Shown: positions 1 through 64,000, counted from the stretch's first letter. The stretch is 64,000 nt of DNA from Paragordius varius (GCA_964247055.1 OZ176058.1:4278001-4342000); one strand, 5' to 3'. The notes: a model not told the origin generated them from the sequence alone. Made by a program: numbers and translations.

Positions 1-38
1 ACTTCAAACGTTTTGGAAAACGGCATAACGCCTTAAGA

Positions 39-660
39 CAGGTATCGGCAACCTTTTTTGGGATCCGTTTTTAAAATAGAAAATTTTAGGAGGCCCTACG
101 TTTGATAATATAAAAATTGTACTCTATAATATAATAGTTTATTAATAAAATGAAAAAAATTATTCTTAACAACATATTAACTTTATAATATTGTCACTAT
201 GATTAAGCAATTTCGCACTCCATTTTAATTTTAAAAAAGATAACATCCATTTCCTTTAATACTATATTAGTTTATTTATTTTATCCATTTATTAAAAATT
301 CAATGTCCTTTATGTTCTTCAAAATTCTTGATAATTTAATTTAATATCTGTTGCTTCGATTTCATTCAACCTCGTTCTGTATTTTGATTTAATATATTAA
401 TCAAAAATTCTGATCTATAACAGTGAAACATGGTTGTCCCTTTGAGCATATTTATATAATTATATGAATATATAGTATTTGGTGAAATTAATAATTAAGT
501 GCTAAATTTTCTAAAGTTGTCCTTATATATAGGCTGCGTTTCGGCAGGCTTACGGTTAAATTTTAATTTAATCATTAAATATTTTTATATGCTTTGGCAG
601 GCTGTATAAAAACCACGGTGAGCCAAATTTGACTTACGAGCCCCAGGTTGCCGACCTCTG
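39..660. mobile_element. Non-autonomous hAT (Buster/Charlie-type) MITE
   Basis: TIRs CAGGTATCGGCAACC (39) and rc CAGAGGTCGGCAACC (660). 8-bp TSD ccttaaga/ctttaaga with central TA, typical of Buster-type hATs. Confidence 0.9.
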
Positions 661-1084
661 CTTTAAGATATTATAATGTTTAATTAGACGACAATATTAT
701 ATTGGTTTAACATTGTTTGTTTTTGAAAATTGACGTCAAACCATGAATACAATATTGGATTATTCCAAATATATGATATAGTTCAGGAGCCAAAAAACCG
801 CGGTCGACTTCGTGACCGCAAATTTTCAAACGTGACCGCATAAAAATTCTTAAAAAAATGTAAAAAATATTTTTGCATAGATTTTTATCCAATAATATTA
901 TAATAAATTTTTGTAAATTTCTTATTATGTTTGAAAATATTTAGTTAAAAATATATATTTAACTAAGTTTTATTATTTTAATAAAATCATATGAATCTTT
1001 CGAATTTAAATCATTAATTTATCTTTAGACAGATTTCAAAAAATAGAAACTATTCCTATAGTGTTAAAAAATTCTAAGATATAT

Positions 1085-2010
1085 CGTTAGAAAATGAATG
1101 GAAAACGATTATATTTTATAACGAAATGATAAATAGTTCGATATGCAGCTCAACAGTAGTTTACCTAAAAAAGCAAATGATTAAAGATATTTTACTAAGC
1201 CTCAAGTGAACTATCAAATTTTCAATTCAGCTATTTTTAATTAATCATTATGAATAGAACAGCTAATACTTACACACTGCATTGTGAAACACAACAAAAA
1301 TAAATATTCCATAATTGCAACTTTTAAAACAGAAACCCTAATAAACAACAATTTATTCAGGACGTAAAAATTTGGAGAGAAAATCCAAATAAAGCTTCTG
1401 AGGTCCTGTTCGAAAATTATGTTGCAAAAAGAACGTTATAATATCAATAAAAAGCTTATCCCTTTCTAGACACCCAATTATGCGGAGAGGTGAGAATAAA
1501 TCAAAATCTTACCGAAATTTTACATGAAAATATTATTTCTTGTTTATTTTTTTGCTTCGAATTGACAAGTCACCCACTATGTTGGTATTGCGCAATTATG
1601 CGTTTTTATATACATCTTATATGACATGTCAGCCTAGATGAGTTATTGACGGTCATACCTCTGCATGAATTTTTAAAATTATATTACAGTTTCTTGTATC
1701 CATAACAACCGACGGAGCTTCAACAATGATTGGATTAAACAATCGGTTCGTAGTTCTTTGCCGCAAATCTCATATAACATTACCAGATTTATGGATTTTT
1801 ATTCCATACATATTCAGGTTTTATGTTCTACAATTATTAAATATTAGCACAAAATGGATATGCTTTGCTTGAAAATAGTAAAAGTTTTTTTTTATTTACA
1901 ATGTGCATTTTTTTGAGCATATCGCATCAAAAAGCAAGATCAAGAAGCGAATTAAGAACTTTTTATTGTGGATATGAATAAAAAATAGATATGTTTGTAG
2001 TATAAATCGT
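1085..2010 (+). pseudogene. Decayed hAT Buster/GTF2IRD2-like transposase
   Basis: Frameshifted fragments recognisable as family motifs: ICSSTVVYLKK (~1140), IAQLCVF..ELLTVIPLH (~1590-1665), LVSITTDGASTMIG (~1695, catalytic D region), IHIQVLC (CxxH region, degenerate). Confidence 0.8.
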
Positions 2011-2071
2011 CTTAATCTTTCTAAAATTGCACAGGTTACTATGTCGACACCAATTCCTTTTAATAAACCTA

Positions 2072-2322
2072 CAGTAAAAATAGAAATTATACGGATAAAA
2101 CCTTAAAATATACTTTTTAAACTTCATTTTTAAAAAGAACTCCCATTGTTTTAAATTGCAAAGTATAAAATTGATATTATATTGGTTTTGTCAATTATAT
2201 ATTTTATAATTCTAATCATTTAATTTATATAAGAAAAATTAAACTTGATAAAATAGTTGTCTTTTAAAAAATATTTGTCTTTATATTTTTACTTTTTGTT
2301 CGTATAATTTCAATTTTTACTG
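2072..2322. mobile_element. MITE family A (pogo/Tc1-type, TA TSD)
   Basis: ~85-bp TIR CAGTAAAAA-TGAAATTATACGGA..AAAGACAACCATAC; left TIR partly deleted in this copy. Confidence 0.75.
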
Positions 2323-2329
2323 AAAAACT

Positions 2330-2520
2330 TCGGCTCGATATTCTTTTTTTGATAGACTTACTATCTTGAAGCACATTTCCATTATTTCAAACCTCGTATG
2401 CTGTAATCCATAAAATCTGGTAAATTATAAAGATCTTTGCCAAGACTACAAATCCACATTTTTTACTTCAATTATCAAAATCCGTTGCAAGATGTACAGT
2501 TTATTCATCACTGTAAATTT
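2330..2520 (-). pseudogene. Second, more diverged hAT transposase fragment
   Basis: Reverse complement resembles 1700-1950 (ttaccagattttatggat, gatttgtagtcttggcaaagatc). Confidence 0.4.
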
Positions 2521-2859
2521 AGTAAATTGTTTTTTAGTTTCATATCTCATTTAATATTTTTACTTTATACTTTAATTTAGTTTATATTTTGATTTTTTTT
2601 ATGTTTGACAAAGATTACTAGTAATTATCGATAATACACCCGATAAATTCATTTTATTTTAGCTGAATTTTAATTGCAATAAATATTAATGTAAAACTTT
2701 TAAAGTTTATACTAATTGAATAACAACCGAAGGTATTCTGAATCAACAATATTTATGTATTTTGGTAATTTTAAGATTACATATATGTATTAAAATATTT
2801 AATCAAAAATATTTATTTCCGTAATATTTATGTCACACCAATCTGTAAATAGAGATATA

Positions 2860-3138
2860 CAGTAAAAACTGAAATTATACGGAAAAACGTAAAAATATAA
2901 AGACAAAAATTTTTATATAAAAGACAACCATACTTTTTTAACCTTTATTTATTTATCTTATTAAAATAAATTAATTACAATCGTATATACGACAAAAATT
3001 GCTTTTTTAATAATTTACATTTTTATTTCCTACTTTATAGTTTGAAACAATGAGTTATCATTATAAATATCAAAAGTAGTAGTATGTCTGTCTTTTAGAA
3101 AAAAATATTTGTCTTTATATTTTCACTTGTCCATACAT
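2860..3138. mobile_element. MITE family A
   Basis: Left TIR intact, right TIR truncated; end approximate. Confidence 0.75.
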
Positions 3139-3189
3139 TTGCATCATTTGTATTGTATGGATAAATGAATCCTAATTAATATTCATGTG

Positions 3190-4209
3190 TGCCCGCGTTA
3201 AATTTTCCTTTTACCCAAAGTAGGCGAAAAGGTTAGCCACCCATTTAAAATACATTTTTAACTCAACAGGTCATTTTTTGGCTTTAGGATTTTCAGTTTT
3301 AATCATAATTGTCGGCTTCTAAACGCATTTTATTATTTTTGAACCAATCTATATCAAACTAAACAAACTATAAGTAAAATTTGATTTTAATATAAAATTA
3401 TATTGTTTCAATTTAAAATCTATTTTACATTCAAAATCAAAAGCCTTTAACCCAATTGAACTTTTCACCAAAAAAAGTAACTCGCGTTAAAAAAAGCTTA
3501 GCCACCCATAATATAGTTTATTTATAATACATTTATAACTCAAAAACCATGCAATACCAAGTCATTTTTTGGCTTTAGGATTTTTAGTTTCAATTATAAT
3601 TGTCCGCGCTTCTAAACGATTATTTTTGAACCATTCTATATCAAACTAAACAAACTATAAGTATTAATTATAAAATTTTCAATTTAAAATTTATATCACA
3701 TTTAAAAACTTTAACCCAACTGAACTTTTCTCCCAAAATGCGGATGAAAAGGTTAGCTACCCCTAATATAGTATATTTAAAATATAATTCAAAATTCATA
3801 TTCAACTCAACAACCATGCAATACCAGGTCATTTTTCAACTTGATTAGTTTCAATTATGATTGTCCGCGCTTCTAAACGCAATCATTATTTTTGAACCAT
3901 TCTATATCAAACTTGACAAACTATAAGTAAAATTTATTTTTTTATAAAATAGATTGTTTCAATTTAAACTATTTCACATTGGGAAAAAAGGTTAGCTATC
4001 CTTAATATGGTTTATTTAAAATACATCAATCATGTTTTTTGGCTTTTGGATTTTCAATTTCAATTATAATTGTCCGCGCTTTTAAACGCTTCATTATTTT
4101 TGAACCCTCTTATATTAAACTAGACAAACTAAATTAAAATTTATTATAAATTATATTGTTTCAATTTAAAATCAATTTCACATTCAAAATCAAAAAGCCT
4201 TTAACCCAA
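3190..4209. repeat. Tandem array of ~4 diverged 230-270 bp units
   Basis: Shared blocks (ttagccaccc, ttgtccgcgcttctaaacg, tatatcaaactaaacaaactataagt, tcaaaatcaaaagcctttaaccc); units start near 3190, 3447, 3711 and 3980. Confidence 0.9.
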
Positions 4210-4770
4210 CCACCACGGGTCACCCGTCAACTTGTAGAGTGTAAAAAGGTTTATTCGATTTCCGCGTGACGAACTTGACGAGCTGCTAGATGAACTAGAA
4301 CTGCTTGATGAAGACCGACTGTGGACTTTAACGTAAGCTTTTTTGCCTTTTCCTTTTCGATACTTTTTCCCGTGTCTTTTAGTTCGCGCTAAATGCGTGG
4401 TGGCCTTTGATGAGTTTAAACCTTGCTCTTTCTTACGTCGTTTTAGGGGGTATAACAGGACTTCATTTGTCATTTCTGAGGTAGAGAGAGCAGTTTTATT
4501 AGATTTACGGTTTGAATTGGTCTTCTGCGATTTTTTCCCGTTCAAATCCATGATAGATTCAAATGCGCTCCGATCAAACAATGTATTCTTTGTTCTTGTT
4601 GAGCTTTTAGTTTGCTGTCGCGATTTATTTTGACTAAATAAAAGGTAGGACTCTGAATTATCAATATTTTGAGTGGGGGTTTTTGATATTGGGTAAATGT
4701 CATACTTTCTACTATTTTTACTATTGTTATTTGCGTAATTTTGCTTTTTGTGAGAAAAACGATATTTCAT
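4201..4770 (-). CDS. Orphan basic K/R/S-rich protein with poly-Ser tract (189 aa), possibly a nuclear basic or disordered protein
   Basis: 570-nt ATG-TAA ORF, visibly more GC-rich than its flanks. The Ser run uses mixed codons rather than a perfect microsatellite. No family recognised. Confidence 0.55.
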   Translation of the reverse strand: MKYRFSHKKQNYANNNSKNSRKYDIYPISKTPTQNIDNSESYLLFSQNKSRQQTKSSTRTKNTLFDRSAFESIMDLNGKKSQKTNSNRKSNKTALSTSEMTNEVLLYPLKRRKKEQGLNSSKATTHLARTKRHGKKYRKGKGKKAYVKVHSRSSSSSSSSSSSSSSSSRGNRINLFTLYKLTGDPWWLG

Positions 4771-4927
4771 ACGAAGCGTTCGACCATATATTTTGTGCCC
4801 AAGGATTAAAAAAATCTAATTAAATATAATACAAAAAACAGTATGTACATTAATTATGCAGAAGCTTATGGGTAAAAACAATACAACAAATGTTAAAATT
4901 AGGAATTTATCCTATTTTACAACATTA

Positions 4928-5107
4928 CAGTAGCCTATGGTATAAAGCATTATTAGTCTATAAAAGTAAATAAATGTTTTTTTTTTCAAAAAAAACCCAA
5001 GCATAGTTGTATAAGCATATATCCAAATACCCCCTAGTTTTTTTTTATAAAAAACACATTTTTTTTCTTTTATTAAGAACCAAATAGTTGAATACTATAC
5101 GCTACTG
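4928..5107. mobile_element. Small TA-flanked MITE (CAGTAGC termini)
   Basis: ta|CAGTAGCCTATGGTAT ... ATACTATACGCTACTG|ta. Confidence 0.65.
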
Positions 5108-5490
5108 TAAATGTTATTTACATTATGGACAAAACTTGTTTTATATTATACGCTTATTACTGTATTACCAATTAGCCAACACTGATCAACATTAATAAGC
5201 AACTGACAGAAAGTAAAAATTTAAAGGCAAAAATTCAAAGTCATTTTTTTATTTGTTTTGGTATGCACACTAATATATGGACTAAAGATTATATTCCTAA
5301 TGACTTAAAAAACATCACCGTAAAAAATATGATTATTTTATAAAAAACAATTGTCTCTTAGTTTTTATGTTTGCATCCGTATAATTTCATTTTTTTAAAA
5401 TAAAGGCCAGTTACTGAAAAACACATTTATACAAAACATTTTTTTTACAAAATTAAAATCAATAGATTGTTTGCTGATATGCGCTTTTGA

Positions 5491-7455
5491 CACGGGTACG
5501 GCAAAGGGGTGCATCATGTCCCGGGCGCCGTTATTTAGGGGCCCCTGAATGATTTTTTCAAATTAAATTTAAATTATGCAAAAACAATAACAACTTTCAA
5601 ACAGGATTTTTCAGCAACTTAGGTAAACCCTAAAATAACAAACATTAAACGTTATGCAAAAAACAACTTTCATTATTCCCTTCAACATGTGCAAACTTAA
5701 TTTTCGCTTAATAAACGTTACTTTATCAGGCACATATTGTTATTTCGTTTATTGCCTCTAATTAAATTATTTTAACATTTCTCTCTGTTCAAAACATTAT
5801 CTCTTATTCTCATAATTCATAATTGCATTTTTATTTTATACATATTCTCAAAACCCAATTTTATTAACTTAAATCCCCAAGATCATACATAGCCTTGTTT
5901 TTGGATAATTACTTTCATTTTCATCTCATATCAAGGCCTAAACTCAGCGGTTACGCAAATAGGAAACAATGAGAATGTGTATGAAACATTATTTAACAAA
6001 AATATCTGACCCTATCATTGCAAAAGTGTATGCGACACAAACATAACGGCACCCCTTAATAATAACTATACTACATCTGACACCCTAATTATTGATTCAA
6101 TATATAGAGATGAGAAAACTTCATAATTCCAAGCACTATACCTATAGAATTTAATGATGTCGCCTTTTTCTAATAATAATGTTCCTCCCGTAATATCTAA
6201 TCAGCTTGTCACAGAAATGATTTTTTGTGGATTTCAAGTATATCAAAATAAATGCCATCTCTTTGAAACAAAAAATCATCGTTCAATGCCTCAATCTTGG
6301 TATTTTCGACGTGTCGGAAAATAGAAGAATTGAAGTTGTTTTTATATATACCAAAAAACAGATCAGAGTATTGTTATAGCCTACTTTTTGATCGGTCTTA
6401 TTAAATCGAATATTGGCCTACAAATTTCTAATCAACCAAAATCTCCCTTTTGGAGGACATGTTGCAAGTTTAGTGTATCTAGATGACTCAGCACCAAATC
6501 CTGGAAATCTCTTATCTTTACTAATGTAGCTCGGTTTGACCCAATAATGGGAGACTGAGAAAAATTGAATCTCCTAACACTTTATCCTATGTTTCATCCA
6601 AAATCCAAAACGAATTCATACATCTTTTTGCTTTAAGAGTTAAAGCAAAATTGATCGACGACATTAATAAAAGTAAATATTATGAAATTAAATTTGATTT
6701 AACAGATAAAGCCCACCGAAAACAAATTTTTTACATGTCAGGTATGTGTTTATGGCAAGAGAGATTCATAAAAGAATCCTTTGTGGGTTTTATTCAGTTA
6801 TTCAACAAAGATTGTTAATTCAAAATGTAATTTTAGAAAATCTATATATGATTAATATTCAGTTATCAAATTGTATATCTCAATGCTATGATAATGCAGT
6901 TGTGATGTCGTGCCACATTTCAAGCGTTCAACAAGTAATTCTGGAAAAAATAAAACGCAATATTTGTAAATTGTCACAATCATTATTAAATTTAGCAGGA
7001 GTCACGGTAGCAAAACAAGATGTTATTGTTGTAATCTGCGGAATAATTAGTATTATTAAATGGGACCTATAAAAATTTTAAGCTGTCTGAAGCCCGAGGG
7101 AGTGCTAGAATTAAGCACTTAATGCCATTGTTGAGGGAATAGATTTGATACAGCTATTAGATGTTTTAAGTAAAAATACTTCAAATACTAGTGAAACAAG
7201 AATTGAGGCATCCATTTTACACTTGAGAGTGTTTTAAATTTCAATTTTCTAACATTTATCTTTTTCTGGCATCAAATACTTATAAGAATCGATAGGGTTC
7301 AACATAGATTGAATGATCCTAAAATTAATTTTAATGAAGCATTTAAGGTTATATTTTTTTACTAAATTGTTTATTGGCTTTCAAAAAGAGGAAGGGGGAG
7401 GGGGTGCCATAAGAGTTTTATGCCCCGGGCGCCGCAAACGCTCAGTACCCCACTG
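5491..7455 (+). mobile_element. Internally deleted hAT element (ZMYM1/Tip100-like)
   Basis: GC-rich ends with CCCGGGCGCC subterminal motifs (~5520, ~7425); right end rc CAGTGGGGTAC; encloses transposase remnants. TSD not convincing. Confidence 0.8.
6390..7350 (+). pseudogene. ZMYM1/THAP12-like hAT transposase remnant
   Basis: VLLNRILAYKFLINQNLPFGGH, NPGNLLSLL..RFDP, and ORF 6746-7072 with CISQCYDNAVVMS (family motif CRGQGYDNGANMSG) and SLLNLAGV. Multiple stops and frameshifts. Confidence 0.85.
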
Positions 7456-7710
7456 CTTCCCGATCTAATTAAAATTTTAATGTCTTCATTGTGTTAAAAA
7501 TATTAAGACAACATTTCACTTCGTTTTTAGCATTTTAGGCGCAGGATATAAAAAAAATTTTTGTAATTAAATGCGAAATTGATAAAATTTTCCCGCCATT
7601 TTTTCTTTTGGATTTTTTTCACTAACACAACATAAATGTCTTTTATGGTTAAAAATCAAAACCAACTTTAAAAAGTTGTGAAATAACATTCTATCAGAAA
7701 ATTTTAATTA

Positions 7711-7986
7711 CAGTAAAAATTAAAATTATACGAACAAAACGTAAAAATATACAAATATTTTTTAAATTTTTTAAACCTTGTTTTTTTTAAATTAAACCAA
7801 TTGTTTTAAACTGTAAAATATAAAATAAAAATGTAAAATGGTAACACAATCAATAATATAGTTTATGATTGTAATTAAATATTTTTCGAGCAAAACTTAA
7901 GGTTTTAAAAAGTATGGTTGTCTTTTGACAAAAAATATTTGTCTTTATATTTTTACGTTTTGTCCGTATAATTTCAATTTTTACTG
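7711..7986. mobile_element. MITE family A, full-length exemplar
   Basis: ta|CAGTAAAAATTAAAATTATACGAAC ... GTCCGTATAATTTCAATTTTTACTG|ta. Confidence 0.92.
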
Positions 7987-8824
7987 TATAAATATCAATA
8001 TCAGCTTTTTGCTTAGGCTGTTTGGGGCTATCCGATATAGGACTATAAAAGTTGAATAAACTGTAATTATAAGTTTTACTAGAAGATGTAAAAATTAAAA
8101 TTTTTATCAAAATAACGATAAAACGATGTTTATTTTCGAATTTAGGGCAAAAAACTAACCCATTTTTTTATCTTATAGTGTTAACCTATAACTTTAATGC
8201 TTTTATGCCCAATAAAATTTTAAATTTTATATTGTATGATAAATAAAAATTTAATCTATATATATCTCTTCAAATTACCAAGTAATGTATAGTTATTCCC
8301 AGGATATTCATAACAATGTAAGGTGTTTTTGGGGTAAAAAACGATAAAAAAAATTATGAAAAATATAAAATATTAAATAAATAAATATATATGTGTTTTA
8401 AGTTTGTCACACATATATATTTCAATTAAACTTTAACCCCTATAAGCGATTGACCCTATCGTTTATATCATTTATATAAATATATATCATACTTTGGGCG
8501 TATAAAGATTTCAAAGTTTAAGGTAAATTTTTTGTGTAATTAACATAAAGAAAAAAGGTTTAAAAAAAATTTCTATTTAAAATAAATTATATAACATAAA
8601 TAAAAAATTTATGATTAATTATCGCCATTAATTGTGGTTTTCAATTTAAGATAAAATTAATATCATTTGAAAATAATCATTAATTTTACAATATAAAATT
8701 TATGAAAAAAATATAAATTTAATACACTAAAAACTAAAATTATACGGACAAAACGTAAAATCATAAGGACAAATATTTTTTTTCAAAAGACAAGCAAAAC
8801 CTTGATTTTTTTATTTAAGCTATT

Positions 8825-9523
8825 TAGGTTACTATGCAGAATTGATTGTGTTGTAATGCTTTTTTAAAAATGTCCGGTCAGACCCAGTCAGACCATGGTC
8901 ATGACCACTTTTAACTAAATATCATGCGATATTGGAAATTATGAAAATAATGCTCGAACGACAGTTGCGTTTTTCACTAATAATGTCAAGTTTTTACTTA
9001 AAAGTTTGTGTTATACATTTTTTTGCTATTTATAATTTATAAATAATATATTCAATCAAATTTAATCAAGAATTTTTGTTTCAAATAAATTTTGCCACAT
9101 GTTTGGGGCTTCTGAATCTTCAAATAAGCTTTTAATATTGCATATATATTCAAAAGAATTTTACCTAGTTTGTTTTACACTTTCTTTCATCATTGAAATA
9201 TCCAATTAAAAGATGTCTTTTCATTTTACTTGTTCAAATGTAGTATATAATTGCATATTTGTACAGTGTTGGATTGTTTCGTTTTTTGAAATAACTAGCT
9301 TGCTAATGTTATATGGATGCATGTTTAACAGATTTAAATATATTTTAAATAAACATATTTAAATATCGATTTTATATATTTAAATATTTAATTTATATTT
9401 TTTAAAAATATATAAAAAAAAATAAAATCTTGCTAACTTTCTTTCAAAAAAAACAAGCAATTTTTCAAAAAACAGCGGTTTTTTTAAATTACCATGGTCA
9501 AAAAATAAATACCCGCTGCCCTG
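8825..9523. mobile_element. Non-autonomous hAT-like element, uninterrupted relative of 59263-61267
   Basis: Shares gtccggtcagacc..ggtcatgaccactttt and ~500 bp of downstream sequence with 59290-59340 plus 60740-61250; ends approximate. Confidence 0.7.
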
Positions 9524-10245
9524 GTTGTAATATATATATATATATATATCTTTTCATTTGCCATTTAATACAATGAGTTATATTTAAAAAAATCAGGATT
9601 CAAAAAATTTGTTTTGTTAGAAAGATACATGATTCTTTATATTTTTAAGTTTTGTCCGTATAATTTCTCAAGTTTAAATAAAATATGGAGGTGTTCTTTT
9701 ATGTATATTTCTCTCAATGTTTTTACTTGATGTGAAATTTCCATTTAAATTTTTATTGTAAAGCTCAAGTTATCAGAATTCTTCATAAATTAATTTAATA
9801 TCAAATTCTTTCGTTTGTTGAATAAACAAATATTCGTGTTTTTCATTTGAACAACATAAAGGTAGAGTTAAGAAATACTTAGCAAGATGTATAAATTTTA
9901 TCGACTCATTTAAGTCAACAATCTAAAAAAATATCTGCAATTTTTTATTGACGCATTTTAATTTTCTTATAATAATTGGCGCTTATATTCGGCGAAATAC
10001 TGCCAATTAAATGTTTTTATAATATATATATGTATATATACAGAGTCTATGTTTACAATTGCGCAAACAAATTATCTATTCTAAAAATAAAACGTTGCTT
10101 ATTTCTGACTAATATTGTTACCTTTGATAAAAAAGGTGTTTGGGACCTCCCATTGAAAAAAGTATAAAATACCCCGGTTTTTTAAACAAGAATTAACATT
10201 TCAAATTTTTCTTTAAATTCTGTGTGTGTAAAACTCTTAACTACG

Positions 10246-12423
10246 ATGCGTTTTATAATATTCTTAATTACTACGATCATTCTTATGCCTACGATCTTTG
10301 TTGAAGGCATATCTGGTAATGTTTTATTCATATTGTTTCATTTTAACAATTTACATTAAAAAGACGAACTTAAAAACTTAGGGTCAATATTACCGTAAAA
10401 ATTGAAATTATACGGATAAAACGTGAAAATATAAAGACAAGTATTTTTTTTATAAAACATACCATATTTTTTTTATTCTTGATTTTTTTTAATATAACTG
10501 ATTGTTTTAAACTGCAAAATATAAAATAGAAATGTAAATTGGCAGCAAAATCAATTCTATATTTTAAAATAATTAAACTAGCCAGTATGGGAAAAAATAG
10601 GGTTCGAAAAAGTATGGTTGTCTTTTGAAAAAAAATTTTGTCATTATATTTTTACGTTTTGTCCGTATAATTATAATTTTAACTGTAATTTTTTTATCTA
10701 TTAAATTAGATCAACCATCGGAAACGGAAAAAGGGGACATTAGAAATGATTGTAATATTAAACCAAGGTATGTTTTGCGTGTTAAACATTTTAATTATAC
10801 AGAATGACAAAATGTTAAAAAAACATAAATTTTATTTTTCAAAGACAATCATATTTTTGAAACTTAATTTTTATAACTTGTTGGTTTGGTTTGCAAATCT
10901 AAAGCCATATAAACGAAATTATATACACACTCAATTTGATATACCATAGACAGTTCATATTCACCCTCGAACAATCTAAATTCACTCTAAAAATGATTAA
11001 TGTGTTTTTGAACTAATATTTACTCATTATTCATATGAAATATATCTTAAAGCATAGTTTATTATTTTTTCAGTATTATTTTATTTTATACAGAATTTCA
11101 TTTTTTTAAAAAATATATAAAAAATGGGGAATTTTTAATCTTAAAAAACATATAATATATTTGAGGGTGAATTTGAATTGTTTGAGGGTCAATTTGAATT
11201 GTTCAAGGATGAATTTGATTTGTAAATGGTATATAAAAAATGATAGTATGCATTGATAATATAATCAAGATTGTCTTTAAAAACATTTGTTTTTTGGATT
11301 TTATGCTTGCTTGTTTTCGTATAATATCAAATTTTATAAAATACGTTATATATATATATGAATGAATCTAGTCAGGAATGCTATAAACAAAGCGAAAAAA
11401 AATACAATCCACCATATAAACTGACAGGAACAAAAGTTCCCGAGCCCCAAGGAAATAAATTTAAATGCGAAAAAGGCAAAAAAAACTCATATGACTATTG
11501 TTCATGTTCAAGAAAGTTAATAACAGTACAGTATGCCATAAAACATAATATTAGTCCATAAAAGAATTTTTTTTTATTATAAAAAAATATTTTTTATTTT
11601 CATATGGACACTAATATTGTTTTATGCCATACGCTACTTTAATTATTTTTTTATACTAAATTTAAACATATATAATGTTTGATCATACATAAAATGTAAT
11701 TTTTTACAAAAGTGTTTAGAGTAACATTGTTAGAGTTTCTTATATATTGTTGTCAAATATATCAAAGGAGGAATAAGTTTTTCTAGGATACAGTAAAAAA
11801 TTGAAATTATACTATGAAGACAAAACGTAAAAATATAAAGACAAATATTTTTTTCTAAAAGACAACCAACCATACTTTCACCTGTTTTTTTCCAATATAA
11901 CTAACTCATTGTTTTAAATGTGGCAAAGTGTGAAATAGAGATATAAATTACTAACATAATCAATTGTATATTTTACAATTGTAAGCTAAATAACTTATAT
12001 TGGAAAAATTAAGGTTTATAAAAGTATGGTTGTTTAGAGAAAAATATTCCGTATAATTACAATTTTTACTGTAAACATAAATTTTGCTTAATTTTATTTC
12101 AAAAAAAATATTATGGGCATCGTAAATTAATTACGCATTCAATTTTATAGAGTGAGATTTGTAAATATTATTAAATCTATGTATGTGTAAGGATAAATAA
12201 GGTTAAATAAGATATGATTGATTATCTTTTCAATAATAAGATTATTTGTCTTTAAGTGTTTACGTTTTGCCTGTATTTTAGTTTTTATGGCATACAAACT
12301 TTTAAAATTTATAATAATTTTTCCCCCCAATTTTAACTTTTTAGGGCTAAGAATGGAAAATCCATTTATGCATGGTATTGGGATTGTGAAATGGAAAATA
12401 ACCAAAGTATGGAAGAACACTGA
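10246..12423 (+). CDS. Small secreted six-cysteine protein, copy A (121 aa)
   Basis: Exons 10246-10315, 10710-10767, 11372-11530, 12345-12423; all introns GT-AG, phases 1/2/2, total 366 nt. MRFIIFLITTIILMPTIFVEGIS (signal-peptide-like) DQPSETEKGDIRNDCNIKPSQECYKQSEKKYNPPYKLTGTKVPEPQGNKFKCEKGKKNSYDYCSCSRKLITVQAKNGKSIYAWYWDCEMENNQSMEEH*. Confidence 0.82.
10393..10685. mobile_element. MITE family A in intron 1 of secreted gene copy A
   Basis: Both TIRs present, TA flanks. Confidence 0.88.
10944..11229. mobile_element. MITE family B (CCATTTAC termini, 21-bp AATTCAAATTCACCCTTGAAC subterminal repeats)
   Basis: tata|CCATAGACAGTTC...GATTTGTAAATGG|tata, with inverted arrays of the 21-mer. Confidence 0.85.
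11791..12071. mobile_element. MITE family A
   Basis: Both TIRs, TA flanks; lies in intron 3 of the secreted gene. Confidence 0.85.
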
Positions 12424-12613
12424 AAAGCAAAACTTAACTAAAAAACTGCTCAAAATTTTAATAATCATCAATTTTGTGGCAAATTATTGATTAGTTTTTT
12501 TAAATAAAATAAATTAAATTAGCATAAATTATTGTTGTTATACAATATTAAATTTTTCAACATTTTTATAGAGCAGAAACTGACTCTTTCTTATACAGCA
12601 GTAGAATCCTTTG

Positions 12614-12889
12614 CAGTAAAAACTGAAATTATACGGACAAAAGTAAAAATATAAAGACAAATATTTTTTTTCAAAAAGACAACGATACTTTTATTTCAAT
12701 ATATAACTCCATGTTTTTAATGTCAAAATCTGAAATAGAGATATATATTACTAATAAAATCAATTCTTTTTATCACAAATAGATTATACGAGAAAAACTA
12801 AGATTTTAAAAAGTAGGGTTGTCTTTTAAAAGAAAATATTTGTCTTTATATTTTTACGTTTTGTCTTTCCATATATTTCAATTTTAACT
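12614..12889. mobile_element. MITE family A
   Basis: Both TIRs, right one degenerate. Confidence 0.8.
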
Positions 12890-12962
12890 CTATGTTGACT
12901 TTGATTTCGGGCATAAAATATGTTTCAATATTCAAATCATGACCGCTTTTTTTTAATATAAT

Positions 12963-13200
12963 CCATTTACAGTTAAAATTCACTCATGAACAAATTAAAT
13001 TCCTCCTTGAACAATTCAAATTCACCCTAAAAATAAATTATATGTTTGAACTACTATAACTCCTTATTAATATAAAATATATCTTTATGTCATTTTCAGT
13101 ATTATCTTAATTTAAAACAAAATTTTTATTTTTTATAATTATAGGTAATTTTTAATCTTAAAAAACTTATATTTTGTATGAGAGTGAATTTGAATATTAA
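12963..13200. mobile_element. MITE family B, right end truncated
   Basis: CCATTTACAGTT left end with 21-mer repeats; absent from duplication copy B. Confidence 0.75.
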
Positions 13201-13700
13201 TAACTAACTTTCTAGCAATTTATGTATACTTACTCATACTGTAATTCGTATAATATATAATCCCAATTTTTCGAAATAACACATTATTAAGATTATAAAT
13301 TAAACATTGTTGTTTTTAAAATGATTAATTTTATTGTCCTAATCCAATTTTAAATAAAACTAAAATTTATACAAGTTTGGTGAAATAACCGTTTATAAAT
13401 CGTATTTATTTAATTTTAACACGCTAAAACTAAAGCTAATTATTTTATCTGATCACATCTAACATTAATATAAACAGAAATTGCATTATTTGTATATTTA
13501 ACTAATGAACACATGTCATATTAAATAATTTTTATTTTAATCCGTAAAAAAAGTAATATTAAGTTTTCAAAAATAAATCTTTTTGAATCCAAGTATGGCT
13601 AAAAAAAATTAATTTTAATTCAGAGACAAAAAAAGCACAAAGTGATATATTATTGGTTAATAATAGGAGGGTTTTTAATTTAGTTTTTTAGGGTTAAATA

Positions 13701-13996
13701 CAGTAAAAACTGAAATTATACTATGGACAAAAGGTAAAAATATAAAGACAAATATTTTTTTTAAAAGACAACCCCATACTTTTTCAAACTTTAATTTTTT
13801 CTATATAGGCTCTATTTAATAACAGTTGTTATATATAGAATTGATTGTGTCACCAATATATATATCAATTTTATAATCAATAGGAAACAATTAGTAATAT
13901 TTTGAAAAATGGGGTTTAAAAAATATGGTTTTGTCTTTTGAAAAAATATTTGTCTTTATATTTTTACATTTTGTCCGTATAAACCAATTTTTACTG
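13701..13996. mobile_element. MITE family A
   Basis: Both TIRs present. Confidence 0.88.
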
Positions 13997-14402
13997 ATAA
14001 CTCTAATAAATTAATAGATTGCTGCAAAAAAATTTTTTATTTTTTTTTGCTATTAAATATCTCTCAAAGAACTTTTTGTTAATAAATATATATACGATAT
14101 ATATAAATAATTTAAATAAAGTGGTTGGTTTAAGTTGTATTTTTAATTTATACAAAAAATATGACTTGTTTTTATGATAAAAATTACAGTAAAAATTTCA
14201 ATTTTACGAAGAAAATGTATAAAAAATATAAAGACAAAAAGATTTATTTTTCCAAAAGCCCGCTCGTTATTTATTCATTTTTAAACCCAAATTTCACCTA
14301 AACTATTTAGTTTTATAATCTTTAATGACTAAAAGAGAAGTAGTTAAAAATATATGGTTATCTTTTACAAAAAAATAATTTTTATAGATTTTAGATTTTA
14401 TA

Positions 14403-14645
14403 TAGTAAATATTGAAATTTTATACGGAAGGACAAAACGTAAAAGTATAAGACAAATATTTTTTTTAAAAGACAACCATAAAGTCGTAAATTATAGAATA
14501 GATTGTGTTAGTTTCATTAAAACTTTGCCATTTTAAACAATAAGTTTTATTTTAAAAATCAAGATTTAAAAAGTATGGGTTTAGAAAAAAATATTTGTCT
14601 TAATATTTTTACGTTTTGTCGATGGTATAATTTCAATTTTTCTTG
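14403..14645. mobile_element. MITE family A, degenerate; a further left arm at ~14187
   Basis: TIR-derived sequence at both ends. Confidence 0.7.
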
Positions 14646-15026
14646 TACATATTAAATATTTTCTATAAAGGGTATATATACAAATTAAATTGTAAATAAT
14701 TTAATTTATTCTCACACTATAGGAAAATTATTTTCACACTAAAAGAAAAAGCATAAGTTAATAATAAAATAATCTTAAATAATATAATTCTAATAAAATC
14801 ACCCTTTAACATTTCGAATTCATCTTTACACCTTTAAACTTATTATTTTAACATTTGATACTAACTTTATAAATTTTTGGGCCAATCAAACTCATTATTG
14901 ATTGAATATTTTATGATTTATCTTTTTTACTAATTTATAAATAAGAATCATTTTTTAAAAATATAAAAAAATTCGATTTCCAAAAACACAATTAATTTTT
15001 AAGATAAATTTGAATTGTTTAAGGGT

Positions 15027-15756
15027 TTAAAAATAAGGGTTCGTAGGGTTATGTTGTCCATATGAGGAGTTTGTAGTCAGCTGATTGGCAGAATTTTGAC
15101 CATAAAAAGCATTGTTGGATCCTGCGTTGCCATGGTAACTAAAAGAAGGGAAATAAAAAATTAATAGTTGAATGAAATTGTTGGACTAATTAAACTATTT
15201 AAAATATTTATAAATAAAATTTTAAATTAATGGATAGATATAATAAAAAAATTAAATTTTGAATAAAAATTACAAAATGATACTTATACATATTCAAAAA
15301 CTATATGTTTCTTTCAAAAGATTTATATCAATGTTAAAAACATTTAAATGATAGATAAATTATCCATAAAGTTATATGAAAACATTTATATGGCAACATT
15401 ATGTCAAAACAAAAGAAGTATTTTCCTTTAGATCTAAAATCAGCTGATTTATCCAAAATGATTCAAGTATGATATAATGAATGAATGAAAAAGCATTTAC
15501 CCCATAGGATTTGGGGGAGGAGCTATGAAATTTTGCCCACCAGAATTAACATTAGGGGCCGTGTAGGGGAAATGACTACCCACAGGGTATATTTGTGGCC
15601 CATAGGAAGGGTTGCCATGGTAACCGCTAACAGCTGATAAATTTTGCTGGTTACCATGGTAACCACTGTTGTTATTTATAATTTCATGGGACATGTGGGA
15701 AGATGGTGGTCCATAATTCATTCTAGAATGTTCATAGGCTGGTGTCGGCAAGCCAC
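15027..15756 (-). CDS. Duplicated SS18 terminal exons 6' and 7' (intact; alternative 3' end or young partial pseudogene)
   Basis: Exon 6' 15501-15756 and exon 7' 15027-15138. Same splice sites and phases as 23404-23653 and 22912-23023; frame and stop retained (...HNPTNPYF*). Confidence 0.6.
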
Positions 15757-15810
15757 CTGAATAATTTGGGCCTGTAACTGTATAGCTAGACCCTAAATTT
15801 ATATTTTATA

Positions 15811-15940
15811 CCATTTACAACTCAAATTCACCCTTGAACAATTCAAATATTCACCCTTGAACAATTCAAATTCACCCTTGAACAATTTAAATTTACCCTA
15901 AAAAAAATTATGTTTTTTCGGGATAATATATCACTTATGA
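15811..15940. mobile_element. MITE family B left arm at the duplication breakpoint
   Basis: CCATTTACAACTC plus 21-mer repeats, then homology to copy B is lost. Confidence 0.75.
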
Positions 15941-18062
15941 TATAAAATTTATTTGAAGTAATATTAAAACATCTTATAATTTGAATGATTTACCTTAAAC
16001 CTTATAATTAATAAAATTGTTATGTGATAATATAAGACCATCATCAATTAGACTTACGTAGGATATGGAGAGTTAGGTAAAAAAGTAAAATTTTATTATT
16101 TGACTTATATAAATAAATCTGTGCTAGTTTTAATAAACAGGAGCATTGGATTTAAAAATTATTATAGCGACTTTCAAACATAACATACTTTATATTCTTA
16201 CCCATTCCTATTTCTCAAGACAGTTATTTTAATTTTATCAAAATTGTTGAAATGTTAATTGAAAAAATTATTAAAAGCATTCAGCAATTAGGTATTTGAT
16301 TGATTTTGCTCTCTAAAATTAATTAAATCCTATTCAATAATTTTTTTTACATAGAAATCGCTATTTATATTATAATTTTATAAACTAGGATGTTTATTTC
16401 AAACAAGACCACTTACATTTTTTAAAAAAGAAATTGTTTATCAAAATAGCTTAATTTTATTAAATTTCAAATATGTATTCAGAGCATTTTACATTCATAC
16501 CATTGAAGTTTCAAAATGATTTAATCCCAAATTGCAACTAATCTTTAATTTTATAAAGATTAGAATTGGATGAAGAATCTTTTTATATTTAATGGGGGTA
16601 AGTTCTTTGAAACTTTCGAGTTTAAGGGCTAGGGTTATAGCGAGGGATATGAGTTGGTTTATTTTCTTAAAGAAGCCTACGGGACTTCCTAGGTGTGCGA
16701 AACAGGTCAAGACCCATGCATATTTATAGTAACCTTGCTGTTTAAATGCAAAACAAAGTATTCATTTGATAGTTAAAATAAAATGTATTCTATATCCATT
16801 ATTTTTGTTAAGTGTATCAAAATTACAAGATGCCACATATCATGGATGAAATAAGAAATTTATAAAATGTAAAATTTTTTAAATTGTTTCATAAGGTTAG
16901 TACAAAATAATAATTACCTGCTTTTTGCTATAATTATATCTTTAATGATACATAAATATTTAAATCTGAACAGATTTAATTTATCCAAATACAATATAAA
17001 ATGAATATAAAAATAAAATCCGAACACCTAAAAATTTTATAAAAAAATTTAGCTAATTAATCATATACACAAGTGTATTATATTAGTAGTTCCAAATGGC
17101 TATAGAGAGTTAATCAAGAGCTATTCAAAATATGAAATATTTATTTCTGAATGTTTTAATAGGCTATATATATAAATTTACAAATATTTTTGGTGTTTTG
17201 TTACATAACAAATATTTTAATTTATAAGAATATAACATCAATATATTTTTATTCTGATATTTATTTAAATGTCATTAATTCTTAATTCTTAAAATTATAT
17301 CGCTTATGCCAGATGGTTCTCATAGATACATTATTACAAATCTAAAAATTGTGATTCGCTCATTTTAAGGAAAATTATAATGAATTTTTTGGAGCAGAAT
17401 GGTTTTTTTATATGTTTTTTTATTTTTAGATATAAATTGTTTTAAAAATGCCAGATAATATCAATTTGATCTAAATATTTACGAAATTTAAATGTGATAC
17501 TCGAAGAACAATTTACTAATATTTTCAGATAAATTTAGTGTGGGAGTAAGCATTCCGAATAAATTGTGTTGCTTTATTATATTGGAAACATCCTTCATGA
17601 GAACTTTAAATTTTGCTCTACTATCTGTCAATGATCATTCTATCGGGTAAAATATTATAAATTGTTTGTTATGTTAAAAGTCATAAACAATTTCCAAATT
17701 ATATTTTTGGTTTTTTGGTGTATCAATTAAATTAATGCAGTATAGATATTTTTATTATGATGTTTGTACAAATATGGATATAATTAATTATAAAAAATAG
17801 TATTTGCACAATTAATTGATTTGGGAATAATTAAATATATAAAGAATGATGTTTAAATCAAGAAAATTAAAATTATAAACAGAAAAAAATGAAAATTAGC
17901 TTCGTTTACTTTCAAATTTTAATTAATTTTTTTTCAAAAACCTAATTATTTGGCAAAAATTTAAAGACAAACAAATTTTTTAATCAAATACCCCAGTTTA
18001 TTAAACAAGAATTAACATTTCAAATTTTTCTTTGATTTCTCTGTGTAAAACTCTTAACTACC

Positions 18063-18132
18063 ATGCGTTTTATAATATTCTTAATTACGGCGATCATTAT
18101 TATGCCTACGATCTTTGTTGAAGGCATATCTG
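18063..18132 (+). pseudogene. Third, orphan copy of exon 1 (signal peptide) of the secreted gene
   Basis: MRFIIFLITAIIIMPTIFVEGIS+G|GTAAT; homology spans ~17986-18208. Confidence 0.8.
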
Positions 18133-18207
18133 GTAATGTTTTATTCATATGTTTCATTTTTACAATTTACATTAAAAAGACAAACTTAGCAACTTATGTT
18201 CAATTTA

Positions 18208-18469
18208 CAGTAAAAAATTGAAATTATACGGATAAAACGTGAAAATATAAAGAAAATATTTTTTTCTAAAAGACTACCATACTTTTCCAAACTTCATTTT
18301 TAAAATATAACTTATTGTTTCAAATTCCTAAAATGCTAATAATATATATTACCAACACAATCAATTCTTTATATAACAATTGTAATAAAATAGTTTTTAT
18401 ACAAAAAATTAAAGTTTATTTTCAAGATATTTTTACATTTTGTCCATAATATCATTTCAATTTATATTG
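18208..18469. mobile_element. MITE family A, probably a recombinant copy
   Basis: Left arm and flank match the intron-1 copy; right flank matches sequence upstream of the gene (cf. 9620-9790). Confidence 0.75.
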
Positions 18470-19026
18470 TAGTTGTCTTTATGTTTTGAATTGTCTGTAA
18501 AGTTTTTATTTTTACTATAAAGCAGCCCAACTTATCAGAATTATTCACAAAATTAATTTAATATCGAAATTCGTTTGTTAAAAACCCAAAAATTCGTGTT
18601 TTTCATTACAACATAAAGGTAGAGTTAAGAAATATTTAGCAAAATATATAATTTTTGTTGACTCATTTAAATCAACAATCTCAATTTTTGTTTTTGTTTT
18701 TGAATGAAAAAATATCTGCAATTTTTTATTGACGCATTTTAATTTTCTTATAATAATTGGCGCTTATATTCGGCGAAATACTGCCAATTAAATGTTTTTA
18801 TAATATATATTATATACAGAGTCTATTATGTTTACAAATTGCGCAAATAAATTATCTATTCTGAAAAAACAAACGTTGCTTATTTCTGACTAATATTATT
18901 ACCTTTGATAAAAAAGGTGTTTGGGACCTCCCATTGAAAAAAAGTATATAATACCCCAGTTTTTTAAACAAGAATTCACTATTTCAAATTTTTCTTTAAT
19001 TTCTGTGCGTAAAACTCTTAACTACG

Positions 19027-21493
19027 ATGCGTTTTATAATATTCTTAATTACGGCGATCATTCTTATGCCTACGATCTTTGTTGAAGGCATATCGGGTAA
19101 TGTTTTATTCATATTGTTTCATTTTAACAATTCACAGTAAAAAGTATGCAGACAAACTTAAAAACTTATGTTCAATTTAAAGTAAAAAATTGAAATTATA
19201 CGGATAAAATATAAAAATATAAAGACAACTATTTTTTTTCCATAACATAACCATACTTTGTAAAACCTTAATTTTTGCTATAAAAATAAACTATATAATT
19301 AATTAGGCTACCAATTTACAAACTATATTATATTTTGCAATTGTAAATTATCAGTTATATTTAAAAAAAATCAATATTCAAAATAATGGTTGTCTTTTAG
19401 AAATAAATATTTTATCTTTATATTTTTACGTTTTGCCCGTATAATTTCAATTTCACTGTAATTTTTTTATCTATTAAAATAGATCAACCATCGGAAACGG
19501 AAAAAGGGGACATTAGAAATGATTGTAATATTAAACCAAGGTATGTTTTGCGTGTTAAACATTTTAATTATACAGAATGACAAAATGTTAAAAAAACATA
19601 AATTTTATTTTTCAAAGACAACCATAGAAAATCGATTTTTATAATTTATCAATGTGGTTTGCATATCTAAAGCCATATAAACGAAAATATATATACATAC
19701 TCAATTTGATATACCATAGACAGTTCATATTCACCCTTTAACAGTTCAAATTTACCCTAAAAATGATTAATGTGTTTTTGAACTCATATTTACTCATTAT
19801 TTACATGAAATATATCATAATGCTTAGTTTATTATTTTTTCAGTATTATTTTAATTTTATACAGAATTTCATTTTTTAAAAAAAAATATATAAAATAATG
19901 GGGAATTTTTAATCTTAAAAAACATATAATTTATTTGAGGGTGAATTTGAATTGTTCAAGGAGGCATTTGAATTGTTTAAGGATGAATTTGAATTGTTTA
20001 AGGGTGAATTCTGGTATATAAAAAATGATAGTATGCATTGATAATATAATCAAGATTGTCTTTAAAAAACATTTGTTTTTTGGATTTTATGCTTGCTAAT
20101 TTCCGTATAATTTCAAATTTTATAAAATACGTTATATATATATATATATGAATGAATCTAGTCAGGAATGCTATAAACAAAGCGAAAAAAAATACAATCC
20201 ACCATATAAACTGACAGGAACAAACGTTCCCAAGCCCCAAGGAAATAAATTTAAATGCGAAAAAGGCACAAAAAACTCATATGACTATTGTTCATGTTCA
20301 AGAAAGTTAATAACAGTACCGTATGCCATAAAACAATATTAGTCCATAAAAGAATTTTTTTTATTATAAAAAAAACATTTTTTTCCCTTCTTTTATGGAC
20401 TAATATTGTTTTATGCCATACGCTACTTTAATTATTTTTATACTAAATTTAAACATATATAATGTTTGATCATACATAAAATGTAATTTTTTACAAAAGT
20501 GTTTAGAGTAACATTGTTAGAGTTTCTTATATATTGTTGTCAAATATAATATACATATCAAAGGAGGAATAAGTTTTTCTAGGATACAGTAAAAAATTGA
20601 AATTATACTATGAAGACAAAACGTAAAAATATAACGACAAATATTTTTTTGTATTTTTTTCACCTATTTTTTTCCAATATAACTCTCATTGTTTTAAATG
20701 TGGCAAAGTGTGAAATAAAGATATAAATTACTAACATAATCAATTGTATATTTTACAATTGTAAACTAAATAGCTTATATAAAGTTTAAGGTTTATTTAT
20801 GGTTGTCTTTTAGAGAAAAATATTCAGTATAATTTCAATTTTTACTGTAAACATACATTTTGCTTAATTTTATTTCAAAAAAAATATTATGGGCTTCGTA
20901 AATTAATTACGCATTCAATTTTATAGAGTTAGATTTGTAATTATATACCAATTACAATTCAATTTCCATCTTAAACAATTCAATTTCACCCTTGAACAAT
21001 TAAAATTCACCCTCAAATAAAATATATGTTTTTTAGGATTAAAAATTACCAATATTTTTATATATTTTTAAAAAATGAAAATTTTGTTTTAAATTAAAAT
21101 AATACTGAAAAAAGAATTAACTATAACATAAAATATTTCATATTAATAATGAGTTATATTAATTAATAATTTATTTTTAGGGTAAATTTGAATTGTTTAA
21201 AGGTGAATTTGAATTGTTCGAGGGTGAATTTGAACTGTAAATGGTATATATCGTATGTATGTATGGATAAATAAGGTTAAAAACGGTATAATTATCTTTT
21301 CAATAATAAGATTATTTGTATTTAAGTGCTTACGTTTTGCCTGTATTTGAATTTTTATGGCATAAAAAGTTTAAAATTTATATTAATTTTTTCCACCCAA
21401 TTTTAACTTTTTAGGGACAAGAATGGAAAATCCATTTATGCATGGTATTGGGATTGTGAAATGGAAAATAACCAAAGTATGGAAGAACACTGA
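19027..21493 (+). CDS. Small secreted six-cysteine protein, copy B (121 aa)
   Basis: Exons 19027-19096, 19483-19540, 20162-20320, 21415-21493; lengths and phases identical to copy A. Six aa differences (T10A, K64N, E67K, K79T, Q96P, A97D); all Cys kept. Confidence 0.82.
19180..19458. mobile_element. MITE family A (intron 1, copy B)
   Basis: Paralogous insertion to 10393-10685. Confidence 0.82.
19714..20014. mobile_element. MITE family B (intron 2, copy B)
   Basis: Paralogous to 10944-11229. Confidence 0.82.
20587..20847. mobile_element. MITE family A (intron 3, copy B)
   Basis: Paralogous to 11791-12071. Confidence 0.82.
20948..21244. mobile_element. MITE family B, present only in copy B
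   Basis: tata|CCAATTAC...GTAAATGG|tata; empty site in copy A near 12165-12185. Confidence 0.88.
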
Positions 21494-21679
21494 AAAGAAA
21501 AACTTAACTAAAAAACTGCTTAAAATTTTAATAATCATCAATTTTGTGGCAAATTATTAATTAGTTTTTTTAAATAAAATAAATCAATTTAGCATAAATT
21601 GTTGTTGTTATACAATATTAAATTTTTCAACATTTTTATAAATTTTGACTCTTTCTTATACAGCAGTAGAATCCTTTAT

Positions 21680-21952
21680 CAGTAAAAACTGAAATTATAC
21701 GGACAAAACATAATAATATAAAGACAAATATTGTTTGTTCTAAAAGACAACTATACTTGTAAATTTTGTTTAACTAATTGTTTTAAACTGCAGATATAAT
21801 ATAGAAATGTAAATTGGTAGCACAATTCATTCTCTAGTTTACGATTGTAATTAAATATTTTATATTTCAAAAATTAAGGTTTTAAAAAGTTTGGTTATCT
21901 TTTTTAAAAAAATTTTTGTCTTTATATTTTTATTTTGTCCATTATAATTTCA
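21680..21952. mobile_element. MITE family A
   Basis: Same site as 12614-12889; right end approximate. Confidence 0.75.
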
Positions 21953-22232
21953 TATATACCATATATCAGAAATTGAAATAAAGTTTTGGTGCCTTTTTGC
22001 TTATGTATATATTTTGTTTTATTAAAAAAGCGTTGAATTTTAAATTCGTACATAAAATCAGTCTTGTTTTCATAATAAATACAGTAAAAATTGAAATCAT
22101 ATGAAAGAAAATGTATCAACAATATAAAGATAAAAATATTTATTTTTTCAAAAGCTCGCTCGTTATTCATCATTCATTTTTAAAATTTCACCTAAATTAT
22201 TTAGTTGTAATGTTGAATAACTAAAATACATA

Positions 22233-22522
22233 CAGTAAAAACTGAAATTATACGGACAAATGAATATAAAGAAATTTTTTTTCAAAAAACAACCATACAC
22301 TTTTAAACCTTAATTTATACCATATAAACTATTTAATTAATATTGTATATATAAAATTAATTGTATTATCAATAAACATTTCTATATTATACTTTGCAGT
22401 TTTAAATAAAGAGTTTGATTTAAAAAAAGGAAGATTTAAAAAGTATGGATGGTTGTCTTTAAAAAAAATATTTGTCTTTATATTTTCACGTTTTGTCCAT
22501 AGTATAATCTTAATTTTTACAG
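22233..22522. mobile_element. MITE family A
   Basis: Both TIRs, TA flanks. Confidence 0.85.
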
Positions 22523-22911
22523 TAACTATTTATATTATTTTAATTTTTCTTGTATATACTCCAAATTAAATTGTATATAATTTAATTTATTTTAATACTA
22601 TAGTAAAATTAGTTTCACACTAAAAGAAAAAGCATAAGTTAATAATAAAATAATCACTTCAAATAATATTATAAATCTAAATCAACCTTTAACATTTCAA
22701 ATTCATCATTACACCTTTGAATTTATAATTTAAACTATATTGTGTGTTCTTGGGTTAACCAAACTCAATATTGATATTAAATATTTTATATTAGAATTTA
22801 TCTTTACTGATACAAATTTTAAATAAGATTCATTTTTTTCAAAAATATAAAAAATTTCAATTTCCAGAAAAAAAAACACAATTAATTTTTAGGGTATATA
22901 TTTTAAAAAAA

Positions 22912-25900
22912 TTAAAAATAAGGGTTCGTAGGGTTATGTTGTCCATATGAGGAGTTCGTAGTCAGCTGATTGGCAGAATTTTGTCCATAAAAAGCATTGT
23001 TGGATCCTGCGTTGCCATGGTAACTAAAAGAAGGAAACAATAAATAAAAATTAAGTTATAATTTAATGAAATTAGACAATATTAATATATAAAATAATTT
23101 TAAATTAATTGAGAAAAAAATAATTAAATTTTGAATAAAATTACAGAAAAATACGCTTTTATATATAAATATTTATAAGATAATTATACATATTCAAAAA
23201 CTATATGTTTCTTTCAAAAGATTTTTAATATATCAATATGCTAAAAAAATTAAATTACAGCTAAATTATCCATAAAATTATATGAAAACATTTATATAAT
23301 TATGAAACAATATTGTATAAAATCAGAAGTATTTCTCAAAAATCAGCTGATTTATCCAAAACAATTTAAATATGATATAATGAATGAATGAAAAAGCATT
23401 TACCCCATATGATTTGGGGGAGGAGCTAAATTTGGGCCACCAGAATTAACATTAGGGGCCGTGTAGGGGAAATGACCTACAGGGTATATTTGTGCCCCAT
23501 AGGAAGAGTTGCCATGGTAACCGCTAACAGCTGATACATGGTGCTGGTTACCATGGTAACCACTGTTGTTGTTCATAATTTCATGGGACATGTGCGAAGA
23601 TGGCGGTCCATAATTCATTCTAGAATGTTCATAGGCTGGTGTCGGCACGCCACCTGAATAATTTGGGCCTGTAACTGTATAGCTAGACCCTAAATTTATA
23701 TTTTATATCATTTACAACTCAAATTCACCCTTGAACAATTCAAATTTACCCTTGAAGGATTCAAATTCACCCTTGAACAATTTAAATTTACCCTTGAACG
23801 ATTCAAATTCACCCTTGAACAATTCAAATTCACCCTAAAAATAAATTATATTTTTTCGGGCAGCTAATATAACTCATCATTAATATGAAATATATTTTTA
23901 CGACATAGTTTATTATTTTTTCGGCATTATATTAATTTTAAACAGAAGAACTTCATATTTTAACAATATTATAAAAAAACGGTAACTTTAAATATTAGAA
24001 TACACATAGTTTATTTTAGGGTGAATTCGAATTGTTCAAGGGTGAATTTGTATTGTTCGAGAGTGAATTTGAATTGTTCGAGGGTGAATTTGAAATTTAA
24101 ATGGTATATATTATATTACTTAAATTTTGTTTTGCTCAATTTACATATTATTTTTAGCAATCAGAGTATATATGGGCACAAAAAAACAAAAAATAGTTCT
24201 GAGATTTACACTTTCTACAAAATAAACGATGATTGATTAACAAAATATAAAAAACTGTAAAACTTTACTTAAATTTGCTTGTTGTTGATGATTATTATTG
24301 ATGTCATTTATTGGGTAATTTTCTGCCCCTAATTGATATGAGCTAGGGTAGTTTATTGAATGAGAAAATTTATTCGTGCCCTGAAAGGTACCGGAAAACA
24401 GCTGATTTTGACTTCTTCCAATATCGTCTGCTGGATGCTGTTGTTTATGTTGAAAATTTTGATTTTGATAATTATGATTTGCAACCATATGGCTACTTGG
24501 ATACTGATGAGGTGGAAAATAGGGCCCAGCTGTTTGAAATGCCGCGGCTTCCGGATTATTTGTCGTTGCGATAACACCAGCTGGATATCGATAATACGGA
24601 GGCGCATTTATTAAACTCCCTCCTGATGATGACACCATATGATTATAGGGTGAAACCATGGGGTTGTTTGAATATGGGTACGGTGCTGACCTATTTTTAT
24701 CGCCATATGTTGTAAAACTGGAATTGCCATGAGTCATATAATTGGGGTTAGCGTGGTTTTGAGATGCGAAATTTTTCATGTTACTGTTATGAGTCGAATC
24801 TATATTGCTAGCGTTGAAAGCTGTTTCTTCATTAATAGAGACGTTTGAAGTTGAGCCCACAATTTTAGCTACAACATTTTCAATCGATTGCTCATAAGCC
24901 GCTAAATTGGCGGCGCAAACAGCTGTTTGCGGTTGGGCCTGAACATCTGATTGTTGGTTGTTGGCAGCAGGGGCAACGGTCGTCGACGGTAACGAACCGT
25001 CCGAGCCTGAAGCTAAAACAGCTGTTTTATCGATATCGCCTGCGTTTGGAGTGTTACCATGGTGATATGGTGAGTTAATAATGACTAGAATGGATAGGAA
25101 AAATGGATTATGTGAATGTTTCGTGAGCAAATTATTGATTCATTCATTAATAAATTGAGTTATAAATTTTAGGTTAGATTAAGTAAAAAGCAATATATAT
25201 CAACCAAACTCTGCTGTGATTAGCAACATGCATTATAACTATTTCATTATGTTATATGATATACAAGTGATTATTTTGTCATTTTAGTGCTACTTTCAGG
25301 AATTATATGGATTAATAAGGTTTTTTCAATAAAATTAAGAGAAAACACACTTTAAATGATCCAAATTTAAACCCTAAGAAAATATTAAGCATCTTGAACT
25401 TTAAGAAACCTTATTATGATGTAATGGTTACATAGTACATAAATTGATTCCATTTTTACCAACTTGTGAAAAAATTCGGCTTGCAAAGATGTTTTAGCAG
25501 AAACTTCAAAAAAATTATCCAGGCAACACTACGGGGGGTAGAATTCAGGCTTTGTTAGCCAGTAATATGAAATATTTTACAAATATAAGATTACAAAATT
25601 AATTTATATCCTTTTTTTCTCTACCCTAGTGTATATGAGATTAGGTTTTTAATTTTGATGTGCGCTTATGATTCGTAAACTGGCTAGGGGAGAGAGTAAA
25701 ATGTCTTTTTATGTCAGCAATTTTAAAATTTTTATTTATAATCGTTTAAAACATGATATATTATTTACAATTTAAATTCACCCTTGAACAATTCAAATAC
25801 CCCCTAAAAATAAGTTATGTGTCTTTGAACTATTATAACTCAACATTAAAAAGAGATATATTCTTATAACATCGTTTATTATTTTTTCAGTAATATATTA

Positions 25901-27227
25901 TATTTAAACGTGAATTTATTTTTAAATATAAAAAATATAGGTAATTTTTAGTAATTTATTGGGTGAATTTAAATTGTTCAAGGGGAATTTAAAATGTCTA
26001 AGGGTTAATTTAAAAATGGTATATATAGCAATTTAAAGTAACATTTTTTCACACGTGACCCTTATGAAGTATTCTAAGTGAACAAAACTCTGCTTAATAC
26101 GACGGGAAACTAACTACAAAAAAGTTAGCCTAATAAACTTTTGTTTAAACTGTCAGAAATAAAGTCAAAAATAATTCAATACATACCATTGTCTGAGGAG
26201 ATCGTCTGCCTTGGCACTGTCACGTGGTGTTGTTGATTTTCATTGGATAAGCTATTAACTGCAGGCGCAGACGAAACATTATTATTATTATTTAAATGAA
26301 ACGACGATGAATTGTTTAACAACGAGTTTGAAACAGAATAACCCACAGAAACAATTGATGATGTCTGAATTAAAGACGCCCCTGATGAATTATAAGAATT
26401 GAATGATGTGGAAGAATTTATATTTGAATCCGAAACGTGAACAGAAAAAGCAGGAGGAAAATTTGCAGATGATGTTTGATTTAAACACTCTGACGATGAT
26501 GGATTTGTTACAGTGTTGTTTGATGTTGAGATAAATGGGCCCAATGGATTATTATTTAAAGGTTGTTGTTGAATCTAAATTTGTAGGTATTATTAGGAAA
26601 AATTCACAAATGGTTAATAATGGTATGATTATTGATTTATATTACATTATCTAATAATACCTTTTATTACACCATATGAGAACAAATAGCATTTTCAAAA
26701 ATTGAACATAAATTTGATATTCTTTCCAATAAAAAACCAGTTTTAAAAAACCGAGCAAAAATTTATAATTTTAGTTTTTATATGTTTTAAATATTTTGGT
26801 AATATTTAAGTTAAACAATTGTTGTTACAAAAAAAATTTTAAAATAATAGAATAATTTACATTTTGTTGATTATAATCTGCAATGGTGGCAAGGTATACA
26901 AGATTCCTATGTAATACTTGTTGATATCTAAAAGATATATAAATCATTGCATTAATCTTATATTACAGTCATGTTTCCTTTATTTATAAAAAATTATTTT
27001 TTTTCGTTAAATGGGTATAAATATTTGGTAAAGAATGGAAAAAACAAGTATAGTATTAACCATATCATATTCATCAAAAAGTAAGAGAATTACCATAGAG
27101 TTCTTGTTTTTTCCATTCTTTACCAAATATTTATGCCCATTTAACGAAATAAAAATAATTTTTGATAAAATAAAGGAGGATACATGAATGTAAATATAGA
27201 GAGGCAAATAAAATTTTTAAAATGTTA

Positions 27228-27274
<47 letters not shown>

Positions 27275-28592
27275 ACAAATAAAACACTATAATTTTATAC
27301 ATATTAGTTATAGGGTGTCCAATGAGGTTCCTCGTAGGACACCAAAAAGAAAAAATAAAACAACATATTATCATGTAAATTTTAACGTTTTCTAAAGAAA
27401 GAGTTTCCAAACAAACGCAAAATGCAAAATATGGAATAGTGTTTTTTACTTGTTTTAATAAAAATAAAACATTTATTATTATCATATATTTTTTGAAGCA
27501 GGCTCGCAAAGTATTTTATATAAAGGAATTAAATATCTGATAGTAATCCAAAATACATATTTTTACAAGTTTGTCACTATTTTATCAATACTACAAAATA
27601 TATATTATTTATATTAAAAATTAATGAAAATACCATAAATTAATAAATACCATTTGCAATTCAAAATTACCCTTGAACAATTAAAATTCACCTGAAAATA
27701 ATAAATGTGTTTTGGGTAAATATAACTCATTATTAATATGTTATATGTCAATATGGCGTAGTTAATTATTCATTTTAATTCTAAACATAATTTCACTTTA
27801 TAAAATATTTAAAAAATATATATAATTTTAATCTTAAAAAACACATAATTTATTTTATAAATTATTAAAAAATGAATTGAATTGTAAATGGTATATTAAA
27901 TTTTTTATATTTGATTGTCAACAATTTAAAACCAATAAGAGGGATTATTGTATCTAATCAATTTCAGATAATAATTTTTGTTGAATAAAGTTTTTATTTT
28001 TTAATAGCACAAATTTATTAAAACTCTAAAAAATCTAAAATATTTTTAAAAAAAACTTACGAAACGCACTCGGCGGCATTTCCTTTGTTTTGATGTTCAG
28101 CAATACAAAGTATGAGATGCAAATTTTCATCCAAAAGCTAAATTTTTATATAAAAAATAATTATTAAAATAAAAAATATAACGTATTTTTTTTTAAAAAA
28201 ACTAATTCCACTTTGAATTTAATCTAAATTATATAGCAAATAATTAGATAGGAATATAAAAGAGATTTTTTAAAAATAGATAAAATATATTAATAGAGAG
28301 ATTTTCAAATAAAATACATACACTAAATATAAATTTAAAATTATCTAAAATTTAAAAGTAAAAAATAGCCAATATTGTTATTGATACTAGGATATTTAAT
28401 AAAAAATTTGCAATCAAATAGCTTAAATATAATATTGAGATTTTAAGTATGTCTGTATTTTAAAAAAATTGTTCTTTATATATTTTAAATTTTAGTAATA
28501 AAAATTAATGTAATATTTATTACTTTTTGAATGGTGGATGATGTAATCGGAGATTTTCGATCTTGCGAATTGTTCATAAAAACGGTAGACAT
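22912..28592 (-). CDS. SS18: SS18/SS18L1-like BAF (SWI/SNF) subunit: SSXT (SNH) domain plus long N/S/Y/P/Q/G low-complexity tail (592 aa)
   Basis: Exons 28592-28524, 28137-28061, 26927-26861, 26574-26187, 25084-24269, 23653-23404, 23023-22912; all GT-AG, phases consistent, 1779 nt. N-terminus MSTVFMNNSQDRKSPITSSTIQK LLDENLHLILCIAEHQNKGNAAECVS YQQVLHRNLVYLATIAD matches the SS18 SNH domain (human IQKMLDDNNHLIQCIMDSQNKGKTSECSQYQQMLHTNLVYLATIAD). Confidence 0.93.
23708..24104. mobile_element. MITE family B with expanded 21-mer arrays (SS18 intron 5)
   Basis: About 6 left and 4 right copies of the 21-mer in inverted orientation. Confidence 0.88.
25761..26019. mobile_element. MITE family B (SS18 intron 4)
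   Basis: Both arms, degenerate. Confidence 0.75.
27231..27269. repeat. (TA)n microsatellite
   Basis: About 19 TA units. Others at ~9530, 28975, 29045, 32305, 32440, 32900, 33640, 33820, 45315 and 46675. Confidence 0.95.
27650..27891. mobile_element. MITE family B (SS18 intron 2)
   Basis: ta|CCATTTGC...GTAAATGG|ta. Confidence 0.8.
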
Positions 28593-28866
28593 ATTCGTAA
28601 AATAATAATTGATCTAAAATTTATAAAATCGATATAGTTACTTTCTAATAACGAAATATATTAAGCACGAAAAAGCACTTTTATTGATAAGGTTTTGCTG
28701 ACATGGTGGGCTAATAAAATACTATCTTGATAAACTGATTAGTTACGAAAGAGTAATATATTTATGTTTAATATTATAGAAATTTTTGAAATAAACTCAT
28801 TAAAAACTTGTTGTGAAAATGTATTCTCCTATCGCTCGGTTTTCCGATAAAAAAAGTTTACCCAAA
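28593..28866. promoter_or_regulatory. Putative bidirectional promoter between SS18 and UQCRFS1
   Basis: Only 274 bp separate the two divergent predicted ATGs. Depends on the UQCRFS1 exon 1 call. Confidence 0.6.
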
Positions 28867-29045
28867 ATGGCTAAAACTATTATTCTCAATCAATACAATC
28901 CACATGCCTTAATCAAGAAAAATGTAAATATCTAACTCTATAATTACTGTTTTAGAGAGGAATTATTTAATATTATTATATATATATATATATATTGATA
29001 TATGTAGTTTTCTATATTTAAAATTTGAATATTTATGGTTTCAAG

Positions 29046-29077
<32 letters not shown>

Positions 29078-32000
29078 TAATTTTAGAAAGCCAAATTATT
29101 TAAAATCACATTTTTATTTTATAGTTGATATTGATATAAGAAATGAATAATACACATGACATATTTTTTGAAAAAAGATGCCCTCATTTTTAGCTTTAAC
29201 ACTTTATAACCTTTTCACGTTTTTGTCCTATTTTACTTTTTAGGGTAGTTTTATCCCACAGCTTAATTTTGTAAAAAAACTGTTTTATAAAATATATTTT
29301 AGTTAAAATTTATTTCTAAAACAACATCATTCTCATGTATAAGAAAAAGCTTTTATTTTTTACAGTTTTGTGCCTTCTATAGAGTCAAAAATTGGAACAG
29401 CTTTCAAACACGATTTAAACGATCAGCTGATATTAGAATCAGAATATATCAAGTTTTTAATGGTTAAACATATCCAAAAAACTTTCTAAAGTTATTTCTT
29501 TACATTATTTAACCACAATATACATTTATTTTCCTGTTGCATTAGCTATTTAAAGAAATTTATAGAAAATAAAATGGCGGTAAAAAAGTTTGAATTGAGG
29601 ATTTTTTTAAAATTTAATTTTTTTAAAAAAAAATTAGTATAATGCGCATAAAAGGCTAAAGAAAGCATATTTTTAAATTCGGCCTAATAGTACTTTTAAG
29701 ATATTCGAATATTTCGGATATTAAACCACCCCAAAAGGTAATGGAGTGTTAAATTTATCAACCACTTAATACATTTTTTAATTATACAATATATACAATT
29801 TAAAATTCACCCTTGAACAATTCAAATTCACCCTAAAAATATATTATGTGTTTTCGGGATAATATAACTCATTATTAGGAAATATACTTATATGGCATAA
29901 ATTATTATTTTTTCGTATTTTATTTATTTAAAACAATAATATTTTAAAATAAAGGTAATTTTTAATCTTCGAAACACATAATTGATTTTAGGGTAAATTT
30001 GAATCGTTTAAGAAAACTATTAATGGTACATATTCCCTATTTTTAAACTCAAAACGATGAGTTATGATTAAAATAAAATATGAAAGGAATTGACGATAAA
30101 AGTTTGCACTTTTATAACCTTAAAGAACCGAAATATAAAAAATTAGTTTATAAATACTTGATAGTATTTATTTTAAGGTAAAAATTTAGTCAACATGACA
30201 TGTGTGCGGATTAATTAAATTTAAAAATAATACAAGATAAATTACTTTCTATTTCTATCAATGAATTCTATGTGATTTATAAATAAAATAGCTTTTTTGA
30301 TTTTAGCTTCAAAAATACAATAAACTCGATTTTTTGCAAAAATATTGTAAAATAAGAATGGCATCAAAGTAGTGTGATATGGAACTTTTTTAAAAAAAAA
30401 ATTTTTTTTCAAAACTATTTTGGCTTATTTAAATAAAATAATAATTTGTATTAGGATAGAAGTAATAAAAATTTAAATTGCAACCATATCAACCTTAATT
30501 ATAGTATCGGATATTTAAATGCCCCAATTTCGAAGATTTGAATTAATAACTTTACATATATCATTTTATACTTTTTTTTGAAAAAAGAATTAAAATATTT
30601 TTTAATATATATATTACATTTCAGGGCAAAAAAATTATTGTTTTTCAGTTTTACTTGTAATTATAATTAAAAAAACGGTTTGATTGATAATATTTTTAAA
30701 AAAACGTTATTTAAAAAAATATTAAATTGATATGTAAATTTGTATAAGAGATAATTTTTTATATATTAATATATTTTATTATAATAAAAAAATATGTATT
30801 TTCTTATAAAATAAAAATTGTATAAAAATTATATAAATTTTTATGAAATTTTTATTTAAATATTATAATAAAAAAAATTATTCAATATTTAAATATTTTC
30901 AAATCATTTTTAGGATTTTCATTTTATAAATATTAATATATTATCGTATAATAAAAAAATTATTCAATATCTAAATATTTTTAAATTATTTTTAGGATTT
31001 ACCGCTTCCGGTTAAAAAATATCGATTTCCAGATCGGCCGATCCTGTTAACAGCTGATTCTATGGCCAAACGAATAATTTCTGGACAATTCCTAGCTAGC
31101 AATCCTTTCTTTGGTATTTTTTTAAACTTTTAAAATTTAAATTATTTAAATAAATTTTAATATTAGTTTATAAAATAATTTTATTGTAAAAAATATTTAA
31201 ATTTATATGTTTTTTTCAGTTTTTTAAAGTAATTCAAAGAAATTTTATATATTTGAGCCAAAGTTTTAAAAACTTTTATTTAAATATAAAAAAAACTTTA
31301 AATTATATAAAAATAGTTAAAAAGCTTTTAAGCGAAAATTTAAAAAAAATTAAAATGTAATCTCATTTTTTAAAATTATATTTTTTCAAATTTTTAAAAT
31401 AATTCTAAAAACTATTATAAAATTTTTTACAAATAGTGTAAAAAGCTTTAAAAGGTTTATTTTAAAATAAAAGAAACTATATGAAAAATAATATAAATAT
31501 TTTAGATAATAGTTTTTTAAAGTTTATTTATTATGGTTTCAATTAAATCCTTTTTTTAATACGCTTAAAATATATTATTTATTAACCTTTAAAAATTCAT
31601 CAAAAAAACTTTTTTAAAATTAATTTTTTAAAAAATTTATCAAAATTTCATATTTTTTTATTATATTTTTGTATTTTATTTTTTAATTTTTTTTTAAATT
31701 TTTAATTGTTTACTACTTTTTAACACATTATTTTATAAAAATAAATTAATTTTTTTTAATTTTATATTAATTTTATTATTTTTTTAAAATTTTTCATTTA
31801 AATTTTTTTTTATTTTTTTTAATTTTTATTTTATTTTTTTTTAAAAGTTTAGTTTTGTTTACTACTTTTTTACAAATTAAAGTTTTAATTTTTTGAATTT
31901 TTTTTTGTATTTATATAATATATTAAAAACAATTTATTTTTTTATATTTTTTTATTATTTTTAAAATTGAAATTTGTACTACTTTTACAATTTTTAAAAT

Positions 32001-32295
32001 TTTATTAGTATTATATTTTTAAAATTTTTTATTTTAAACCTTTTTTTATAATTTTGTTTTTTATTTTTTTTTTATTTTTTTCGATTTAGGATCCGCTCAA
32101 ATCAGAATGAGTCACACAGATTTAGAAACGCCCAATTTCGATGATTACAGATTGCCCAATACGATGGACCCGGAAACAGCTGCTCGCGAAACATGTGATA
32201 AACGAAAATTGTTTACATACATGTTCACAGCTGGTTTCACTTTTTTTAATTATTATTATTATTAGCTTTTGAGATTTTATTTTTTTATTAAAAGA

Positions 32296-32333
<38 letters not shown>

Positions 32334-32897
32334 AATTACAGTTCAAAATCACCTAAAATTATGTGTTTTTCTTAAATTAGTAATTATTTCAGTTTTTTAA
32401 TATTATTAGTTTAAGACTTTATTAAAATTAAATTTATATATATATATATATATATACCATTTACTGATCATATTCACCCTTGAACTTGAAGAATTAAATT
32501 TACTTTAAAATAAATTATGTGTTTTTTGTAAGATTAAAATTACTTTTATTTTATAACATTTTTAAAAAATTATTATAAATCTTTTTATATGTTTATATAT
32601 ATATATTATATATACAGTAAAAATTGATATTATACGGAAGGACAAAACGTAAAAATATAAAGACAAATATCTTTTTTCTAAAAGACAACCATAATTTTTT
32701 TAATCTTAATTTTGTAAATAAAACTCATTGTTTTAAACAACAAAGTATAAAATAGAGATGTATATTAATAATATAATTAATTAAATACATTTTATAATCT
32801 ATCATTGAGATGAGAATAATTTTAATTTAAAAAATGTGGTGTCTTTGAAAAAAAAATTTGTCTTTATATTTTACATTTTGTCCATATAATTTATTTT

Positions 32898-32935
<38 letters not shown>

Positions 32936-35900
32936 CATTTACACTTCGAATTCACCCTTGAACAACAATTCAAATTCACCCTTGAAAACAATTTAAATTC
33001 ATCCTAAAATAAATTATGTGTTTTTTGTTAGATCAAAAATTACCTTTATTATAAAATATTTTAAAATATGACTGTTTATTTATATTATTGAAAAATTAGT
33101 AAACTATGTCATAAAAATACATTTATATTGATAATGAGTTATATTAGTTCGAAAACATTTATTTTGTTTTTTAGGTAAATTTGTATTGTTCATTCAGTCT
33201 CGAACAATAAATCATAAAATGAATTATAAGTTTTTCAAAATAGGAATTACCTATATTTTTAGGATAATTTTTTAAAAAATTGAATTTTGTTTAAATTAGA
33301 ATAATAGTGAAAAAATAATGAACTATGCCATAGGAATATTCTTATTAATAATGAGTTATATTATATTGAAAACACATAATTTGTTTTTAAAGTAAATTTG
33401 AATTGTTCAAGGGTGAATTTTGTTTATGGGTGAATTTGAATTGTTTAAGGGTGAATTCGAATTGTAAATGGTATATGTATATTGAAACTCAAAACTTATT
33501 TATTTTTATATTTTACTTTTTAAATTTCATTTAAGTATTATTTCCTATCCAATTTTAAAAGTAGTTATACTTGAATATTAATATTAAATACTGTTATTAT
33601 GGTTAAACATATAAAAATACGATAAAATTAAATTACTATATATATATATATATTATTGGCAAAATATAATTTTATTTAAATTTTTAAATTATTATGGTTT
33701 TTTAACTTAATTATGTTTGTTGTTTTTAATATAAATAGTTTTTATAATAAATATTGTTAGAAAAATTAATAATTTTCAATAATTATATATGTTTTGGCTC
33801 TAAAATTTTAATTTAACAATATATATATATATATATATACTATGGGTCTCTTTTGTGTTATTAAATAATATATATTTTAATGAAAAATATGTTTTTATTT
33901 ATGTAATTTTTTAATTTGTTTATAAAAAGGAATTATATTTTAAATGTAAAATTTTAATTTTTTATATTTAATTTATATTCAAAAATAAAAATTATACACT
34001 CACATAATTAACAAAAAAATATACATGACTGTAATATACTTCTTAACTATAAATCGAATTACAGTAAAAACTCAAATTATACAGACAAAACGTATATAAA
34101 GACAAATATTTTTTTCTAAAATACAACCATACTTTTTAAATTTTGATTATTTGTAATATAACTCATTGTTATAAATGTCAAAGTTTAAAATAGGGATATC
34201 CAACACAATCAATTCTATATTTACAATTGTAACTAAATAATAGGTAAAATTAAGGTTTGAAAAAGTATGGTTGTCTTTTAGATAAAAATATTTGTGTTTA
34301 TATTATTACACTTTGTCCGTATAATTTCAGTTTTTACTGTAATATTAGTAATAATATGTATGTATTTTTTGTAAAAATTAATTTTAAATCTGAAAATTGA
34401 AGATGCGCAGGACTGATGCTTAAGGCTTAGAGCTATTCAAAGGGTTACCTCCTTCTTTGGGAGAAATAAAACTCTTATGTTGATAACGGTTGAATATACA
34501 TCTTAAAAAAAGGATTGTTTTTTATGTTACAATATTAATTTGCATAATTTAGATAAATTTTAACTTTAATAGGCCATCTCTTTATTGTTAAGTAACTAAT
34601 TTTTTATTAAATATACATCCCATTTATGTGATCAAAATAATCTTTAAAAATGTCTATCAAGTGTTGAAAGTTAATTTTTGCCGTATTTATATGTATTGAT
34701 GTTATATTTTTCGAAATTTGTTAGTTTTTTTAAATTTAATCTTTTATTTTGATTATAATTTTTTATTAAACGATAGTATTTTATATATAAAAGATTCAAT
34801 TTTTTTCTGTTTTTTTAAATCTTTAGCGGTAGGGGCTAGTGCAGTTTATGCAAGTAAGAATGTAGCAACTAAACTCATTTATACCATGTCCCCGGGACTC
34901 GATGTCATGGCTCAAGCTCAACTTGAGGTCGATTTAACGAGTAAGTACTTGGAATTTTTAAGTTCCACAAAAATTTTCAACACTTTATTGAAAACTATTG
35001 ATTTTAGCATTTTTTATAATTTGATTTTATTTATATTTAAAGGGTTTTTTTAAAATTATTCAAGGGTTTTTAGGCCTAAGTATATGTATAGCTCTAGGTC
35101 TACTTGAAGTTGATTTAACGAGTAAGTACTTGGAAATGGTTGTAGGTTTTGCACAATTTTTTTTAAAAATTAATTCAAAATTATTGATTTTAGCCTTTTT
35201 TATTAATTTTATTTATATTTAAAGGGTTTTTTATAAGCCTAAGTATATAGCCTAAGTCGAAGTCGATTTAACGAGTAAGTACTTGGAATTTTTAAGTTAC
35301 ACATATTTTTAACCTTACAAACTTTGATGAGAGATGTAATTTATCATCTATAATACAATCATAAAATTTTGGAAAGTTGATAAAAGTTATCCAATATTTT
35401 GGTTTTTTTTATCAGTTTGGGTTTCCTAATAGTTTATTTAAAAAACAAGTTTTACCTTTAAGCCTAAGATTTCTTTTGACAATTTTTTTGAAATTTTTTA
35501 TAGTAGACTGTAAAGTTTTTTTCCAGTTTTGGGTTTTTTAGGTTCTCAAAAACAAGTTTTTCCTTTTACCCTGAGAATTTTTATCTTTTGACAATTTGTT
35601 TTTGCTTAACTTTTAAATTTTTTAATATTTTAGCCATCCCGGAAGGCAAAACTGTCGTGCTTAAATGGCGAGGCAAACCTCTCTTCATAAAACACCGAAC
35701 GAGTACGGACATTAGCAAGGAAGAAAGTACAGACTTGACTCATTTGCGAGATCCTCAACCTGACTCTGTTAGGGTTCAAAAACCGCAATGGCTTATACTT
35801 ATTGGCATTTGCACGCATTTGGGTAAGATTTCAAGAAAAAAAAGTAGTATAAAAAAATGTTTCGAGGCAAAAAGTTTGAGATCTATAACATTGGCAAAAC

Positions 35901-37824
35901 ATATGAATTTTGGAGGATTTGTTCGGTAGATTTGAGGAAATAGATGAGTTTGAAATTTTTGAGGCGCTCTGAAGGTTATGAATAATACATTTTTTTGAAA
36001 ACTACGTTTTTTATATTATAGAGGACAAACTTGAGTGTATGAATAAAAACTTCAATGGCTCAAAATCTTTAATGGCTGGCTTATACTTGTTGGCATTTGC
36101 ACGCATTTGGGTAAGATTTCAAAGAAAAAAAAAGTTTTATAAAAAATGTTTCGAGGTTTGAGATCTATAACATTGGCAAAACACATTATGAATTTTGGAG
36201 AATTTGTTTGGTAGATTTGAGGAAATATAAGTGTTTAAAATTTTGGAGGCGCTTTGCAGGTTGTAAATAATACATTTTTTCGAAAAAGACGTTTTTTTAG
36301 TAAAGAGGACAAGCATGAGTCTAACTTACCTACGTTAGGGCTCAAAAACTTCACTGGCTAGTTTATACTTATTGGCATTTGCACGTATTTGGGTAAAATT
36401 TGAGAAAAATAAGTTTTCAAAAAAAATGTTTCGAGGCAAAAAGTTTGAGATCTATAATATTGGCAAAACTCATTATAAATTTTGGAGAAGTTTTTTGGGA
36501 GAATTGAGTAAATAGTTTAGTTTGAAAGTTTGGAGGCGCTCTAAAAATTGTGGATAATACATTTTTTTCGAAAAAGACTAGTAAAGAGGTCAAACTTGAT
36601 GTAAGTTACCTACGTTAGGGCTTAAAAACTTTTATGGCTGGCTTATACTTATTGGCATTTGCACGCATTTGGGAAAGATTTCAAGAAAAAAAGTAATATA
36701 AAAAAATGTTTCGAGGCAAAAAGTTTGAGATCTATAACATTGGCAAAACACATTATGAATTTTGGAGAAGTTTTGACTAAATACTTTGTTTGAAAGTTAT
36801 GGAGCTCTGTGAAGATTGTGATTAATACATCTTTTCAAAAAACACGTTTTTCTAGAAAAGAGGACAAACTTGAGTGTAAAATACCCATGTTTGGGCTTAA
36901 AACTTCACTGGTTGGCGTTTACTTGTTGGCATTTGCACGCAAAACTTTGCAAAGTTAAGTTGGATTGAGTTTAAAAAATATTGGGCCGTTATACTAAAAC
37001 TTATCTGAGCTTAATTTTATTGAAGGAGAAATTATAATTAAGTAGAACATTTCCTGGGAATCAAGGGTTTTCAAAGAGTTTTAAAATGTAAATAATTATT
37101 AAAATTAGATTTATAAACCTTATAGACGTTTTTTGTAAATCAATGAACTTAAAAATTTTGAGAAATCGCAAATTAGTTGGGCAGAGAAAAAAATTTATAG
37201 CCCTCAGTTTATATTATGTTAAATGCTCTCAAAATTTGTATATTTTAGGCTAGAGTAAAAAATTTATATAAAGATCCAATCGTTAGATGAATTACCTAGG
37301 TTGCATTAACTTAAATTGTTTAAGGACCAACTTGAAGTGTTTATCTTTTAAAGTGTAAATGGTAGGTGAGTTAAAAAATATGGTTGTTTGTTTTAACATT
37401 TTCTCCGTATGAACTTGATTTTTTACAGTTATTAATAAAAATAATGTTTTTTTATATTTTCTTAAATTAAAATATTATACCGATTTTATTTATATAAGTA
37501 TCCATTAAATATATATATATATACATTTATTGTATAAATAAGTTTATCGTTATCCATAATTGGCATATTTTTATATCCAATCAGCTGGTTCCAAATTTTT
37601 GCTTTCATATCATATAAACAGCTGTTTTAACTGTTTAACATATGTGTGTTAACCTAGGTTGTATACCCATTGCAAATGCCGGAGATTATCCTGGCGGATT
37701 TTATTGCCCATGCCATGGGAGTCATTATGACGGGAGTGGGAGGATTAGGAAAGGACCAGCTCCCCTTAATCTTGAAGTGCCCCCATATGATTTCGTGAAT
37801 GAAAATCTTGTGGTAGTTGGTTGA
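28867..37824 (+). CDS. UQCRFS1: Cytochrome b-c1 complex Rieske iron-sulfur subunit (262 aa)
   Basis: Exons 28867-28923 (least certain), 30996-31113, 32090-32233, 34827-34940, 35634-35822, 37658-37824; GT-AG, phases consistent, 789 nt. Contains [19 protein letters not shown], box I CTHLGC and box [11 protein letters not shown], and ends [15 protein letters not shown]. Confidence 0.95.
29200..29748. mobile_element. piggyBac-type MITE family P2
   Basis: TTAA|CACTTTATAACCTTTT ... AAAAGGTAATGGAGTG|TTAA. Relatives at 61813-62502 and, degenerate, ~49870-50260. Confidence 0.85.
29795..30026. mobile_element. MITE family B, degenerate
   Basis: 21-mer left arm and aatggta right end. Confidence 0.65.
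30040..30540 (-). mobile_element. piggyBac-type MITE family P1, degenerate inverted copy
   Basis: Shares ggtaaaaatttagtcaacatgacatgtgt, aatggcatcaaagtagt and aggatagaagta blocks with 52668-53243; ends approximate. Confidence 0.65.
31120..32085. repeat. Extreme A/T low-complexity intron (UQCRFS1 intron 2)
   Basis: Almost no G/C over ~950 bp; T-rich runs dominate toward the 3' end. Confidence 0.9.
32457..33471. mobile_element. Nested MITE cluster: family B arms at 32457, 32935 and to 33471, with family A at 32615-32902, separated by (TA)n
   Basis: Two B left ends, one complete B right end, and one full A copy, each abutting TA runs. Confidence 0.8.
34062..34339. mobile_element. MITE family A
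   Basis: Both TIRs, TA TSD. Confidence 0.9.
34915..35300 (+). repeat. Triplicated UQCRFS1 exon-4 3' end plus splice donor
   Basis: gatttaacga|GTAAGTACTTGGAA with donors at 34941, 35122 and 35275. Confidence 0.9.
35770..36940 (+). repeat. Tandem array (~285-bp unit, 5 copies) of UQCRFS1 exon-5 3' end plus donor
   Basis: tatacttattggcatttgcacgcatttgg|GTAAGA. GT kept at 35823, 36111 and 36393, mutated at ~36673; last copy truncated. Confidence 0.92.
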
Positions 37825-38155
37825 AGCATATGTTACGCGATCAGCTGATTTTACAGATTGAAATTTTCTTCATGTGTTTAACCTTAATGATTGCTTAGTT
37901 AAATACCTATTAAATAAATAGTAATTTGGTATTTTTATAACAGGTTAGCTGTATAGAAAATCTTTAATTTTTTAATTTGTTTAAAGAATAAGAATTTATG
38001 GTTCTACCGTGATAAATCGATAATGGTTATTATGAATTATTGTAAAATTAGTATGAGAACTTTGTGGTAGTTCGTTTAAACTCATGCCACGATCAATTGA
38101 TTTAAATAAAATCTATATATGACTTTAATATTGAACATAATGGTTAATTAGTTAA

Positions 38156-38662
38156 CACTTTGATACAAATTGGGGTATCTAAAAACCGCTAGCTATACAT
38201 AATTTGATATTTTAAAAAAATACTGAAAGAAACAATTCCACTTTAAACTCATGCTTCTATCCTACAAAAATTATATAAAACCCGAATTTAAATAAATGAA
38301 AAAAAGTACCATATCCAACTGCTTTGACGCCATTTACATTTGCAACATTTTTGCAAAATATCACATTTATTTAATTTTAAAGCTGTAAAAGCTATTTTTC
38401 ATTTAAATCACTCTAACTTTGATAACAAAAAGGGTATTTATTTTGAATTATTTTTAATTTATTTAATGCTCACATGTCATGTTGACTTAATTTTTTTGCG
38501 TTTTACCTTAAAATCAGTATATCGATTGAATTTGTTGTTTTAGTATTTCGGTTCATTAATGTTAACTAAATGCAATTGCCATGGTTTCTCATTTCATATT
38601 TTTTGAAGTTTTATTTTCCAACAAACCTCGGGTATCTATCAATCCCAATTTATATCAAAGTG
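38156..38662 (+). mobile_element. piggyBac-type MITE family P1, diverged
   Basis: TTAA|CACTTTGATACAAATTGGGGTATC ... ATCAAAGTG; internal blocks shared with 56134-56699. Confidence 0.75.
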
Positions 38663-38687
38663 ATATCTTTGTGAATGATCTATGAAA

Positions 38688-39669
38688 TCTATATATTTAT
38701 AAAAATGGAAAATGCTGGCTTTGTGATCTGTTTCCGGAAAACTGGTAGACCTCAAATCTAAATGTCAGAAAAATATAATCATTAATAAATGCCCCGACAA
38801 TAGCTTCGCCCTTTTTTTGAATTGGACCCCCAGTTCGGGCCAACCCCTATTAAAATGGTTTTTTTGAAAACGCAAGTCCACAAAAATTGTGGATTTGAGA
38901 GAATTTTCCGGAGAACGTGTTGGACCATTCAATTTCAAATATAATTTTTGTTTAGTTATTTTCGATTGCGCTGAACATAGTCGTCTCGCTTTTTTAATTT
39001 AGGCCCTCTTTCTACCCGCTCCCCCCGTAAAATGCTATTTTTTTCAAAAAACAAAGTCCACTGAAATAATTTTTGAATCTATTTTTCGACCAAGGTATGA
39101 GACCGTAAAAATTCAATAAAGATTCCACGGATTCCCTGTTAAAAGGCAAAAATTTTAGTCAAGCATTTCTTTGATGATAGTTGCTGAGTAAGGAGCTACC
39201 CGCGAAAAACTGACCCTTCATATCAAAATCGCGTGCTTTTGGGGCTAAATTTCAGAAAACTTATCAGGCCATATAAGTTCAATAGCTGCTTAAAGTATTA
39301 CCCGTAAAAAGTCAAAAATATTAGTGGAGCGGATTTTTTGAATTAGCCGTTAAATAGGCCCTTTACGCCCTAAAAAAAGCGCTATCATTGAACTAATATT
39401 TAGTTTTGAAGCCATTCTTCCATAAACTATTAGGAATGAACGATTATTTCAGGTAAAAGGCAATTTTTTTATCTAACTACATTTTCATATTGGCCTCTGG
39501 GCAGGGGGGCTACCCGCCTACAACTGCGCCATCATATCGATACAGCATGCCTTTGGAACCAAATTTCAGAAAACTTATGATTATTTTTTAAACTTCGTTC
39601 TGCATAACCCCCTTCCCAGAAGTCCGAAGGACTTCTTCGGGCTGCGTAGCAGCATAAAATTTACGCTAG
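38688..39669 (+). mobile_element. Non-autonomous Helitron
   Basis: A|TCTATATATTTATAAAA 5' end; 3' hairpins GAAGTCC-gaa-GGACTTC and GCTGC-gta-GCAGC, then CTAG|T. No TIR or TSD. Confidence 0.8.
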
Positions 39670-39902
39670 TCATTAATATATATCTTTAAAATTAATTTTC
39701 AATCAATATGATGTAATTTTTATCAGAATTTTTTCGTAATTTATTTGCGTCAATAATTTATTAACTGATCAATGTTTGTTTTGCAAAATAAATATAATTT
39801 AATATATTTATATTACACTTTTTAGATAAAAAGAAGTATAATTGGTTTGATGGATATTACTATTGGTGGCAAATACAGAAAAAATATATATAATAATAAA
39901 AA

Positions 39903-40091
39903 CAGTAAAAATTAAAATTATACGGACAAAATAGAGACTTTATTATTACACATATCTATTTCAGACTTTGTCATTTAAAACAATGAGTTATATTGAAATA
40001 AATCATGATTTAGAAAGTATGGTTGTTTCTATAGAAAAGAATATTTCTTTATATATTTTTACGTTTTGTCCGTATAATTTTAGTTTTACTG
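39903..40091. mobile_element. MITE family A, internally deleted
   Basis: Both termini present. Confidence 0.8.
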
Positions 40092-40298
40092 TAACTATTC
40101 ACCCATTTTAAGTTTCTTTAAACCAATAATATTTCTCCATAGTCAGTAATGAATATATATATATATATATATGAGTCATAATTTTTCTAGTTAATGTTAT
40201 TGTTTATTTTACCTGAAACACGTGTAATGTTCCTATTAAGCAATAATCTAAAAATCAAAATTATTTTTTATCATTTAACTTTTTACAAAATATCTAAT

Positions 40299-41827
40299 AT
40301 GTTAAAAACAAGTCTTTTGTGTAATATTGTAATAATATTATTATTGAATTCACATTCTTACAATTCTAGAACCATAATAAATGCAGAAATTCCACCTGAA
40401 AGCCCAGGTAAGATCATTTAAAAATATTTTGTTAAAAAAATATTTGAAATTATGAAAACGGTAAAAAAATGACAAATATTTTTTTCTAAAAGACAAAACC
40501 ATACTTTTTGAATCTTGATTTATTTAAATAAACTAATTGTTTTAAACTGAAAGGTATAAATTAATAGGTATGGTATATCAAATCAAATAAATATCTACTT
40601 TAAAATTGTAGTTTTATAATTTATATGGAAAAATAAAGTTTAAATAAGGTTGTCTTTAAAAAAAAACATTTGTCTGTATGATTTTTACGTTTGGTCCGTA
40701 TAATATTTATTTTTAAAACAAAAAATTTTTACATTTTATAGAGAGTAATTATATGTGTGGAGTCTTTAAAGTTGATATTCGAAAAAGTTTTCTAGAAATT
40801 TCCACCGATTGGAATCAAACTGTAGAGATTTTTCAAAACCATGAATTAGTTGATGAGGTATGGCAATTAAAAAATGATATTTTTAAAGCACAAATTTAAT
40901 TTATAGAGACAAAACGTAAATAAAAAAGTGAGATAATGATTTTTTTTAAAAAACCATACTTTTTCAACCGTATTTCTTAAATAATGTCCTTACTGGATAC
41001 AAATGGCCCAACTACAGTCATGTCAAATAAGCAACCAATTAAATTCATACTGTATATTCGTTTCCTATATATTTATATATACTTTTTTTGCTTTATAAAT
41101 TTTCAGAGTAATGGAACCTTTTGCATAAATAGTCTTGGGAAATACACGTTAGAACCGAATTTTGATACAGCTTGCATACTTACAGGTTTAATTGTTTTAA
41201 ATTATTATTTTGAAGAGGATTATTAAAATTTATATCCTGTTTCTTATATAGAATTAAGCTTTTTTATTTGATATTAGCATTTTTTCGAATTATGGTGAAA
41301 CAAAGGAAAACAATTTTTTTTTAAATTTATTGACTGACATAATATAAGCTTTGTTTCCACTTAGAGTAAAGATTATAATTATACGGAGAAAACGTAAAAA
41401 TATAAAAACAAATACATTTTCCTAAATAACCATATACATAAAGCAATTTTACATTATATTTCATTGTTAAAAAATACTACATATGAAATACACAAATGTA
41501 TATTTATAACACAATCAATTATATATTTTACAAAAATTCATGTGTGATAAATAAATAAGTATGAAAGTATGGTTGTCTATTAGATAAAAATATTTGTATT
41601 CATATTTTTACGTTTTGTCCTTCAATTTCAATTTTTATTGTATTTGGGAAATATGAAAAATTTGCCTTTTTAAAAGATTTTTATGTAATTTAGTCAACAA
41701 TATAACTTCAATTCAACCCACACCCTCTTGCAAATATATAAAGCCACCCGGTCAAGCCAAAGGTATTTACATGGAATGTACTATTGGAGCCAATCCCAAC
41801 GCGTCTGGATTTGGATGTTATATGTAA
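40299..41827 (+). CDS. Small secreted six-cysteine glycoprotein (145 aa), unrelated to the 10-21 kb pair
   Basis: Exons 40299-40407, 40742-40857, 41107-41185, 41694-41827; GT-AG, phases 1/0/1, 438 nt. MLKTSLLCNIVIILLLNSHSYNSRTIINAEIPPESPESNYMCGVFKVDIRKSFLEISTDWNQTVEIFQNHELVDESNGTFCINSLGKYTLEPNFDTACILTVNNITSIQPTPSCKYIKPPGQAKGIYMECTIGANPNASGFGCYM*. Confidence 0.72.
40460..40710. mobile_element. MITE family A in intron 1 of the 40.3 kb gene
   Basis: Degenerate TIRs; ends approximate. Confidence 0.7.
41364..41640. mobile_element. MITE family A in intron 3 of the 40.3 kb gene
   Basis: Both TIRs, TA flanks. Confidence 0.82.
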
Positions 41828-41989
41828 CCTAACAAACACCATTAATTATTTAACAAAAAAAATTTAGCATGTTTAAAAAAATTGGAATTTTAATTTTTTG
41901 CATGTGCATGTATTTTGGGGCGTAAAAAAACACTAAATAAATTATCATAAATTAAATTTTGCTGATGTATTGGTTAAGTTATAGTAGAA

Positions 41990-44040
41990 AGAGACGATTT
42001 ATACTACAAACATATCTATTTTGCAGGAGAAAAATTATTCATATCCACAATAAAAAGTTCTTAATTCGCTTCTTGATGTTGCTTTTTGATGTGGTATGCT
42101 CAGAAAAATCATGGCAAATCAATTAAAATACAATTACAATTTTGAATGTGATTATATTTAATAATTAAATGAAACCTGAATGTGTTATAGGCAATGAAAA
42201 TCCATAAATCTAAATTATCATGAGATTTGCGGCAAAGAACTGCGAACCGATTATTTAATCCAATCATTGCTGGTCCTTCGGTTGTTATGGATACAAGAAA
42301 CTGTAATATAATTATTAAATGAATTAAATTTATCCTGAACTTAATTGTATTCTTGCAGAGGTATGACCGTCAATAACTCATCTGGGCTGACATTTCATAT
42401 AAGATGTATATAAAAACGCATAATTGCGCAATCCAACATAGTCGGTGACTTGCGAATTCGAAGCAAAAAAATAAACAAGAAATAATGTTTTCATGTAAAA
42501 TTTTGGAAAGATTTCGTTTATTTTCACCTCTCCGCATAATTGGGTGTCTAGAAAGGGGTATGCTTTTTATCGATTACATGATGTTCTTTTTGTCAGCATA
42601 ATTTTAGAACAGCGTTTTAATATCTTTAATATATTATTTCCAATTTCTAAGTACTGAAAAGAATATTGTTTATTAGGATTTCTGATATTTTGAAGTTGGA
42701 ATATTTTTTTATTTCTGTATTTTACAACGCAGTGTAATGTTAAGCTGTTCTTTAAATAGCTTTGATTGCGAATATATGAATTATAAATTTGATAGTTAAC
42801 TCGAGGCGTAGTAAAATATCTTTAATCATTTACTTTTTTAGGTAAACCACAGTAGAGCTCCCTATCAAACAAGCATATTTAACATTTCATCATAAAATAT
42901 AATTTTCATTCATTTCTATAACAATATATCTTGGAATTTTTTAACTTGATTAATCACACTATAAAATATAAGTTTTATAGGAATAGTTTCTATTTTTTGA
43001 AATCTGTCTAAAGAGAAATTAATGATATAAATTCGAAAGATTCATATGATTTTATTAAAATAATAAAACTTAGTTAAATATATATTTTTAACATGTAAAT
43101 TTTTTAAAACATAATAAGAAATTTACAAAATTTATTATAATATTATGGATAAAAATCTATGCAAAAATATTTTTTATATTTTTTTAAGAATTTTCATGCG
43201 GTCACGTTTGGTAATTTGCGATCACGAATTCGACCACAGTCCGTTTGGCTACCCTGAACTATTCATTTGGAATGAATCCAATATTCTATTCATGGTTTAA
43301 AATTTTAACAAACAATGTTATGCATACATTATAATATTGTTGTCTAATTAAACATTATAATATATTAAAGCAGGGGTCGGCAACCTGGGGCTCGTGAGTC
43401 AAATTTGGCTCACCGTGGTTTTTATATAGCCTGCCAAAGCATTCACAAAAATTTAATGATTAAAAAATTTAACCGTAAGCGTGCCGAAACGCGGCCTATA
43501 AATAATGACAACTTTTTCAGAAAATTTAGCATTTATTTATTTCACCAGATATACTTATATGTTTGCAAATAAACATGCTCAAAGGGACATTTTTGATTCA
43601 CTATATTATACTTAATTTTTGGTATAATAAAATCAAAATATAAAACCTGGTTGACGGATGAAAATTTTCAAAACTGAAGAATATCTTTATCGAAAACACA
43701 ACCAGATATTTAAATATACATCAAAGAATAATCAAAAACAGAAAGCACATTGATTTTTAATAAATGAATAAAATAATAAACTAGTATAGTCTCGAAGTAA
43801 ATATTATCTTATCTTTTAGGGGTTTTAAAAAGGAGTGCAAAATTGCTTAATCATAGTCACATTATTATAATTATGTTAATATGTTGTTAAGAATATTTTT
43901 TTATATTAATATACTATTATAGGGTATATTCTTATATTTTCAAACATAGGGCTCGCCTAAAACTTTCTATTTTGCAAACCAAAAAAGGTTGCCGACACCT
44001 GTCTTAAGGCGTAATGCCATTTCCCAAATAGTTTGAAGTA
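41990..44040 (-). repeat. Inverted paralog of 1-~2010 (hAT transposase remnant plus nested MITE)
   Basis: Reverse complement collinear with the window start, including the MITE flanks and the same truncation point. Confidence 0.93.
43371..44001. mobile_element. hAT Buster-type MITE, paralog of 39-660
   Basis: CAGGGGTCGGCAACC ... GGTTGCCGACACCTG; TSD tattaaag/tcttaagg. Confidence 0.9.
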
Positions 44041-45317
44041 CACTTCAACAAATTTTGCTAATTAAATTTTAAACAAAGTGCAAAATATGTTTTTTATACC
44101 ATAACCTAGCATACATTGAAAGCGATCTCGGTAGTTTTGCGTTTTTAAGGGAACTAGCCCATTTCAAAGGGGGAAAATTATGGTGAAAGTTACTTTTAAA
44201 TATAGTATATCATATGTTTTAATGATATTTTTAGCACCAAAAAAATATTTGATATAATGTGCGCTAATATTGTGATGTTTCGATAACGAGCATTGAAATC
44301 TCAAAAATGCAGATAACTTTCTATCAGACGTAAGCAAAACCTAAAGCCATTCCTGATGCATTTATCTATCTTTATAAAGAAACGGATGACCTTGTGTAAT
44401 ATACCCCCAACCTAAATAAATCATAATTTAGGAGTTTTCATTTGCATTCCAAAAAACATTACGGTCCACTATATGAAAACTTAAAACTTTATTGTTTAAA
44501 ATTTTGTGCTTATAATTTAATTTTGATATTCAATTTTTAATAATATAAAAAATTTTAAATTTGATGTCTACATTAACAATAATATATATCTTTTATGATA
44601 ATTAAGTTAATTAAAAATGATTGTTAAAGTGTGAGCTATACTAAATTTTTACAACGACAATCATAGATTCTCAAAATTACTTAATTAAATATTAACATAT
44701 AATGGTTACTCCACTCTTGATTATTGGCCTGAAATTGTTTATAAATACAAATCTCCAAAACTTTTTTATCGGATCTTGATATCAGCAATCCAATCAAAAT
44801 CTAAATTTTCAATCTAACGACATTTTTTAAAATTGATTATATGTGGAATCTAATTAGACGAAAAGCAGTTGCTCAAAATATCGATATAGCGTTACATATC
44901 ACGGAATATTGTTTCAATATAAGAAATTTTATATTTAATTTCTCCCTCAGTTGAGTTTAATGTGAAAAGATAATCATTTTAAAGAGACTGCGGTAAAATA
45001 TTTTTAGTTAACTATTATTTATGTAAAATCCATACCGTTTTATAAAACTATCCAAAATCAGTCAGTAAAAATGGAAATAGAGACAAGTAAAAACTAAAAG
45101 AAAATTTTTTTTATATAAAAAAACTTATAGTATCATTTCAGACTATATTAGCCACTTAATTTATCAAACTATAAAACAATTGGGTCCTTATTACATTTCT
45201 ATTCCTTCTGTGATATATCTAAGCCAAGGTTTGATCCTCAAAATATTTGTCATTAATTGATTTTATCCTTATAAATATTTCACTTTTTAAAATTATGTGT
45301 TATCATTTATCGTATAT

Positions 45318-45349
<32 letters not shown>

Positions 45350-45351
<2 letters not shown>

Positions 45352-45646
45352 GTAAAAATTGAGATTATACGGAAAATACGTAAAAATATAAAGACAAATA
45401 TTTTTATCTAAAAACAGGCATATTTTTTGAATCTTGATTGTTTAAATATAACTGATTGTTTTAACCTGCAAAATATAAAAGAAAAATGTAAATTGGTAGC
45501 ACGATCAATTATGTAGTTTACGATTGTAATTAAGTATTTTATATAGTAAAAAATATTAAGGTTTTTACAAGTAGACTTGTCTTTTTGAAAAAAAATATTT
45601 GTCCTTAAAATTGCAGTTTTTATCCGTATAATTGCAGTTTTTATCG
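45350..45646. mobile_element. MITE family A after (TA)n
   Basis: Both TIRs, right end rearranged. Confidence 0.8.
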
Positions 45647-46099
45647 TATATATAATAAAAAACCTGCACCCCATGTCCGTATAATCCGTCTATGACATCT
45701 CTTTATTAATCACTGAAAGAAAATACTAGTTTTGTCACAAAATTTTACATTCTGATACAAAACATCCAAATGGATTTGCGCGGAAAAAAAAGTTGCTCTT
45801 ACAATTGCTCAGTTTAAGCACTAATATTTTGATACATTAAATGAAAATTGAAAAAACAGAGGAACTTTATTACATTATTTACAATGAATGATTTCATTAT
45901 AGCAAAAACGCGCTTAAACTATTTTACATTAAGTTAATATAATATATTCTGGATAATCCACGTATTAAGTTTCTTTATGCAATAAAAAGAGTGCTATAAA
46001 GTCATGCCCGATCACAACTGATAATTGACATATTGTAGAGAATTGAACTTAAGATACACAGTTAGTACACTCGTTCAATTTATATAAATTATAAATGAA

Positions 46100-46590
46100 T
46101 ATAAGCAGGATAGGCGTAGCTTCATTAATGTAATTACGATATACTAATTCAATTAAACATTTTAATACTGTTACAGGACGGTTAAAATGAGTTTTCACTC
46201 TTTTATATAAATTATAAAATTGAATATTGGCAGGAAAAAAATTCATTTATGTAATTACGATATACTAATTTAATTAAGCATTTTTTAATGCTTTTACAGG
46301 ACGGTTAAATGAGTCTTCACTGTTTTATAAAATGGTATATAATTGAAAAAAATAAAGAAAAAAAGTTCATTAATATTATTACGATATACTAATTTAATTA
46401 AGCATTTTAATGCTTTTACAGGACGGTTAAATGAGTCTTCACTGTTTTATAAAATGGTATATAATTGAAAAAAATAAAGAAAAAAAGTTCATTAATATTA
46501 TTACGATATACTAATTTAATTAAGCATTTTAATGCTTTTACAGGACGGTTAAATGAGTCTTCACTGTTTTATAAAATGGTATATAATCAA
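46100..46590. repeat. Tandem repeat, ~122-bp unit x4
   Basis: ttacgatatactaatt..ttacaggacggttaaatgagtcttcactg repeated; the last units are near-identical. Confidence 0.93.
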
Positions 46591-47160
46591 AAAAATTAAA
46601 AAAAAGGTGCAAAACATTTGGTGTAAACTGTTTAAAAAAATAATTAAACCAATATACAACACTATTTGAACACAGTATATATATATATATATATAGTCGT
46701 AAACAACACTAAAAAACTTAATATGCTATCTATATTGTTATTTCTATTTCTTTACTATCAAATAATGGGTTGTTAGCGGTTGGGTTTTATCAATGGATTA
46801 TTCAGCACTGGAAATAATTACAGTTTTCAAACTATTTATTTAAAACCTAAAATACCAACATGTTTTTTTATTATTGTAATTATTATTCAGCTAAAATTAT
46901 ATGAATTTATTGGGGGAATTTTCGATTACTACTAGGAATCTTTGTCAAAGGTAAAAACATAAAATTAAAATATAAACTAAAAATTAAAGTATAAAGTAAA
47001 AATATTTAATGAGATATGAAAAAAGGGTGGAATAGTTTATTGCATTGATTTTCAGATGAATGGGTTAGACTATGATATAAAATTATTAACAAATCTTAAA
47101 ACGTTTTTTAAAAATGAAGATCGCATTTATAGATTAATTAAAAAAAGTTTTGAAGATTTA

Positions 47161-47465
47161 CAGTAAAAATTGAAATTATACTGTGGACAAAACGTAAAAA
47201 TATAAAGACAAATATACTATTTCTAAAAGACAACCATCACACTTTTCAAAACTATAATTTTTCTCATATAAGCTATTTAGTAAAATTTTAAAATATGGAA
47301 TTGATTGTGTTAGTATTATATACCTATATTTCACGTTTTGCCATTTAAAACAATGAGTATATTGATATAAAATCAAAATATAAATAGTTGGTGGTCTTTT
47401 AGGAAAAAAATTGACTTTCTTTTTATTTTTGCATTTTGTCCATATTATAATATCAGTTTTTACTG
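47161..47465. mobile_element. MITE family A
   Basis: Both TIRs, TA TSD. Confidence 0.88.
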
Positions 47466-47777
47466 TAAAATATATATAAAAACTTAAAGACAATTATATT
47501 TTTTCTACATTTGGACCTTTTATGGCATTAACTTGCCAAAATTAAACTTTTTTGAATTATATCAACATTATCACACCATACAAATTAAGACAAATGGCAA
47601 AAAAATAGTTAATTTATTTAATAAATATCTAATTTTCACGGTTATATTTGAATAACCTTGGTCAGGATAAAGAAAAAAATTAAAACGAAATCAATCAAAA
47701 AAATAAAATGGTGAAAATGATGTGTGGTAAAGTTATTTATAACTAGTACAATTTATTATGGTTTTTAAATTGTATCA

Positions 47778-48030
47778 CAGTAAAAATTATAATTATACGG
47801 ACAAAACGTAAATATATAAAGACAACTATTTTTTTCAAAAGACAATCATACTTTTTAAAACCTTAATTGCCACATAAAATATTTAATTACAATGGAAACT
47901 ACTATATATTTTGTGCTATTAATATTTTATTTTATATTTGTAGTTTAAAACAATTAGTTACATTACAAAAATCAAGATTGAAAAAAATATGTAGTGTCTT
48001 TTAGAAAAAAAATTTGTCTTATATTTTTAC
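47778..48030. mobile_element. MITE family A, right end truncated
   Basis: Left TIR intact. Confidence 0.75.
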
Positions 48031-48471
48031 TATGGTTATAATAAAACCAAAATCAGGCAGGCTTCTTATAATTGTCACCAAACGGATTGGTTAAGAATTC
48101 GACTTCAGTTTCACCTAAATTGTAGTTATAAAATGTGTTTATAATCTGAATAAGTAATTAAATTAAATGATGTTATAAGACTATTAAATTTTTGAAAAAC
48201 AATTATTTAAATTGGTAAAATAGGCAAAAAAACAAGTAATTATTGTTGAATTTAAATTGGAATAAAAGTGTGATTTAAGTGATTATAAAAATTAAAATGC
48301 CTAAAGAGTGGAATAATTTATTGCATTGATTTTCACTTGAATAGGTTGGACTATGGTATAAAATTATTAACAAATCTTAAACGTTTTCCAATGATTGCAA
48401 TCAATCTAACGATTGATTTTTAAAATGAAAATAACATTTATAGATTAATTAACAAAGGTTTTGCAGATTTA

Positions 48472-48738
48472 CAGTAAAAACTGAAATAAAGGACAAAAAG
48501 TAAAAATATAAAGACTAATATATTTTTTAAAAGACAACCATACTTTTATAAACGTTTAATTTTCTCATATCAAATATATAATAATTGTATATTGATTGTA
48601 TAACCAATATACTTACAATTTTATATTTTGCAATTTAAAACAATGAGTTCATGAAGTTTAAGAAATATGGTTGTCTTTTCGGATAAAACATATGTCTTTA
48701 TATTTTTAGGTTTGTCCGTATAATTTCAAATTTTATTG
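48472..48738. mobile_element. MITE family A
   Basis: Both TIRs; same left flank as the 47161 copy. Confidence 0.85.
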
Positions 48739-51700
48739 TAATATATAGCATAAAAAATCCCGTCTGCTAAATCAATAGTTTTAAATATTAGTAAAAGTTA
48801 ATAGTTACCCAGATAGAATTTTCTTTTAATTCTTCCATCGTTATCCTTAATATAAAGCCATTCCGAAAGAGTTTATCGCTGCTCTTGGGTTTAAAAGCAA
48901 ACCTATAAAATGATGTTTCATTTTTCGCTTCTGAAGATCCTTCCTTAATAAAGTTGTTTAATTATATTGAAATCGATGCTGATATGAGATTTTTTGGATG
49001 GATTTGGTATTGAATAGCTTATGTTTTGGTTTGGTTTCCTACATTCAAAAATAGTCACCTGAAGAAACTAAAAAAAGTTTGACCAACAACAGTTTTCCAT
49101 ACATTTCCTATCAAAAGCGACCAGGAATCCAACACTAAACAGTCATAAACATTCGCAGCCTTGTCTAATAAGAATGATTCACATCCACTCTCCCCGAATC
49201 ACGAAAGATAAAACATTTTCCCCTCAAGAGTCAGGGACTACCCATCCCTCAACTGCTTAACTAAATAAAAATTCAGATCCTTTGACAACCATTTGTAATG
49301 GTAATTATAAGAGCTATTTTGACCTACAAATTTAGTAAACACTTTATATAAACCCAATCAATTAAGACATATAATAATGCTAAAATATATATTAAAAATA
49401 CCAAATTCCTAATGGTTAATTCAAAATACAAAACTACCTTCAAGTCTATAAGTACAGAATAGACTAAAGTATATTAAATGAAAGAATAAAAAATTTATCT
49501 GTATCTACTATTTTCTTAAATTACCTACTTAAATCTCCATTTGTGGAAATCAAAGTCTTCATTTTAAATTTGATAAATCTATTTTACACCTATAAAAAAA
49601 CAATATTGTTGTAAAATGATGGTGTGTTGCCGCATTTTAGTACTAAAATTTTACATAACATTTTAATGCTTTTTCAAGACGTTGAATTGAGTTTCTGTAA
49701 AAAGTAGCTTAATAATTGGAAAAATAAAAAGATCTTATAAAACATTTGGTGATCTTGATAAAATTTAACAAAAATAACAATAGATATTTGAACGCATGGA
49801 GTCTTTATCATATTATTAAATATGCTCTATGTAAAAGTGGTAGAATAAGTTTAAGTTAATTACCTTTGCACTTTTTTGTGCTAACGGGAATGTAAATAAA
49901 CTACAATTTTTACAGTTTTGGACTTCTTAGAGTTTAAATTGGGCCAAATACAAAATTGAAACGAACAGCTGATATTAAAATAAAAAATTATAAAGTTTTT
50001 GCTGGTAAAATGAAGACTGAAGCTTTTATAAATTAATTATTTACATTATCCAACCTGCTATACGTCTGTTGTATTAGTGATTTGAAATTTTTAGAAAAAA
50101 ATGGCTGTAAAATTTTGAGATCTAAGTTTTAAAAATTTTGCATAAGGTGCCTAAAAGACTAAAAAAATCACTTAATACCTTAAATACTTTTTAAGTTATT
50201 CATTTCAAATGGCTTTGGGACAAAACTACCCCAAAATGTAAAAAAGTGGCAATAATAATTTAAAATGTACAAATTTGGAACAATTTTGACCATAGAATAC
50301 ATATATTTTTTTGTGAAAAACTATGATAAGAATTAGTATTTGAGTGATTAATTAAAATAACTAAAGCTCGGCCGGAAAACTATCATCACATAGATTGGTT
50401 GAGCTATGATAGAAATATTATTTATCTTACTATTGGAAATTTAAATGATTTAAAAACAAGTGTGACCCAGGCATAAGATTTTAATAAAAATATAGCAATG
50501 ATAGATTTATTATAAATTCATATTTAACATCATCAATAAAAAACACCAATTAATAAAATTAAAAAGGTTTGGTATACTTTTAAAAAGTCACCTTGAGTTT
50601 ATAATTATTTAATTCTCAATTCTTATTCTAATGCCATTTCAAAATAGTTTCTCGTGAACATATAATATTTATAATTCAAGACTATTGCCTTCAGCGTAAC
50701 ATAAAATTTTGACTGTAGCAAACTAAACCAAAACATCGCGATTCAATGCACAATCCAAAAAAAACATTCTCAACATCGAAAAATCAATAATTTTAAACAA
50801 TTTTATTCAGGAGGGTTTTTCCGAAGTGAAATATAAACATTTTATAGTTTTCTTCTTAAACCCGAGAAGAGCGATTTAACATTTTCGGCATGGCTTTATA
50901 ACTCTAAGAATTATGACCAAAGAATTAAATAAAACTCAGGGTAATAATTAATTGAACAATTGATTTACCAGACGGTGATGCTTACTTTTTTTGTAAATTT
51001 TTTATTTTAAGACTACTTGTAATCAAATCATTGGAAAACGATTTAAGATATTTGTTAATGATATATCATAGTCAGCATGTGATAATTATATTGTTAAAAT
51101 CTTATTCACCTGAATGACACTTTTTATTAGATAAAAACTACATTTAATTTATAGTAAACATTTCATAAATGTTAATTGTTTTAGAAACTAAAGTCAAATA
51201 CTCAACCAATCCGTTTAGTGTCAATTATAAGGAGCCAAATTTAGGTTTTAAATAATTTTTTGACATATTATGCCAATTAATAATTAACAATGTCAAGTCA
51301 ACATGGAATATAAAAAAATTATCCTAAATTAGTTTCGAGTAAATGAAAAAAAGGTTCTAATGGAAAGAATATATTCTTGTTTTAATATATACATTTTGTT
51401 TTTTTCATTTTAATTTTTAATGTATTTGTTCGTAGTCGTAAACTCCTTGGAACAACTTTCATAATCTATATCTGCAACAGCCGCCAATTTACAATCTTAT
51501 TCAGAGAATTGCCCCAATTCCATTAGAGACATTCGCCAAATAAGGATGGAAAAAGGGCTTTCTCACTCAAAGAAACTATAAAAAAAGTTTAACCAACAAC
51601 AGTTTTTCCTATCAAAAGGCGGAAAGGAATTATCCAACACTCAACTGTTATGCAGACTTGTCTCATAAGAACCTACTTTCTCCTAATCACGAAAGATAAA

Positions 51701-51950
51701 ACATTTGCCTTTCAAGAGTTAGGGATTTCCCCTTCCTCAACTGCTCTAAATCAGTGTATAACATTGAATAATCCCCAAAACACAACCAAATGAAAATTTA
51801 GATCCTTTGAGAACCATTTGTAATGAATGGTAAGTGTATAAGCTATATTGGCTTATGAAAAAAGTTTTATTTTGACTCATGAATTTGGTAAATCTTTATT
51901 TATTAAAAACCCAAACAAATACGACATATAATAATGCTAAAATACATATA

Positions 51951-52236
51951 CAGTAAAAATTGAAATTATACGGACAATACGTAAAAATATAAAGACAAAT
52001 ATTTTTATCTAACAGATAACCATACTTTTTTATAACCTAAGTTTTTCTCATATTATCTATTTAGTTACAATTGTAAGATATAGAATTGATTGTGTTAGTT
52101 CTATATATCTATATTTCACACTTTGTCATTTAAAACAATAAGTTTTATTTGAAAAAATCAAAAAGTATTGTTGTCTTTTAATAAAACTTTTGTCCATATA
52201 TTTTAAGGTTTTGTCCGTAAAATTAAATTTTTACTG
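51951..52236. mobile_element. MITE family A
   Basis: Both TIRs, TA TSD. Confidence 0.9.
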
Positions 52237-52667
52237 TATATATAAAAATACCAAATTTTGAAATGGTAAATTCACACTAGCTTCGAGTTCATAAATTGAG
52301 AATAGTCATTAGATAAATTAAATGAAAGATAGAATCTGTAGTTAATATCTTTAAATATAATTGCAAAACTTAGGGCCTTGCTTTTTCTGGTCTTTGCTTT
52401 TTCTAGTCTTAAAATTACTGCTAATAGAATTCAATTTTTTTCCCTGTTTTACCTTTCTTAGTTGTTATGAGAAACTTGGTGACCATCAGAAAATATTTTT
52501 AATGTCTTAAAAAAAGATTTCACCTTATTCTCTCAAAGACGAAAAAAGATTAAAAAATCTCTCAATAGTACCTTTTGTCTCAATGGAATAATTCCCACTA
52601 TCCTCTAATAATCGCAAACAATAAGACATCCACCGCTCTATCGACAGAGACTGCGCCTATCCCTTAA

Positions 52668-53243
52668 CACTTGGATACAACACATTCATTTCAATCCTTC
52701 GATTCGAATTGGGGTTTTATAGCCCAGTCTGTTTAAACTTAAATTTTATAAAAAATATGGAAGGATTCGAAACCATGGCAAAATTTTGCACCTATATAAC
52801 ATTAATAAACCAAAATATAGAAAATTTATTTATTCAAAAATATTTTTGATATTACTTATTTTAGCTAAAACCAAAAAAAAAATTTGGTCAGCGTGACATG
52901 TGTGCAATAGTAAAATTGATAAATAATACAAAATAAACAGCATTTTCTATTTCTATCAATGCTATATGTAATTTAAATAAAAAATTAGCTTTGATTTTAC
53001 TCTTAAAATTAAATAAAGACAATATTGCAAATATTTTGTAAAATAAAAATGGCGTTTAAGTAGTTTTATATGAAATTTTTTTTTCAAAATAAAATTTTAT
53101 TTAGAATATTTAACACATTTATGTAATTTTTATTAGGATAGAAGCATAAATATAAATTGGGACCGTTTCATTCAATAGTTTTTTTAAAATCCCAACTCAA
53201 ATTTAGTCTGGGGTATTTAGACACCCCAATTTAAATCGAAGTG
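52668..53243 (-). mobile_element. piggyBac-type MITE family P1
   Basis: TTAA|CACTTGGATACAA ... TTAAATCGAAGTG|TTAA. Confidence 0.9.
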
Positions 53244-55067
53244 TTAAAGCTTCAGTGTATAATTTTAATAAATAACAAAACACAACATATTATGGTAAAG
53301 AAATTCTTATTTTTTGGTAGTAAAAATTTTTTCTGTTAGTCATCAACTTTCTTTCAAACTTTAGAAGAGAAAACAACTAAAGGTAAGAAATCAACAGAGA
53401 ATAAAAAATTATTTTACTGACAATAATTTCCGATTGCTTTACAAATAAGACCAAAAAATTAAAAACCACAACCGATATAGAAAACGCATCTTTAAGCGTG
53501 TCTTCAGTTAACCACCTTTTTTCAATGGTGTGTTGAAGTTAGAAAAGCTTTGAACTTTGAATTTTAGTTTTTGACTCATAAACTTTAATATCAGCTTTAT
53601 AAATTTTTAGTTAGTCAATTTATAACCGAAAATTACGATAAAACTAACTAGCTTAGAGTCTATAAATGAAAAAGTAAAAAATAATTTGTATTTTTGAAAC
53701 TAGGCAATACTATTAATATATTATCTACTTGTTAACCTTATTCATCGAATCAATTTAATTTTTACCATTTGCATGATATTTTGATGATTATCTATGTATT
53801 TATCAAATAAAAACATTTTTTAAGATATAATGTAAATTACGTGGATGATATTTTATATTCTATGTTATAGACAATTTCCAAATAGACGATGTTTTTTCCA
53901 TTCCAGAAAACGCGCCATCATAGATTCACCGATACCTCAAGCAAATAAGGAGAAAAATTAACAGTTATATACAATATCAAAAGATAAAATAAATTATCTA
54001 AAACTATATAGCGTTGCTTAGTAGTCTATATACACTCCACAGGTGGAATAATATATAATTCCGTTAAAATAAATTCTAATAAGAAAATGTTAAGGTTTCA
54101 TAGTCTTTTTGGTTTTAGCCCACTATAGAAAGTTATTTATTTATGGTATGTGCTCGTAATCAGAAAATGGCAAAATTTGCTCTATTTTATTAAAAGAGGC
54201 CTCATTCCAAAAAATATCACTGAAAATATAAAAATTAAAACAATATTTTCAAAAATAAATTAATTTTTAAATGTGGGCTTCGAGACACCCTAATTTTTTT
54301 CTTCTTATATCATGGGCTAGCCTCTTGAAAATAAACGTAAAAATGGCGGAATCGTGCTATAATTTTAAAAATATATCTAAATTTTGATATCAAATACATA
54401 ATTTTTCAAAATGAGCATACTTTTTCAATTAGATTTTTCGCAAAATTTTGTTCAAACTTACATCAACCCCTTTTTCAGCATGATGGAAAAAGGTATAAAA
54501 ACTCTCCAATACATTATAAAACATCTTTTCAATTTGTTGTTAAACATTCCTATTAAAATTTAATTAAAACATTTGTTCGTATTCATATTTATCTTAAATA
54601 AAAATTGTGTTTTTTACAAAAATAAGCTAAAATATTTAGTCAAAAAACATTTAAATTATTCTGAAGCGATTAAAATGTTGAGGATGTTTCAAACTGTTTT
54701 ATCATGACAAATAGTAAGAATTGCCTTTCAACAAAATTTTGAATAAATTAAATTTTTGACATTCGTTTGAAAAATGTTTTTTGTTAGTATCAAAATTTAC
54801 CATATATAAAATGTTTATCGTGCAACCCGCATTTTTGCGTTTATTTTAATATGACTAGCCGTTTTTGAAGTCCAGAAAAATTTGAGATTATCGGATTCCA
54901 CATCTAAAAATTATTTTTTTCAAAAATTAATTTATGTAGCTTATAATATATTTTAGTGATACTTTATGAAATGAAGCGGCTAGGTTTCACCAAAATATTA
55001 CTTTAAAAAATGTATTCAAATTTTGCCACTGCTGATATGACAACAAAACTGGAATTAATATTCTCAC

Positions 55068-55616
55068 CACTTCGATTTAAATTTTGGTATCTAAATACCC
55101 CAGACAATATTTAAGTTGATACTTTTAAAAAACTACTGAAAGAAACGTTTCACTTTAAATTGCTTCTATCTAGATTAAAATTATATAAATAATCCAAAAT
55201 ATCTAAAAATAATTTAGTTTTAAAAAATCCTTATTAAACTTTTTGGATACGCCATTTTTATTTTTAACCATTTTAAAAAATATAGTGTTTATTTGATTTT
55301 AACGGTAATATTATATTTAAATCACATCTTACATTAATATAAACAGGAATGGTTTACTTTGCATTATTTTTATATTTAGGTTATGCACACATGTCATGTT
55401 GGCTAACCTTCGGTATTTACCTTTGAATAAGTATTATCAAAAGTATGTTTGAATAAATTTTTTTTATGTTTTGGTTTATTATGTTATATAGGTGCAAAAT
55501 TTTGCTATGGTTTTAATTTCCAAATTTTTCGAAATATATAATTTTAAAAAACCCTGTGGTATACATCTATTCCAATTTAACTCCAAAAACTGAATCGAAT
55601 GTGTTGTATCCAAGCG
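55068..55616 (+). mobile_element. piggyBac-type MITE family P1
   Basis: CACTTCGATTTAA ... TTGTATCCAAGCG|TTAA. Confidence 0.82.
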
Positions 55617-56133
55617 TTAATATTTAAAATTTTAATGATAAACTAACAGTTTTGAAAAGTAATCATTCTTGGTTTGTTAAACATATTATCTAATATTTCT
55701 ACAGGTTATAATTAAATGTTATCTATGTAAAAAATGAAATAGACTAATACAAATGTTAATAATTTTGCATTTTTGTTATTTTTGGGAGGAAGAGGGGCCC
55801 AATTTATTAAAATTAGTAAACGTGAGCAAAAAAATATGGGTACACCACTGCACTAGAGCATATTAAAAAATACACATAATACGTAAACATATTTTTTAAA
55901 AAAATTAATTTTTCGATAAGGGCCCCGAAAGTCAAACTCTTTTTGCTTTTATATAATGTGAGAATATGCTATTTTTGATATCAACTGAATTTTTTTTTAA
56001 AAAAGCCTATTCTTTTAAAAAATTTAATTTTAAAAAAAATTTGGTTAAGCGTCATAATATTTAAAAACATAATGGCAACGAATAAAAACGCTAGAAATTA
56101 TAACATTTTATAAATAAAATTAATAATTCTTAA

Positions 56134-56699
56134 CACTTCGATTCAAATTGGGGTATCTAAATACCCCAGACTAAATTTAAATTAAAATTTTTAACTACTA
56201 AAGGAAACGTTTCCAATTTAAGTTTATGCTTCTATACTGATAAATACTATATAAATATGCCAAATTATCTTGATATAAATTTGTTTTGAAAAAAAGTTCC
56301 ATCTGAAACTACTTCGACGCCATTTTTATTCAAAATTTCTGCAAAATATCGTCTTCATTTAATTTTAAGCGTAAAAGCTTATTTTTTATATATACATCTA
56401 ACATTGATATAAATAGAAAAAGCGGTTTATTTTGTATTATTTTTTAATTTAACAATTTAACACATGTCACGTTGACTAAATTTTTACCTTTCAATTTTAG
56501 CTTAAAATCAGTAATATAAATTATTTTTGAATAAATTTTTTTATATATTTTGGTTTATTAATGTTATATAAGTGCAAAATTTTGCGATGATTTCGATTGT
56601 TTCCATACTTTTTAAACTATTTGATTTTAAATAAGCCTGGGGTATCCAACTACCCCAATTTGAATCGAAGGACTAAAATGAGTGTGTTGTATCCAAGTG
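56134..56699 (+). mobile_element. piggyBac-type MITE family P1, exemplar (566 bp)
   Basis: TTAA|CACTTCGATTCAA ... TTGTATCCAAGTG|TTAA, with internal GGGGTAT..ATACCCC palindromes near both ends. Confidence 0.92.
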
Positions 56700-57329
56700 T
56701 TAACATCTACCTTCAAAAATAAATAAAAATCTAATTTATGTTAAATTTGGTTTAAATGTTTTCCCCAGAATAAGAAAGAAAACAAACCTTTAAATCAAAA
56801 TATTGAGGTGATATTAATGTCAAATTATCGAATTATTTAGACAAAGTGTATTTGCATCTCAAACTGTTTTTAAGCCGTTTTTATCATGACCCATAGCATA
56901 TTAAATGTAATTTTAAAAAACTTTAATTGATATCAAAATTTGGCATATTTAAATTTTCATCTTATCTCATTGCGTGTTTTTAAAAGAAATAGCTCTTTTT
57001 ATAGGCTATGGGGATTTTTAAAGCCCGCATCTTAAAATTAGTTTATTGAAAATTGTTTGTGCATGCAGTTTATAATATATGTTAAAGATATTTGTTGGCA
57101 TTGAGCTTTAGAAAATTTTATGTAACAAGTTACTATCTGATAACCATGTTTTTACATAAGTGTAGATAACTTAAAATTATTTGAAATACAAATACACATT
57201 AATGATACATATTTTTATCGGAATTTTTTTTCATCATAATAGCAATACTCTAAATTTAGACATTGTGAAATATTTAGTAATGAATATTATATTTTTTTAC
57301 ATCTGTGAAACTTTTAATTCTACGTTGAT

Positions 57330-58112
57330 ATGTACGAATTCAAAAACATTATTTCAAACGTATTTCATGGCAAAATTTCTGATATAAAATCTTATCAAAT
57401 CCTAGATTTACAAGATGAATCCCAAAATCAAACCCTGATTAATATGGAACAATTTAATGCATCAAATGAACAACAATACACATCAAATAGCAATCAACAT
57501 CTATCCAAAGAAAAATCTGATTATTTTAGTTTTTTGAAGTTGAATATGAAGGAAAGATTGTATATTTCTACTGCGCTTTTAATGTTTTCTCTATTGACTT
57601 TTATGTTATCTTGCATGTTTATCCCAGTTCTTATATTGAAGGCTCGAAAATTTGCGCTTTTATATTCAATGAGTTCACTAAGTGGATGTTTTAGCATACT
57701 TATTCTTTCTAAAGGCTTACCTCAAATCAATTGGAATTTTACATCTATTCTACCCAATACTTTGGGCGTCAAAACAACTTTTTCCCATATTAAATATCAA
57801 ATTTTGACGCCGCAAAGCACCAATATTATTTCAAACAACAATAATTGTCAGGAAAATAATTCTTCAAATAATCCCAAAAACATTTCATTATTTTCTAACA
57901 CGTCTTACACTTTCTTGGCTTATCTATTTTTTTCAATTCTTACCATTTATTCGGCTGTCGGTTTAAAATCTACCGTACTTACGGTTTTGTTTGCCATACT
58001 TCAGAGTTTGACGCTCATAATTTATGTTTTAAAACTGTTTCCTGGTAGTTCTTACACGCTCGGATTTATTCAAAAAATGTTGTTTTATACTTGTACCAAA
58101 TATTTTAAATAA
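57330..58112 (+). CDS. SFT2D3: Vesicle transport protein SFT2 family, SFT2D3-like, intronless (260 aa)
   Basis: Four hydrophobic segments; motif FIPVLILKARKFALLYS corresponds to SFT2D3 PVLLLRARKFALLWS; extended N-terminus as in SFT2D3/Sft2. Confidence 0.82.
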   Translation: MYEFKNIISNVFHGKISDIKSYQILDLQDESQNQTLINMEQFNASNEQQYTSNSNQHLSKEKSDYFSFLKLNMKERLYISTALLMFSLLTFMLSCMFIPVLILKARKFALLYSMSSLSGCFSILILSKGLPQINWNFTSILPNTLGVKTTFSHIKYQILTPQSTNIISNNNNCQENNSSNNPKNISLFSNTSYTFLAYLFFSILTIYSAVGLKSTVLTVLFAILQSLTLIIYVLKLFPGSSYTLGFIQKMLFYTCTKYFK

Positions 58113-58397
58113 AACTATTTCCATCTCATTTGTCAAAAAGATTTAGTTAATGTTTTAACACTTCGATTGAAATTGTGGGGTATCTAAATACCCCAGACTG
58201 AATTTAAATTAAAATTTTTAAAAAACTACTAAAGGAAACGGTCCCAATTTAAATTTATGCATCTATCCTCATAAAATTTATGTAAATTACCCGAAATATC
58301 TCAATAAAATTTAGTTTTGAAAACATCCATATCAAAATACTTAGGGGCCATTTTAACGTTTTTGCATATTTAATTTTAAAGCTCATTTTTTATTTAA

Positions 58398-58975
58398 CAC
58401 TTCGATTCAAATTGGGGTATCTAAATATTCCAGACTAAATTTAAATTAATATTTTGAAAAACTACTGAAGTAAACGGTCTCAATTTAAATTTATGCTTCT
58501 ATCCTGATAAATATTATATTAATATACCAAAATATCTTGATAAAATTTTGTTTTGAAAAAAAAGCTTCATCTCAAACTACTTCGACGCCATTTTTATTTT
58601 ACAAAATTTTTGCAAAATATCGTCTTTATTTAATTTTAAGGGTAAAACTAAAGCTAATTTTTTATATAAATTACATCTAACATTGATAGAAATAGAAAAA
58701 GCGGTTTAGTTTGTATAATTTTTCAATTTTACAATTTGATACATGTCACGTTGACGAAATTTTTACCTGGTTTTAGCTTAAAAAAAGTAATATCAAGTAT
58801 TTTTGAATAAAATTTTTTATATTTTTCGGTTTATTAGTGTTATATAAGTGCAAAATTTTGCCATGGTTTTGATTCCTTCCATAGTTTTTGAAGAATTTAA
58901 TTTTAAACAGGCTTGGGGTATTTAACTACCCCAATTTGAATCGAAGAACTAAAATGAATGTGTTGTATCCAAGTG
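58398..58975 (+). mobile_element. Inner piggyBac-type MITE P1
   Basis: Complete copy with TTAA on both sides, inside another P1 copy. Confidence 0.92.
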
Positions 58976-59339
58976 TTAAATCACATCTAACATTGATAGA
59001 AACAGTGGTTTCTTTTGTATAATTTAAATTTAGCTAATAAACACATGTCAAGTGAACTAAACTTTTACATAAATTCACCTTAAATTAGTAATATCAAGTA
59101 TTTTCGAATGAACTATTTTATATATTTCGGTCATCAATGTTATATGAGTTCAAATTTTTATCATGTTTTTACATTCCTTATTTTTTATATTATTTATTTT
59201 AAACGGGATTGGGGTATCCAACTATCCCAATTAGAATCGAAGGACCGAAAATGTTTTGTATCTAGGGTTGTGCATTTGACTGTTCTTTCTAAAAAGTCCG
59301 GTCAGACCACGGTCATGACCACTTTTTACATAAGTAAAT

Positions 59340-60719
59340 ATGCGAGGAAATTCTGGATTAAATTTTTTGGAGCATGTATTTAATAAAGTTGTTTCAACGT
59401 ATGAAATCCCGGTTGAATGGAAGGAAAGTTTAACTGTGCCTTTATTTAAAGGAAAAGGTGATATAAATGAATGTAGTAACTATAGAGGGATAAAACTTAT
59501 GTCGCACACTATGAAATTGTTTGAAAAAATAATTGAAAAGCGAATCAGGAAAATGATATCTATAGAAGGAAATCAATTTGGTTTCATGCCAGGAAAGTCA
59601 ACAGTAGATCCTATACATGCGGTTAGGAGGTTGATTGAAAAACACATTGAAAAAAAGAAAGAATTACACGGGGTTTTGATTGATATAGAGAAGGCGTTTG
59701 ACAGGATTCCTAGAGAAACTATTTGGTGGAGTCTCCGTCGTAAAAAGGTGCCAGAAAGTTATATTAAGTTGTTACAAATAATGTACGAATCACACACCTC
59801 CAGGATTAAAACTCCACAAGGTTTATCAGAGCCCTTTTCAATAAAGCATGGAGTCTACCAAGGCTCATCACTCAGCCCCTTATTGTTTATAATTTGTATG
59901 GACGAGGTAGCCAAGGTTGTTAATGTGAGTTCAGGATGGTACTTAATGTATGCAGATGACATAATCATCTTGTCTGATTCATTAATTGAGTTAAAGCGAA
60001 CGGTAAACAGATGGGTTGTTATGCTGGATCAATATGGTCTGAAAGTAAACAAAGCAAAAACCGAACTTATTACTTTTGGGGGTCCACAACATGAAATGGT
60101 AGTTGATGATAGTTGGGTTCTGAAGGGTAAAGAAAGTTGCAAATATCTGGGAGCTATGTTAAGTGCAGATGGTTCGTTAACTGACGATATTAATTTAAGA
60201 ATAAAGAGCAGCTGGGTAAATTGGAAGAAAATTTCGAGCGTATTATGCGATCGAAATATTGATGTTAGAGTGAAAGGTAAGATTTACAGTTCAGTTGTCC
60301 AGCCCTCAATGATATATAATTCACAGACATGGGGTGTCAAAAAATCCGAAGAAAGACAATTTAACGTGACTGAAATGAAAATGCTCAGAATGATGTGTGG
60401 GGTAACTAGAAAGGACAGAATCGAGAATAGATTTATTCGTGGGAGCACAGATATTAAACCAATAGTGGAAAGAATGTCAAAAAATAGGCTACGTTGGTTC
60501 GGGCACATTGAAAGGAGAGATTCTAATTATATTGCAAAAATAATAGATGGTTATATAGTTGAGGGAAAACGAGGACGTGGGCGGCCTAAAACAAAATGGA
60601 TAGATACAGTAAAAAGAGAGCTAGCAGAATACGAGCTTAATGCAGAGGACGCCACAGATAGAGTTTTATGGCGAGACAGGTTGTATAAGATGACCGCTCT
60701 CACGAGTGAAAACATGTAA
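59340..60719 (+). CDS. RTE-clade non-LTR retrotransposon reverse transcriptase (5'-truncated, uninterrupted 459-codon ORF)
   Basis: WKESLTVPLFKGKGD..CSNYRGIKL, QFGF, DIEKAFD, GVYQGSSLSPLLF, YADD, KYLG, RLRWFGHI..GKRGRGRP..W..DR..WR (RTE C-terminus). No APE endonuclease domain. Confidence 0.93.
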   Translation: MRGNSGLNFLEHVFNKVVSTYEIPVEWKESLTVPLFKGKGDINECSNYRGIKLMSHTMKLFEKIIEKRIRKMISIEGNQFGFMPGKSTVDPIHAVRRLIEKHIEKKKELHGVLIDIEKAFDRIPRETIWWSLRRKKVPESYIKLLQIMYESHTSRIKTPQGLSEPFSIKHGVYQGSSLSPLLFIICMDEVAKVVNVSSGWYLMYADDIIILSDSLIELKRTVNRWVVMLDQYGLKVNKAKTELITFGGPQHEMVVDDSWVLKGKESCKYLGAMLSADGSLTDDINLRIKSSWVNWKKISSVLCDRNIDVRVKGKIYSSVVQPSMIYNSQTWGVKKSEERQFNVTEMKMLRMMCGVTRKDRIENRFIRGSTDIKPIVERMSKNRLRWFGHIERRDSNYIAKIIDGYIVEGKRGRGRPKTKWIDTVKRELAEYELNAEDATDRVLWRDRLYKMTALTSENM

Positions 60720-60738
60720 TGTAATAATAATAATAATT
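59353..60738 (+). mobile_element. 5'-truncated RTE LINE insertion
   Basis: (TAA)n tail just after the stop; possible short AATT TSD; empty site visible at ~8935-8945. Confidence 0.88.
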
Positions 60739-61812
60739 GTTAAAATAAGGTTTGATCGACACTTGCCTTTCTCTTATAATGTGATGTTTTTCCTTAAAAG
60801 TTTGTATTTTTTGGATATTTATTATTTACAAATATTTTCAATCAAATTTAATCAAGAATTTTGTTTTCAAATAATTTTGCCATATATTTGTGGCCTTCTA
60901 AATCTTCAAATACCTAGCTTTTAATCCTTGATATTTCAAATATTATTTTACCTTGTTTGTTTTACACTTTACATCATTGGAATATCCAATTACCAGAGGT
61001 TTTTCATTTTATTGGTTAACATATATGGAATAGCATATTTTGCAAAGTGCTGATTGTTTTGCTTTCGAAATAAATGCTAATGTTTTAAGGATGCATGTTT
61101 AACAATTATATTCTTAAATAAGCATATTTAAATTTTCTAAAAAATATATTACAAACTAATCATACTATCTCTCTTCCAAAAAAATTTTATCATCAATATT
61201 TCAAAAAACAGCTGTTTTTATAAATGACCATGATCAAAAAATAAATAGTCACTTCAGCATAACTCTAGTTGTATTAGGGTTAATCTTACTGGATCTCAAA
61301 TTTTACCCTAAAAATAATTTGTGTTTTGGGTTTAAATCATCATTATATATAATTTGTTGGCATATATCAGTCTACTCAAATCGCAGCCCACCAAGTCTGT
61401 CAAATAACATCAAAGTATTATCGGCAGCCTAAAAACAAATTTTTTTTTTGGTTTTTTAAAAAATATGCCGAGTATTATTAGCATAGATTTCATTTTTTAC
61501 AAATGTTAGTTATAAACAAAGTTTTTATAACAATGTTAAAGTATAACTTATTTTTAGGGTAAACAAAAAAAGTGACTGAAATGTCGAGAATAAATTAAGG
61601 ATGAACTAGAGGTGTAAATGGCAGTGTTGAGAGCTTAATTATCTTTCATTATATTATAATAAATTAATACTGATTTTCCTAAATTGGTTCCCTATGATAT
61701 GACTCTATATTTGAAAGTATTATTTTAAACACTTGCCAAAATTTGTTTAGATTTGGATTTTAAGCGCAAAATCTAATCCTTATAAAAAATTCTGCTAAAA
61801 ATGTGTTTTTAA

Positions 61813-62502
61813 CACTTTGTGACCTTTTCACTTCTAATTCATCCGCGTTGACATATTAGGTAGAGCTCACTCCTATAAATAAACTACTGATTTAAAAGTT
61901 ATCCTTTTAAAAAATTAATTATTAAACATTGTCTCATGTTTAAGAATAAAAAGCTTATATATTTTACAGTTTTGTATAGATTTTAAAATTAAAACAGCTC
62001 CAAAACGCGAATGAAACAAACAGGTGATATTAATATCTAAATATATTTATCAAGTTTTTGCTGTTAAAGTGAGTCTAAAAGTTTTTTATAGATTAAAATT
62101 ACTTTTTAACCATAATTTACATTTAAAAAGTTTATGGGGGCACAAAAGTTTGAGATGAGGATTTTATAATTTTTTTAAAAAAAATTGTATAAAGCGCCTA
62201 AAAGGCTAAAGGAGGCATATTTGTGAATTGAATTTAATACCTTAAATATATTTTGAGATAATTACAGTAAGCATTTTAATGATTGCTTATTTTATACTAT
62301 AGTTGTATAGTTTTTGCCACACAGTAATGTATGGAAAAAAGAAAGGAAATAATTGTTTATTCAACATTTCGTTGTTTGATTTTTTATACACTACTGTGTT
62401 GCAAATTGTCCAACTATAGTGTAAAATAAGCAATCATCCAAAATGCATATTGTAAATTTCGATTCTATGAAATGCAAAACTACCCCAAAAGGTCAAGGAG
62501 TT
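61813..62502. mobile_element. piggyBac-type MITE family P2 carrying a nested MITE
   Basis: TTAA|CACTTTGTGACCTTTT ... AAAAGGTCAAGGAGTT|TTAA. Confidence 0.8.
62265..62452. mobile_element. Small TA-flanked MITE nested in P2
   Basis: ta|CAGTAAGCATTTT..GATTGCTTATTTT..CTATAGTTG / CAACTATAG..AAAATAAGCAATC..AAAATGCATATTG|ta. Confidence 0.8.
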
Positions 62503-64000
62503 TTAAAATTGATACCATATTTTGATCTTAGTGCTCAATAATATGTCTTGACTTGATAAAGTTCTTATGAATTAATTAATTTCGAGGTGCTCATTAATTA
62601 GAAGGCTTCTAACAAATAAATAGAGTTTGTGTGGATTTGTCATTCGAGGATTTAAAATATTGTCTTAATTAGGACTTTTCCACCTATTACTTTTAATAAT
62701 AAAAATAATAGGAGGGTTTTAAACAAATTTGTTTTATGTTTATAAAAATCTTACATATGCAAAGGAAACAAAATTGCACAATTTTTTTTCTGTTTTAGAT
62801 TGAAAAATGAGTTACATAAAAAATAAATATGATTGTGGAGTCTTATAAGGTTTTTTTAATATTAAGGGGGGGTTTTAGATATATCAGCGCAAGGAAAAAC
62901 ATATACTGCGTACAATAACTTATCTATAAACGTAATAAAGACAAATAAATTTTTAAAATCAGGCTTACTTAAACCTTGATTTACAGTATGAGTAAGTATA
63001 GATTGATAGAAAGTTATTAATTATTACCATTAGTAAATACAGCAAAGGGCATTATTGGCTAATAATACAAGTGAAAAAATATTTATAACCCAATAATACT
63101 GCCCTTTGTTGTATATGATGATATTTGGAAATAAGTAATAACTTTCTAGCAATGTATGCCAATTCATACTGTTAATTACATCGTTTCCAATTCCAATTTT
63201 TATCAAACTGTGTTCACAATAAATAAAAATTAAACAATATAATATAAATATTTATTCCATCAAAATATAATATATACATATTTTAATAAATATAAAAATA
63301 AAATATATAAAAATAAAATAAATAAATATTTAATAATTAATCCAGGCCAGACTTTCAAACCAAATACCACATCCTCCACCAACGAAGCCCCATATTTTTT
63401 ATTTTATCATATTTTTGAATTTTCGAAATTATTAATATATTAAAAAATAAAAAATATTTAGAAATATTTAAATAATATTAAGAATGAAAAATATTTTTGA
63501 AATATTTAAGTAATATTAAGAATTGAAAAAATTAAATCAATAAATTACCGAAAACATGCCATATGGTAAAAAATTTTGCTGGATATTCTGCATTTGCAAA
63601 GAATATAATTAAATTTAAAATTATAACTTTGTTAATATATAAGACAAGTCGAAAATCTAAAAAAATCTATAAAAAAAACTATTTTTTAATCCTAAATAAC
63701 CTTATATTTTATATTATGTGATTATCAATTTCTTTCTATCAGATCATATTTTGTAACTCAAAATAACATAGGTTATAATCCAAAAATACAGGTGAAAATA
63801 TGATGTTCTTAAAAATATATATTTTTCACTCTCATATTTATATATTTATAAATTTTTGGATTAAAAACGGTTTATAAAAAGCATTTATTGTTTTAATCAA
63901 TTCTTATAATAAAATTTTTTAAAAAATATCCAAAAATCCGCGTAATTTAGAAATTCATTATATTTTTAAACTAAAGTACTTTTTTGATATATTACAGTCA

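Follow-up and report, generated by a model that had tools for sequence, protein, structure and literature searches.

MgCRP-I of the mussel Mytilus is a lineage-specific six-cysteine family with conserved leaders and variable mature parts (PMC4558851). The candidate gene described here, present as two tandem copies (A and B) in an analyzed stretch of 64,000 nt (the window), shares with MgCRP-I the layout of a predicted signal peptide ahead of a mature part with six cysteines. Both are small four-exon genes that arose by gene duplication, are without relatives beyond a narrow lineage and have no assigned function. The cysteine arrays differ, however. In MgCRP-I the array reads C-C-CC-C-C, lies within about 30 residues and is encoded by a single exon, whereas in the present protein the six cysteines are spread over three exons and 73 residues and include a CxC motif. 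MgCRP-I also keeps a dibasic site in its pro-region, while no processing site is conserved here; GKK at residues 77-79, considered as an amidation or cleavage site, was rejected because KK at 79 is missing in copy B. Finally, MgCRP-I has many members, and positive selection has been shown for it, in contrast to the two copies without such a signal in our case.

Two widespread extracellular domains also invite comparison. EGF-like modules (PF00008) follow the spacing C-x7-C-x4-5-C-x10-13-C-x-C-x8-C. The cysteines of both copies are located at positions 38, 46, 75, 86, 88 and 110, leaving gaps of 7, 28, 10, 1 and 21 residues. The likeness thus comprises six cysteines in a putatively extracellular module, the C-x7-C start, the C-x10-C-x-C middle and a predicted beta-hairpin between Cys3 and Cys4. 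On the other hand, the Cys2-Cys3 loop has 28 residues here instead of 4-5 and the Cys5-Cys6 loop 21 instead of 8, and the Gly/aromatic signature after CxC is absent. In line with this, neither of the two EGF signatures of PROSITE (C-x-C-x5-G-x2-C and C-x-C-x2-[GP]-[FYW]-x4-8-C) matched the joined model of copy A or B in a local regular-expression search. Kazal-type domains (PF00050) have six cysteines as well, and their C-x10-C-x(2-3)-C-x(17)-C comes near to the C-x10-C-x(1)-C-x21-C found here, but the Cys2-Cys3 gap is 28 instead of 7, the Tyr is one position off, and CxC takes the place of Cx2-3C. The Kazal core pattern of PROSITE is C-x7-C-x6-Y-x3-C-x2-3-C, and the same kind of search did not find it in the joined model. 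Cysteine-stabilised alpha-beta defensins and scorpion-toxin-like peptides pair a helical CxxxC with a CxC on the strand; here CxC is present (residues 86-88) while CxxxC occurs nowhere in the protein. The CxGxC that, with CxC, builds the knot ring of cystine-knot growth factors and hormones is likewise absent from it.

Gene model and predicted product

In copy A, the four exons lie on the plus strand. Exon 1 (10246..10315) carries the start codon and a 23-residue hydrophobic leader, exon 2 (10710..10767) Cys1 and the acidic N-terminus of the mature protein, exon 3 (11372..11530) Cys2-Cys5 and the Lys-rich core, and exon 4 (12345..12423) Cys6, a Trp/Tyr-rich stretch, the acidic tail and the TGA stop. 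The exons of copy B, on the same strand, are 19027..19096, 19483..19540, 20162..20320 and 21415..21493 (TGA stop included), and exon 2 is identical in the two copies. With the exon coordinates rebuilt from the sequence, every junction in both copies is of the GT..AG type and each spliced frame comprises 366 nt (121 amino acids plus TGA) with no frame break and all six cysteines kept. The initial annotation had proposed that four short exons, visible until then only as ORF fragments, encode a 121-aa protein and that both copies are intact, and the rebuilt model agrees on both points. The hydrophobic leader, the Lys-rich core and the spacing C-x7-C-x28-C-x10-C-x-C-x21-C that it had described were all recovered on rebuilding.

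Exon 1 of copy A ends in a phase-1 GTAATG donor positioned exactly at the predicted cleavage site, and exons 2 and 3 of this copy are followed by GTATGT and GTATGC, respectively. A weaker alternative donor for exon 3, GTTAAT after 11515, would yield 116 amino acids with a last gap of x16 rather than x21, so the x21 gap depends on the GTATGC donor after 11530. We consider the latter the better choice, because an HSP70 intron in the same genome also uses a GTATGC donor. TATA boxes are located at 10163..10168 in copy A and at 18945..18950 in copy B (83 and 82 nt 5' of the ATG), and AATAAA polyadenylation signals at 12503..12508 and 21573..21578, both 79 nt 3' of the stop and, like the TATA boxes, on the plus strand. 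A 108-aa minus-strand ORF over exon 4 (12145-12471) was rejected, as it is shortened to 52 aa in copy B. A ciliate genetic code behind the fragmented ORFs was also rejected, since other genes of the window read through long frames in the standard code.

The two copies lie in a duplicated unit of about 6 kb, in which tail exons of SS18 occupy the strand opposite to the gene. Unit A (9762..15900; blastn blocks of 83-88% identity) contains copy A and a minus-strand copy of the SS18 tail exons, and unit B (18524..23800, also from blastn) contains copy B and the SS18 tail exons that are contiguous with the remainder of the SS18 gene. The leader exon occurs a third time, as an orphan copy (18063..18132, plus strand) that has an intact ORF and donor but neither a TATA box nor exons 2-4. 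Most of intron 1 of copy A is occupied by a 307-bp MITE (10386..10692) with 74-nt terminal inverted repeats. The search for family size suggested in the initial annotation, carried out over the 110.5-Mb genome, returned the two full copies and the one orphan leader exon, and nothing more.

The predicted product consists of the 23-residue leader followed by a hydrophilic part of 98 residues. The leader has Arg2, then a hydrophobic core of 17 residues (Kyte-Doolittle about +2 over residues 1-21), and ends with Gly at -3 and Ser at -1 relative to the predicted cleavage site in front of residue 24. No second hydrophobic segment follows the leader, every later hydropathy window being hydrophilic. 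The signal peptide call was made with simple hydropathy and the (-3,-1) rule of thumb, and by this rule the protein has the features of a classical secretory product: a positively charged n-region, an h-region, small uncharged residues at positions -3 and -1, and no second segment that could span a membrane. The mature protein has a low net charge, about +1 to +2. On this basis the protein is predicted to be secreted and may have an extracellular role, where its six cysteines would be disulfide-bonded.

Search for relatives

All homology searches were exon-wise, and a domain split across exons could escape such queries. Pfam assigned no family to the pieces from exons 1, 3 and 4, and for exon 3, which holds four of the six cysteines, it gave none at E ≤ 1. 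HMMER with exon 3 against 1.84 billion representative proteins produced 0 matches at E ≤ 0.001, and none turned up in a word-indexed search of 5.8 billion proteins, for which the query was the open frame of 80 codons that surrounds exon 3 in copy B. The exon-wise queries gave no usable match in the ESM Atlas and none at E ≤ 10 among PDB sequences, while 244 pattern matches in metagenome contigs left 0 confirmed. Exact-product look-ups of the Sft2-like ORF and of a 67-aa ORF around exon 3 returned nothing. The earlier statement that no family is recognisable stands for what was searched exon by exon, namely Pfam, PDB, the ESM Atlas, the 1.84 billion proteins and the genome itself. When exon 3 alone was modeled with AlphaFold2, the pLDDT was 58.7, so the model offers no fold in support of a disulfide domain and is too low for a fold search. 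It contains a beta-hairpin at exon residues 30-47 (pLDDT about 70-75), between Cys3 and Cys4/5.

It is unlikely, in our view, that the protein is a very divergent form of a known disulfide-rich extracellular domain, EGF-like or Kazal-like with enlarged loops, acting as a receptor ligand or protease inhibitor. The C-x7-C start and the C-x10-C-x-C centre do fit EGF spacing, the hairpin predicted in exon 3 sits where EGF has its main hairpin, and exon-wise queries could have missed a domain that is divided among exons 2-4. Against this stand the oversized x28 and x21 loops, the failure of the EGF and Kazal patterns on the joined model, and the lack of a match for exon 3 in Pfam or among PDB sequences. 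Our verdict is instead that the sequence would encode a small, secreted, cysteine-rich protein that is new and restricted to its lineage. Genes of this kind are ordinary, and orphan proteins of this sort occur in nearly every animal genome.

Coding signals and constraint

The GC content of all four exons falls in the top 2.0-5.5% for their length relative to the non-coding background, and the joint chance of these percentiles is about 1e-6 if they are independent. The residues I/F/L/V/M make up 11% of the mature peptide, whereas the 83 background open frames all contain at least 22% (mean 43%). Codon usage favoured the proposed frame, with log-likelihood scores of +22/+25 bits, and the other two frames scored negative; only 3.7% of background frames score that high. 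Of the 25 indels between the copies across the gene span, none lies in the 366 exon nt and all are in introns (5.0 expected in exons, P = 0.006). Together with the leader exon ending exactly at the (-3,-1) cleavage motif, these GC islands, composition, frame-specific signals and indel positions argue against the reading that there is no functional gene, the frames having arisen by chance in AT-rich DNA, or a dead gene having been copied twice, with chance GT..AG joins.

We regard that reading as quite improbable, although several observations would suit it. No homologue appeared in any exon-wise protein, structure-sequence or metagenome search, and at 2.5% divergence intact frames would be expected in both copies even without selection. 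At 24% GC, TATA and AATAAA motifs often arise by chance, and AT-rich DNA readily yields hydrophobic pseudo-leaders, which makes these elements cheap. In addition, the constraint signal from substitution density is sensitive to how clusters are counted. Exons diverge by 2.5% and introns by 5.4-11.4%, the higher value being raw and the lower one obtained once badly aligned transposon (MITE) stretches are dropped; the co-duplicated SS18 exon diverges by 5.6%. The introns are therefore more diverged than the exons, as noted earlier, but merging clustered intron differences weakens the contrast, with p rising from 4e-6 to 0.07 or more. The introns also hold identical runs of 143 nt and 112 nt that are as conserved as the exons, and thus patchy gene conversion could mimic constraint. 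Rfam gave no match over the whole window, which leaves these conserved intron islands without a known-RNA explanation.

Taken from the sequence as it stands, the locus is probably a genuine lineage-restricted (orphan) protein-coding gene in two tandem paralogues derived from a segmental duplication of about 6 kb. The frame, junctions and cysteines kept in both copies, the closely matching TATA and AATAAA positions, and an exon divergence below that of the introns and of the SS18 exon also speak for it. Under this orphan-gene reading, the duplication would have produced the paralogues, followed by neutral divergence of about 5.5%. Each copy would have its own TATA promoter for transcription, three GT-AG introns to be spliced out and a polyadenylation point about 100 nt downstream of the stop. 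Exon 1 encodes precisely the 23-residue leader, which would direct the product into the ER and then be cleaved off, and the hydrophilic, mildly basic remainder of 98 residues would fold around three disulfides and be secreted. Outside the cell it might have a binding or defence-type role, as a small and stable protein.

Differences between the copies and the host genome

The coding sequences of copies A and B differ at 9 nt and 6 amino acids over 366 nt (T10A, K64N, E67K, K79T, Q96P and A97D). Five of the amino acid changes are in the mature part, and four of these five alter the charge. The totals agree with the initial annotation, as does its remark that several mature changes affect charge, but its division into 7 nonsynonymous and 2 synonymous changes needs correction. 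Codon 97 (GCT/GAC) contains two adjacent changes, one of which is silent by either path, so the Nei-Gojobori count becomes 6 nonsynonymous and 3 synonymous. For the same reason the mature peptide, described earlier as free of silent change, contains one silent step. Over the full coding sequence, the resulting dN/dS is 0.45 (Fisher p = 0.38); for the mature part, where 5 changes stand against 1, it is 1.05 (Fisher p = 1.0). At the intron rate of about 5.4%, 13 nonsynonymous changes would be expected in the mature part, whereas 5 were observed (P = 0.011). Amino acid changes are thus under-represented relative to intron divergence, which points to mild purifying selection on both copies rather than to a demonstrated arms race.

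The divergence had been called typical of toxin, effector, antimicrobial or gamete-recognition peptides, a description that these values do not bear out, and a 7-to-2 change count between two paralogues is no evidence for positive selection. That the locus encodes such a rapidly diversifying secreted toxin, host-directed effector, antimicrobial or gamete-recognition peptide, with its mature part positively selected after duplication, appears distinctly unlikely to us. The idea draws on the five replacements among the 98 mature residues (four of which affect charge) compared with a single silent step, on the secreted-looking, cysteine-rich, tandemly duplicated and lineage-specific nature of the gene, on a host that is probably an arthropod parasite, and on the existence of comparable six-cysteine families such as MgCRP-I in mussels (PMC4558851). 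Yet neither dN/dS value differs from 1, nonsynonymous change lies below the intron-based neutral expectation, and the family has two members only, without an expanded array. Moreover, the net charge is weakly cationic for an antimicrobial peptide. A pair of sequences that lacks an outgroup is too little to demonstrate positive selection or to rule it out, and the charge-changing differences are equally compatible with relaxed constraint after duplication and with adaptation.

The host genome is very probably that of a horsehair worm (Nematomorpha). Secreted products of horsehair worms are of interest because these parasites inhabit arthropods and alter the behaviour of their hosts. Molecular knowledge of horsehair worms is very thin, and the present gene, if expressed, would contribute a secreted disulfide protein that is unannotated and without a family. 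We consider it very doubtful that the protein arose recently (possibly de novo) and in hairworms alone, as a secreted effector with three disulfides and adaptive charge swaps, released into the arthropod host or the environment, which if true would represent a new structural family of parasite effector; the present evidence does not tie the gene pair to a particular role. As a lesson in method, short exons lying amid transposons in a 24%-GC genome can be recovered by combining composition with a comparison of paralogues.

Some further observations were made on the surroundings. Searches for the arthropod R&R cuticle domain and the nematode cuticle-collagen N-domain gave no matches, and neither did the controls, so that this absence carries little weight. 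The HSP70 and tubulin loci of the genome contain introns. A reverse-transcriptase ORF matched fish, insect and crustacean sequences at about 43% identity, which says little about the host. Two observations support the nematomorph assignment: the Sft2-like protein in the window could be aligned over its full length with a Gordionus protein, and the mitochondrial contig abounds in long perfect palindromes, a trait described as exclusive to Nematomorpha (PMC10380579).

Gene model and evidence for a secreted protein

When the gene model was rebuilt from the sequence, both tandem paralogues gave the four-exon gene of the initial annotation, with exons at 10246-10315, 10710-10767, 11372-11530, and 12345-12423 in copy A and at 19027-19096, 19483-19540, 20162-20320, and 21415-21493 in copy B. 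All junctions are GT..AG, the intron phases are 1, 2, and 2, and both copies are intact, with a coding sequence of 366 nt (121 codons and TGA). The cysteines at positions 38, 46, 75, 86, 88, and 110 reproduce the annotated spacing of 7, 28, 10, 1, and 21 residues, and the earlier count of nine nucleotide and six amino acid differences between the copies was obtained again. The 21-residue gap depends on the use of the GTATGC donor after 11530; with an alternative donor, GTTAAT after 11515, the protein would have 116 amino acids. Since an HSP70 intron elsewhere in the genome has a GTATGC donor, the junction after 11530 is, on sequence grounds, the likelier end of exon 3.

AT-rich DNA readily yields hydrophobic pseudo-leaders, TATA boxes, and AATAAA, and therefore costlier signals were sought. 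All four exons are GC islands (31-35% against a background of 19%), and for their own lengths exons 1-4 rank in the top 5.5, 3.9, 2.0, and 2.4%, respectively. Ile, Phe, Leu, Val, and Met make up 11% of the mature part, i.e., the 98 residues following the leader (residues 1-23, exon 1); in the 83 background open frames of ≥40 codons their share is never below 22% and averages 43%. Under a codon-usage log-likelihood trained on 1,672 codons of the genome's own BiP, HSP70, Sft2-like, and SS18, the proposed frame scored +22 and +25 bits, against -23 to -80 for the two alternative frames, and the per-codon value was matched by only 3.7% of background frames. None of the 25 indel events between the copies over the gene span falls in an exon, where 5.0 would be expected (P = 0.006). 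A TATA box is located 83 (copy A) or 82 nt (copy B) upstream of the ATG and AATAAA 79 nt downstream of the stop in both. In the leader, Arg2 is followed by a hydrophobic core of 17 residues, and Gly and Ser occupy -3 and -1, a cleavage motif that coincides exactly with the end of exon 1, and no hydrophobic segment follows it anywhere. Taken together, these signals make a real gene for a predicted secreted protein the best reading, and the gene is probably just that.

The exon 1 leader would target the product co-translationally to the ER and then be cleaved, and the 98-residue part would undergo oxidative folding into a three-disulfide domain. This part has a pI of ~8, 15% Lys, 10% Glu, one NQS sequon, and a tail that is aromatic and then acidic. 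Once secreted, it would most likely serve as a small, stable extracellular protein of a binding or defence type; in a hairworm the host, the cuticle or egg strings, and immunity are candidate settings, none of them favoured by the data.

Family searches

The initial annotation recognized no family, and our searches agree. There was no Pfam match at E ≤ 1 for the pieces from exons 1, 3, and 4. Exon 3, which encodes 52 aa with four of the six cysteines, had none at E ≤ 0.001 in a library of 1.84 billion representative proteins that evidently covers an annotated Gordionus proteome. Likewise, no match was found among 5.8 billion word-indexed proteins or at E ≤ 10 among PDB sequences, no usable neighbour in the ESM Atlas, and no locus in metagenomes. 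The predicted protein thus belongs to no recognizable family by exon-by-exon searches, which could miss a domain split across exons 2-4. The structural comparison suggested earlier went as far as an AlphaFold2 model of exon 3 alone, whose pLDDT of 58.7 is too weak for a fold search; its sole moderately confident element is a beta-hairpin between Cys3 and Cys4/5.

The cysteine frame C-x7-C ... C-x10-C-x-C ... C is similar to that of EGF domains and resembles the Kazal frame less well. Signature patterns for both are defined in PROSITE; neither was matched, and the loops are far too long by comparison.

A genome search for the size of the family returned only two full copies and an orphan leader, a third copy of exon 1 without exons 2-4. 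The gene adds a new, lineage-restricted case to a well-known kind, and its interest is modest unless it can be tied to parasitism through expression or comparative data.

Duplication and divergence of the pair

The pair sits in a ~6-kb segmental duplication (9762-15900 and 18524-23800) whose units are 83-88% identical, gaps included. The duplication also covers the 3'-terminal exons of SS18, a gene on the minus strand and thus opposite to the pair (15497-15751 and 23400-23648); these exon copies differ by 5.6% plus two in-frame codons, and their frames are open (84 and 82 aa). The ends of the units lie within 21-bp tandem-repeat arrays, found in both orientations at 10937-11236, 12952-13240, 15823-15918, 19893-20018, 20937-21238, and 23697-23855, and the arrays may therefore have mediated the duplication. 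Arrays in opposite orientations form foldback-like elements.

The orphan leader fragment (17983-18334, leader exon 18063-18132), which precedes copy B by ~960 bp, extends from just downstream of the TATA position through the leader exon into the start of intron 1. Its ORF and GT donor are intact, but the TATA box is missing because the homology begins only beyond that position. The fragment may be either a dead remnant or an alternative first exon.

Transposons swell the introns of the pair: in copy A, 307 of the 394 nt of intron 1 are a MITE with 74-nt inverted ends, and intron 3 of copy B has an additional 298-nt insertion. The MITE family (~290-310 bp, inverted ends of ~57-74 nt) numbers at least 11 members within 16 kb (8724-22530; e.g., 10386-10692, 11789-12060, 13695-14002, and 21676-21952), several of them within these introns; those sharing an intron position in both paralogues are only ~75% alike.

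Fast adaptive evolution had been proposed from a 7:2 split of nonsynonymous and synonymous changes, with no silent change in the mature part. The Nei-Gojobori method gave 6:3, and 5:1 in the mature part, because codon 97 (GCT/GAC) holds one silent step by either path. The dN/dS was 0.45 for the whole coding sequence (Fisher p = 0.38) and 1.05 for the mature part (Fisher p = 1.0), so this check, run on the two copies, yielded no signal of positive selection. The five nonsynonymous changes in the mature part compare with 13 expected at the intron rate (P = 0.011). These values do not support adaptive evolution and are compatible with mild purifying selection, or with a constraint that was relaxed once the gene had duplicated; a comparison of two sequences with no outgroup could not demonstrate positive selection in any case.

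The observation that introns are more diverged than exons did stand: in a careful alignment exons differ by 2.5%, and the raw figure for introns is 11.4%, or 5.4% once non-homologous transposon windows are removed, with the co-duplicated SS18 exon at 5.6%. How strong the contrast is depends on the treatment of clustered intron differences: p is 4e-6 if they are left unmerged and 0.07 if those ≤5 nt apart are merged, and significance is lost when the merging distance is increased. The copies share identical intron stretches of 143 nt (10706-10849) and 112+81 nt (11646-11839), and the adjoining intron sequence differs by 5-25%. Such stretches, no more diverged than the exons, could reflect patchy gene conversion, or be unrecognized functional elements; Rfam gave no match for them.

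Genomic setting and host lineage

The assembly comprises 110.5 Mb in 44 contigs; hairworm genomes published so far are of 200-300 Mb. The window is eukaryotic and animal-like in character, with a GC content of 14-31% (~24% overall). It carries a Q/N/Y-rich SS18-like gene (24237-25130, minus), a Rieske iron-sulfur exon (35588-35929), and an intact non-LTR reverse-transcriptase ORF of 459 aa (59340-60719, plus; RVT_1 E = 2e-38), whose nearest proteins, at ~43% identity, are from fish, insects, and crustaceans. For a Sft2/Got1-like ORF (57330-58112), a search of 5.8 billion proteins gave a single match, to a Gordionus sp. (Nematomorpha) protein, with 40% identity in an end-to-end alignment that includes an unusual linker between membrane spans.

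Among the best-scoring candidates in the whole genome, only two gave strong tubulin-domain matches. Neither arthropod R&R cuticle nor nematode cuticle-collagen N-domains were matched among the best genomic candidates, which is a hint at most as the controls were silent too.

The mitochondrial contig (15,693 bp) is rich in long perfect palindromes that have hardly any spacer (zero for arms up to 208 nt) between their arms, of 208, 140, 138, 131, 92, and 80 nt. Long inverted repeats within mitochondrial coding sequences are described as exclusive to Nematomorpha (PMC10380579). The palindromes, together with the Gordionus match, make the host very probably a member of this lineage, a horsehair worm and probably a gordiid. 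At 6749-7451 of the same contig, ~10 tandem 72-nt units each contain one palindrome of 49-52 nt.
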